Positions 1 through 34,663 of a DNA stretch of 34,663 nt are shown piece after piece. Position numbers and translations under genes: made by a program. The notes beneath the pieces are model-generated. The model searched no databases. It was not told the DNA's origin and saw only the letters and a program-made list of their open reading frames with translations. The stretch's first letter is position 1; every line of letters begins with the position of its first letter. The stretch comes from Candidatus Eiseniibacteriota bacterium. Lineage in GTDB: Bacteria > Orphanbacterota > Orphanbacteria > Orphanbacterales > Orphanbacteraceae. Location of the stretch: positions 62,001-96,663 of the forward strand of contig JBDROZ010000069.1 in the NCBI GenBank assembly GCA_043809585.1, read 5' to 3'.

Positions 1-1673
1 TGGAGCTTCTTCCGCATGGCAATGGCGTCCTGAAAGAGCCGCTCGGCCTCAGCGTATTCCCCCTGCATCTGGCGAAGAGAAGCAAGGTTATAGAGTCCCG
101 TAGCCACATCCAGATGTTCATCTCCCAAGACGCTTCGCCGGGTGGCCAGGGCCGCCACCAGGTGGGAATCCGCGGAGTCATACAATCCCAGAGCCGCATA
201 GGTGATGCCGATCGTACTGCGCACCGCCGCCTGGATCTCCGGTTGATCGGCCAGCTCCATCTCGACATGCCGGGCGGCCTCGTCCAGGGTCTCTCGGACC
301 GTTACATCCTGCCCCTTTTCCGCAGGATTCACCGAACCCAGCATCTCCTGGAGGAATGTGTTGATCCTCGCGACTTTCAAAGCCTCACTCACCGCCCTCT
401 CTCTCGCACTTTCCGCCCGGAAGAACATCGTCGTACTGACTCCCAGGCCGATCGCCAACGCCGTGATAATGGCGACGAGAGAACCGACCGCCCGCTTGTG
501 CCGCCGGATCAACTTCATCAGGCGGTACGTCGTCCTGGGCGGCCCCGCCACTACAGGTTCATCCCGCAGGTAGCGCTCGATATCGAGCGCGAGCTCCGAT
601 GCCGACTGATACCGTCGGGATCGATCCTTCTCCATCGCCCGCATGATGATCCAGTCCAGCTCACCGCGGACCCGCCTGGCAAGCGCTGAAACACTGGTCT
701 TCCGCCCGTTGGCGACATCGACCGCCCGATCGCCAAGCGCGCTTAACCGAGAGCTCGGCTTCGGCGGCTCGTCTTCACGAATGATTCTTCGTATCTCGTC
801 GTACCCTGCCGCCCGAAGCGCGCCTGATTCGAAAGGGAGCGCGCCGATGAGAAGTTCGTAGAGCAGCACTCCGAGAGAGTAAACGTCGCTCGTCGTGTCC
901 ACATGAAGTTCGGTCAAATCCGCCTGCTCCGGACTCATGTACTCGGGGGTTCCGACGAGCTGTCCTTGCGCCGTGAATACGGTACACCCGGTGCGGATCG
1001 GGCTCGTGGCCTTCGCCACCCCGAAATCGATAACCTTCGGGATCGGGTTTCCGTTCTGGAGTGAAACGAGAATATTCGAGGGCTTGATGTCCCTGTGTAT
1101 GATCCCCTTCTGGTGCGCATGGTGGATCGCCTGGCAGACCTCGCCGAAAAGTTCGAGGCGCTCCCGGGTCGATAGACGGTTCGTATCGCAGAATTGGGTT
1201 ATGGGAACGCCTTTGACATGCTCCATCACGAAGTACGGACGGCCCTGTTCGGTGGCACCCGCGTCATGGATCTTCGCGATGTTCAAATGGTCCATCATCG
1301 CCAGAGCCTGGCGCTCCGACTCGAACCGGGCGATCACCTCCTTCGTGTCCATTCCCAGCTTGATAATTTTGAGGGCGACCTTACGACGAATCGGCGCCGT
1401 CTGCTCGGCCAGATAGACTTCGCCCATCCCGCCGGCCCCGAGAACCTCGAGGAGGCGGTACTTGTCGATCATGCTGCCGACCAGGCCGGGTGTGGCGCCC
1501 AAAGGCAAAGGGCTGGCTGAGCCTGGATCATGCGCGATGAGGCGGAGCACTTCGCTGACCAGACTCTCGTCGCCTCCGCACTCCTTTCTCAGAAACGCCT
1601 CACGTTCTGTTTCCGGTAGACCGGCGGCCCTGTGAAAGAGATCGGTGATTCTCTGGTGGCGCTCCGTGTCCAC
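1..1673 (-). CDS. Hanks-type Ser/Thr protein kinase with TM segment and C-terminal TPR repeats (3' end runs off window)
   Basis: Missing from the ORF track because no stop falls in the window. Manual translation from GTG at 1673 (GGAGAG upstream) gives MDTERHQRITDLFHRAAGLPETEREAFLRKECGGD, then GAGGMGEVYLAEQ, HQKGIIHRDIKPSNIL, KVIDFGVAK and GTPEYMSPEQA. A hydrophobic stretch (LVAIITALAIGLGVSTTMFF) follows, with TPR-like QGEYAEAERLFQDAIAMRKKL at the window edge. Confidence 0.93.
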   Translation of the reverse strand, partial: MDTERHQRITDLFHRAAGLPETEREAFLRKECGGDESLVSEVLRLIAHDPGSASPLPLGATPGLVGSMIDKYRLLEVLGAGGMGEVYLAEQTAPIRRKVALKIIKLGMDTKEVIARFESERQALAMMDHLNIAKIHDAGATEQGRPYFVMEHVKGVPITQFCDTNRLSTRERLELFGEVCQAIHHAHQKGIIHRDIKPSNILVSLQNGNPIPKVIDFGVAKATSPIRTGCTVFTAQGQLVGTPEYMSPEQADLTELHVDTTSDVYSLGVLLYELLIGALPFESGALRAAGYDEIRRIIREDEPPKPSSRLSALGDRAVDVANGRKTSVSALARRVRGELDWIIMRAMEKDRSRRYQSASELALDIERYLRDEPVVAGPPRTTYRLMKLIRRHKRAVGSLVAIITALAIGLGVSTTMFFRAESARERAVSEALKVARINTFLQEMLGSVNPAEKGQDVTVRETLDEAARHVEMELADQPEIQAAVRSTIGITYAALGLYDSADSHLVAALATRRSVLGDEHLDVATGLYNLASLRQMQGEYAEAERLFQDAIAMRKKL

Positions 1674-1683
1674 TCAAGCTCTC

Positions 1684-2283
1684 CTACGGCTCCAGTTGGC
1701 TCCGAAGCCAGGCGATGGAGAAACGAATCTCGTTCTTCACGGTCTTCTCGGATACATCGATCGTCTTCGCGATTTCCCGAATGCTGAGCCCTCCGAAAAA
1801 GCGAAGGTCGATGATCCGGGCTTGTCTCTCGCTCGTCCTTTCGAGCCGCCCGAGGGCTTCGTCGAGGTCGATGAGATCGAAGTCCAGGCTCTCACCGATT
1901 CTGCCGTCGATATCCTGAAGACTGAGTACGGTGACCCCTGACCCGCGCTTCTGCGCCTTTTTCCGGCGCGCATGATCCACGAGAATCCGGCGCATGGTTC
2001 TCGCCGCCATCCCTAAGAAATGAGGCTTGCCCTGCCAGTTCAGCCGGTCGAGCCCGACGAGGCGGATATACGCCTCGTTGACGAGAGCCGTCGGTTGGAG
2101 GGTGTGGTCAGGGCGTTCCCCCCGCATGTATTGGACCGCCATCGCATGAAGTTCCCTGTAAAAACATCGGAGTAGCTCGGAGGTGGCCTCATCGTCCTTG
2201 GCCTGGAACCGGCGGAGAAGGCGACGGATTTCATCCGGGGTGGACGATTCTCCCTTTGGCGAGGTCACAGTCTCATCTTCCAT
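1684..2283 (-). CDS. ECF sigma-70 factor of the Ser/Thr-kinase-associated type (ECF43-like / TIGR02999-like)
   Basis: 199 aa with the signature HTLQPTALVNEAYIRL and MRRILVDHAR. Region 4 reads IIDLRFFGGLSIREIA. It lies directly upstream of the kinase. Confidence 0.93.
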   Translation of the reverse strand: MEDETVTSPKGESSTPDEIRRLLRRFQAKDDEATSELLRCFYRELHAMAVQYMRGERPDHTLQPTALVNEAYIRLVGLDRLNWQGKPHFLGMAARTMRRILVDHARRKKAQKRGSGVTVLSLQDIDGRIGESLDFDLIDLDEALGRLERTSERQARIIDLRFFGGLSIREIAKTIDVSEKTVKNEIRFSIAWLRSQLEP

Positions 2284-2292
2284 CGCAATAAT

Positions 2293-2321
2293 AGTTTAGA
2301 CTGAAGCGCCCCCAGCGTCAA
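2293..2321 (-). promoter_or_regulatory. Sigma70-type promoter of the ECF-kinase operon, near-leaderless
   Basis: Minus strand TTGACG-N17-TAAACT, 9 nt upstream of ATG 2283, with no Shine-Dalgarno sequence. Confidence 0.6.
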
Positions 2322-2457
2322 GCGAGACAGGAACGGCTCGCTCCGGTCTCATCAACGCCGCAAAGCAGAAGGTTCAAAAGGAACTACCCGATTCCCCGAT
2401 ATCTTGCGCCTTACATGATGAAAAGGCGAGATAGCCATACCCAGTAAGGAGGTTCCC

Positions 2458-4471
2458 ATGTTCGCTCGAAATCGTTTCCTGTTCCTCTTGCCCGTTCTGT
2501 TGATCTGTTTCGCTCCACGGGTGGAAGCCGTTTCTCATATCTGGAGCCATGGTTTCGGCGCGGCGGAGCATGAAAGCGGCAAGTGCGTGGCCATCGACAG
2601 CTTGGGGAACTCGGTGGTCACGGGCCACTTCCGGGGCCCCGTGGATTTCGGCGGTGGCCCGATCACGAGCGCCGGTTTCGACGACATCTTCGTGGCCAAG
2701 TTCGATCCCCTCGGAAATCACGTATGGAGCCACGGCTATGGAGGGTTGGGGAGCTACGACAGGGGTAACGGCGTAGCGGTGGACCTCTTGGGAAACGTCC
2801 TCGTCACGGGGCAGTTCCGGAACACTGTCGACTTCGGTGGCGGGCCGCTTACGAGTGCAGGCGGCGACGACATTTTCGTGGCCAAGTTCGACCCGAACGG
2901 CAATCACCTCTGGAGCAAGCGCTTCGGTAATGGTCAAGATCAAGAAGGGTTGAGCATCGGCGTCGACGATTCAGGGAATGTCCTCGTCGCTGGATATTTC
3001 TTCGGCACCGTCGACTTCGGTGGGCTGGGGTTCTGGAGCGCCGGCCTTGATGACATCTTCGTGGTCAAGTTCGATCCGGACGGTAATCATATCTGGAGCA
3101 AGAGCTTCGGCAGCGCGGGCTCGCAGAGCATGGACAATATTGCGATCGACGGTTCAGGGAACCTCCTCACCACCGGTTCGTTCCATGTGGACGTCAACTT
3201 CGGTGGAGGCGTGCTCAACAGTGCGGGCGACTTGGACATCTTCGTGGCCAAGTTCGACGCGAGCTGTAATCACATCTGGAGCCGGAGTTTCGGTTCGGAA
3301 TACGAGGATGAAGGTAAAGGCGTGGCCGTCGACGATTCGGGGAACGTTCTCCTTACGGGCAATTTCCATGATGCGGTGGATTTCGGAGGCGGACCGCTGA
3401 CGAGCGGGGGGGGGAACGATATCTTCATGGCCAAGTACGATCCGAGTGGCGTCCACCTCTGGAGCCAACGTTTTGGCGACTCGTACAACCAAGGGGGGGG
3501 CGAGCATCGCCGTCGCCGATTCGGGGAAGATCGTCATCACGGGCGGAATGTTGGGCTCCGCGGACTTCGGCGGTGGGACGCTCACGAGTGCGGGCGGCAA
3601 CGACATCTTCATGGCGCAGTTCGATCGAAGCGGTGCCCATCTGTGGAGCGATGTCTTCGGAGATTCCGACCTTCAGGCCCCCTGGTACGTTGCCGCCAAC
3701 GGCTCTTCCAATATTCTTGTCACGGGATGGTTCTCGGGTAGCGTCGACTTCGGAGGCGGAGTGCTCACGTGTGCCGGCCCTTACGACATTTTCCTCGTGA
3801 AATTCGGCACGCCCCTGGCCCAGCCGATGGTCGCCCCGGGCGGATACCAGACGGTGGAGTACGCACCCCCCGTTTGGGAGATCGAGGTTGAGTTGATCAA
3901 CAGCGGCCCGGGAAGCGCCAACATGGTATCCGCCCATATGAGTGAAGACCTCACGTGGCTGAGGATCACCGATTCCAATTGCTCTTACGGAAACATTCCG
4001 GAGGGTGGATCAAGCTGGGGGATGAGTGGAGATTCATACACCCTCCGCTTTCTCGACGGTTACCCGGGGGGCGAATTCGACGTCCATCTCGACGTGACCT
4101 ACGAAGATGCCTTGGGCACTCCTTACGTGCTCCAATTCGATCTCGCACTCGATCCGGCCACGACCGGGGTGACTTCGGGCGAGGATGTGGTTCCGGCCTT
4201 TCGTCTCCTCCCGAACCGTCCGAACCCGTTCAACCCGGAGACACGGATCTCATTCGACATGCCGCGGAGCGGGAATGCGGATTTGGTGATCTACAACACG
4301 GCCGGCCGGGTGGTGCGGACCCTGTGGAGTGGGGAACTCCCCGCAGGGCACCATTCGGTTGTCTGGACCGGCGCCAGTGACAACGGGAGGCCGGTTCCTT
4401 CCGGGACCTATTTCTACAGGCTTCGCACCGGCCCGTTCAGTCAGACGAATCGAATGGTTCTGCTGCGGTAG
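2458..4471 (+). CDS. Secreted 7-blade beta-propeller (SBBP-like) protein with an Ig-like domain and FlgD-Ig/T9SS-like C-terminal domain; frameshifted at G8 3493-3500
   Basis: AAGGAGG RBS and a signal peptide. Seven HxWSxxFG...DIFxxKFD repeats are spread across ORFs 2458-3741 and 3446-4471. Removing one G joins them (YNQGGASIAVAD) into ~670 aa. C-terminus: NRPNPFNPET...WTGASDNGRPVPSGTYFYRL...RMVLLR. Confidence 0.85.
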
Positions 4472-4663
4472 CATCATCACGGCTTCGTTGTTTTCCTCAG
4501 GCGGGGGAGTGGACTCTTGTGGGGTTCACTCCACTTCTGGGAGAGCCTCCTGGAGCCGGAGCCGGGGGGCGCTTCCGAGAGTTTCTCCAACGGTCCAGGA
4601 TAGCCTCGTAACGCCTTCACTATACCCCGGCCGCCAGGGAGCGTCGAATTTGTCGATAAACAC

Positions 4664-4693
4664 TTGACCAATACCATTAAGACATATTACGAT
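4664..4693 (+). promoter_or_regulatory. Sigma70-type promoter
   Basis: TTGACC-N18-TACGAT in an AT-rich patch. Confidence 0.5.
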
Positions 4694-4787
4694 TGTGTGT
4701 GGTCGGGTATCCCCTTACCGCGATCACAGGCTGGGGGCTCGGGGCCACGCGTCTCCCGGGTGGCTGCCGGGCAACCAGGCCAAGAGG

Positions 4788-4823
4788 GAAAGGCCCGGTC
4801 AACCCCGGGTCTTTCTGCTATTT
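4788..4823 (+). terminator. Putative intrinsic terminator
   Basis: GAAAGGCCCGG/CCGGGTCTTTC stem (one G-U pair) followed by TGCTATTT. Confidence 0.5.
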
Positions 4824-4867
4824 GCATGCGGCACGGCAGATGGCCGTAGTTTTTAGCCCTCAACAGG

Positions 4868-4876
4868 TGCTATGAT
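4868..4876 (+). promoter_or_regulatory. Extended -10 element upstream of the beta-helix gene
   Basis: TGcTATGAT, ~70 nt before ATG 4948. Confidence 0.4.
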
Positions 4877-4947
4877 GGCTCCGATGCCCGCCGGGTAGTC
4901 TAAGTACCATCCCCGGTTTGTTTGCCTCTTCATCCGCGGAGGTACCC

Positions 4948-6219
4948 ATGCGCCTCGCTGCCCTCCTCTTCGTCATTCCACTCATCTTCACCACAGCCAC
5001 GGCCCGCACCTGGTACATCAATCCGGATGGGACCGGGGATGCACCGACGATACAGGCGGGAATCGACTCGGCGGTGGCCGGCGACATCATCGAACTCGCC
5101 GACGGCACTTTTCGAGGCGACGGGAACCGCGATCTCGACTACGGCGGAAGGAGCGTCACGGTTCGCTCCCAATCGGGAACTGCGGAGATGTGCGTCATCG
5201 ATCCCGAAGGTACCGATACCCAACCTCACCGGGCCTTCGAGTTCCGGTCCGGCGAGACGACGGACGCCGTCCTCTCCGGGGTGCGGATCACCGGCGGCTG
5301 GTGGGACATTGCGCCCTACGGCGGTGGGATACTGATCAATTACGAGAGCTCGCCCACGATTCGCGAGTGCGAGTTCATCCAGAACGTCGGAAGCGCCGTC
5401 CTCTGCTCGGTCGACTGCGAGCCGCTCTTCATCGACTGCGCCTTCATCATGAACGAAGGAACGGGCGGGGGCGGAGTCTGGGGCCGGTGGGCCTCACCGA
5501 CATTCGAGGGCTGTGTATTCATGGAGAACACGGCGGGTAGTGGAGGGGCCTTCCACGGCGACGGGTGCTCGGCGGTCTTCAGGGACTGTGATTTCGTCGC
5601 GAACTCCGCCGCGTCCGCCGGAGCAGTCATGATCCTCGCGAGCCACGGGTTCGAGTTCTACGACTGCTATTTCAAGGACAACTCGGGAGAGCACACGGGC
5701 GCTATCTACCAGCTCATCGGTGTGCTGGTCCTCGATGGCTGTGCCTTCGTCGGGAACCGGGCGGAGGGTTGGGGCGGCGCTCTCACCACAGGGAAGAGCA
5801 CGACCGACACGATCCGGAGCTGCACCTTCGTCGACAACGAGGGGCCCTGCGGCACGCTCTGTCTCGGCGAGTGGGAATACACCGTGGACAACACCATCGT
5901 CGCCTTCGGACGGGGCGGTCCGGGGCTCGCCACGGATTACACCATTACCCTCACGTGTTGCGACATCTACGGCAACGAAGGGGGCGATTGGGTCGGGAGC
6001 ATCGCCGACCAGTACGGCATCAACGGCAACTTATCCTCGGACCCCCTCTTCTGCGATTTGGAACTCGACGACTTCACCCTCCGCAGCGACTCGCCATGTC
6101 TTCCAGGCAATCATCCGGACGGGGCCGACTGCGGGCTGATCGGAGCTTTCGGGGAGGGGTGTGGCTCGACGTCCACGGAGCATACGAGCTGGAGTGGGGT
6201 GAAGGCTCTCTTTCGCTGA
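4948..6219 (+). CDS. Secreted right-handed parallel beta-helix (pectin-lyase-like) protein with C-terminal SWSGVKALFR motif
   Basis: GGAGG RBS before ATG 4948 and signal peptide MRLAALLFVIPLIFTTATA. Contains APTIQAGIDSA...LADGTFRGDGNRD, repeated CxFxxN..GGA units and NLSSDPLFCD...LRSDSPC, ending TEHTSWSGVKALFR. Confidence 0.85.
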   Translation: MRLAALLFVIPLIFTTATARTWYINPDGTGDAPTIQAGIDSAVAGDIIELADGTFRGDGNRDLDYGGRSVTVRSQSGTAEMCVIDPEGTDTQPHRAFEFRSGETTDAVLSGVRITGGWWDIAPYGGGILINYESSPTIRECEFIQNVGSAVLCSVDCEPLFIDCAFIMNEGTGGGGVWGRWASPTFEGCVFMENTAGSGGAFHGDGCSAVFRDCDFVANSAASAGAVMILASHGFEFYDCYFKDNSGEHTGAIYQLIGVLVLDGCAFVGNRAEGWGGALTTGKSTTDTIRSCTFVDNEGPCGTLCLGEWEYTVDNTIVAFGRGGPGLATDYTITLTCCDIYGNEGGDWVGSIADQYGINGNLSSDPLFCDLELDDFTLRSDSPCLPGNHPDGADCGLIGAFGEGCGSTSTEHTSWSGVKALFR

Positions 6220-6417
6220 GAGGCTACCATGGCACGATGCCTATCCCGTCTCTCCCTCGGCATCCTCTGACTCGCCATCACCTACAACCTCGGGGCCGGG
6301 AGCACGAGAGCGGATGGGGAACCGAATACCATAGGGCCATGGTGGAATGTGAAACGCGCCCGTCATCGAGAAACGGGCGCGGGCGGGATGGATCGGGAGA
6401 CGCGTTTAGATAGCGCC

Positions 6418-9400
6418 TTACCTCACGATCACCGACCTCCTCACCACCGTCCCCCGCGCGCTCTCGAGCTTCAAGAAGTACAGGCCGTCCCCCGCTTCGC
6501 GGCCGTCGTCGGTGCGGCCGTTCCAGATGTAGGTGTGGACGCCGGGGGCGTGGTCTTCTCCGGAGAGGATGGTGCGGACGAGGCGGCCCGCCGGGTTGTA
6601 GACGCGGATGGAGACGGGGGCGCTCCGCGGTAGTTCGAAGGAGACGAGGCACTCGCGGGAGAATGGATTCGGCCGGATGGGGAAGAAGGCGAACCTCCGG
6701 CTGCCGGGTCCGCCGAGGCGGTAGAACTCGGCGCGGACGATCGGGTTTCGGTCGGCGCCGTCCGGGGCGGTGCCGCCCCACGTGAAATCAATCTCCGGCT
6801 CGGGACCGCCGCCCCATTTCAGGACGGCGAGGTCGAGACGGGTTCCGCCGCCCAGCACCGGGGCCGACGGGGCACGGTTGTGGAAGAGGAAGACGAAGTC
6901 GTTCCCCTCCTGGACGATTTCGGCGTACTCCGCCTCGCCGAGGGGGCGGGCCGTGAAGGTCGGCGCCGATTTCTCCGGCACGCGAAGCTTCGCCGCCCCC
7001 GCGCGGATGACGCCGGTCCCCTCGAGAGAGACGACGAACGAGTCGGGACCGAGGCCGACCCAAAGCACCGTCTCGTCGCCGGTGCCGGCGGCCCCTTCCG
7101 GCCGGTCGTGGAGCAGGCTGTTTCCCAGAATGGACGGCAGCCCGTCCAGGTCCCCCGGACCGACCACCGCGTCGAAATTCACATCGGGAAGGCCGAGGCG
7201 CATCACCGGCGCCCAGAGAGGTATCCGATCGACCACGTGGTCGGCGAGGGCCGCGAGGTCCCGCTCGTCGAGAACGCCGTCGCCGTTGCAGTCGCCGAGG
7301 GGATAGGTCTTCACGCTGAGATCGACCCGAACCGTGTCCTCCGGCCGCGCCGCGAGATTCGTCCCCACGACCACAACCCCCTCGAAGGCGCCGCTCCCGA
7401 GCTGCGTCGCGAGCACGGCCACCCAGAGGGTCTCCGCCTCTCCGGCGCCGAGGAACCCCGTGTCCGGATCGACGTGGATCCACGGGCTCGACGGCGCCGT
7501 CCACCACCCGAAATCAACCTCGCCGTCGTTTTGGATGATCACGAGGTCCGGGTCGGGATCGGGGATGTCGCTCCCCGACGGGCCGCCGAGAGGATCGTAT
7601 CCGAACCCGACGTTCCGATCCGAAAGGGCGAATCCCTCGATCGGCTCCCGGGTGAAGACGCGGGACGCCGAGAATTCGCCGGCGCCGCATTCGGCGATCG
7701 CCTGCGCCCGCCAGCGGTAGGCGCCGATGGCCGGTGTGAAGGTGATCCCGTAGGAGGTCGCGAAGACCCGAGTGTCGACGAGGGGCGCCTCGAAGTCGAC
7801 GTCCCCTTCCGTCGCCACCTGAACCCGGTACTCCACCGCCCCGATCACCGGGTTCCAACCGAGAACGATCGGCGCGGCGCCGGGCATCGGCGCGCCGTTC
7901 GCCGGCGAGGCGAGGAGGGGAGAGGCCGGGGGCGAAAGGCGCTCGCCCAGGACCGCGCCTCCCGACGAGATGCCGCAGGCGCCGACGGCGCGCACTTCGT
8001 ACTCGTGCGTTCCCGTTCCGGGCCGGTCGGCGTAGCGCGTCACGTTCGGGCCGGCGAGGCCGAGGCTCACGCCGTCCCGGATCACGTCGAAGCCCATCTC
8101 GTCATCGGAGGCGTCGACCCAAGTGACGATCAAGCTGTCGCACCGGTCCGAGGTTGCCACGACCTCTGCGGGGGGTCCCGGCCGTCCGGGAAGCACCACC
8201 CCGAAGGCGGAGGAGGCGGTCGAGATGCCGCACCGGCCCACCGACACCGCTTCGTAGGAATGGCCGCCGCTGTAGGGCGTGTCGACGTAGAACCCCCGCG
8301 CGGCGGGAACCGTGCCGATCCACTCGCCGCTCCGGTAGACCCGCACGCTGTCCCCCCCTTCCGCGCTCTTCCAGGAGAGCCGGACCAGGGCGCACGACGT
8401 GTCGCTCGCCGTGAATAGGGACGGCGCCGCCGGCACGGGTTCGACGTAGCCGATCGTCTGAACCCGATTCGAGGCGCCGCACCCGTTCTCGGCGAGCAGC
8501 TCGTAAAGGTAACCCCCGCCGCCGATCTTCTCCTCGTAGTGAAGAACGTCCGCCGGCAGGGTCGCGATCCTCACGTTGTTCCGGTAGAGCCCGTACGTCT
8601 CCGCCCGCGGCGCGGCGCTCCACTCGACGCGAACGACGGAGCAGAACGAATCGCTGGCGGTGAAGATCTCGGGCGATTCGGGCGCGCCCGGTCGGACGCC
8701 CCCCGTCGCGGTCACCGCACTCGACCAACCGCACGAGTTCCGGGCGCCCATGGAGTAGACGTGGGCGCCCGTGGCGGCGGTGTCCTCCCAGCCGTCCGGA
8801 CCGGCGGGCAACACCGCGACAAGGACCTCGTCCCGGAGGATGCGGACGCTGTCGGCGCCGGCGGGCGCCGTCCAATCCAGACGCACGAGGGCGCACGACG
8901 TATCGCTCGCCGCGAGGCCCGTCACCGGCCCCGGGCTCGCCGGCGTCACCGAACCGTCGGCGACCGTCTCGTCCGACGAGCCGCATTTCCCCCGGGCGAC
9001 GAGAGCGTAACCGTACTCGCCGGGCCCCACCGCGTCGGAGAATGTGAAGCGGTCCGCGGCGAGGGAGGCGATCTTCGCCCCGTCCCTGTAAAGGTCGTAT
9101 CCCGTCGCCCACGGCGTCTCGCTCCAGGCGAGGGCGACGCCGTCGCACCGGCCCCGGCTCGCCGTGAAGGTCTCCGGCGCCGGGAGCACCGGCGGGATGA
9201 CGCCCCCCGAGGCGGTCTTCGGCGCCGACCACCCGCACGGGTTGCCCGCCTCGAGGGAGTAGGCGTACACCCCCGGTGAGGGCGTGTCGACATAGGTGAT
9301 CGCCGACGGCTCGAGGGAGGCGATCAACTCGCCGTCCCGGTAGATCCGGTAGCCGCCGAACGACTCGAGGGAGGGGGACCACGCGAGGCGCACCACGGAG

Positions 9401-11717
9401 CATGAGGTGTCGCTCGCCGTGAACCGCTCCGGCGGGGCGGGCGTCGCGATCCTCTTCCCGATGTCCGTGTTCGGGACGGACCAGCCGCAGCTGTCCCCCG
9501 CCCCGATCCCGTACTCGTACGATCCGGGGGGGGGCGTGTCGACGTAGCTGAAGACGCCCGGGCCGAAGGTCGCGAGAAGCGCACCGTCCCGGTAGAGGCG
9601 GTAGCCGTCGGCGCCCGGTGAGGCCGACCAGCTCACGAAGATCACGGCGCACGACGTGTCGCTCGCGGCGACGGTCGCGGGGGACGGAGGAGGAGGAAGC
9701 GCCGTGCCCGTCGCCGTTCGGGACGCCGACCATCCGCAGCTGTTCCCCGATTGCACCTCGTACTGATGGCTCCCCTGGGGCGGCCTGTCGGTGTAGGTGG
9801 TCGCCGTCCCCGGCAGCGTGATCAACACCCCTCCGTCCCGGAGGAGCCGGTAGTTGCTCGCGCCGGCGACGGCGCTCCACGCGAGGTCCACCTCGACGCA
9901 GTCGTCCCCCGTCGCCGTCAGCGACGCGGGCCTTGGCAGCGGGCGACGGGACGATCCGTTCGCCGCCGCCGACCGCTCCCCTTCGCCGCACGTCCCGATC
10001 GCCGCGACCCGGTACTGGCGGGTGCCCACCGGGGCGCCGTTGTCGTCAAAGGACGTCACGTTCTCCGCCGTCGTCCCGACCGGCGATCCGTCCCGGTAGA
10101 TCCGGTATCCGGTCTCGTCGGACTGGTCGTTCCAGGTGACCCGTACCCGGTTACACAGGTGAGTCGTGGCGGCGACGCCTGCCGGTTTCCCGGGAAGGGG
10201 AAGGGCGGACCCGTCGGCCGGCGCGGAGAGACCCGACGCCCCGCACCGGCCGAATGCCTCCACCCGATAGGCGTGCGAAGCGCCGTGGGGGACGGTGTCG
10301 TCGTACTGGGTCACGTCTTTGCCGACCGTCGCCGCGAGGACGCCGTCCCGGTAAACGCGGTAGCCCGTCTCGAGCTCCCCGTCGCTCCAGGTGACGCGGA
10401 TCTCGCCGCACCGATCGGTCGATGCGAGGACATCGAGCGGCATCCGTGGCTTGTCGCACGCCCAACGGGCGATGTGGAGGGCCGGCTTCCGTTCGGCCAT
10501 GGTGAACTCGCCCCCCGCCACGATGCCGTCGTTTTGGAGGACCAGGGCGTGGACCGGAGCGTTCGGACCGAAGCGGACGTTCTCCCATGTGAAGGTCTTG
10601 TCGACGAACCCGAAATAGGGGAACGGTGTGCCCGCGACCCGGTTGAAGTCTCCGGCCGCGGCGACCTGATTGCCGAAGTCGATGAGCGCCCGCACCGGCC
10701 CGTTCGGTCCCTGGCCCGGCACGGCGAGCGCCCCCGGATAGATCCACCGGGTGAGCCGGATACAGGGAAGAGACGGGCCGGTGACCACCGTGAAGTCTCC
10801 GCCGATCCAGAGCGCGGTCGGTCGGGGCAGCAACGTCCGTACGGGCGCGTCGAAGCCGACCGTGGGATCGGCGGGAAAGAGGGAGGTCCAGAAGGCTCCG
10901 TTCCAACGGGCGAAGCGGATCGCGCCTCCCCCGCCCGCTTCGGCGAAGTCGCCTCCCGCCGCGATCTCTCCCTTGAACGAGGCGAGGGCGTAGACCGGGC
11001 CGTTCACACCGGCGCCGAGAGCGGTCCATACGCCTGCGGCGCTTCGAAGGGCCACGTTCGACGCCGGGATCGCGCCGGCGACCAGACCGAACTCGCCCCC
11101 CACGACGAGGTCGCCCCCGTGAACCGCGAGGGCGCGCACGGGGCCGTCGGTCCCGCCGAGGGGGAACCATGCCGAGCCGTCCCACTTCGCGATGTTCGCC
11201 GCGGGGGAACCTCCGGCGGCGGCGAAGGACCCGCCGGCGATGAGGGCGCCGTTCCAGACCACAAGGGCGAGGACGGGGCCGTCGGTCCCCGCGCCGAGGG
11301 GGTGCCAGGCCGCGCCGTCCCACCGGGCCACGTGTGAGGCCGCCCCCCCCCCGCCGTGGTGAACTCCCCTCCCCCGTAGAGACCGCCGTTCCAGACGGCG
11401 AGGGCCAGAACATCGTCGTCCATCCCCGCGCCGAGCCTGCTCCACTGATTCTCCCCCCCCGGTCCGTCGAGGGGAACCACGGGGAGGGAGGCTTCGCCAT
11501 CCTCGAAGGGATCGATGAACTCGATTCCTCCCTCCACTATGGCCTCGGGGGGGGCCACGGGCACGACCGCGGGAGTCACCGGATCGGCGACGGCGGGCGA
11601 AGCGACGGCGAAGAGAAGAAGCAGGAAGAGAGAGGCCGGGCGGAAATCCCCCGGCGCCTTCGAACCGTTTTGCATTCGCGCGGAAAGGGGATCACGGCCG
11701 GGATGGGGTCGCATCAT
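6418..11717 (-). CDS. Very large secreted/surface protein (~1766 aa): WDG-repeat beta-propeller, 11 Fn3-like domains, BACON-like Ig, dockerin-like EF pair, FlgD-Ig CTD; frameshifted at C10 11343-11352
   Basis: GAGGAGG RBS before ATG 11717 and signal peptide LFLLLLFAVASPAVA, in the frame of ORF 11004-11846. Adding one G gives FTTAGGGAASHVARWDG, matching sister repeat FAAAGGSPAANIAKWDG, and joins ORF 6418-11445. Fn3 units show W...YRxYRDG...Y-x-V. Also GDCNGDGVLDERDL/DVNFDAVVGPGDL and IRPNPF...WNGRTDDG...GLYFLKL. Confidence 0.85.
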
Positions 11718-11847
11718 GTTCGGCCTCCTCAACGCCGGGTGGTTGGCGTTCGGCTTCCGTCGACCCGCGCTCAAAACGTCGTTACTACTAAAGCAATGGG
11801 GCCGGGCCCGCCGCGCAAACCGAGACATCACCCTTCCCGATTGCATT

Positions 11848-11876
11848 ATTCTATCGGATTCTCGGACAAATCACAA
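11848..11876 (-). promoter_or_regulatory. Sigma70-type promoter for the large Fn3 protein
   Basis: Minus strand TTGTGA-N17-TAGAAT. Confidence 0.45.
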
Positions 11877-11917
11877 TCCATCCGAGTCACACGGGAAGTG
11901 GCTCGAGGCCCGAACCA

Positions 11918-11936
11918 ATTGTAATACAATGTAATA
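11918..11936. promoter_or_regulatory. Palindromic operator candidate (GntR-like TGTA-n-TACA)
   Basis: Perfect palindrome ATTGTA-A-TACAAT at 11918-11930, plus a TGTAATA direct repeat, between divergent genes. Confidence 0.4.
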
Positions 11937-12106
11937 GGAGCGCCGATCCGCCGATCCGCTCATCTCCCCCCTTTCGTGCTATCATCAAGGAGTCGGGATC
12001 CCGGAGCCCATACGATCAAAATCGAGCTCCCGCTACGCCTCCGCCGCCGACGCATCGTGGAATCGCCTCCGCCGGGGCCGGTGAGGAGCCGGAAGAGGAG
12101 GTGCTC

Positions 12107-13678
12107 ATGCGCGGATGGAGAATGTTCGTTGTCATCACCCTGACCTGTCTGCTCGCCGGGATCGCCTGGTCCCAGCCGTCGCCGGTCTTTCAAACGCTCG
12201 TCAAGGAGGGGGATATCGTGCCGGGCGTCGGCGCGGTCACGCGGATCGACAACCTGTCGGTCGCGAACGGCGGGGTCTGGTTCGTCGAGGCGGACACGGA
12301 CAACCCGAACGCGGACATCGACGTCGTTCTTCTCCGGAACGGCTCGCTCTATCTTCAGGAAGGCCAGCCCCTCCCGTTGCCGGCCGGCTCCTCGTTGGAC
12401 AGCTTCGACTCGATGCGGTTCGCAAACGACGGGCGGGCCAGTCACAACTTCTTCCTCTCCGGAACGAGCGGAACCGGAGACGATTCGGGCGTCTATCTCG
12501 ACACTGCGCTCGTGATCCAGGAGAGCGACATCTCCACGGCCACTGCCTTCTCGCCGGGCACCGCGTACATCGGGTTCTTCGGCACCTACTTCAACGACGC
12601 CTCTCAGATCCTGATCGTGGCGAGCGTCGAGGACACCGCGATCGCGAGCACCGTCGACCGGGCCCTGGTCATTGCGGATGTGGACAACAACGGCAACCTG
12701 GTTTCCGAGACGGTGATCGCGAAGGAAGGGGACATCCTTCCCGGCCAGACCGAGCGGATCACCGATTTCGGCACCGGCGAGCATCAAACGTCGTGGAACA
12801 ACGACGGGGAGGCCTTTTACTTCGCCGACCTGGAAGGGCCGACCGACCGGGACGGAGTAGTTTACAAGAACACCGGCCTCGTCGCCCAAGAAGGAATGGC
12901 CTCCCCCGAAGCGGGCCGTGCGTACGAACTCCTCTCGGGCCGGAGTCTCGACATCAACAACGGCGGTGAATACGCGTTCAAGGCAAACCTGGACGGGAGC
13001 ACGACGGATGACGAGGTGATCGTGAAGGGGAACTCGATTCTCGTCCGGGAAGGATCGCTGATTGCCGATATCGCCCCGTACCAGATCACGGCCACGGGGA
13101 CGGCGAGCGGGCCGGTGCAGATCGACGACAACGGGAGGGTCCTCTGGTACGGCGATTGGGACGACCCGAACACGGACTACGACACGGGCCTCTTCCTCGA
13201 CAGCACGCTGGTCGTCCAGGAGGGCGTGACCGCGGTCGACGGAAACGTGATCGACGTGATCTACAGCGGCCAGGACGCGTTCATGATGAGCGACGACGGA
13301 GAGTACGTGATCTTCGAGGTCGACTTCGTCGGGGGCATCAACGCGGCGGTCATGATGCGTCTTTCCGATCCGACGGATGTGGCGGAGGCCGGCGGCCTCG
13401 TGGCGCCTCTGGTGCTCCGGGCCCTGCCGAATCCCTTCGCCGCCGAGACGGCGGTTCGCTTCGGGTTGACAAAGCGGGAGGATGTCGACCTCCGGATCTT
13501 CGACATCCGGGGCCGACTCGTCACGACCCTCGCGAGCGGCGAGAAGCCCGCGGGCTTTCACGATCTGACCTGGTCCGGCCGGGATGACCGGGGCAGGAGC
13601 GTTCCCTCCGGGGTCTACTTCCTCCGGCTGAAAGCCGGTGGCGACGAGGTGACGAGCCGGATCGTGCGGATGAGGTAG
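12107..13678 (+). CDS. Secreted NxxGxxAF-type tandem-repeat (propeller-like) protein with FlgD-Ig CTD
   Basis: GAGGAGG RBS before ATG 12107 and a signal peptide. Repeats include NNDGEAFY, INNGGEYAF, DDNGRVLW and LVxQEG. C-terminus: LPNPFAAET...WSGRDDRGRSVPSGVYFLRL. Extended -10 TGcTATCAT at 11977-11985. Confidence 0.85.
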   Translation: MRGWRMFVVITLTCLLAGIAWSQPSPVFQTLVKEGDIVPGVGAVTRIDNLSVANGGVWFVEADTDNPNADIDVVLLRNGSLYLQEGQPLPLPAGSSLDSFDSMRFANDGRASHNFFLSGTSGTGDDSGVYLDTALVIQESDISTATAFSPGTAYIGFFGTYFNDASQILIVASVEDTAIASTVDRALVIADVDNNGNLVSETVIAKEGDILPGQTERITDFGTGEHQTSWNNDGEAFYFADLEGPTDRDGVVYKNTGLVAQEGMASPEAGRAYELLSGRSLDINNGGEYAFKANLDGSTTDDEVIVKGNSILVREGSLIADIAPYQITATGTASGPVQIDDNGRVLWYGDWDDPNTDYDTGLFLDSTLVVQEGVTAVDGNVIDVIYSGQDAFMMSDDGEYVIFEVDFVGGINAAVMMRLSDPTDVAEAGGLVAPLVLRALPNPFAAETAVRFGLTKREDVDLRIFDIRGRLVTTLASGEKPAGFHDLTWSGRDDRGRSVPSGVYFLRLKAGGDEVTSRIVRMR

Positions 13679-13733
13679 GCGCCAAGGCGCCGGCCGCCCC
13701 GTTTCCGAATCTCCGACGGCACCGAGCGTGCAC

Positions 13734-13767
13734 CAGATGCCCCGATTCAAATGAACCGGGGCATCTG
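13734..13767. terminator. Long hairpin between convergent genes (possible bidirectional terminator)
   Basis: CAGATGCCCCG-A-TTCA-AA-TGAA-C-CGGGGCATCTG; lacks a clear U tract. Confidence 0.5.
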
Positions 13768-13925
13768 ACTACATGACGGGTCCCTTCGAGTTCCCGCTCC
13801 AAATATCGCCCCGACCCGGTGTTTGCCACCCCGTATCCGATCGCGAAAACGGGGCATCCGCTCGATCCTGTCCGCTTCGTGGCGAAGCCGGCGCCCCTTC
13901 TAGCCCTCACGACGGTCCGCGATCA

Positions 13926-14267
13926 TCAACAGGCCGGTTTCCCGCGTTCGCCCGTACTGATCCGAATGGCATCCTCGACGGGGGAGACGTAGATCTTCCC
14001 GTCCCCCCGAAGACCCGTGTGGGCACCCTCGACGATCGCACCGACGACTTCAGGCGCCACCTCGTCGAGACAGACGATCTCCAGCTTCACGTGCGGGATC
14101 CAGTGGTCGGTGCTGTCGGTGATGTGCCCCGTCTCCTTCGTACCCCACCCGCGTCCGAATCCCTCGATCCCGTGTGAGCTGACCCCCGTCAATCCGTCGA
14201 TCTCATGGAGCTTTCCGATCACCGCATCGAGCCGGTGAGCCTTGATATATGCCTCCACCTTCTTCAT
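13926..14267 (-). CDS. PII-family signal transduction protein (heavy-metal-efflux-associated type)
   Basis: MKKVEAYIK...GFGR...KLEIV...AHTGLRGDGKIYVSPVEDAIRISTGERG. GGAGG RBS; last gene of the RND operon. Confidence 0.92.
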   Translation of the reverse strand: MKKVEAYIKAHRLDAVIGKLHEIDGLTGVSSHGIEGFGRGWGTKETGHITDSTDHWIPHVKLEIVCLDEVAPEVVGAIVEGAHTGLRGDGKIYVSPVEDAIRISTGERGKPAC

Positions 14268-14301
14268 TCTCTTTCCTCCCCCCGAAGATCACCGGCACAG
14301 C

Positions 14302-17300
14302 CTACCCGATCCAATCCCCTCGTTCCTCTACCGTCAGCTTCGGGGCGAACCATCCATACAGCGTCGGGATGAGAACGAGAGTCAGAAATGTCGAGGTGAG
14401 CAGGCCGAAAACGACCACGACCGCAAGGGGTCGCTGAACTTCCGAGCCCATTCCCCGCGACAGAAGAAGCGGCAGAACTCCGAGAATCGTCGTCAGGGCC
14501 GTCATGAGGACCGGCCGGAGCCGCAACAGAGAGGCCTGTTCGACAGCTTCCCGTGTGGACCGCCCTTCTTCTCGCAGCTGATTGATATACGAGACCAGCA
14601 CCAATCCGTTCTGGACCGCTATGCCGAAGAGCGCGATGAAGCCGACCGCCGCGGGCACCGACAGGTACTCGCCCGTCAGGTACAGACCGAACACCCCCCC
14701 GATCAATGCCAGCGGGACATTTAGGAATATCAGTGAAGAGCTCCGCAGCGACCCGAGAGCCACATAGAGGAGCAAGAAGATCAACCCCAGCGTCACCGGC
14801 ACGATGATTCCGAGCCTGTTCATCGCGCGCTGCTGGCTCTCGAACTGACCGCCGTATTCGACGTAGTAACCCGGCGGCAGCACGATGTTGTCCTTCACCA
14901 GATCCCGGATTTCGCCGACCACCCCGCCGATATCCCTTCCCCGAACGTTCGCGGAAATGATCCAGCGCCTCTGGTTCTTCTCTCGGTTTATCTGGATCGG
15001 ACCAACGACCCTCTCCACTTTAGCCACCTGCACCAGCGGCACGAGCATGCCGCTCGACGAGTGGATCATGAGTCTCTTAATCGCCTCCGGATCGCCGCGG
15101 TACCGCTCCGTGAATCGCACGTGTATTCCGAATCGTCGCGTGCCCAAGTACACCTGATCGACGACCTCTCCGCCGATGGCGAGCTCGACGATTTCCAGGA
15201 TATCGGCGACATCTACGCCGTAATGGGCACAGGCATCACGATCGGCTATGATTTGCACCTGGGGTTGGCCAAAACTCTGCTCCGTCGCAAGGTCGACGAG
15301 CCCGCGGACCGGAGTGATGACCTCCTTGATTTCCTCGGCCTTCGTACGCAGGACCGTCAGATCCTCGCCGAACAGCTTGATGGCCAACTGCGTTCGTACA
15401 CCCGATAGCAACTCATCGAACAGATTCTGAATCGGCTGGGTGAAATTCAACTGCACACCGGGATACGGACTGAGTCGCTTGTCAAGGGCCTCGACGAGTC
15501 CCGCTTTTGATTCGTAGTCGCGCCACTGGGATTTCGGTTTCAACATCAGCTGGATGTGCCCGAAGTTGACCGGATGGGGATGGCTCCCGGCTTCGGGCCG
15601 CCCGATCTTGGCGATCGTCTGCTCCACCTCATCGAATTCCATGATCATCCGCTCGAACTTGGTGATGGTCTCGGTGGCCTTTTCCAAGGAGATCGAAGGC
15701 GCCATCGTTACGTTGATCTGAACGATGCCTTCCTCCAGCGTGGGTATGAACTCGGTACCCAGGAAGGGGGCGAGGGCCAGGGAGCCGGCAAAAGCTACCG
15801 TGGTTATCGACATGACGACCCATCGACGGCGCAGGGTGGCCCGGAGAATCGGTAGATAAATGCCCTTGAGGAAACGAAGCAAAGCGAACTCCCTGCGGAC
15901 CTGATGCTTGAGCAGAAACGACGACAACACGGGCGCGAATACAAGTGCCGCCAGCAGAGAGCCAAGCAGGGCGAACGTGATTGTGAAGGCCATTGGAGAG
16001 AACATCTTGCCTTCAACGCCCTGGAGGGTGAATAGCGGGAGAAACACGATGATAATGATGGAAACCGAAAAAAGGATCGGGCGAACGACTTCGCGGCAGG
16101 CGGAGACGATTATGGCCGGCTTGCGCCTCGTCTTGCTTTCTTCGCTCGACAAATGTCTCGCGATATTCTCCACGACCACGATGGAAGCATCCCCCAACAT
16201 ACCGATGGCAATGGCAATGCCCCCCAAGGACATCAGATTCGCCGACATGTGCGCAACGCTCATGCATATGGCGGCGACAAGCGCACAGACGGGGAGCGCC
16301 AGGGCTACGATGAACGCGCTTCTGGCGCTTCCCAAAAAGAGTATCAGAACCAAAATGACCAGAATGCTCCCCTGCCAGAGGGCATCCCGGACGGTTCGAA
16401 CAGCGTTGCCGACAAGAGTGCTCTGATTGTAGTACGGAACCAGGTCGACGCCTTCAGGAAGGGATTCCTTCACCTCCGCGAATCGAGTTTCCAGCCGGGC
16501 AATGACTTCCGACGTGTTCTCGCCGTACAGTTTCATGATTATTCCCGCGACGATTTCATCGGTGCCGTTTTGCGTGACGACGCCGCGACGAATCTCCCTT
16601 CCATAGCCGACGCTGGCGACATCCCCGAGACGGACGGCCACCCCGCTCATGACTTTCAATTGGAGATTCCGAAGATCCTCGACCTTCTCGAGCAAGCCGA
16701 TGCCCCTGACGAGGTATTCTTCAGACCCAAGGACCAAGAACTGTCCCCCTGCGTTGCGATTGTTATTCGATATAGCGTCGACAACGTCCTTCAAGCCGAG
16801 GTCGAATTTCGTCAGCGCATAGGGATCCAGTTGAATCTCGTATTGCAGAACGTGTCCGCCCATCGAGAGAATCTCGGTGACACCAGGAACCGTCTGCAGC
16901 TGGTACTTGATTACCCAATCATTGAGCTCGCGCAGGTAGGCGTCGAGGGGCTTCCCCTCCGTGTTCACCGTGGCGTCGGCCGTCAGATAGTACATGAACA
17001 CCTCACCGAGGCCGCTGGAGATCGGTCCCAGCCGGGGAGGCTCGTGCATTTTTGGAAGGTCGGCAGACGCACTCGTTAGGCGCTCGGCCACGATCTGTCT
17101 AGCGAAGTAGATGTCGAAATCATCGTCGAAGTAGACATAGACTACGGCCATGCCGAACGCCGACGTCGACTTAATAAGGTTCACGCCGGGCAATCCGTTC
17201 ATGGCGGATTCTATCGGAAACGTGATCAACCGTTCGATTTCCTCGGGTGCCATCCCGTGCGCCTCCGCGAAAACCGGCACCATGACCGGCGAGATGTCGG

Positions 17301-17415
17301 GAAACGCGTCGGTCGGGAGGCGATTGTACTGGTACACTCCGGCAGCGATGATGCCGACAAGAAGCACCATAACGAGGAGGCGATTGCTTAGTCCGTACTC
17401 CATTAGTCGATTCAC
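14302..17415 (-). CDS. CusA/CzcA-family heavy-metal efflux RND permease
   Basis: 1037 aa with DAFPDISPVMV, NLMSLGGIAIAIGMLGDASIVVVEN, GTEFIPTLEEG, RLRPVLMTAL and GSEVQRPLAVVV. Confidence 0.96.
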   Translation of the reverse strand: MNRLMEYGLSNRLLVMVLLVGIIAAGVYQYNRLPTDAFPDISPVMVPVFAEAHGMAPEEIERLITFPIESAMNGLPGVNLIKSTSAFGMAVVYVYFDDDFDIYFARQIVAERLTSASADLPKMHEPPRLGPISSGLGEVFMYYLTADATVNTEGKPLDAYLRELNDWVIKYQLQTVPGVTEILSMGGHVLQYEIQLDPYALTKFDLGLKDVVDAISNNNRNAGGQFLVLGSEEYLVRGIGLLEKVEDLRNLQLKVMSGVAVRLGDVASVGYGREIRRGVVTQNGTDEIVAGIIMKLYGENTSEVIARLETRFAEVKESLPEGVDLVPYYNQSTLVGNAVRTVRDALWQGSILVILVLILFLGSARSAFIVALALPVCALVAAICMSVAHMSANLMSLGGIAIAIGMLGDASIVVVENIARHLSSEESKTRRKPAIIVSACREVVRPILFSVSIIIIVFLPLFTLQGVEGKMFSPMAFTITFALLGSLLAALVFAPVLSSFLLKHQVRREFALLRFLKGIYLPILRATLRRRWVVMSITTVAFAGSLALAPFLGTEFIPTLEEGIVQINVTMAPSISLEKATETITKFERMIMEFDEVEQTIAKIGRPEAGSHPHPVNFGHIQLMLKPKSQWRDYESKAGLVEALDKRLSPYPGVQLNFTQPIQNLFDELLSGVRTQLAIKLFGEDLTVLRTKAEEIKEVITPVRGLVDLATEQSFGQPQVQIIADRDACAHYGVDVADILEIVELAIGGEVVDQVYLGTRRFGIHVRFTERYRGDPEAIKRLMIHSSSGMLVPLVQVAKVERVVGPIQINREKNQRRWIISANVRGRDIGGVVGEIRDLVKDNIVLPPGYYVEYGGQFESQQRAMNRLGIIVPVTLGLIFLLLYVALGSLRSSSLIFLNVPLALIGGVFGLYLTGEYLSVPAAVGFIALFGIAVQNGLVLVSYINQLREEGRSTREAVEQASLLRLRPVLMTALTTILGVLPLLLSRGMGSEVQRPLAVVVVFGLLTSTFLTLVLIPTLYGWFAPKLTVEERGDWIG

Positions 17416-17429
17416 GGCGCCATCCTCCC

Positions 17430-18473
17430 TTAATGACCGTGGCCGGCGTGCCCGCCCAGGGCGCCGGTCACGATCTTCGCCTTCAGCTCGAAGGCTCCCG
17501 CGGCGACGTATTCCATCCCTGAATCGAGACCCGCCAGAATTTCGGTAAACCGCGAATCACTCTCACCGACGACGACGAGTACGGGGTTGAAGCTCGCGTC
17601 CCCCTCGGGAATGAACACGACATACTCGTCATCGAGTATCTGAACCGCGTCCTTCTCTACGAGCAAGCGTTCTTCACCCCGACCGGCCATGATATCGGCA
17701 TGGACGAACGTTCCTGGCCTCCATGAGTTTTCGGGGTTCGGGAGAATGATTCGCGCCGTCATGCTTCTCGTTCGCGGATCGAGAATGGGCGTAATGTACT
17801 CGATGGTTCCCTCGGTCGAAAGATCGGACCCGATGGCGTGTAGTGTGACCGTCTGCCCGGGATTGATCTTCTGAACGTCCTTCAGATACACCGCGAGGTT
17901 CACCCACACATGAGTGAGATCGGCGATCACGTAGATCGGCCTGTCCCCCGAGACGAACTCTCCGGGTGTCACGTCCTTCTCGATGATCCAACCGGAGATC
18001 GGCGCCGCGATCGCGTATTTGCTCAGGCTCTCGTTGCTTTCAAGTACGGCGAGAATATCGCCAGACCTCACGCGGTCCCCCATCCGAAAGTGGACCTCAT
18101 GAGCGATACCGGCGAAGCGGGGAACTACGTGCACAAGCCGATCCTCGTTGAACCCCACCTCGCCCGGAACATGGATCGAGGTTTCGATGCTGCCCCGATC
18201 GGCACGGGCCAGTCGAATCCCCGCCATGCGCACCGCCTCCGGTGTCAACTCCAGAACCCCTCCGGCATGATCCTCGTGTCCGTCGTCGGACTGATTTGCT
18301 TCTCCCGCGACGCCCCGCGCGCGATTGTGCTCTTGCTCCTGTTCGTTCTCGTGCTCGTGCTCCCCCTCTTCCGCGAAGCCAAACCGGCCCCCCTCGAGGA
18401 ACCAGGCCGCGAGCAGAACCGAGAGCAAGAGAAGGAGCCGGGAGCGCCCCGTGGTGCCTTGCGTGATCTTCAT
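17430..18473 (-). CDS. RND periplasmic adaptor (CzcB/CusB-like MFP) with His/Glu-rich N-terminal region
   Basis: The likely start is MKITQG at 18473 (GGAGGAGG RBS; ATGA overlap with the TolC stop). Contains EHEHENEQEQEH...HEDH, IAAPISG, IADLTHVWV and LDPRTRS, ending GHAGHGH. Confidence 0.92.
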   Translation of the reverse strand: MKITQGTTGRSRLLLLLSVLLAAWFLEGGRFGFAEEGEHEHENEQEQEHNRARGVAGEANQSDDGHEDHAGGVLELTPEAVRMAGIRLARADRGSIETSIHVPGEVGFNEDRLVHVVPRFAGIAHEVHFRMGDRVRSGDILAVLESNESLSKYAIAAPISGWIIEKDVTPGEFVSGDRPIYVIADLTHVWVNLAVYLKDVQKINPGQTVTLHAIGSDLSTEGTIEYITPILDPRTRSMTARIILPNPENSWRPGTFVHADIMAGRGEERLLVEKDAVQILDDEYVVFIPEGDASFNPVLVVVGESDSRFTEILAGLDSGMEYVAAGAFELKAKIVTGALGGHAGHGH

Positions 18474-19750
18474 CGTTCCTCCTCCTCGCCGGCGTTCATC
18501 TCCGCGAAGGAGACGCCCAGGACGTATTCGAGAGCCGCGAGAGTCCGGCTCGTTTCCGCGCGCGTTTCGATGACGCGGGCTATCGTTTCGAAGAGTGCGC
18601 TTCGGGCCTCGAGCACCTCCCTCATCGGAAGGCGCCCCTGCTCGAATGCCCTCCTCGTCGTCTCGAGCGCCTGTTCCGCTTCCGGAATCAGCCGCTCTTC
18701 GAGGGCGAGGCGCTCCGACCGGAGACCGACGAGACGGTCGTGCAGGTCCCTCGCCTCCGAGAGCGCCCGGGTGCGCGCCGTCCGTTCCCGCTCCTCCGCG
18801 GCGGCCGCCCGAGCTTTGGCTTCTTCCCTTCGCCCCTCCCCCCGGTCGAAGAGAGGGAGGGGGATCGCCGCCTCCGCGACCCACGCCCACTCCCCGTCGC
18901 CGGAATAGGAACGGACCCCTCCACCGAGCCGGAGATCGGGGATGCGCCCGGCCCGGGCAACATCGACCTCGGCGCTCCGGAGACGCGTTTCGAGGGACGC
19001 CCGCCCCACGGAGGGGCCGGCGGCGGCGAGGGGGGCGATGCGCGCCCACTCGGGGATCTCCCCTTCGCTTCCGGAGGGAAGGGCGCCGCCGAACCCGAAC
19101 TCCCCGTCCCCCCAGAGAGCCGCCAGGGCACGGCCGGCCCGCTCCCGCTCCATCGACGCCCGGTCCCGCTCGATCCGGCCCGCCTCGAGCGCCACCCGCC
19201 CGTTCCCCTCTTCCGCGGGGGATCCGGACCCCGCCTCGAGGCGTTTCGCCACGACCTCCCTGAGCTCTTCGGCGAGGAGGAGGCGGTCTCCGGCGAGGCG
19301 CGCCCGCTCCTCCGCGGCGACGAGGTCGGCGAAGCGGACCTTCACCTCCCGAACGAGAGCGAGGGTCCCCTCCCGCCGGGAGAGGGACGCGAACTCCCGC
19401 CCGATCTCGGCGACCCGCACCCGTCGGCCCCGCTTGCCGCCGAGCTCGAAGGTCTGGCCGAGAAGCACGGTCGTCTCTCTCGAATCGAATCCCCCGAGCG
19501 TCCCCGTGCCCCCGAAGTTCTCCCACTCGACGCCGAACTCGGGGTTCGGGCGCCGTCCCTCCTGGAAGGCCCGGGCCTCCCCGGCCTCTTCCTCGAGACG
19601 GAGGGCGCCGAGTTCAGGGCTTCGTTCGATCGCCAGCTCGAGAGCCTTCCCCAGGGTGAGCGGCCCCCCGTTCTCTATGGCCTCCGCGGGCGGGGCGGGA
19701 CCCGGAGAGATGAGAGCGGCGATCGCCATCATGCATGCGGTTCGTTTCAT
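18470..19750 (-). CDS. TolC-family outer membrane factor (CzcC-like)
   Basis: LTLGKALELAIERSPEL, RPNPE, QTFELGGKRGRR, IPLPLFDRGEG and AFEQG...EVLEAR. Confidence 0.92.
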   Translation of the reverse strand: MKRTACMMAIAALISPGPAPPAEAIENGGPLTLGKALELAIERSPELGALRLEEEAGEARAFQEGRRPNPEFGVEWENFGGTGTLGGFDSRETTVLLGQTFELGGKRGRRVRVAEIGREFASLSRREGTLALVREVKVRFADLVAAEERARLAGDRLLLAEELREVVAKRLEAGSGSPAEEGNGRVALEAGRIERDRASMERERAGRALAALWGDGEFGFGGALPSGSEGEIPEWARIAPLAAAGPSVGRASLETRLRSAEVDVARAGRIPDLRLGGGVRSYSGDGEWAWVAEAAIPLPLFDRGEGRREEAKARAAAAEERERTARTRALSEARDLHDRLVGLRSERLALEERLIPEAEQALETTRRAFEQGRLPMREVLEARSALFETIARVIETRAETSRTLAALEYVLGVSFAEMNAGEEEER

Positions 19751-19888
19751 CGTTTCGATTCCATGTCCGCCCGGGGATCCCCGGGGCTCGGGGATTCGCG
19801 GGCGCGATGAGGCCGATGGGTTTCCCGGGCGGGCAAAAGACGTCGTCCGCTTACCGGTGTGAACGGATGGGTCCGGATGGAGGCCGGC

Positions 19889-20236
19889 TCAAAGCCGGAG
19901 GGGATTCCCGCGGGACGAATGGGAGGCGGAAGGAACAAGGGCAGCCCGGCGCCCGGGCGTCCCGGCGGGGGTTCCCGCCTCCGAGGCGGCCGGCGCCGGG
20001 ATCACGGCGTGGAGGGGGAGGCCCTCCGGCAATGGGCCGGCGGTCTTCTCCGCCCGGACCACGAGGGTGAGCTGGTCGCAGGGGTCCTCGTCGCACTCCG
20101 TCTCATGGGCGCACAGGTCGTCCTCCTTTCCCGCCTCGTCACAAGCGCAGGGGTGGAGTAGGAGCCCGGCGGAACAGAGGACCGGAGAGCCGAGCAGGAC
20201 CCAGAGGGCGACCAGAATGAACAGCCGTTGCATCAT
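19889..20236 (-). CDS. Small exported Cys/His-rich leader protein upstream of the metal RND operon
   Basis: Signal-like MMQRLFILVALWVLLGSPVLCSA, then HPCACDE...CAHETECDEDPC and a Pro/Ala-rich linker, ending RGNPLRL. A TATAAT box (20246-20251) lies 9 nt before the ATG. Confidence 0.65.
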   Translation of the reverse strand: MMQRLFILVALWVLLGSPVLCSAGLLLHPCACDEAGKEDDLCAHETECDEDPCDQLTLVVRAEKTAGPLPEGLPLHAVIPAPAASEAGTPAGTPGRRAALVPSASHSSRGNPLRL

Positions 20237-20344
20237 GATGGCACGATTATACACGATTCGGCCCACTCGTGGCGCCTCGAGTAACCAGATACCCTATTTT
20301 CGGCGAAAGAAATCGTCTTGGGGAAACAGGGTATCTGGTTACAG

Positions 20345-20375
20345 AAAGAAGAGCGGCCCCGAGGGGCCGCTCTTC
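20345..20375 (-). terminator. Intrinsic terminator after the omcS-like gene
   Basis: GAAGAGCGGCCCC/GGGGCCGCTCTTC stem, followed on the minus strand by TTTCTGT. Confidence 0.8.
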
Positions 20376-20403
20376 CCATGCGATCAAGCCGTTCGACGTC
20401 CTA

Positions 20404-21525
20404 CTACGGGCCTACCGGGTAGGGCATGTGGTCGAACGCGTCCTTCACGTGGCACTTGTTGCAGAGCGAGCGCTGGTTGTCGGTGAAGGTGTACTGGTAG
20501 TACTTGTTCGCGATGTCCTCCACGCTGGCGCCGCCGTCGCCGTCCTGCGGGTGCGACTCGTCATTGATGAAGGCCGCGCCGAAGTCCCAGCGGCCGGCAT
20601 CCGGGAACGCCGACGCGTGGGCGCGGTGGCAGGTCACGCACATGACACGATCCGTACCGGCCGGGCCGAGGGTGTAATCCGTCGGGTCCGCGGTCTCGAG
20701 ATCGACGTTGACCGCCTCGAAGGGCACGAGGCCCCAGTAGGAGGTCGCCTGGACGCCGCCGTCCTGGTCCTCGGAGCTGACATAGGCGTTGTACACGGCC
20801 GCCACGGTCGAACCGAGGTTCTGGCCCGTCGGGTGCACGAATTTGGTCGTGTTAGGGGAGTGGAAGGTCTCATGGCAGTTCGCGCACCAGAGGGACATTC
20901 CCGACTTGTGGATCGTGTGCCGGGCATCGGTCTCGTTGCCGCCGCCGCCCACGTAGGTCCGGCGGCTGTTGCCGGCGGCGATCGGAGCGTTCGAGACGAA
21001 GTCGTAACGAGTGCCGCCGTAGATCGGGCCGAGGGCCGAGCCGTAGAGAAGACGGAAGCTCTCGTTGCCGTGCGGGTCGTGGCAGCTGGTGCAGGTCAGG
21101 TTGGTGGAAAGAAAGTCCCCGCCCGGCGCCGAACCCAGGGTCGCGTCAAAGGTCAGGCCGTAGGCCGGACCGTACACGTTGTGGCCGTGGCTGTCGCCCG
21201 TGCTCTCGTTGGCATGGCCGTGGGACGTCCAGGTGAAGGTCTTGGTGAGCCAGTAGAAATCGCCACCCGGACCGTAGCCCAGGCCGCCGAAGAACTGGCC
21301 GTAGGCGGCGTGGCAGCCGAGGCACGTGTCGGTGGAGTTGCCGTTGTTCAGCAGATACGCGTTTCCATTCGGATGAGCCGCGTCCACGAGGGCGCCGTCC
21401 TGGCTGTTATGCATCGTATGGCAGCCCTGACAGTCGGCGACGCCGGCGTCGTGGAACGCGAGACCGCTGCCGCTGGCCAAGGCGACAGCGAAGATCGCGG
21501 TCAGAAGAATCTTGGTGAACTTCAT
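20404..21525 (-). CDS. omcS: Hexaheme c-type cytochrome, OmcS/OmcT nanowire family homolog (373 aa)
   Basis: AGGAGG RBS and Sec signal ending SGLA. Mature N-terminus FHDAGVADCQGCHTMHNS, versus FHSGGVAECEGCHTMHNS in G. sulfurreducens OmcS (recalled). Six CxxCH motifs. Shared motifs PGGDFxWxxKTxTW, GHNV, APGG, CxSCHDPHG, GMSxWCANCH, CxxCHRAHAS and QRxLCNKCHxKD. Tandem TAG TAG stop. Confidence 0.88.
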   Translation of the reverse strand: MKFTKILLTAIFAVALASGSGLAFHDAGVADCQGCHTMHNSQDGALVDAAHPNGNAYLLNNGNSTDTCLGCHAAYGQFFGGLGYGPGGDFYWLTKTFTWTSHGHANESTGDSHGHNVYGPAYGLTFDATLGSAPGGDFLSTNLTCTSCHDPHGNESFRLLYGSALGPIYGGTRYDFVSNAPIAAGNSRRTYVGGGGNETDARHTIHKSGMSLWCANCHETFHSPNTTKFVHPTGQNLGSTVAAVYNAYVSSEDQDGGVQATSYWGLVPFEAVNVDLETADPTDYTLGPAGTDRVMCVTCHRAHASAFPDAGRWDFGAAFINDESHPQDGDGGASVEDIANKYYQYTFTDNQRSLCNKCHVKDAFDHMPYPVGP

Positions 21526-21608
21526 GGAATGCATGCCTCCTGGAGATGGTCTCGACAAAAAAACATCATGCCCGAACAAGGAACGCCATAGGCTCTTACC
21601 TCCCTGAA

Positions 21609-22580
21609 TCACGAAGCACTCCCCCGATACCCGGAAGTTCCGGCTTCCGTCTCGACAAGACGGAACGCCTGCACCCGGCCCTCGAACCCTTGAGCCACCC
21701 ACAGTCTGCCGTCGGGCAACGCGGCGATCGCCGTCGGATGGTATAGGTTGCCGGTTCTCGCTCCCAGGCTCCCGTGCTCGCTCAGAAGTCGAAACTCCTC
21801 GTCGTACGCGAGAATGGTGTGCCGCATCCGGTCGAGCACGAGAATGGTGCCGCGAAAGCCGAATGCGATCCCCACGGGGAAGGCGAGCTCGCCCCTTCCC
21901 CCACCGGGCACACCGAACGTCGACAGGAGCTCTCCCTCGGGCGAAAGCACCAAAACGTAACGCAACTCTCCCCCGGGGACGAAGATCCGTCCGTCCGGGG
22001 CTTCCGCCGGGCGGCCGATGATCAGCCCCTCTTCCCGGGGATCCTCCACCGGCATCCGGGTCCAGAGAATCTCGCCCGTCTTTCCGTCATGTTTCGCCAG
22101 CAGACCGCTGGCCTGATCGACGGTCACGAGATCCCCGTCCCGGGTGACGAGGAGATGGCCCGGAGACCAATCCTCGGTGGGCCGCTCCACCTCGAAAGGC
22201 GTCGGCTCGCCCAGGTAGTTCAACCGCCGGATCGTTCTCTTCCCGTTCGGGCTCCGGTCCGTGCAGACGAAGCTGCCCCACAATTCGATGGAGCCGTCCT
22301 GGGGAGACGACATCCCGGCAATGTTGCCGGTCATGAATGTATGGATGTTGTGCCTGTTGTATACCAAGAGTCCCCGCGCTCCGTCATCGGTCACACAGAT
22401 CTCACCACTCACGGGATTGACCGTGACTGCGGTGGGGCGGATGGGCCGGGTCGACGACGTCACACCCGAAAGTACCCCCTCGTACCGCAAGGTCAGGCCC
22501 GCGTGAAGCGGCGCGACCGAGAGAATAATGAAAAGCCCGCAGAGAACAAGTCCCATACGAACTCGTCTTTTCCGTTCCAT
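21609..22580 (-). CDS. Secreted NHL-repeat beta-propeller protein (OscD-like by context)
   Basis: GGAGG before ATG 22580 and a signal peptide. NHL motifs RPTAVTV, FGVPGGGRGELAFPVGIA and GSLGARTGNLYHPTAIA...RVQAF. Confidence 0.85.
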   Translation of the reverse strand: MERKRRVRMGLVLCGLFIILSVAPLHAGLTLRYEGVLSGVTSSTRPIRPTAVTVNPVSGEICVTDDGARGLLVYNRHNIHTFMTGNIAGMSSPQDGSIELWGSFVCTDRSPNGKRTIRRLNYLGEPTPFEVERPTEDWSPGHLLVTRDGDLVTVDQASGLLAKHDGKTGEILWTRMPVEDPREEGLIIGRPAEAPDGRIFVPGGELRYVLVLSPEGELLSTFGVPGGGRGELAFPVGIAFGFRGTILVLDRMRHTILAYDEEFRLLSEHGSLGARTGNLYHPTAIAALPDGRLWVAQGFEGRVQAFRLVETEAGTSGYRGSAS

Positions 22581-22637
22581 AGTCTCGAGCCTCCGGGGGG
22601 GCATGACCGTCGCCCTGCTCGCTTCCTACAGTTGTGC

Positions 22638-22667
22638 ATTATGACACATTATTTCTGTTTAGGTCAA
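22638..22667 (-). promoter_or_regulatory. Sigma70-type promoter of the NHL-omcS unit
   Basis: Minus strand TTGACC-N18-CATAAT with extended -10 TG, in an AT-rich intergenic region. Confidence 0.65.
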
Positions 22668-22801
22668 GACGTAAAACGAGGTTAACAGCGTTAGAAGATC
22701 TAATAACTCGCTTCCTGGAATTGGCTTAGATCAAATCCCAGCGTTTAAGCAGGAATTAGGTTGGTAACCGGGTCATACACAAGAAGTTAATGAAAGATAA
22801 T

Positions 22802-22840
22802 GGGAGAGGGGGGCGGACGCCAGCCGCTCCCCCCCCCCGC
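22802..22840 (-). terminator. GC-rich hairpin after the giant cytochrome gene
   Basis: GGGGGGCGG...CCGCTCCCCCC imperfect stem, followed on the minus strand by TTATCTTT. Confidence 0.5.
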
Positions 22841-22850
22841 GAAGCGTCGA

Positions 22851-25800
22851 TCAGCGGCTTCGGATCTTGTCAATGTGACACTTGACGCAGAGGGGGCCCC
22901 CCGGATCGCCCGAGAGAATGCCCTCCCACTCCGACCCGTGGGGATTGTGACAACTGACGCAAGTGACCGGCTTTCCGGTGACCGGGTCCTTCACTTCCGG
23001 GCCGACCGGGTGCATCGTGTGGTCGCCGAACCCGTGGCACCGCCCGCAGATATCCCCCTCTTGCCCCACCGGCCCGAGGGCATCGGCATGCGGGTCATGG
23101 CAGGTCGTGCAGGCGCCGATGCCCGTCTCCGGGTGATGGTATTTCGCCTTCACCGAGGCGAGCACCAAATCCCCGTGGCAGCCGGCGCAGACCGTCTGCT
23201 GGTCCGCCGCGAGGAGGTTCTTCTCCGGCGCCGTGTGGGGTTCGTGGCAGGCGGTGCACTTCCCGTCACCGACCGGCCCGTGGGCTTTCCCTTCTCGAAC
23301 CACCGCCTGAATGCCGTCGTGACACTGGTAACAGACCCGGTCCTCGGCGGCGGTCAACGTCTTCAGGGACCCCTCGTGACAGCCGGAACAGTTCCCCTCC
23401 TCGAAGGGGGGGTGGACATTGTCGTAGGCGAGGGCGGTCCCGTCCGATGCGTGGGGGATCGTGGCATCGGTTGCATCTGGCCCCCGTGAGATCCATGCCC
23501 CGGTGGCTCCGGTTCATGGCCGGGTTGGTCGTATTGTGGCACCCGGCGCAAAGCTCGGAGAGGTCCCGCTTGAGGGCGAAGGTGTGCTCCGTACCGTGGG
23601 GATCATGGCAGCGGAGGCACATGTCCCTCCCGAAGGGGGAGTGGACGCGGGCCTTCTTCTTCAGGGCCAGCATGTCGGGATGGCAGTCGAAGCAGAGATC
23701 CCGGGACGACTCCTTGAGGAGCGACGCATGGTCCGATCCGTGGCTCTCGTGGCAGCTCTCGCACCGGCCCTCCCGGACCGGGGCGTGGGCCAGTTCCAAG
23801 CTCGGGAAGAGACTCGACCGATCGTGACACCCGGCGCAGCTCTCCCCGGCGCTCCCGGCGAGGAGAAACTCGCCCCGCGCGACGTGGGGATTGTGGCATC
23901 CCGTGCAATCGCCCGCCTCGAAGGGGGCGTGAATCTTGGTCTTGCCCGCCACCGCCTCCCGCACGTCGTCGTGGCACATGAGACAAAGCTCGGCGGTCTC
24001 CGTCCCCTCGGCGATGGCGTCGTGACACATCGCGCAGTCGCCGTCCGCGAACGGGGGGTGGGCGTTGGCGAGCAGAAGCGACGCCCCCGCCGAGCGGTGC
24101 GGGTCGTGGCATGAGGCGCAGTCCAGGGTCGACGGGTCGAGCCCGAGGTGCTTCCCGCGAAAGTCGGCGTCCTCCTCGTCGTGGCAGTCGAAGCAAAGGC
24201 CAGGAATCGGAGAGTTCAGGAGGGCGTGCTCCGGGCCGCCGTGCGGCCTATGGCAGGCCAGGCAATCGTCCTGGACCGGGCCGTGCACCGAGCCGGCCCC
24301 CGCCATGTCGACCACGTCCTCGTGGCAGCTGGCGCAGAGGAGGAAGGAGGGGGCCGCGAGGAGCGCCTTCTCCTCCGAGCGATGGGGGGTGTGGCAGTCG
24401 AGACAGGCCCCCGCCGCCACCGGCCCGTGCATGAACGGCTTTCCCGCCCCGTCCGCGATGTCGTCGTGACATGTCCCGCACAGCTCTTCGGGCTCGGCTA
24501 CCAGCATGGCGGTACGCTCGCCGCCGTGGGGCTCGTGGCAGTCGAGGCACATGCCGGCGACGGCCGGGGCGTGCACGCTTCCCTTCTTCGATTCGGCGAC
24601 GACGTCGTCATGACAGGTCAGGCAGAGCTCCTCCGGGGATTGATTCAAGAGGCCCGCGCGATCCGAGACGTGGGCGTCGTGACAATCGAGGCACCGCCCC
24701 TCGGCGACCACCTTGTGAGGATGGGCGGACGCGTTCAGGAGTTTCACGTTCAAATGGCACGAGAGACAGAGATCGCCCGGCCGCTGCTCCAAGAGGGCCA
24801 CATGGCGGGAGGAGTGCGGATCGTGGCAGGCCGTGCACGCCTGCTTGACGAAGGGGGCGTGGCGGAACCGTCCTTCCTTATCCTGAAGGGAATCCTCCGT
24901 GTGACAGCCGAGGCACTGCTCGTTCGTCTCCGCCTTCAAGAGAGCCGGGAAGGCGCCGCCGTGGGGCTCGTGACAGGTGGCGCACTCCCCGCCCGCGACC
25001 GGATCGTGCACGGTCTGCAGTCCCATGTCGGGCGTGTCGTGACAGTCGGCGCAGAGCCGGTCCTGTCGCTGCACGAGAAGCCCCGGAAACGCGCTGCCGT
25101 GCGGGTCGTGGCAGGTCCCGCACGAACCATCCTCGAAGGGGGCGTGGGAGACTTTCGCCCCCTCGCCGACTTCGTGGCACATGAGACAGATCTCCTCGTA
25201 CCCCTCGACCAGCTCCATCGCTCCGCCGGCGCCCGCGGCGTGACAAGTTTCGCATTCCATGCCGGCCACGGGGCCATGGATCGCGCCGCGCAGCAGCGTC
25301 GGCTCCGCGGAACTGTGGGGATCGTGACAGGAGGTGCATGGTCCGGACGCGACGTCCCAGCCGCCGTGATTCTCCCGGAGCGTCGATTCGTTCTTGTGGC
25401 ACCCGAGACAGAGATCGCGGCCCGGCTTTACGAGCAGACCTTCGTATTCCGAGGCGTGGGCGTCGTGGCAACCCCCGCACCCTTCCTTCAACAAGGGCTT
25501 GTGGACGTGTTCCCGCTCGAAAGCGGATCGGTCGTGGCAGCCGTAGCAGAATTCGGCGCCCCGCGCCGGCAGGAGCAGGGGTTCGCCCGTTCCGTGGGGG
25601 TGGTGGCACGCTTCGCACCCCTCCTTGTCCAGGGGGGCGTGCACGTGGGCCGCCTCGTCCACGGCGGCGTACTCCTCGTGGCAGGTCGTGCAGAGACCGG
25701 GGCCCTTCGCCTTCAGGATGAGCCCGCCGAGAATGCCGTGCGGCTTGTGGCAGGAGTCGCACTTCTTGTCCTTGAATGGATCGTGGGCGTGGGATCGCTT

Positions 25801-25965
25801 GACTTCTCCCCGAAGATCCTCGTGGCAATCGAGACAGTCTTTCGGCTTGAATCGGTCCGAGGCGCGCGCCCCCACCGGCCCGAAGACCGAGCAAACGATC
25901 AGCGCCGACAGGACGAACCCCGCCGACCGGTGCCAACCCCGTCGATGCCGATACCCCGCACTCAT
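22851..25965 (-). CDS. Giant multiheme cytochrome c (paired-CxxCH family), ~1037 aa, 42 CxxCH by hand count; frameshifted at G5 23453-23457
   Basis: 34 CxxCH motifs in ORF 23266-25965 up to CNRCHDP. Deleting one base continues HASDGTALAYDNVHPPFEEGNCSGCH into ORF 22851-23357 and adds 8 more. N-terminal signal peptide ends GARA. Confidence 0.9.
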
Positions 25966-25969
25966 CGTC

Positions 25970-27688
25970 CTAGCCCCCCGATCCCGTGTTCGCCGACGAA
26001 GCGGGCGTCTCCGCCCCCCCGCCCACCCCCGACTCCGGTACCCACGCGCGGATTCGCTCCGCGATCACTTCCTCCGCCCCCGGCGCGATCTTCGTTTCCG
26101 AGGCCCCTTCGAGACGCTCCAGGGCGACCTTGATCAACTCCTGGTTGCGGCGGTTTCTCATCTCCCGAAGGACCTGGTGGCGGCACTCCGCGAGGGGCGG
26201 GGTCGAGACGCGCTCCACCGCGTCGACCACTCCGACCACGAAGCCGCCCTCCGTCTCCACGGGACCGACGACGTTCATGTCCGCCGCGTCCGTCTCGTCG
26301 AAAAGGGAGGGCTCGATCCACCCGGAAAACGACGGGGGCCCGACCTCGACCACGCCCTCGGCCCGCTCCGAGAGCCACTTCAGCTTCGCCCCCTTCTCGA
26401 CCATCTCCCTGAAGGCGGCCGCCGAAGACAGGTCCGCGAGGAGGACGCTCGACACCTTGATCCGCGGCTTCGGCATGAAGGCCTCGGAATGGGCCGAGTA
26501 GAACTCCTCGACTTCCTTCTCTTCCGGCTCGAAGGGGACGCCGAGGATCAGCCGCAGCACTTCCTCCCGGAGGAGGCCCCGCTCGAGAGCGCGCGCATGG
26601 CGCAGGATATCGTCTCTCGAGAGGAACCCGAGGACCGACGCCTCGTAAGAGAGAAGGGCTTCGGAAAAGTACTCCTCGAACATCTTGTCCCGAACCTCGT
26701 TCGCGTTCGGCTTCCCCGCGAGTCCGTGGAAGTAGACGTAGAGTATGCTCTTCGTCAGGCCTTTCACCGTGAGAAAGCCGATCGGCGAGTGGGCGAGGGT
26801 GTCCTCGCTCGTGCGGAGATACTCCTGCACCTTCGGATCCTCCGAGCCGTAGTCGAGAGAGGCGAGCAGGGAGTCGTCGACCACCATGCCGTACTTCTCG
26901 CGGACCGATTCGGTGAAGGACCGGACGGCGAACATGACCCGATCCTTCATGATCGCCTCTTTGATCGCCCCCCTCATCTCCTCGGAAGTGCCGAGATTCT
27001 CCTCTCGCCGGTCGACGAGGCGCACCAGGTGCCACCCGAATTGGGTCTTCACGGGTCCCGCGGTCCCCCCCGGTTCGAGGGATCGGACGGCCTCTTCGAA
27101 CTCGGGTACGAAACGCCCTTCCCGGGCCCAGCCGAGATCGCCCATTTTCTTCGCCGATGTCGAGTCGAGGGAGTGCCTCGCCGCGAGGTCCCCGAAGGAG
27201 ACGCCCGTTTCCAGACTCTCGCGGAGCGCGCGCGCTTCCTCTTTCTCGGTCACGAGGATGTGGGAGACGCGATTCATGATGTTCGACACGTTCGTGAAGC
27301 TATCCAGCTCCGCCTCCGTCGGCTCCGCCACGCCGTTCGACACGGAGTCGAGGAGGGCCATCATCCCCTTGTGCCGCCGAAGCTCGCGCACTTGATTCCG
27401 GACCGCCGGGAGCGAGTCGGCGCCGATGCGGTACCCTTCCTGTTCGAGAAGACGGTTCTGGATCAGCCGCCGGAGCAGCCCATCCGGGCTCGGAAGGGCC
27501 TCCTCTCCCCCCTTGCGGAACACCGCTCCGAAGGCGGCGAGCTCGCGGTTCAAGTCTTCCACCGTGATGTCCTCGCCGTTCACCGTGGCGAGCCGGTCTC
27601 CCGCCCCGGCGGCCCGGGCCTCGCCGAATCCGGCCGGGGAGAGGAGGAGGAGGGCGATGACCGGCAGCAATCGTTCCCGATGAATCAT
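25970..27688 (-). CDS. SurA/PrsA-like parvulin PPIase chaperone (OscH-like by context), 572 aa
   Basis: Start MIHRERLL (GGAG RBS) with a signal peptide. LATVNGEDITVEDL, then parvulin motifs VSHILV, FGDLAARHSLD, GDLGW, FVPEFEEAV and GPVKTQFGWHLV, plus a second degenerate parvulin domain. Confidence 0.88.
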   Translation of the reverse strand: MIHRERLLPVIALLLLSPAGFGEARAAGAGDRLATVNGEDITVEDLNRELAAFGAVFRKGGEEALPSPDGLLRRLIQNRLLEQEGYRIGADSLPAVRNQVRELRRHKGMMALLDSVSNGVAEPTEAELDSFTNVSNIMNRVSHILVTEKEEARALRESLETGVSFGDLAARHSLDSTSAKKMGDLGWAREGRFVPEFEEAVRSLEPGGTAGPVKTQFGWHLVRLVDRREENLGTSEEMRGAIKEAIMKDRVMFAVRSFTESVREKYGMVVDDSLLASLDYGSEDPKVQEYLRTSEDTLAHSPIGFLTVKGLTKSILYVYFHGLAGKPNANEVRDKMFEEYFSEALLSYEASVLGFLSRDDILRHARALERGLLREEVLRLILGVPFEPEEKEVEEFYSAHSEAFMPKPRIKVSSVLLADLSSAAAFREMVEKGAKLKWLSERAEGVVEVGPPSFSGWIEPSLFDETDAADMNVVGPVETEGGFVVGVVDAVERVSTPPLAECRHQVLREMRNRRNQELIKVALERLEGASETKIAPGAEEVIAERIRAWVPESGVGGGAETPASSANTGSGG

Positions 27689-27692
27689 GATT

Positions 27693-28805
27693 TCAAGACT
27701 CCATGAGCCGCGCGGGGAGGGCCTTGGCCATCCTCTCCGCCGCCCGGTCGAAGCGCCGGGGCAACGAGTGCGTATGTACGACACCGAAGAGCCCCAGCGG
27801 GTTTTCCCTGTCGATGAATTCGGAGGCGCCGTACAACACGGTCCCCGTCCGGCTGTCCACAACGGTCAGCTCCAAGAAAAGTGGTTCCTCCGCGCTCCGG
27901 GCGGGCGTGAGAAAGACGTCTTCCTGAAGGAAGGCGGGCAGGTTGCCCCCCACCGGAGTCTTGTACGAAAGGAGGGTGGACATGAGGATCGGCGCTTCGC
28001 CGAAGCGCTCGACGAGGGCCGCCCGCGCCTTCTCCCCGACCACCCCGGGCGGATACCCGCGGTCCTGCAGATCCCGCACCACGAGGGCCGGGTCCGTCAA
28101 AATCCAGCGGCCGTCCCGCACGAGGGCGCCCAAGATCGAATAGGTCGCGAGGTCGGTCTGGACAGGCTCGACCCCGACCGGTTGGACGGGAAGGAATATC
28201 AGTTCACGGGCGCTCTCGGACACCGGCGTCACCCGGAACCGTTCCACGACGGACGCGGCGACGCGGTCGAGCAACTCGCTCCACTCCACGGCCGTCCCTT
28301 CACCCGCTTCGAGAGCGGGGGCGATGAAAAGCTCCTCGACCTGGTCGATCCAGAAGATCCGCCCCGTCCGGGCGTCAAGGGCCCGGCCGTGGAGGATCAC
28401 CCGGTCGGTGTACACCGAGAGGTCGAGCACCATCAGCCGCTCCGCCCCGAGCCGGGCCGAGGTCTCGAAGAGAAACTCGTAGCCGAAGCTCCCCCCGGTC
28501 CTCACGCGCCATGCCTGGAGAAGAGGTTCCATGAGGGGATAGGGGATCACCTCGTCCCCCCGGGCCTCGAGCTTCTCCGTCACCGCCCTGTAGGCCGCGA
28601 TGCGGACGAGAGAGGGGTTGATGGGGGGGAGGAACCTGCTCCTATAAGAGACGAAGACCATCAGGGCCGTGCGCTGCGGCGCGGGGGCGACCGCCGGCGG
28701 GTGATGGTCCTTCGCCGAGGCCCGCGCCGAAAGAAACGCGGTGGGAGAGAAGAGGGCCGCCCCGAGGAGGCCTGTCGCGAGAATGAGCGCCCGTTGTTTC
28801 ATCAT
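27693..28805 (-). CDS. Exported protein with two CsgG/TolB-N-like alpha/beta domains (OscG-like by context)
   Basis: Signal peptide and two similar halves (GRALDARTGRIFW; LTVVDSRTGTVLY). Tightly packed in the operon. Confidence 0.65.
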   Translation of the reverse strand: MMKQRALILATGLLGAALFSPTAFLSARASAKDHHPPAVAPAPQRTALMVFVSYRSRFLPPINPSLVRIAAYRAVTEKLEARGDEVIPYPLMEPLLQAWRVRTGGSFGYEFLFETSARLGAERLMVLDLSVYTDRVILHGRALDARTGRIFWIDQVEELFIAPALEAGEGTAVEWSELLDRVAASVVERFRVTPVSESARELIFLPVQPVGVEPVQTDLATYSILGALVRDGRWILTDPALVVRDLQDRGYPPGVVGEKARAALVERFGEAPILMSTLLSYKTPVGGNLPAFLQEDVFLTPARSAEEPLFLELTVVDSRTGTVLYGASEFIDRENPLGLFGVVHTHSLPRRFDRAAERMAKALPARLMES

Positions 28806-28809
28806 CCGC

Positions 28810-29391
28810 CTACAGGAGGGTGCCGAGCGCCTCCCGCACCGATTTCCGGGAAACCTCGTGGAGGCTCGCCGAGGAGCCGCCGAACAACCTCTTCCACGTG
28901 GACATACCGGTCACGTTGACCTGGGATTGCCAGACAGCCGTTCCCGTCTCGGTCTCGGCGAGGCCGAACAGGGCGGTCACCTCGTTCCCCCGGTCTCGGC
29001 TCGACCGGTCCATGCCGTATTCCTCCACGGTGCCGAAGAAGAGGGCGTCGACGCCGAGGCGTTGTCCGAGACTCACAAGCTGCGCGGGGGAGAGGTCCGA
29101 GTCGGCCATGAGACGAAGTTCCAGCATCGCCGCCAGCACCTCGCCCGTCCCCACCAACTCGAGGCTTCCTTCCTCGAGGATCTCCATCATGAAGATGGAA
29201 TGGATCCGTTCGTCCGCGTACTCGTCAGGAGAGAGATTCTGGAAGGGGAGGATCGCGACCCGCCGGATGAACCCGAAATCGACTCCCGGATGGACGAAGC
29301 CCGACTTCCGGGACGAGGCGCACCCGCCGCCGAGGGCCCCCGCGATCAACAGGATCGCGGTCAATCGGTATCCGGTTCGCCAAGCTCTCAT
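28810..29391 (-). CDS. Lipoprotein, CsgG/GNA1162-like fold (OscF-like by context)
   Basis: Lipobox-like LGGGC. RVAILPFQNLS, LGQRLGVDALFFGTVEEY and LAETETGTAVW. Confidence 0.8.
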   Translation of the reverse strand: MRAWRTGYRLTAILLIAGALGGGCASSRKSGFVHPGVDFGFIRRVAILPFQNLSPDEYADERIHSIFMMEILEEGSLELVGTGEVLAAMLELRLMADSDLSPAQLVSLGQRLGVDALFFGTVEEYGMDRSSRDRGNEVTALFGLAETETGTAVWQSQVNVTGMSTWKRLFGGSSASLHEVSRKSVREALGTLL

Positions 29392-29449
29392 GTGGTTCGT
29401 CCTTTCCCGGCGCGGGGCCGCCTGCCCCCTATACTACACAAGACGACGC

Positions 29450-31699
29450 TCAAAAGGTCAAGGCGACCCGAAAGCCGCCCGTGATCGGGCTGCTCTTTTC
29501 CTCGCCCCGCCGGTATTGCTGGAACTGGAGATCCCCCTCCGTCCGGAGCCGGGGATAGACTTTCCACAGCATCGTGGCCCCGGCGCCCCGCTGGTCGCTG
29601 TCATTCCGGGTGTCCCGAAAATGACTGAGCGTGAGACGGGGCTCCAGGTCCCCGCCGGGGAAGGGGCTCCAGGAGAGGAGGTTTTGGGTGATCCAGTTCG
29701 AATCGCCCCGCACTTGGTATCTCGCTTCGCTCCGGTAATTGAGCTGCGGGAAGGGGATCCACGCGAGAGTGATCGAGGTGTCGTTGAAGCGGGTGAAGCC
29801 CGTGCCCGCTTCCAGATCGACCCATCGATCGGTCCGGCGCAGGTCGATGTTGACCGTCGCCACCGGGCGGGCCCGGACGTTCGTCGCCAAACTGTACGAA
29901 CTCGACAGGAGACCCTCGTCGAAGTCGTCGAGCCGGCCGTGGGTGACTTTCTGGTCGAAGCGGAGGGCCGGCGCGATCTGCCAATTGAACCCGAGAGAGT
30001 AGTTGTCGGTCGCCTTGTCGAGGTTCCCGCTCCGGTCGCGGGACCGGGACCACGCGAAAGTGCCGGAGACCGGGCCGCTCCTCCCGGCGCGCAGGGAGAC
30101 GCCCATATTCTCCGTGTCCGTACCCTTGCGGGTCGGGCTCGAGAGGGAGTGGGTCTCGTACCGGCCGCTGACGAGAAGACGCCCGACGTCCCATTGGGAC
30201 GAGAATCCGTGACTCCGCTCGACCAGGTCCTGGTTGGTCTCGGAAAAGACCCGCTCCCGGTACAGGCCGTCGTACCGCACCCGGAAATAATCGGTCACCG
30301 CGTATCCGACGCTCCCATCGATCCGGTGCGTGGCGTTGTCTTCCGTCCGTACATTCCCGGAGTCCTCGTCCTTCGAGAAGACCTCCAGCTCCGTGATGAA
30401 AAGCTCCGGCTCCGTCTCGCCGATCTTCACGTCCACGATCTTCAAGAACCGGGCGGTGATCCCGGCGGGGAAAACAAACTCCCACCCCTGGAAGCCCGTG
30501 CCCAGCTCCCGGTACCGTATGGTGAAATCCGCGGGCGAGACCTCCTCGAATTGGCTCCGCTCGGGATCGTTGCTGACGAAGATCCGCCACCGATAGAGGT
30601 CGGGGGTGAGCAGAATCCGGTCCACGTAGAGGAAGACCGAGTCCATCCGCGTCTCGTCGCCGAAGTCATAGAGCAGGTTCCGGTAATCGCCGCCGAACTC
30701 GCGCACCATCGAGGCGTCGTCCCCCAGATCGATCTCGGTCGGGGTCGACCGATCCCGGTCGTAGAGGCCGGAGACCTGCGTCGGCCCGTCCTCCAAGGGA
30801 TCGATCGCCTCCGGGGTGTCGTCGAGAAGATAGCCGCCGGAGAGGGGTGTCACGTAAAGGCCCTGGCTCCCGTCCGCGGGCGACTCCACTTTCTGGTCGA
30901 AGTAGCGGGAGTTGGCGCGGACTTGGATATCGCCCCGGTCTTCGCGAAAGCGGCCGCTCCCACGATACTCGAAGGTGTGGGACTGATGGGTCGTGAGGAC
31001 CTCCCGGTCGACGGCGTCGTTCCGGAGACGGGAGTACGCGTATTTGAACCGGCCGACGCGCCGGATCCCTTGCTCCGCTCCGAGGGACAAGGCGGACTCC
31101 CGGACCTCCTCCCGTCCGATGCCCGTGACGTCCCGGCGAGAGTCGTTTCTTTGCCACCGGGCGTCGAGATTCGTTCCCCTCTCGGAGCGGAGATTGACCC
31201 AACCGCCGTACTCGAGCCTTTCGAGTACCGGCGCCTCGGAGTCCGCCGTGAATTCCCGCCGGTAACCGCTCCCCTGAAGCCCCAGGCGAAAGTAGTGGGA
31301 GCTGTAGTCCAGGTTCGCCCCCGGCTGAAGGGTGACGGCCTCGAAGTCGCTCGACGTTCCCTGAATGCGGCTGTCGCTGAACTCCCGGAGCACCCGGAAC
31401 CGTGTGGCGAGGGTGAACCGGGACCTGACCCCGATGGGCTGGCGGAGTAGGATCTCCTCACGCCGCGTGTGGGCGCTGAACTCTTCGCCGCCCGCGCGCC
31501 CTTCCTGGTAGGTGTTCCTGAGGTCCAGCCGGCCGTCGAGGGCGAAGGAAAGGGAAGGGGCGAAGAGAAGGCACGCCAAGGGGATGAAGAGGAGCGGACC
31601 GATCGGACAAGGGGCGGCGATGCCCGTCCGGCGAGGACCGACGGTCGCGGAAGCGGCGCGGATGCGGACCTTTTCAGGCGCTTCGGGCGCAGGCGTCAA
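29450..31699 (-). CDS. Outer-membrane beta-barrel protein with inserted discoidin/F5-8-like domain (OscE-like by context)
   Basis: Start uncertain; TTG 31699 follows AGGAG in frame with ORF 29450-31870. Signal ends SLSFA-LDG. Many amphipathic Y/W/F-alternating strands and a terminal-Phe beta-signal GGFRVALTF. Confidence 0.75.
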   Translation of the reverse strand: MTPAPEAPEKVRIRAASATVGPRRTGIAAPCPIGPLLFIPLACLLFAPSLSFALDGRLDLRNTYQEGRAGGEEFSAHTRREEILLRQPIGVRSRFTLATRFRVLREFSDSRIQGTSSDFEAVTLQPGANLDYSSHYFRLGLQGSGYRREFTADSEAPVLERLEYGGWVNLRSERGTNLDARWQRNDSRRDVTGIGREEVRESALSLGAEQGIRRVGRFKYAYSRLRNDAVDREVLTTHQSHTFEYRGSGRFREDRGDIQVRANSRYFDQKVESPADGSQGLYVTPLSGGYLLDDTPEAIDPLEDGPTQVSGLYDRDRSTPTEIDLGDDASMVREFGGDYRNLLYDFGDETRMDSVFLYVDRILLTPDLYRWRIFVSNDPERSQFEEVSPADFTIRYRELGTGFQGWEFVFPAGITARFLKIVDVKIGETEPELFITELEVFSKDEDSGNVRTEDNATHRIDGSVGYAVTDYFRVRYDGLYRERVFSETNQDLVERSHGFSSQWDVGRLLVSGRYETHSLSSPTRKGTDTENMGVSLRAGRSGPVSGTFAWSRSRDRSGNLDKATDNYSLGFNWQIAPALRFDQKVTHGRLDDFDEGLLSSSYSLATNVRARPVATVNIDLRRTDRWVDLEAGTGFTRFNDTSITLAWIPFPQLNYRSEARYQVRGDSNWITQNLLSWSPFPGGDLEPRLTLSHFRDTRNDSDQRGAGATMLWKVYPRLRTEGDLQFQQYRRGEEKSSPITGGFRVALTF

Positions 31700-31880
31700 T
31701 AGCCAAAGCTCCTGCCGGCGGGGAACCTCATCTCGTGGGGTCGAACGAAAGCCATCGTAGCACACGCCTCTGAAACTGTGAACCGGGGAAACTTTTTTCC
31801 CGGGGGCCATGGTCCCCGGGTTCTCCGCCGGCGGGGGGGAGAGGAGGGTCCGGGGGCTTTTCTGTGACATCGCAACTCTT

Positions 31881-31901
31881 TTGTTGACATTTTCTTAACA
31901 A
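31881..31901. promoter_or_regulatory. Imperfect palindrome in the divergent promoter region
   Basis: TTGTTGA-CATTTTC-TTAACAA in an AT-rich patch between the barrel operon and the protease gene. Confidence 0.35.
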
Positions 31902-32036
31902 TCTGCGACAATTTCGATGTCGACTGACCGATTGGCAAATCTCCCCCAATTCGCGGCCTCCGACGGATCGGCTCCTCGCCGATTGGCGGCCTGATCGCCG
32001 AAAGGCGCACGAACATCCCGAAATGGAGACGGAAAT

Positions 32037-33731
32037 ATGAGATCCATGGGTGACCTCTTCCGACGAGGCTTGGGGTTTCTTTGCCTCGTTCTGGTTGTTT
32101 CCTTCGCCGCCCGGTCCGCCGGTGCGAACGAGACTTCACCCCCCGTCAGCATGATGGGAGAGGGCCGGCCCCTGGATACGGTCGCGGAGATCGTGATGCC
32201 GCCGGTCGACGCGGCGGCCCTCTTGGCCGAAGACGAGGAGCGCTTGGGTGACCAACTCGACGCGCCCAACCGCTTCGCCTTCGCCCATCGGGTGGATCTT
32301 CGTCCGTCCGACGAGGGAACCTGGGAGGTCCTGGGCGACGGCTCCCGCCTTTGGCGTCTCCGGATCCGCTCCGACGGCGCCTTCTCGCTGAACGTCGGCT
32401 TCACGACATTCCGCCTGCCCGAGGGGGCGACGTTCCACTTTTTCGCGCCCGACGGCTCCACGGTGTGGGGCCCGTACACGGCGGAGAATGCGGTCGAGGG
32501 GGAATTCTGGTCGCCGATTCTCCGCGGCGACGAGGCGGTGCTCGAGCTCTTCGTCCCCGCGAACGCGTCGTTCGAGGCGGAGCTCTTTCTCGCGTCGGTC
32601 AACCACGACTACCGCGGCTTTGCGAAGACGGCGGCCCAGAAGCTGATGCAGGGCTACTGCAACAACGACGTGATCTGCCCCGTGGGCGATCCGTGGCGGG
32701 ACGACATCCGCTCCGAGGGCGTCTACACGGTGTCCGGCAGCTGGTACTGTTCGGGGCAGATGCTGAACACCGCTATCGCCGAAAATCCGCCCCCGTACTT
32801 CCTGACCGCCTATCACTGCGGGGTCACGACTTCCAACGATCAGACCGTGCGCATCTACTGGAATTTCGAATCGCCGACCTGCGGCCAGCTCTGCTGCGGC
32901 AGCCTCGCGCAGAACCAATACGGGACGATCTTCCGCTCCCGGTACAGCACCTCCGACTTCTGCCTCCTCCAGTGCTCCGCCGACCCCCCCGAGGCGTTCA
33001 ACGTCTATTACGCCGGTTGGGACGCCACCGGCCAGTCGGTGAGCTCGGCCGTCGGCATCCATCACCCGAACTGCGACGAGAAGGCGATCAGCTTCCAATA
33101 CGACCCGCTCACCGTGACCTCTTACCTCAGCAATTCGGTGCCGGGTAACGGCTCGCACTGGCGCGTCGACGACTGGGAGGACGGCACCACCGAGCCCGGC
33201 TCTTCCGGTTCGGGACTCTGGGACAACCGCCATCGCCTGGTCGGCCAGCTCCACGGCGGCTACGCCTCGTGCAGCTCGATCACTTCCGACTGGTACGGCC
33301 GGTTCTCGGTCTCCTGGAACGGCGGCGGTACGATGACCACCCGCCTGGTAGATTGGCTCGATCCGACGAGCTCGGGCGTGCTCTACATCGACGGCCGCGA
33401 CCCGGGCGACATCGACACGGACGTCGAGAGCGGCCGGCCGGTGAATCAGGACCGGGGCCTCCTCTTCTCGATCAACCCGAACCCGGTGCGCGGCTCGTCG
33501 CATATCTTCTTCGAGCTGAAGAAGCCGGGCCGGGTGGAGCTCGAGGTCTTCAATGCGTCGGGGCGGTTGGTCTCGAAAGTGCCGGCGAAGACCTATCCGG
33601 CGGGCACGACGAACGTCACCTGGGACGGCACCTCGCCCGGCGCCGGCGCCCTCCCCGACGGCATCTACTTCGTCCGCATGCTCGTGGACGACCAGACCGC
33701 CGGGACTCAGAAGTTCGTGATGATCCGGTAA
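32037..33731 (+). CDS. Lysyl endopeptidase-like (Achromobacter protease I, S1 family) pre-pro-protease with FlgD-Ig CTD
   Basis: Signal peptide and pro-domain WRLRIRSDGAFSLN. Catalytic motifs CSGQMLN, LTAYHC, SDFCLL, TEPGSSGSG and GQLHGG...SDWYGRF. C-terminus: NPNPV...WDG...GIYFVRM. Confidence 0.9.
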   Translation: MRSMGDLFRRGLGFLCLVLVVSFAARSAGANETSPPVSMMGEGRPLDTVAEIVMPPVDAAALLAEDEERLGDQLDAPNRFAFAHRVDLRPSDEGTWEVLGDGSRLWRLRIRSDGAFSLNVGFTTFRLPEGATFHFFAPDGSTVWGPYTAENAVEGEFWSPILRGDEAVLELFVPANASFEAELFLASVNHDYRGFAKTAAQKLMQGYCNNDVICPVGDPWRDDIRSEGVYTVSGSWYCSGQMLNTAIAENPPPYFLTAYHCGVTTSNDQTVRIYWNFESPTCGQLCCGSLAQNQYGTIFRSRYSTSDFCLLQCSADPPEAFNVYYAGWDATGQSVSSAVGIHHPNCDEKAISFQYDPLTVTSYLSNSVPGNGSHWRVDDWEDGTTEPGSSGSGLWDNRHRLVGQLHGGYASCSSITSDWYGRFSVSWNGGGTMTTRLVDWLDPTSSGVLYIDGRDPGDIDTDVESGRPVNQDRGLLFSINPNPVRGSSHIFFELKKPGRVELEVFNASGRLVSKVPAKTYPAGTTNVTWDGTSPGAGALPDGIYFVRMLVDDQTAGTQKFVMIR

Positions 33732-33767
33732 CGATAATAATTCCGAATCCCCTCCCGTTCTACCGAA

Positions 33768-33793
33768 GGCCCGGGGGCCCCCACCCCCGGGCC
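33768..33793 (+). terminator. GC hairpin after the protease gene
   Basis: GGCCCGGGGG/CCCCCGGGCC 10-bp stem with a weak U tract. Confidence 0.4.
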
Positions 33794-33881
33794 GCCTTGT
33801 ATCCGGGTGTGAAATCCGGCGTTCGAAGTGCTATGTTTTCCCGTGAGAATTCGCGAACCCCCACTCACCAAGGAGGAACCC

Positions 33882-34091
33882 ATGAAAGTCGGCGCGAGAA
33901 ACCAGCTGATCGGCGAGGTCACGGACATTCAGAAGGGCATGATCATGGCGAAGGCGAAGATCAAGATTCCCGCGGCGTCGACCATGTCCTCGGTCTTCAC
34001 GATCGAGTCGTTGGACGAACTCGATCTGAAGCTGGGCGACAAGGTGACGCTCTACGTGAAGGCGATCCACGTGCTGGTGGTGAAGGAGTAA
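33882..34091 (+). CDS. mop: Mop/molbindin-type single TOBE-domain protein (69 aa)
   Basis: AAGGAGG RBS. MKVGARNQLIGEV...SVFTIESLDELDLKLGDKVTLYVKAIHV. Upstream promoter-like GTGAAA-N17-TATGTT. Confidence 0.88.
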   Translation: MKVGARNQLIGEVTDIQKGMIMAKAKIKIPAASTMSSVFTIESLDELDLKLGDKVTLYVKAIHVLVVKE

Positions 34092-34148
34092 GGGGACGGA
34101 TTACTCAGGACGAACGGGGGGGGAATCGGCGGGGCGGGGGGATCGGAG

Positions 34149-34450
34149 CAATTTCGGGGGACACGAAACAAGTTCACAATTCCGGGGGACACAATTCCGG
34201 GGACACGAAACAAGTTCATGTCCCCCGGATACCCCCCCGAATACCCTCGTCGTGCGGCGGGAGACAATCCTCCCACTCTCCGACAATTTCGGGGGACACG
34301 AAACAAGTTCATGTCCCCCGAATACCCCCCCGAATACCCTCGTCGTGCGGCGAGAGATAACCCTCCCATTCTCCGGCAATTTCGGGGGACACGAAACGAG
34401 TTCACAATTCCGGGGGACACGAAACAAGTTCATGTCCCCCGGATACCTCC
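34149..34450. repeat. REP/BIME-like palindromic repeat array
   Basis: Five copies of GGGGACACGAAAC(A/G)AGTTCA at about 34157, 34199, 34292, 34385 and 34413. Three are completed to a GGGGACA...TGTCCCC hairpin. 93-bp periodicity with near-identical linkers. Confidence 0.8.
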
Positions 34451-34526
34451 CCGGTACTGCCCCGGCCCTCTCGATGCCGATCCCCCGTCCCGCCGGCTTT
34501 CATTCGGTTTCCGCCACCCGGAACCC

Positions 34527-34663
34527 CTAGCCTGGATTATGCACAAATCTCCTACTGCGATCTCGGATCGCCGCCTGCGAAGCCTCCTTTCCGTCGCCGC
34601 CTCCTCGACGTAGTGCATGACTACGCCTCCGGTGGCGGCTCGTCCAAGTCGGCTTCTCGTCAG
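34527..34663 (-). mobile_element. Possible right end of an IS1380-like element or transposase C-terminus (truncated by window)
   Basis: A minus frame is open from the window end to ...RRFVHNPG-TAG. On the + strand, CTAG followed by CCTGGATTATGCACAAA resembles IS1380-type termini as recalled. Confidence 0.3.

What the first reader, a model, noticed from the sequence alone, without database searches (positions are those of the whole stretch)
20404..31699. Complete OmcS-type cytochrome nanowire locus with assembly machinery in an apparently non-Geobacter lineage
Seen: seven co-oriented genes, in order: beta-barrel, CsgG-like lipoprotein, double-CsgG-like protein, parvulin chaperone, 42-heme cytochrome, NHL propeller and OmcS-like hexaheme. 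Established (recalled): the G. sulfurreducens omcS-companion (osc) cluster combines channel-like OscEFG, a PPIase chaperone OscH, a beta-propeller OscD and large multiheme cytochromes. Inference: this is a compact, dedicated nanowire secretion and assembly system. The flanking FlgD-CTD and SWxxVK-tail genes point to an uncultured FCB-adjacent phylum that is not known for nanowire-based electron transfer. osc clusters are reported to be widespread, so the lineage-level novelty needs checking.
Basis: partly seen in the sequence, partly recalled or inferred. Interest (0 to 1): 0.92.

Follow-up and report, generated by a model that had tools for sequence, protein, structure and literature searches.

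The report
OmcS-type nanowire locus in Eisenbacteria
An uncultured Eisenbacteria genome carries a rearranged copy of the gene set that Geobacter uses to make conductive OmcS cytochrome filaments; it is a real and tidy example of a system already published as widespread.

Summary
The seven co-oriented minus-strand genes are there, in the stated order. The last one is a true full-length OmcS homolog (E 2e-47 to PDB 6EF8; six CxxCH). The barrel, lipoprotein, two-domain protein, parvulin PPIase and giant cytochrome are homologous to, and in the same order as, the block next to omcS-like genes in named Geobacteraceae (Geomonas, Geobacter sp.). That block is the published osc cluster. RpoC places the genome in Eisenbacteria, not Desulfobacterota.

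- The 42-heme gene is split in this assembly by a one-base homopolymer frameshift. One re-assembled contig lacks that base.
- It is an end-to-end fusion of the 26-heme and 16-heme cytochromes that are separate genes elsewhere.
- The NHL protein belongs to the class encoded just upstream of omcS-like genes, not the OscD class. No OscD-position homolog was found.
- The "CsgG-like" proteins match GNA1162/PelC/LpoB folds.

The same colinear block occurs in 34 of 80 OmcS-bearing loci from seven named phyla, but in only 2 of 10 genomes of this phylum.

Verdict: a new member, with some variant architecture, of a known system. This scan met osc-type clusters before in at least six other genomes.

The parts
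29450..31870 (-). Outer-membrane beta-barrel at the OscE position, with a beta-sandwich insert (residues about 236-401 of the 706-aa construct, window 30368-30865).
   Evidence: No Pfam or NCBIfam family. hhalign of the window-clade alignment A4 against the Geobacteraceae alignment A5 gives probability 98.9%, E 1.8e-17, over 639 columns. The AlphaFold2 model has pLDDT 86 and pTM 0.67, with about 28 strands by my count of the DSSP list plus the insert. The best PDB match is MtrB (6r2q_B), E 2e-10, but the TM-score is only 0.30.
28810..29391 (-). Lipoprotein at the OscF position (193 aa), with a single PelC/LpoB/GNA1162-like domain and a lipobox Cys24.
   Evidence: Pfam LpoB at 6.6e-5 and GNA1162-like at 9.4e-5. 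phmmer matches the gene at this position in 6 Geobacteraceae loci over its full length, E 5.7e-24 to 6.6e-30. Cys24 is invariant in 39 of 39 aligned sequences.
27693..28805 (-). Protein at the OscG position (370 aa) with two tandem PelC/LpoB-like alpha/beta domains. It has a signal peptide but, unlike the Geobacteraceae homologs, no lipobox Cys.
   Evidence: hhalign of A2 against A3 gives probability 95.7%, E 1.1e-8, over 290 columns. The model has pLDDT 85 and pTM 0.82. The top Foldseek PDB matches are GNA1162 (4hrv), FlgT, PelC (9h80, 5t11), the TolB N-domain and LpoB. The A3 invariants include C22, while the A2 invariants include no Cys.
25970..27688 (-). Periplasmic parvulin-type PPIase chaperone at the OscH position (SurA-like N-terminal part plus a rotamase domain). 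The likely ATG is at 27688, 4 nt after the upstream stop.
   Evidence: Pfam Rotamase_3, Rotamase_2 and Rotamase at 2.8e-19 to 1.9e-18, and SurA_N_2 at 1.6e-4. phmmer matches the gene at this position in 6 Geobacteraceae loci, E 2.6e-17 to 3.3e-15, mostly over query residues 31-450.
22851..25965 (-). Giant multiheme cytochrome with 42 CxxCH (34 + 8). It is a fusion of the 26-heme (OscI-position) and 16-heme (OscJ-position) cytochromes. In this assembly it is split by a one-base frameshift in the C5 run at 23453-23457.
   Evidence: Window part A, residues 12-648, matches the 26-heme protein of a Geobacter sp. MAG (L052) at E 4e-167. Intact 1041-aa and 1033-aa 42-heme orthologs in L005 and L007 align colinearly with a 26-heme protein and then a 16-heme protein. 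A contig of run X1 lacks one letter at 23453.
21609..22604 (-). NHL-repeat beta-propeller (331 aa, signal peptide) of the class encoded directly upstream of omcS-like genes.
   Evidence: Pfam NHL at 7.4e-9. phmmer hits 42 of the 43 proteins found directly upstream of an OmcS-like gene (median 56 bits) and none of the 25 OscD-position proteins. Two sigma-70-like sites lie in the 247-bp gap upstream, at 22675-22638 (consensus matches only).
20404..21534 (-). OmcS-family hexaheme cytochrome (376 aa with signal peptide). The mature N-terminus begins FHDAGVADCQGCHTMHNS.
   Evidence: Six CxxCH. phmmer against PDB finds OmcS 6ef8/6nef at E 2e-47, aligned from residue 1 to residue 407 of the chain. 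Thirteen His positions are invariant in alignment A1. In the FastTree tree it sits in a 5-row clade (support 95) with L005, L006, L007 and L012.

Best explanation
This is an osc-type (omcS-companion) locus of an Eisenbacteria genome. I read it as a self-contained gene set that makes an extracellular OmcS-like hexaheme cytochrome polymer, exports it and wires it to the periplasm.

**Shown**
- The subunit gene is a full-length OmcS homolog.
- Barrel, lipoprotein, two-domain protein, PPIase and giant cytochrome are homologs of the genes at the OscE, F, G, H and I+J positions of named Geobacteraceae, in the same order.
- All predicted products have signal peptides.
- The genome has cytochrome c maturation genes and 26 open frames with four or more CxxCH motifs.

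**Inferred mechanism**
1. The hexaheme is exported by Sec and loaded with heme in the periplasm.
2. The SurA-like parvulin PPIase keeps it folded and unpolymerised.
3. The lipoprotein and the two-domain protein form a PelC-like periplasmic ring under the large (about 28-strand) barrel, through which subunits pass or in which the filament base sits.
4. Subunits polymerise outside by the inter-subunit histidine-heme bond known for OmcS.
5. The 42-heme protein, a fusion of what are two cytochromes elsewhere, carries electrons across the periplasm to the barrel or filament base.
6. The NHL propeller, always paired with the subunit gene, acts on the subunit or filament.

The direction of electron flow (out to Fe(III) or partner cells, or in) is not determined.
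For: **OmcS homology**
- E 2e-47 to 6ef8, end to end.
- six CxxCH.
- the CxxCH-T-M-H motif and 13 His positions are invariant.
- (passages read): all 12 axial ligands of OmcS are His, and one comes from the neighbouring subunit.

**Accessory homology to named Geobacteraceae loci**
- lipoprotein E 5.7e-24 to 6.6e-30, PPIase 2.6e-17 to 3.3e-15, NHL down to 2e-15.
- two-domain protein, hhalign 95.7%.
- barrel, hhalign 98.9%.

**Synteny**
- barrel-lipoprotein-lipoprotein-PPIase is colinear in 34 of 80 OmcS-selected loci, and is followed by a cytochrome of 8 or more hemes in 28 of the 80.

**Letter assignment**
- oscC = GSU2501, oscI = GSU2495, oscJ = GSU2494; roles are OscH folding, OscEFG secretion and OscD morphology.
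- an eight-gene block, GSU2500-2493, lies downstream of GSU2501, and GSU2495 has 26 hemes.

**Fusion**
-.

**Folds**
-.

**Lipoprotein with two-domain protein**
- ipSAE 0.66 against a best control of 0.00. That mark was reached by 58 of 80 solved complexes and 2 of 110 mismatched pairs.
- The three runs agree in at least 87% of contacts, and the partner's pLDDT is at least 80.
- My own alignments were used, so these counts hold only roughly.

**Genome capacity**
- 26 open frames with four or more CxxCH.
- three Cytochrom_C_asm matches above the cut-off.
- four OmcS paralogs.
Against: - No expression, heme or filament data exist for this organism.
- The roles of the Osc proteins come from one study that I could not read. 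I know them only through citing papers.
- G. sulfurreducens PCA's own proteins were not compared. Named Geomonas and Geobacter sp. loci stood in for them.
- In a quick FastTree tree the window's hexaheme falls in a 'short' clade of 39 rows, apart from the Geobacteraceae/Nitrospirota clade. PMC12977616 warns that only OmcS itself is known to polymerise and that homology does not predict it.
- The cytochrome gene is frameshifted in the assembly. The only contig without the extra base has depth 3.3 and probably comes from the same sample.
- No OscD-position homolog was found, and the OscG-like protein lacks the lipobox.
- The complex pass may reflect memory of solved PelC rings (5t10/5t11, 9h80).
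- The barrel's best structural match is the MtrB porin, which also fits the rival conduit reading.
Confidence: 0.6

Rival explanations
1. Porin-cytochrome conduit (the 'Oet' reading). The barrel is a porin that sheathes the giant multiheme cytochrome, as MtrB sheathes MtrA. Electrons cross the outer membrane through it to the OmcS-like cytochrome outside. The lipoproteins and the PPIase are only biogenesis helpers. On this reading the cluster is chiefly an electron conduit and not a secretion and assembly machine.
For: - PMC10553843 (passages read) names the same kind of cassette OetABI: a periplasmic cytochrome, the porin OetI and an extracellular cytochrome lipoprotein.
- That paper says the cassette was first seen in G. 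sulfurreducens, with omcS-like genes in the position of omcS and omcT.
- The barrel's top PDB match is MtrB (6r2q_B), E 2e-10.
- The 26-heme and 16-heme cytochromes are conserved parts of the block in 28 of 80 loci. Here they are fused into one 42-heme chain, which suits a continuous wire.
Against: - The TM-score to MtrB is only 0.30. TonB-dependent receptors and the PapC usher score almost as well.
- The 42-heme N-terminus and most 16-heme proteins have plain signal peptides, not lipoboxes.
- A PelC-like ring pair plus a dedicated SurA-like PPIase are features of export machines.
- Citing papers report genetics assigning folding, secretion and morphology roles to Osc proteins.
- The two readings are not exclusive.
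Confidence: 0.22
2. The hexaheme is an OmcS-family paralog that does not polymerise, for example a monomeric outer-surface or periplasmic cytochrome. The cluster then serves localisation of cytochromes in general, possibly for electron uptake such as Fe(II) oxidation.
For: [quoted passage not shown]
- The window's protein sits in a separate clade of shorter proteins, about 350-370 aa against 430-460.
- A Krumholzibacteria MAG carried both OmcS and Cyc2 genes.
Against: - The N-terminal CxxCH-T-M-H motif and the 13 His positions aligned with OmcS are invariant across the alignment.
- The clade is strongly conserved: 64-80% identity over the 120 listed clusters. That suggests constraint over the whole surface, as expected for a polymer subunit.
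Confidence: 0.1
3. The locus is decaying. The frameshift in the 42-heme gene is real, and the cluster, acquired horizontally, is no longer functional in this organism.
For: - The frameshift is present in the assembly.
- One of the genome's four OmcS paralogs is truncated, at 292 aa with 4 CxxCH.
- The cluster is absent from 8 of 8 other genomes of the same family.
- A related locus, L045, is visibly broken.
Against: - The shift lies in a homopolymer at low coverage (3-6x), and one re-assembled contig has the in-frame length.
- All other six genes are intact.
- Both halves of the cytochrome keep every CxxCH motif and are 46-48% identical to the intact L005 ortholog.
Confidence: 0.06

Closest known systems
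omcS-companion (osc) cluster of Geobacter sulfurreducens, GSU2505/2504-GSU2493 (Shen et al. 2025, Cell Chem Biol 32:239). I could not read this paper; I know it through PMC13194489, PMC12977616 and PMC13712944.
   Same: - The same protein families occur in the same order at the OscE, F, G, H, I and J positions, as judged on named Geomonas and Geobacter sp. loci.
- An OmcS-family hexaheme and an NHL gene are adjacent.
- The genome holds several OmcS paralogs.
   Different: - The module order is permuted. The NHL plus hexaheme pair lies downstream of the block instead of upstream. This is shared with L005, L007, L045 and L052.
- OscI and OscJ are fused into one 42-heme protein.
- No OscD-position gene was found.
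- The OscG-like protein has no lipobox.
- The hexaheme is shorter and belongs to another clade.
- The host is Eisenbacteria.
OmcS nanowire subunit (PDB 6EF8, 6NEF)
   Same: - Six CxxCH.
- End-to-end alignment at E 2e-47.
- The same kind of mature N-terminus (FH..GVA.C.GCHTMHNS) and C-terminal CNKCH motif.
- His positions conserved.
   Different: - About 350 mature residues against 407, with several loops shorter.
- Not in the Geobacteraceae clade.
- Polymerisation is untested.
OetABI porin-cytochrome conduit of syntrophic sulfate reducers (Murali et al. 2023, PMC10553843)
   Same: A large barrel, giant multiheme cytochromes and OmcS-like genes lie in one cassette, which is reported to move horizontally.
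   Different: - I did not compare Oet sequences directly.
- Here the two cytochromes are fused, and no lipoprotein cytochrome is evident.
- The paper's survey was limited to Desulfobacterota.
PelBC exopolysaccharide exporter (PelC lipoprotein ring under the PelB barrel; PDB 5T10/5T11, 9H80)
   Same: - The domain fold of the OscF-like and OscG-like proteins matches (Foldseek E 2.8e-5 to 7.8e-5, TM-score normalised by target length 0.58-0.64).
- The pairing is predicted to be side by side.
- Both are encoded next to a barrel.
   Different: - Sequence identity is only 10-11%.
- The cargo here would be a heme protein rather than a polysaccharide.
- One of the two proteins carries two domains.
- Ring formation is inferred, not shown.
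MtrCAB complex of Shewanella (PDB 6R2Q)
   Same: It pairs a large outer-membrane barrel with multiheme cytochromes, and MtrB is the barrel's best PDB match.
   Different: - TM-score 0.30 and 7% identity.
- The barrel here has a beta-sandwich insert and about 28 rather than 26 strands. Both strand counts are mine: the first from the DSSP list, the second recalled.
- No MtrA or MtrC homologs are present.

Membership tests
OmcS family (hexaheme nanowire-type cytochromes) | Six CxxCH heme-binding motifs in a protein of about 350-430 residues | tested here: met
   Six motifs in 376 aa.
OmcS family (hexaheme nanowire-type cytochromes) | Full-length sequence homology to OmcS of G. sulfurreducens | tested here: met
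   phmmer against PDB finds only 6ef8/6nef, at E 2e-47. Two stretches cover chain residues 1-157 and 185-407.
OmcS family (hexaheme nanowire-type cytochromes) | Bis-His ligation, including a His just after the first CxxCH that binds a heme of the next subunit. The residue number, His16, is recalled. One search confirms only that one axial His comes from the neighbouring subunit. | tested here: inconclusive
   CxxCH-T-M-H is conserved with OmcS and invariant in 8 of 8 aligned sequences, and 13 His positions are invariant. Which His is the inter-subunit ligand was not verified in any call.
OmcS family (hexaheme nanowire-type cytochromes) | Orthology to OmcS proper (GSU2504), as opposed to OmcT, OmcJ or GSU2501-like paralogs | tested here: not met
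   The window's protein sits in a 39-row clade (support 99) of FCB-group, Acidobacteriota and similar sequences, apart from the clade with the Geomonas and Geobacter sequences (FastTree only, midpoint root).
OmcS family (hexaheme nanowire-type cytochromes) | Polymerises into conductive filaments | not testable with these tools
   Needs protein or cryo-EM.
osc (omcS-companion) cluster | Outer-membrane barrel at the OscE position | tested here: met
   hhalign 98.9%, E 1.8e-17, 639 columns against the Geobacteraceae alignment.
osc (omcS-companion) cluster | Lipoproteins at the OscF and OscG positions | tested here: met
   OscF-like: phmmer E 5.7e-24 to 6.6e-30. OscG-like: hhalign 95.7%, E 1.1e-8. 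The OscG-like protein lacks the lipobox Cys that is invariant in 7 of 7 Geobacteraceae and Desulfuromonadaceae sequences.
osc (omcS-companion) cluster | Prolyl isomerase chaperone at the OscH position | tested here: met
   Pfam rotamase at about 1e-19. phmmer matches 6 Geobacteraceae loci at 2.6e-17 to 3.3e-15.
osc (omcS-companion) cluster | 26-heme OscI (GSU2495) followed by a second cytochrome, OscJ | tested here: met
   Both are present, but fused. Window residues 12-648 match the 26-heme protein at E 4e-167, and the remainder matches the 16-heme protein. The gene is frameshifted in this assembly.
osc (omcS-companion) cluster | Beta-propeller-like OscD (GSU2500 position, directly upstream of the barrel) | tested here: not met
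   Upstream of the barrel lies a divergent protease gene. The window's NHL protein hits 0 of the 25 OscD-position proteins. An HMM built on 25 OscD-position sequences finds only C26:4743-5810 in the genome, at E 2e-7, and that ORF scores far better as the NHL class. The genome is 97.5% complete.
osc (omcS-companion) cluster | Genetic requirement of the cluster for OmcS folding, secretion and filament shape | not testable with these tools
   Known for Geobacter only through citing papers.
   Pfam gives LpoB and GNA1162-like, not CsgG. The listed Foldseek matches are GNA1162, FlgT, PelC, CT253, the LPHT ring, HpaA, TolB and LpoB, and no CsgG entry is among those listed.
OetABI porin-cytochrome conduit | Porin, periplasmic multiheme cytochrome and extracellular lipoprotein cytochrome | tested here: inconclusive
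   The barrel and the giant cytochrome are present. No lipobox is evident on the 42-heme protein or on most 16-heme homologs. Oet sequences were not compared.

The most novel reading that the evidence does not exclude
The loci with the fused cytochrome form a distinct type of the osc machine. This type has no OscD and a non-lipidated OscG-like protein. So far it comprises the window, G001 of the same class, L005 and L007 (L045 and L006 share the gene order but are broken or cut), in at least two phylum-level lineages.

In this type the 26-heme and 16-heme cytochromes have become one 42-heme chain. That chain would be long enough to bridge the periplasm and enter the barrel, so that one polypeptide hard-wires the inner membrane side to the base of an OmcS-like filament.

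If so, the fusion is natural evidence that OscI and OscJ form one continuous wire at the barrel. That would reconcile the 'assembly machine' and the 'porin-cytochrome conduit' readings of the Geobacter cluster. It would also mark horizontal spread of a plug-in nanowire cassette among FCB-group phyla.
Probability: 0.2. Interest if true: 0.6.

Novelty: new member of a known kind. Interest (0 to 1): 0.35.

Why it matters
- It adds Eisenbacteria, a phylum without cultured members (recalled), to the lineages that carry the whole OmcS-type filament gene set. In the one paper my searches found with both terms, the phylum is only listed among taxa with iron-cycling genes. That gives a concrete gene basis for extracellular electron transfer in such biofilm or sediment bacteria.
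- Only 2 of 10 genomes of the phylum carry the cluster. Its closest relatives sit in genomes whose RpoC is only 66% identical. Both point to horizontal spread of the cassette.
- The natural fusion of the two giant cytochromes is a small, useful clue for the open question of what those cytochromes and the barrel do in Geobacter: secretion machine or electron conduit.
- None of this changes the picture set by the published osc work.

Tried and rejected
**Literature**
- The key paper (Shen et al. 2025) is not held under its PMC id or its DOI. I therefore cannot say which phyla or variants it already shows, and its supplements were not seen either.
- The search for 'omcS-companion', OscG and OscH returned mostly rice papers and one useful citing paper.
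- Searching the paper's title phrases found only citing papers.
- 'Eisenbacteria' plus 'OmcS' gave 1 paper.
- The OmcS plus FCB-phyla and the Eisenbacteria plus multiheme searches gave one relevant preprint. PMC12307469, the peat preprint and the OmcZ-expression preprint added nothing on osc distribution; PMC13748539 adds only that accessory genes are absent from archaea.

**Sequence searches**
- The word-index search with the 370-aa protein found only 3 proteins. It diverges too fast for that tool, and profile methods were needed.
- G. sulfurreducens is not among the 14 control genomes, so PCA's own proteins could not be compared.
- The first iterative-HMM script timed out in MAFFT. It was redone with hmmsearch alignments.

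**Weak or empty results**
- Pfam on the barrel's insert gave nothing for the window. The Geomonas homolog gave F5_F8_type_C_2 at E 0.0058, below the cut-off, so 'discoidin-like' stays a hint.
- The barrel fold search gives only low TM-scores (0.22-0.33). It shows no more than 'large outer-membrane barrel'.
- Read laying used contigs only, from one study that is probably the source sample. Most of the stretch is covered by short pieces, and the contig of X2 ends inside the homopolymer and says nothing.
- Sigma-70 and terminator scans are consensus matches only.

**Considered and dropped**
- The locus as a chaperone-usher pilus system: PapC is only a weak structural match.
- The locus as a TonB-dependent receptor system: no plug domain or TonB box was found by Pfam.

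**Not checked**

Full report
**Observation.** On the minus strand of the window lie seven genes in one direction with short or no gaps:
- a long ORF without any Pfam or NCBIfam family (29450-31870);
- a 193-aa lipoprotein with weak LpoB and GNA1162-like matches (28810-29391);
- a 370-aa protein without family (27693-28805);
- a parvulin PPIase with a SurA-like N-terminal part (25970-27688);
- a very large Paired_CXXCH cytochrome (22851-25965);
- an NHL-repeat protein (21609-22604);
- a hexaheme cytochrome (20404-21534).

The cytochrome is not one open frame as assembled. An 899-aa ORF with 34 CxxCH runs into a 168-aa ORF with 8 CxxCH in another frame. The switch lies in a run of five C on the minus strand (window 23453-23457), inside a CHDPH motif.

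**The subunit gene.** Against all PDB chains the hexaheme matches only OmcS (6ef8/6nef). The E-value is 2e-47, and the alignment runs from the first residue of the mature chain to its last. It includes the N-terminal FH..GVA.C.GCHTMHNS and the C-terminal CNKCH. A citing-free source, Filman et al. 2019 (passages read), states that all 12 axial ligands of OmcS are histidines and that one comes from the neighbouring subunit. In an alignment of the window's protein with two paralogs and five database relatives, 13 His positions are invariant: the six of the CxxCH motifs and seven more. That the inter-subunit ligand is the His three residues after the first CxxCH is my recollection, not a call. The family is large: 2957 clusters had E <= 1e-5 among 8000 scored candidates, and the best 120 are 64-100% identical. 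The few named ones are labelled Krumholzibacteriia, Krumholzibacteria or Eisenbacteria. The window's genome has four copies. One is truncated to 292 aa with 4 motifs, and one has a seventh motif.

**The accessory genes are the osc block.** I scanned one genome per species (GTDB) with an OmcS alignment and kept the 80 best loci with 10-kb flanks. Profiles grown from the window's proteins on the ORFs of 83 loci (the 80 plus three own paralog loci) converged. They found the barrel family in 46 loci, the lipoprotein family in 46 (usually two genes each), the PPIase in 41 and NHL proteins in 55. Many loci are short contigs, so absences mean little.

The recurrent order is as follows:

    NHL(~330) - hexaheme(s) - propeller(~480) - barrel(~740) - lipoprotein(~200)
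      - two-domain lipoprotein(~380) - PPIase(~590) - 26-heme - 16-heme - sometimes NHL(~300)

Barrel-lipoprotein-lipoprotein-PPIase is colinear in 34 of 80 loci and is followed by a cytochrome of 8 or more hemes in 28. The 34 loci carry record titles from seven named phyla: Thermodesulfobacteriota 10, Nitrospirota 4, Ignavibacteriota 3, Krumholzibacteriota 3, Acidobacteriota 3, Zixiibacteriota 1 and Fibrobacterota 1. Nine are unnamed.

Cultured Geomonas limicola, G. silvestris and G. edaphica and Geobacter sp. AOG1 show exactly this order. It matches what PMC12977616 describes for G. sulfurreducens: an eight-gene block, GSU2500-GSU2493, downstream of the hexaheme GSU2501, with GSU2495 carrying 26 hemes. 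PMC13194489 calls this the osc operon, with oscC = GSU2501, oscI = GSU2495, oscJ = GSU2494, OscH for folding, OscEFG for secretion and OscD for morphology. That the letters D to K run consecutively over GSU2500-2493 is my inference.

Direct comparisons of the window's proteins with the Geobacteraceae genes at the same positions:

| Window protein | Method | Result |
|---|---|---|
| Lipoprotein | phmmer, full length | E 5.7e-24 to 6.6e-30 |
| PPIase | phmmer | E 2.6e-17 to 3.3e-15 |
| Barrel | phmmer | only E 1.5e-4 |
| Barrel | hhalign, 639 columns | probability 98.9%, E 1.8e-17 |
| Two-domain protein | phmmer | no direct hit |
| Two-domain protein | hhalign, 290 columns | probability 95.7%, E 1.1e-8 |

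As a specificity check, the same profiles run on all 25,469 open frames of the window's genome hit the barrel only in the window. The lipoprotein family hit the two window genes plus two weak others.

**The 42-heme protein.** Two relatives, L005 and L007, have intact 1041-aa and 1033-aa genes with 42 CxxCH at this position. Their residues about 4-648 align with whole 26-heme proteins of a Geobacter sp. MAG, a Krumholzibacteriia MAG and an Ignavibacteria MAG (E down to 9e-174). Residues about 650-1030 align with the whole 16-heme proteins minus their signal peptides (E down to 1.6e-88). The window's two pieces behave the same way and are 48% and 46% identical to L005. So the gene is an end-to-end fusion of the OscI-position and OscJ-position cytochromes (26 + 16 = 42).

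On the frameshift, Logan contigs of three runs of one study, probably the window's own source, were laid on 22600-24400. One 240-nt contig of X1 (depth 3.3) lacks one letter at 23453, which gives the in-frame four-C version. The X2 contig ends inside the run and is uninformative. The shift is therefore more likely an assembly or low-coverage artefact than a dead gene, but this is not settled.

**The NHL gene, and what is missing.** NHL-family proteins in the loci fall into three contexts: directly upstream of a hexaheme (43), directly upstream of the barrel at the OscD position (25), and after the cytochromes (8). The window's NHL protein hits 42 of the first class, 7 of the third and none of the OscD-position class. 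So NHL plus hexaheme is a conserved pair, which in this locus sits after the block instead of before it. Two sigma-70-like sites in the 247-bp gap before the NHL gene fit a separate promoter, but they are consensus matches only. No OscD-position homolog lies next to the barrel, where a divergently transcribed protease with a FlgD_ig/Por_Secre_tail end is found instead. A profile of 25 OscD-position sequences finds in the genome only one weak hit (C26:4743-5810, E 2e-7), which scores far better as the NHL class. In several other loci too (L018, L021, L033, L078) the barrel gene directly follows the hexaheme gene, with no OscD-position gene between.

**Folds.** The two-domain protein models well (pLDDT 85, pTM 0.82, 36-row alignment) as two tandem alpha/beta domains. 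Each resembles GNA1162, PelC (the lipoprotein ring of the Pel exporter), FlgT, the TolB N-domain and LpoB. E-values are 9e-6 to 1e-3, and the TM-score normalised by target length is about 0.6 for the single-domain targets. No CsgG entry is among the listed matches.

The barrel models at pLDDT 86 and pTM 0.67. I count about 11 strands, then a beta-sandwich insert (residues about 236-401), then about 17 more strands. Its best PDB match is MtrB of the Mtr complex (E 2e-10), but all TM-scores are near 0.3, and TonB-dependent receptors and the PapC usher follow closely.

A complex prediction of the mature lipoprotein with the two-domain protein passed. The ipSAE was 0.66, 0.66 and 0.67 against a best control of 0.00. 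That mark was reached by 58 of 80 solved complexes and 2 of 110 mismatched pairs. The runs agree in at least 87% of contacts, the partner's pLDDT is at least 80, and the contacts lie on the second domain. My own alignments were used, so the counts hold only roughly. Because PelC rings are solved, the pass may be memory of that packing. It shows likeness to a ring of such domains, not binding.

The lipoprotein's Cys24 is invariant in 39 of 39 sequences. The Geobacteraceae two-domain proteins have an invariant Cys22, while the window's clade has none.

**Lineage and spread.** The genome's RpoC is 85-87% identical to two proteins named 'Candidatus Eisenbacteria bacterium'. The next named ones, at 69-73%, are 'bacterium', 'Candidatus Eisenbacteria sp.', Zixibacteria and Gemmatimonadota. 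This agrees with earlier notes of this scan on the same genome. The refuting condition 'Desulfobacterota' is not met.

The held GTDB phylum has only 10 species genomes. The OscF-like protein is found in 2 of the 10, counting the window's own genome, and in 0 of the 8 other genomes of its family, two of which are only 82% complete. The other carrier, G001, has NHL - two hexahemes - two lipoprotein-family genes - a 1065-aa 42-heme gene. No barrel or PPIase was detected in the 32 kb I fetched.

The genomes with the most similar loci (L005, L007, L045) have RpoC only 66% identical to the window's, as do two Krumholzibacteriia genomes. In a quick FastTree tree of 90 hexahemes the window groups with L005, L006 (Krumholzibacteriia), L007 and L012 (labelled Gemmatimonas) with support 95. 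That group lies inside a 39-row clade (support 99) of shorter proteins from FCB-group, Acidobacteriota and other lineages, apart from the Geobacteraceae/Nitrospirota clade. The tree is not a careful one and the root is arbitrary. Sporadic presence, together with nearest relatives in other phyla, suggests horizontal acquisition. I did not test this formally.

**How it probably works.** The genome has three cytochrome c assembly matches above the cut-off and 26 open frames with four or more CxxCH, including other giants. It is therefore equipped to make such proteins.

My reading follows the published Geobacter roles as relayed by citing papers. The PPIase handles the subunit in the periplasm. 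The PelC-like pair and the barrel export or anchor it. The hexaheme polymerises outside. The giant cytochrome feeds electrons.

A published rival reading of the same kind of cassette is the OetABI porin-cytochrome conduit. The MtrB-like barrel match and the fused 42-heme chain fit it, and the two readings can both be true. PMC12977616 cautions that only OmcS proper is known to polymerise and that the GSU2501-type hexaheme, not OmcS, is the constant companion of the block. Filament formation by this shorter clade is therefore an inference.

**Novelty.** The system is known and was published as widespread. OmcS genes were reported in Krumholzibacteria in 2020. Eisenbacteria were named among taxa with iron-cycling genes in 2021, without OmcS being tied to them in the passages I read. 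[quoted passage not shown] This scan has already followed up osc-type clusters in at least six other genomes, including a Krumholzibacteria one and one with a 41-heme cytochrome.

What may be new are details: an Eisenbacteria host, the permuted module order, the fused OscI/J, the lack of OscD and the unlipidated OscG-like protein. I could not read Shen et al. or its supplements, so these may already be in print.

Noticed in passing
L002:1498-2376 (G000:C45): A fourth OmcS paralog, 72% identical to the window's, is only 292 aa with 4 CxxCH. The N-terminal third, with two heme motifs, is missing, so it is probably a remnant or is frameshifted.
   Followed up: partly
L003:1486-2784 and L003:2915-3724 (G000:C41): This OmcS paralog has a seventh, N-terminal CxxCH. 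Just upstream lies a 269-aa ORF that looks like a small outer-membrane barrel.
   Followed up: no
G000:C36:46289-50979: Two overlapping open frames carry 20 and 36 CxxCH motifs. This may be another giant cytochrome (about 56 hemes) split by a frameshift.
   Followed up: no
L086/L087 (G001:C72:40000-72000): The only other carrier in the phylum has NHL, two hexahemes not recognised by phmmer with the window's OmcS at E 1e-5, two lipoprotein-family genes and an intact 1065-aa 42-heme gene. No barrel or PPIase was detected in the fetched 32 kb.
   Followed up: partly
window 30368-30865 (-): The barrel carries a beta-sandwich insert. The Geomonas homolog gives a sub-threshold F5_F8_type_C_2 (discoidin-like) match at E 0.0058, and the window's insert gives none.
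   Followed up: partly
window 14302-19750 (-): A heavy-metal-type RND efflux operon lies directly downstream of the locus: an outer-membrane factor (OEP), a HlyD_D23 fusion protein with a His-rich N-terminus, and an AcrB-family pump.
   Followed up: no
window 6418-11445 (-) and 32037-33731 (+): A 1675-aa protein has an RGI-lyase-like domain, and a 564-aa trypsin-like protease flanks the locus on the other side. Both end in a FlgD_ig or Por_Secre_tail domain (type IX secretion signal), in line with an FCB-group host.
   Followed up: partly
window 22829: One contig of run X2 lacks one letter here, in the gap just after the cytochrome gene. Contigs of X1 and X3 do not show this. It is probably another low-coverage homopolymer ambiguity.
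   Followed up: no
window 3-2283 (-): A Ser/Thr protein kinase with TPR repeats lies next to an ECF sigma factor at the window's start.
   Followed up: no
L054 (Nitrospirota MAG): Up to seven OmcS-family ORFs lie in a row upstream of the barrel. Two of them are nearly identical (branch lengths 0.004), so the tandem amplification is recent.
   Followed up: no

Follow-up and report, generated by a model that had tools for sequence, protein, structure and literature searches.

Can a bacterium of an uncultured, cytochrome-rich lineage outside the Desulfobacterota build a filament of the OmcS type, the model for long-range biological electron transport of which the PDB, when searched, holds a solved structure only for the Geobacter protein? 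The question is raised by one gene (20404..21525, minus strand) of the 34,663-nucleotide stretch of DNA analysed here, hereafter the window. Its translation gives a precursor of 373 aa followed by a stop, with a predicted mature form of 350 aa, and this translation, the homology to PDB entries and an AF2 model together identify the product, almost certainly, as a hexaheme c-type cytochrome of the OmcS family. We consider it reasonably probable that the gene encodes a Sec-exported cytochrome that polymerises head to tail as OmcS does.

The kinship with OmcS is clear. In a phmmer search of the PDB, OmcS (6ef8/6nef) was the sole significant match (E 1.8e-47), covering OmcS residues 1-157 and 185-407, and a profile search likewise returned OmcS as its sole significant match (E 1.1e-70; residues 1-181 and 185-407). 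Given these values, the similarity that the earlier note had recognised from the sequence reflects homology, not chance; the two proteins are 33-39% identical and share the order of their heme motifs and the register of their N-termini. The AF2 model (pLDDT 88, pTM 0.83) matched only 6ef8_A in Foldseek (E 1.6e-22, TM 0.74/0.69; the next match had E 4), and VIA-align superposed it on OmcS with a Z of 30.7 and an rmsd of 2.4 Å over 317 residues. The protein is thus predicted to adopt the OmcS fold and, among solved structures, that fold only. The tetraheme nanowire OmcE (PDB 7TFS) is comparable in that its interfacial heme takes one His from each adjacent subunit (an excerpt of PMC12954529), but it was absent from all our sequence and fold searches and bears no sequence or fold relationship to the query.

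The precursor starts with a putative signal peptide (residues 1-23; 21457..21525, minus strand), and cleavage after the Ala of G-L-A-F would release a mature protein beginning at Phe1, as judged from the sequence, from alignment A2 (of its 149 rows, 147 have Ala at -1 and 145 have Phe at +1) and from the solved OmcS chain, which begins at the aligned Phe. The first sixteen mature residues (F1-H2-D-A-G-V-A-D-C9-Q-G-C12-H13-T-M-H16) align without gaps to residues 1-16 of 6ef8_A, in the register that had been claimed, and each of the six CXXCH motifs (mature positions 9, 45, 122, 191, 273 and 332) pairs with an OmcS motif, so that the six follow the OmcS order. Direct reading of the sequence places a Shine-Dalgarno-like AGGAGG (21536..21541, minus strand) 10 nt 5' of the ATG. 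About 27 nt 3' of the stop, RNA folding gives a terminator-like structure of the intrinsic kind (20339..20377, minus strand), a 14-bp G+C-rich hairpin followed by UUUCUGU; the minus-strand fold of 20320-20410 has an energy of -36.8 kcal/mol (z of -2.73 relative to shuffled sequences), and its centroid structure retains the hairpin. It is absent from the list of a consensus terminator scanner, and a sigma-70 promoter scan of 19700-22000 found none.

Does the protein keep the ligands that an OmcS-like heme chain requires? Every axial ligand of OmcS is a His; of the 12, a subunit contributes 11 to its own hemes and its neighbour the twelfth (Filman et al., 10.1101/492645, in its available part). 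The text available from PMC13319180 specifies two contacts with the next monomer: His-16 ligates its heme V, and heme 6 pairs with one of its hemes. In the query, His39 (mature His16; codon at 21409..21411, minus strand) stands in the register of OmcS His16, so the retention of this residue, on which the earlier note had laid weight, holds. To count its conservation we used an unfiltered family set of 99 ORFs from 79 loci picked by tblastn alone, from which the family-wide His counts quoted here are taken. A previous set of 70 rows had been chosen by a motif needing His2, His13 and His16, a choice that dropped 12 of 81 loci, and its 70/70 counts for these three residues are therefore true by construction. 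In the unfiltered set, position 16 is His in 94 of 99 OmcS-like ORFs, as it is in 12 of 14 Desulfobacterota genes.

The remaining ligands can be mapped by conservation. OmcS has 17 His; for exactly 12 of these, the aligned column has His in 94-99 of the 99 family ORFs and in 12-14 of the 14 Desulfobacterota genes. Because this number equals that of the axial ligands of OmcS, and because the columns are so conserved, we take these 12 His as the ligands. No residue list of the OmcS distal ligands was found in the literature consulted, including the text of 10.1101/2022.08.01.502099, so that ligand identity, except for His16, follows here from conservation and count. A mapping on this basis gave 12 of 12: the query has His at full-length positions 25, 36, 39, 72, 115, 149, 152, 218, 231, 300, 303 and 359, and all twelve axial ligands thus appear to be kept. 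The putative distal ligands in OmcS numbering would be His2, His110, His147, His257 and His335, together with His16 of the adjoining subunit, whereas OmcS His53, His63, His139, His247 and His309 have no equivalent in the query. A further candidate, His203, was rejected as an axial ligand: OmcS has Arg (Arg228) at this position, and 5 of 14 Desulfobacterota genes have neither His203 nor the clade-specific His63. At position 203, 95 of the 99 family ORFs have His, and 12 of the 14 Desulfobacterota genes have Arg or Lys.

The genetic neighbourhood provides a second line of evidence. The cytochrome gene is the last of a cluster whose upstream members are all encoded in the same direction, on the minus strand. 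Immediately upstream lies the gene of a 331-aa NHL-repeat (beta-propeller) protein (21609..22604; Pfam NHL, E 7.4e-9). In 58 of the 79 related loci a homologue adjoins the OmcS-like gene, and one is also present in the Geobacter-type clusters G298:C9 and G178:C13. Before the NHL gene comes a very large multiheme cytochrome (22851..25965; Paired_CXXCH_1, E 1.6e-181 and 4.5e-30) with 34 + 8 = 42 CXXCH motifs in two overlapping frames (23266-25965 and 22851-23357). Multiheme homologues occur in 53 of 79 loci for each of the two ORFs, and the counterpart in two Geobacter-type clusters is 35% identical (E 3e-159 and 5e-165). The 42-heme homologue is a single ORF of 1077-1147 aa with 42 CXXCH in four other loci (L006, L010, L023 and L025); here the frame changes near 23440-23450, which may reflect decay of the cluster or an error of assembly.

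Further upstream, a SurA/PrsA-like peptidyl-prolyl isomerase (25970..27862, start codon uncertain; Pfam Rotamase domains at E 2e-18 to 3e-19, a weak SurA_N and NCBIfam PPIase models), a putative counterpart of OscH, has homologues in 35 of 79 loci and counterparts at the same place of G298:C9 and G178:C13 (24% and 23% identity, E 1e-24 and 2e-18). It is preceded by a 370-aa protein (27693..28805) that is probably a CsgG/LpoB/FlgO-like lipoprotein, judging by leads from the ESM Atlas (feature score 0.93 to CsgG-family clusters, TM 0.6-0.67 to 'lipoprotein family' clusters); it had no Pfam match and has homologues in 19 of 79 loci. A 193-aa LpoB/GNA1162-like lipoprotein (28810..29391; Pfam LpoB, E 6.6e-5, and GNA1162-like, E 9.4e-5) is more frequent (51 of 79 loci), with 34% identical counterparts in two Geobacter-type clusters (E 4e-30 and 3e-28). 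The cluster opens with an 806-aa predicted outer-membrane beta-barrel (29450..31870), which has no Pfam match and was recognised from an Atlas lead, its AF2 model (pLDDT 71.5, with over 30 long antiparallel strands between residues 112 and 805) and a Foldseek search of the PDB, in which MtrB of the Mtr complex (E 5.7e-10, but a low TM of 0.33/0.39) ranked ahead of TonB-dependent receptors and ushers. Barrel homologues occur in 30 of 79 loci; neither the barrel nor the 370-aa protein had a tblastn match in the two Geobacter-type clusters at E 1e-4.

About 25 of the 79 loci keep the gene order and orientation of the window, and the order lipoprotein, PPIase, multiheme cytochrome, NHL protein, OmcS-like gene recurs in G298:C9, which also has a true OmcS orthologue. 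The cluster is homologous to the companion cluster of OmcS. [quoted passage not shown] 2025, as related in an excerpt of PMC13194489), and large beta-barrels were found in most OmcS regions (PMC13712944, in its available part). In the window, the predicted barrel and the two LpoB/CsgG-like lipoproteins are candidates for the OscE/F/G roles. The conservation of these companions strengthens the case for a filament.

The kinship with OmcS, the helper genes alongside, and a size and tail that are normal for the family (see below) make the query a good candidate, and we regard filament formation as moderately probable. If it occurs, the protein, once cleaved at Phe1, would carry a linear chain of six hemes with bis-His ligation. 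At each junction, one subunit would contribute His16 as the sixth ligand to heme 5 of its neighbour and stack its heme 1 against heme 6 of that neighbour, so that the filament would be an insulated conduit for electrons outside the cell. The upstream genes, i.e., the barrel, the two LpoB/CsgG-like lipoproteins, the SurA-like isomerase, the 42-heme cytochrome and the NHL propeller, would take care of folding and export. Cleavage, export, the pattern of heme ligation, polymerisation and conductivity are inferred. A homodimer prediction (two copies of residues 24-373 with 4 hemes) scored 0.00 in both runs, with a mark of 0.42, and speaks neither for nor against binding.

Retention of His16 may be insufficient in itself to make a filament: G. 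sulfurreducens has three other hexaheme homologues of OmcS and, in the part of PMC12954529 available, cryo-EM identified only OmcS as a filament subunit. [quoted passage not shown] The query could by the same token be a monomeric, non-polymerising hexaheme carrier of the periplasm or the outer surface, with a heme 5 that is five-coordinate or completed by another residue or a partner, as may hold for those paralogues. In G298:C9, the gene that directly follows the NHL gene, as the query does, is a paralogue without His16 (L092), and the OmcS orthologue lies at the opposite end of the cluster; in the query's own genome, two intact paralogues elsewhere (L003, with 7 CXXCH, and L004) could provide the filament subunit instead. 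We nonetheless find the monomeric carrier rather unlikely. Unless His16 serves as a ligand, its presence in nearly the whole family has no easy explanation, and the query has this residue, whereas L092 and L085 do not. It is the sole OmcS-like gene within the companion cluster of its genome, and the succession of an NHL gene and an OmcS-like gene with His16 is common across phyla, and found also in Desulfobacterota (L058 and L080). When Desulfobacterota genomes are used as proxies, Geobacter-type paralogues fall inside the Desulfobacterota clade of a quick tree, and the query falls apart from them.

If a filament is formed, would its subunit differ from OmcS? The earlier note had described the protein as streamlined and endowed with an extra tail. 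The underlying measurements stand: the mature query has 350 aa and the OmcS chain 407, i.e., 57 residues more, and the loops after hemes 2 and 3 are indeed shorter, by 17 (9 + 8) and 35 residues. These loops were compared with L090, an OmcS orthologue (E 1.7e-147 to 6ef8) that served as a stand-in for G. sulfurreducens OmcS and was taken from the phylum of G041, where 20 of 401 sampled genomes had matches. Further along, the query has 3, 5, 8 and 3 residues fewer than L090 and 4 extra residues, and it ends with an 11-residue tail, AFDHMPYPVGP (residues 363-373; 20407..20439, minus strand), where OmcS stops at KD after heme 6.

The interpretation has to change. Among the best 120 of more than 4214 homologues, lengths range from 329 to 431 aa and are mostly 362-372, so that about 365 aa is the family norm and the query is not streamlined. 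The tail does extend past the end of OmcS, as had been noticed, but it is not special: 145 of 149 aligned relatives have one, of 6-8 residues in 115 of them, and only 4 have none. A short tail is a family trait. Compact OmcS-like cytochromes of about 365 aa from metagenome-assembled genomes of Krumholzibacteriia, Eisenbacteria, Latescibacterota and genomes labelled Gemmatimonadota are 64-80% identical to the query over their full length, and share its size, its cluster order and the tail pattern x-[G/F]-D-x-P-aromatic. The query differs from them in having 11 tail residues instead of 6-8, with a single inserted Met and PVGP as an extension, and is otherwise indistinguishable.

For the tail His or Met, or both, a role in the control of polymerisation had been suggested: that of a cap that can be removed, of a heme ligand that regulates, or of a propeptide that is cleaved off. 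A tail placed after heme 6 would emerge near the subunit junction, given the pairing of this heme with one of the next monomer; in the monomer model the region (residues 361-373) has low confidence (pLDDT 67 and 53), and a His at the same tail position recurs in several lineages. Conservation does not back such a role, because His366 is found in only 9 of 149 rows of alignment A2 and Met367 is an insertion missing (gapped) in 126 of 149. The 12 ligand positions are already occupied by conserved His, and the residues of the tail that are conserved, Asp365 (143/149) and Pro368 (112/149), are not heme ligands. We thus hold a capping or regulatory tail to be very improbable; Asp365 probably has a structural role near heme 6 or the subunit junction.

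In the quick tree (IQ-TREE, midpoint-rooted, from the 70 motif-filtered rows and 14 Desulfobacterota rows), long loops without a tail were confined to a Desulfobacterota clade holding OmcS and to one other row, and the query was placed in the sister clade. This would make OmcS an expanded derivative of a shorter, tailed form; since the tree is quick and midpoint-rooted, the word ancestral can be applied to that form only tentatively.

The distribution of the gene is patchy. Only one of eight genomes of the organism's own family, and none of 32 more distant genomes, had any match. The genome is rich in cytochromes, with 26 open frames of at least four CXXCH, and carries a truncated OmcS-like copy on another contig (C45). 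The RpoB of the host is 64-72% identical to those of genomes labelled Gemmatimonadota, Eisenbacteria, Latescibacterota and Krumholzibacteriia. Among the sequencing runs searched, the gene was found in a single DNA run, a biofilm metagenome (X1; word share 0.47), which at 80% likeness gave exact short contigs of the gene at a depth of 2-4. RNA runs contained 5-6% of its words, and the pieces from X7, X9 and X10, 80-95% alike, belong to relatives, which makes these runs uninformative on the transcription of this gene. The patchy occurrence, the truncated copy and the frame-shifted 42-heme neighbour could suggest that the gene or the cluster is a decaying, non-functional remnant, but we give this little credence, as the ORF is unbroken, has all the conserved residues and is flanked by a ribosome-binding site and a terminator, and the other six genes of the cluster are open. 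One isolated change of frame is just as likely an artefact of metagenome assembly.

Taken singly, the gene is unremarkable: earlier work has already described homologues of OmcS, and the cluster for their assembly, as widespread, OmcS genes are known in Krumholzibacteria from a FeGenie screen (10.1101/2020.09.22.307553, in its available part), and the query is a further member of this known family. It adds an intact example with a full companion cluster, and the comparison brings out that OmcS is longer by about 60 residues than the form common in its family, which has a short conserved tail. The PDB contains no solved filament of the compact clade, the OmcS structures 6EF8 and 6NEF being the sole relatives in it. 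Because the common form differs from OmcS, a member of the compact clade is a sensible target for work on structure and conductivity. One could go further and see in the compact tailed protein the original architecture of the family, in Geobacter OmcS a late, loop-expanded and tail-less version, and in Asp365 and His203 the marks of a different subunit junction or heme environment, a reading we think doubtful at present. If it were true, the filaments of this widespread compact clade would differ from those of OmcS in helical geometry, surface or redox tuning.

The OmcS-like ORF at 20404..21525 (minus strand; translation, 373 residues) almost certainly encodes an exported hexaheme cytochrome of the OmcS family. 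An AGGAGG motif lies 10 nt 5' of its ATG, and a terminator hairpin (14 bp, G+C-rich, then UUUCUGU) lies ~27 nt 3' of its stop. Residues 1–23 are a predicted signal peptide ending in G-L-A before F, which leaves the mature N-terminus F-H-D-A-G-V-A-D-C-Q-G-C-H-T-M-H, and the six CXXCH motifs stand at mature positions 9, 45, 122, 191, 273 and 332. Pfam gives only a generic Paired_CXXCH_1 signal.

Among solved structures, the sole significant match is OmcS of Geobacter sulfurreducens (6EF8/6NEF, 407 residues; phmmer E 1.8e-47, 12-sequence profile E 1.1e-70). The AF2 monomer model, built from 149 sequences (pLDDT 88, pTM 0.83), retrieved only 6ef8_A in Foldseek (E 1.6e-22, TM 0.74/0.69; next match E 4), and VIA-align placed model residues 29–362 on 6ef8_A 6–407 with Z 30.7 and an rmsd of 2.4 Å over 317 residues. 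Confidence is lowest at residues 21–30 (block mean pLDDT 48), where cleavage is predicted and the mature chain begins, at 151–160 (55) and in the C-terminal tail (67 and 53). On the Desulfobacterota side, we sampled 401 genomes from the phylum of one Desulfobacterota match; 20 had matches, and 14 genes were taken (373–424 aa mature), 11 of which stop at ...KD like OmcS. One of the 14, L090, is a true orthologue of OmcS (E 1.7e-147; alignment over residues 1–407). Relative to L090, the query is shorter by 9+8 residues behind heme 2, by 35 behind heme 3 and by a further 3, 5, 8 and 3 along the chain. Mature residues 1–16 of the query and OmcS align without gaps, and His16 (full-length position 39) is therefore in exact register. 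The earlier note had described a six-heme OmcS homologue with its N-terminus in OmcS register and less sequence after hemes 2 and 3; these results confirm that observation in every detail.

According to an excerpt of 10.1101/492645, OmcS uses 12 His as axial ligands, of which 11 belong to the same chain and the twelfth to a neighbour; the available portion of PMC13319180 names the neighbour-supplied ligand as His-16, on heme V. In printed alignments OmcS has 17 His (2, 13, 16, 51, 53, 63, 110, 139, 144, 147, 243, 247, 257, 309, 332, 335, 404). We counted His conservation over 99 ORFs from 79 loci, picked by tblastn alone, and found 12 conserved query positions: 25 (95 ORFs), 36 (96), 39, i.e., His16 (94), 72 (97), 115 (98), 149 (99), 152 (99), 218 (98), 231 (98), 300 (98), 303 (98) and 359 (96), the ORFs without His being mostly truncated. 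These columns are OmcS His 2, 13, 16, 51, 110, 144, 147, 243, 257, 332, 335 and 404. Because their number equals that of the ligands and the remaining five OmcS His vary in the family, we infer from the alignments that the 12 are the heme ligands and that none is missing from the query. All 14 Desulfobacterota genes have His at 11 of these columns, and 12 of the 14 have it at the His16 column. Two OmcS-like genes of Geobacter-type genomes, L092 (G298:C9:17957-19204) and L085 (G178:C10), have Thr and Ser, respectively, in place of His16. Position 203 (window ~20917-20919) is His in 95/99 family ORFs; it is not a universal ligand, since OmcS has Arg228 there and 12/14 Desulfobacterota genes have Arg or Lys. 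It behaves as a clade-level switch and is possibly a heme-propionate contact.

The query closes a same-strand (minus) series that runs from a barrel through a 193-aa LpoB/GNA1162-like lipoprotein, a 370-aa protein with CsgG/LpoB-like leads, a SurA/PrsA-like prolyl isomerase, a 42-heme cytochrome and an NHL propeller to the query and its terminator. The 806-aa barrel protein (29450-31870) has no Pfam family; its AF2 model is a predicted, very large beta-barrel of >30 strands (pLDDT 71.5), broken by a poorly modelled insert at residues 334–396 (pLDDT < 50). MtrB is the top PDB match of this model, though with a low TM (0.33/0.39), and the Atlas clusters closest to the protein consist of hypothetical proteins of 730 aa, for the most part from Thermodesulfobacteriota. 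The 42-heme gene (22851-25965) occupies two overlapping frames (34 + 8 CXXCH), and is one ORF of 1077–1147 aa with 42 CXXCH at four other loci (L006, L010, L023, L025); the frame change near 23440-23450 is either genuine or an error of the assembly. Across the 79 loci, homologues adjoin the OmcS-like gene in 30 cases for the barrel, 51 for the lipoprotein, 19 for the 370-aa protein, 35 for the isomerase, 53 for the 42-heme cytochrome and 58 for NHL; gene order and orientation are kept in ~25/79, many loci being too short for the distal genes. Lipoprotein, isomerase and multiheme genes adjoin OmcS-like genes in the same relative order in the two Geobacter-type genomes (identities 34%, 23–24% and 35–36%). 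On G298:C9, an NHL homologue (20%) and, directly after it, L092 come next, and L090 is on the same contig; on G178:C13, the first OmcS-like gene is followed ~10 kb further on, on the opposite strand, by an NHL homologue (27%) and another OmcS-like gene. The query's cluster probably corresponds to the 'omcS companion' (osc) operon; Shen et al. 2025, as cited in excerpts of PMC13194489 and PMC13712944, proposed that this operon serves the folding, secretion and shaping of OmcS wires.

The genes directly downstream of the query (14302-19750, minus) encode an RND efflux set in which a pump of the AcrB family (E 9e-284) is joined by a CusB/HlyD-type adaptor, whose N-terminal stretch is rich in His/Glu, and by an outer-membrane factor similar to TolC; the set resembles a metal-efflux system. 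Further along are a 1675-aa protein with rhamnogalacturonan-lyase beta-sheet, fn3 and FlgD-Ig domains (6418-11445, minus) and, near it, an ECF sigma factor (1684-2283, minus).

The host genome (4.24 Mb, 66% G+C, 97% complete) contains 26 open frames that each carry four or more CXXCH. Besides the query, three other loci in it are OmcS-like, namely paralogues with seven and with six hemes and a truncated copy. The last, L002 (G000:C45:9684-10499), is a 72%-identical remnant with 4 CXXCH, whose first ~96 residues (signal peptide, hemes 1–2, His16) were found in no upstream frame. A seventh CXXCH occurs in L003 (G000:C41), L070, L072, L009, L017, L024, L035 and L097; in L003, L070, L072 and L097 it precedes the usual N-terminal motif, and these proteins would therefore not start at Phe1. 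At several loci, a second OmcS-like gene follows straight after the first. The closest OmcS-like gene, L012, lies in a genome labelled Gemmatimonadota whose RpoB shares 72% identity with that of the host; for genomes with the labels Eisenbacteria, Latescibacterota and Krumholzibacteriia the figure is 64–67%. A match was obtained in just one of eight genomes of the organism's family and in none of 32 more distant genomes searched.

Because His16 is strongly conserved, the set of ligands is complete and the companion cluster is present in full, we think that the query probably forms a filament by the OmcS mechanism. His16 of one subunit would be donated to heme 5 of its neighbour, and heme 1 of one subunit would stack on the neighbour's heme 6. 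The main rival, a non-polymerising carrier, strikes us as rather unlikely; in its favour, OmcS is the only one of the four homologues in Geobacter that is known to form a filament, according to part of PMC12954529, and the positional counterpart of the query on G298:C9, L092, lacks His16.

The earlier note had called the query streamlined and its C-terminal AFDHMPYPVGP (residues 363–373) extra, and neither description held against the family. Of the 8000 candidates scored in the homology search, >4214 proteins reached E <= 1e-5; the top 120 share 64–80% identity with the query and are mostly 362–372 aa, so compact size is the norm, and 118 of them have six CXXCH. Where a source is named, it is a Krumholzibacteriia, Eisenbacteria or plain 'bacterium' MAG. 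In a one-genome-per-species scan, 560 of the 594 pattern matches were relatives, and the MAG labels of the best 79 loci include Krumholzibacteriota, Eisenbacteria, Fibrobacterota, Gemmatimonadota, Latescibacterota, Ignavibacteria, Zixibacteria, Calditrichota, Acidobacteriota, Desulfobacterota, Nitrospirota and others. In the 149-row family alignment, 6–8 residues follow the last CXXCH-x-K-D in 115 rows and none in four. Asp365 is present in 143/149 rows and Pro368 in 112/149, usually with an aromatic residue or Leu next; the query tail has this pattern but is longer, at 11 residues. That the tail His/Met form a cap is highly improbable and has no backing from conservation, the His being shared by 9/149 rows and the Met being an insertion missing in 126/149.

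In a quick maximum-likelihood tree (84 rows, midpoint root), the query clusters with 27 compact tailed proteins, mostly 341–351 aa mature, seven reaching up to 375. This clade is sister (SH-aLRT 96) to a Desulfobacterota/Myxococcota clade that holds all the long proteins and all the tail-less ones except L040; the other 38 rows are compact and, save L040, tailed. The simplest reading is that OmcS is the expanded, tail-less derivative, which is tentative because the root is not established. In the literature searched, the compact tailed form was nowhere described as the majority architecture of the family; Shen et al. 2025 possibly describes it so.

OmcS homologues are described as widespread in the portions available of PMC10954620 and PMC12954529, and an excerpt of 10.1101/2020.09.22.307553 reports them in Krumholzibacteria. 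Iron-reduction genes have already been reported in Ignavibacteriales and Zixibacteria MAGs. The tail feature of interest is the conserved Asp near the heme 6 junction, and the query adds one member to an OmcS family already known as widespread.
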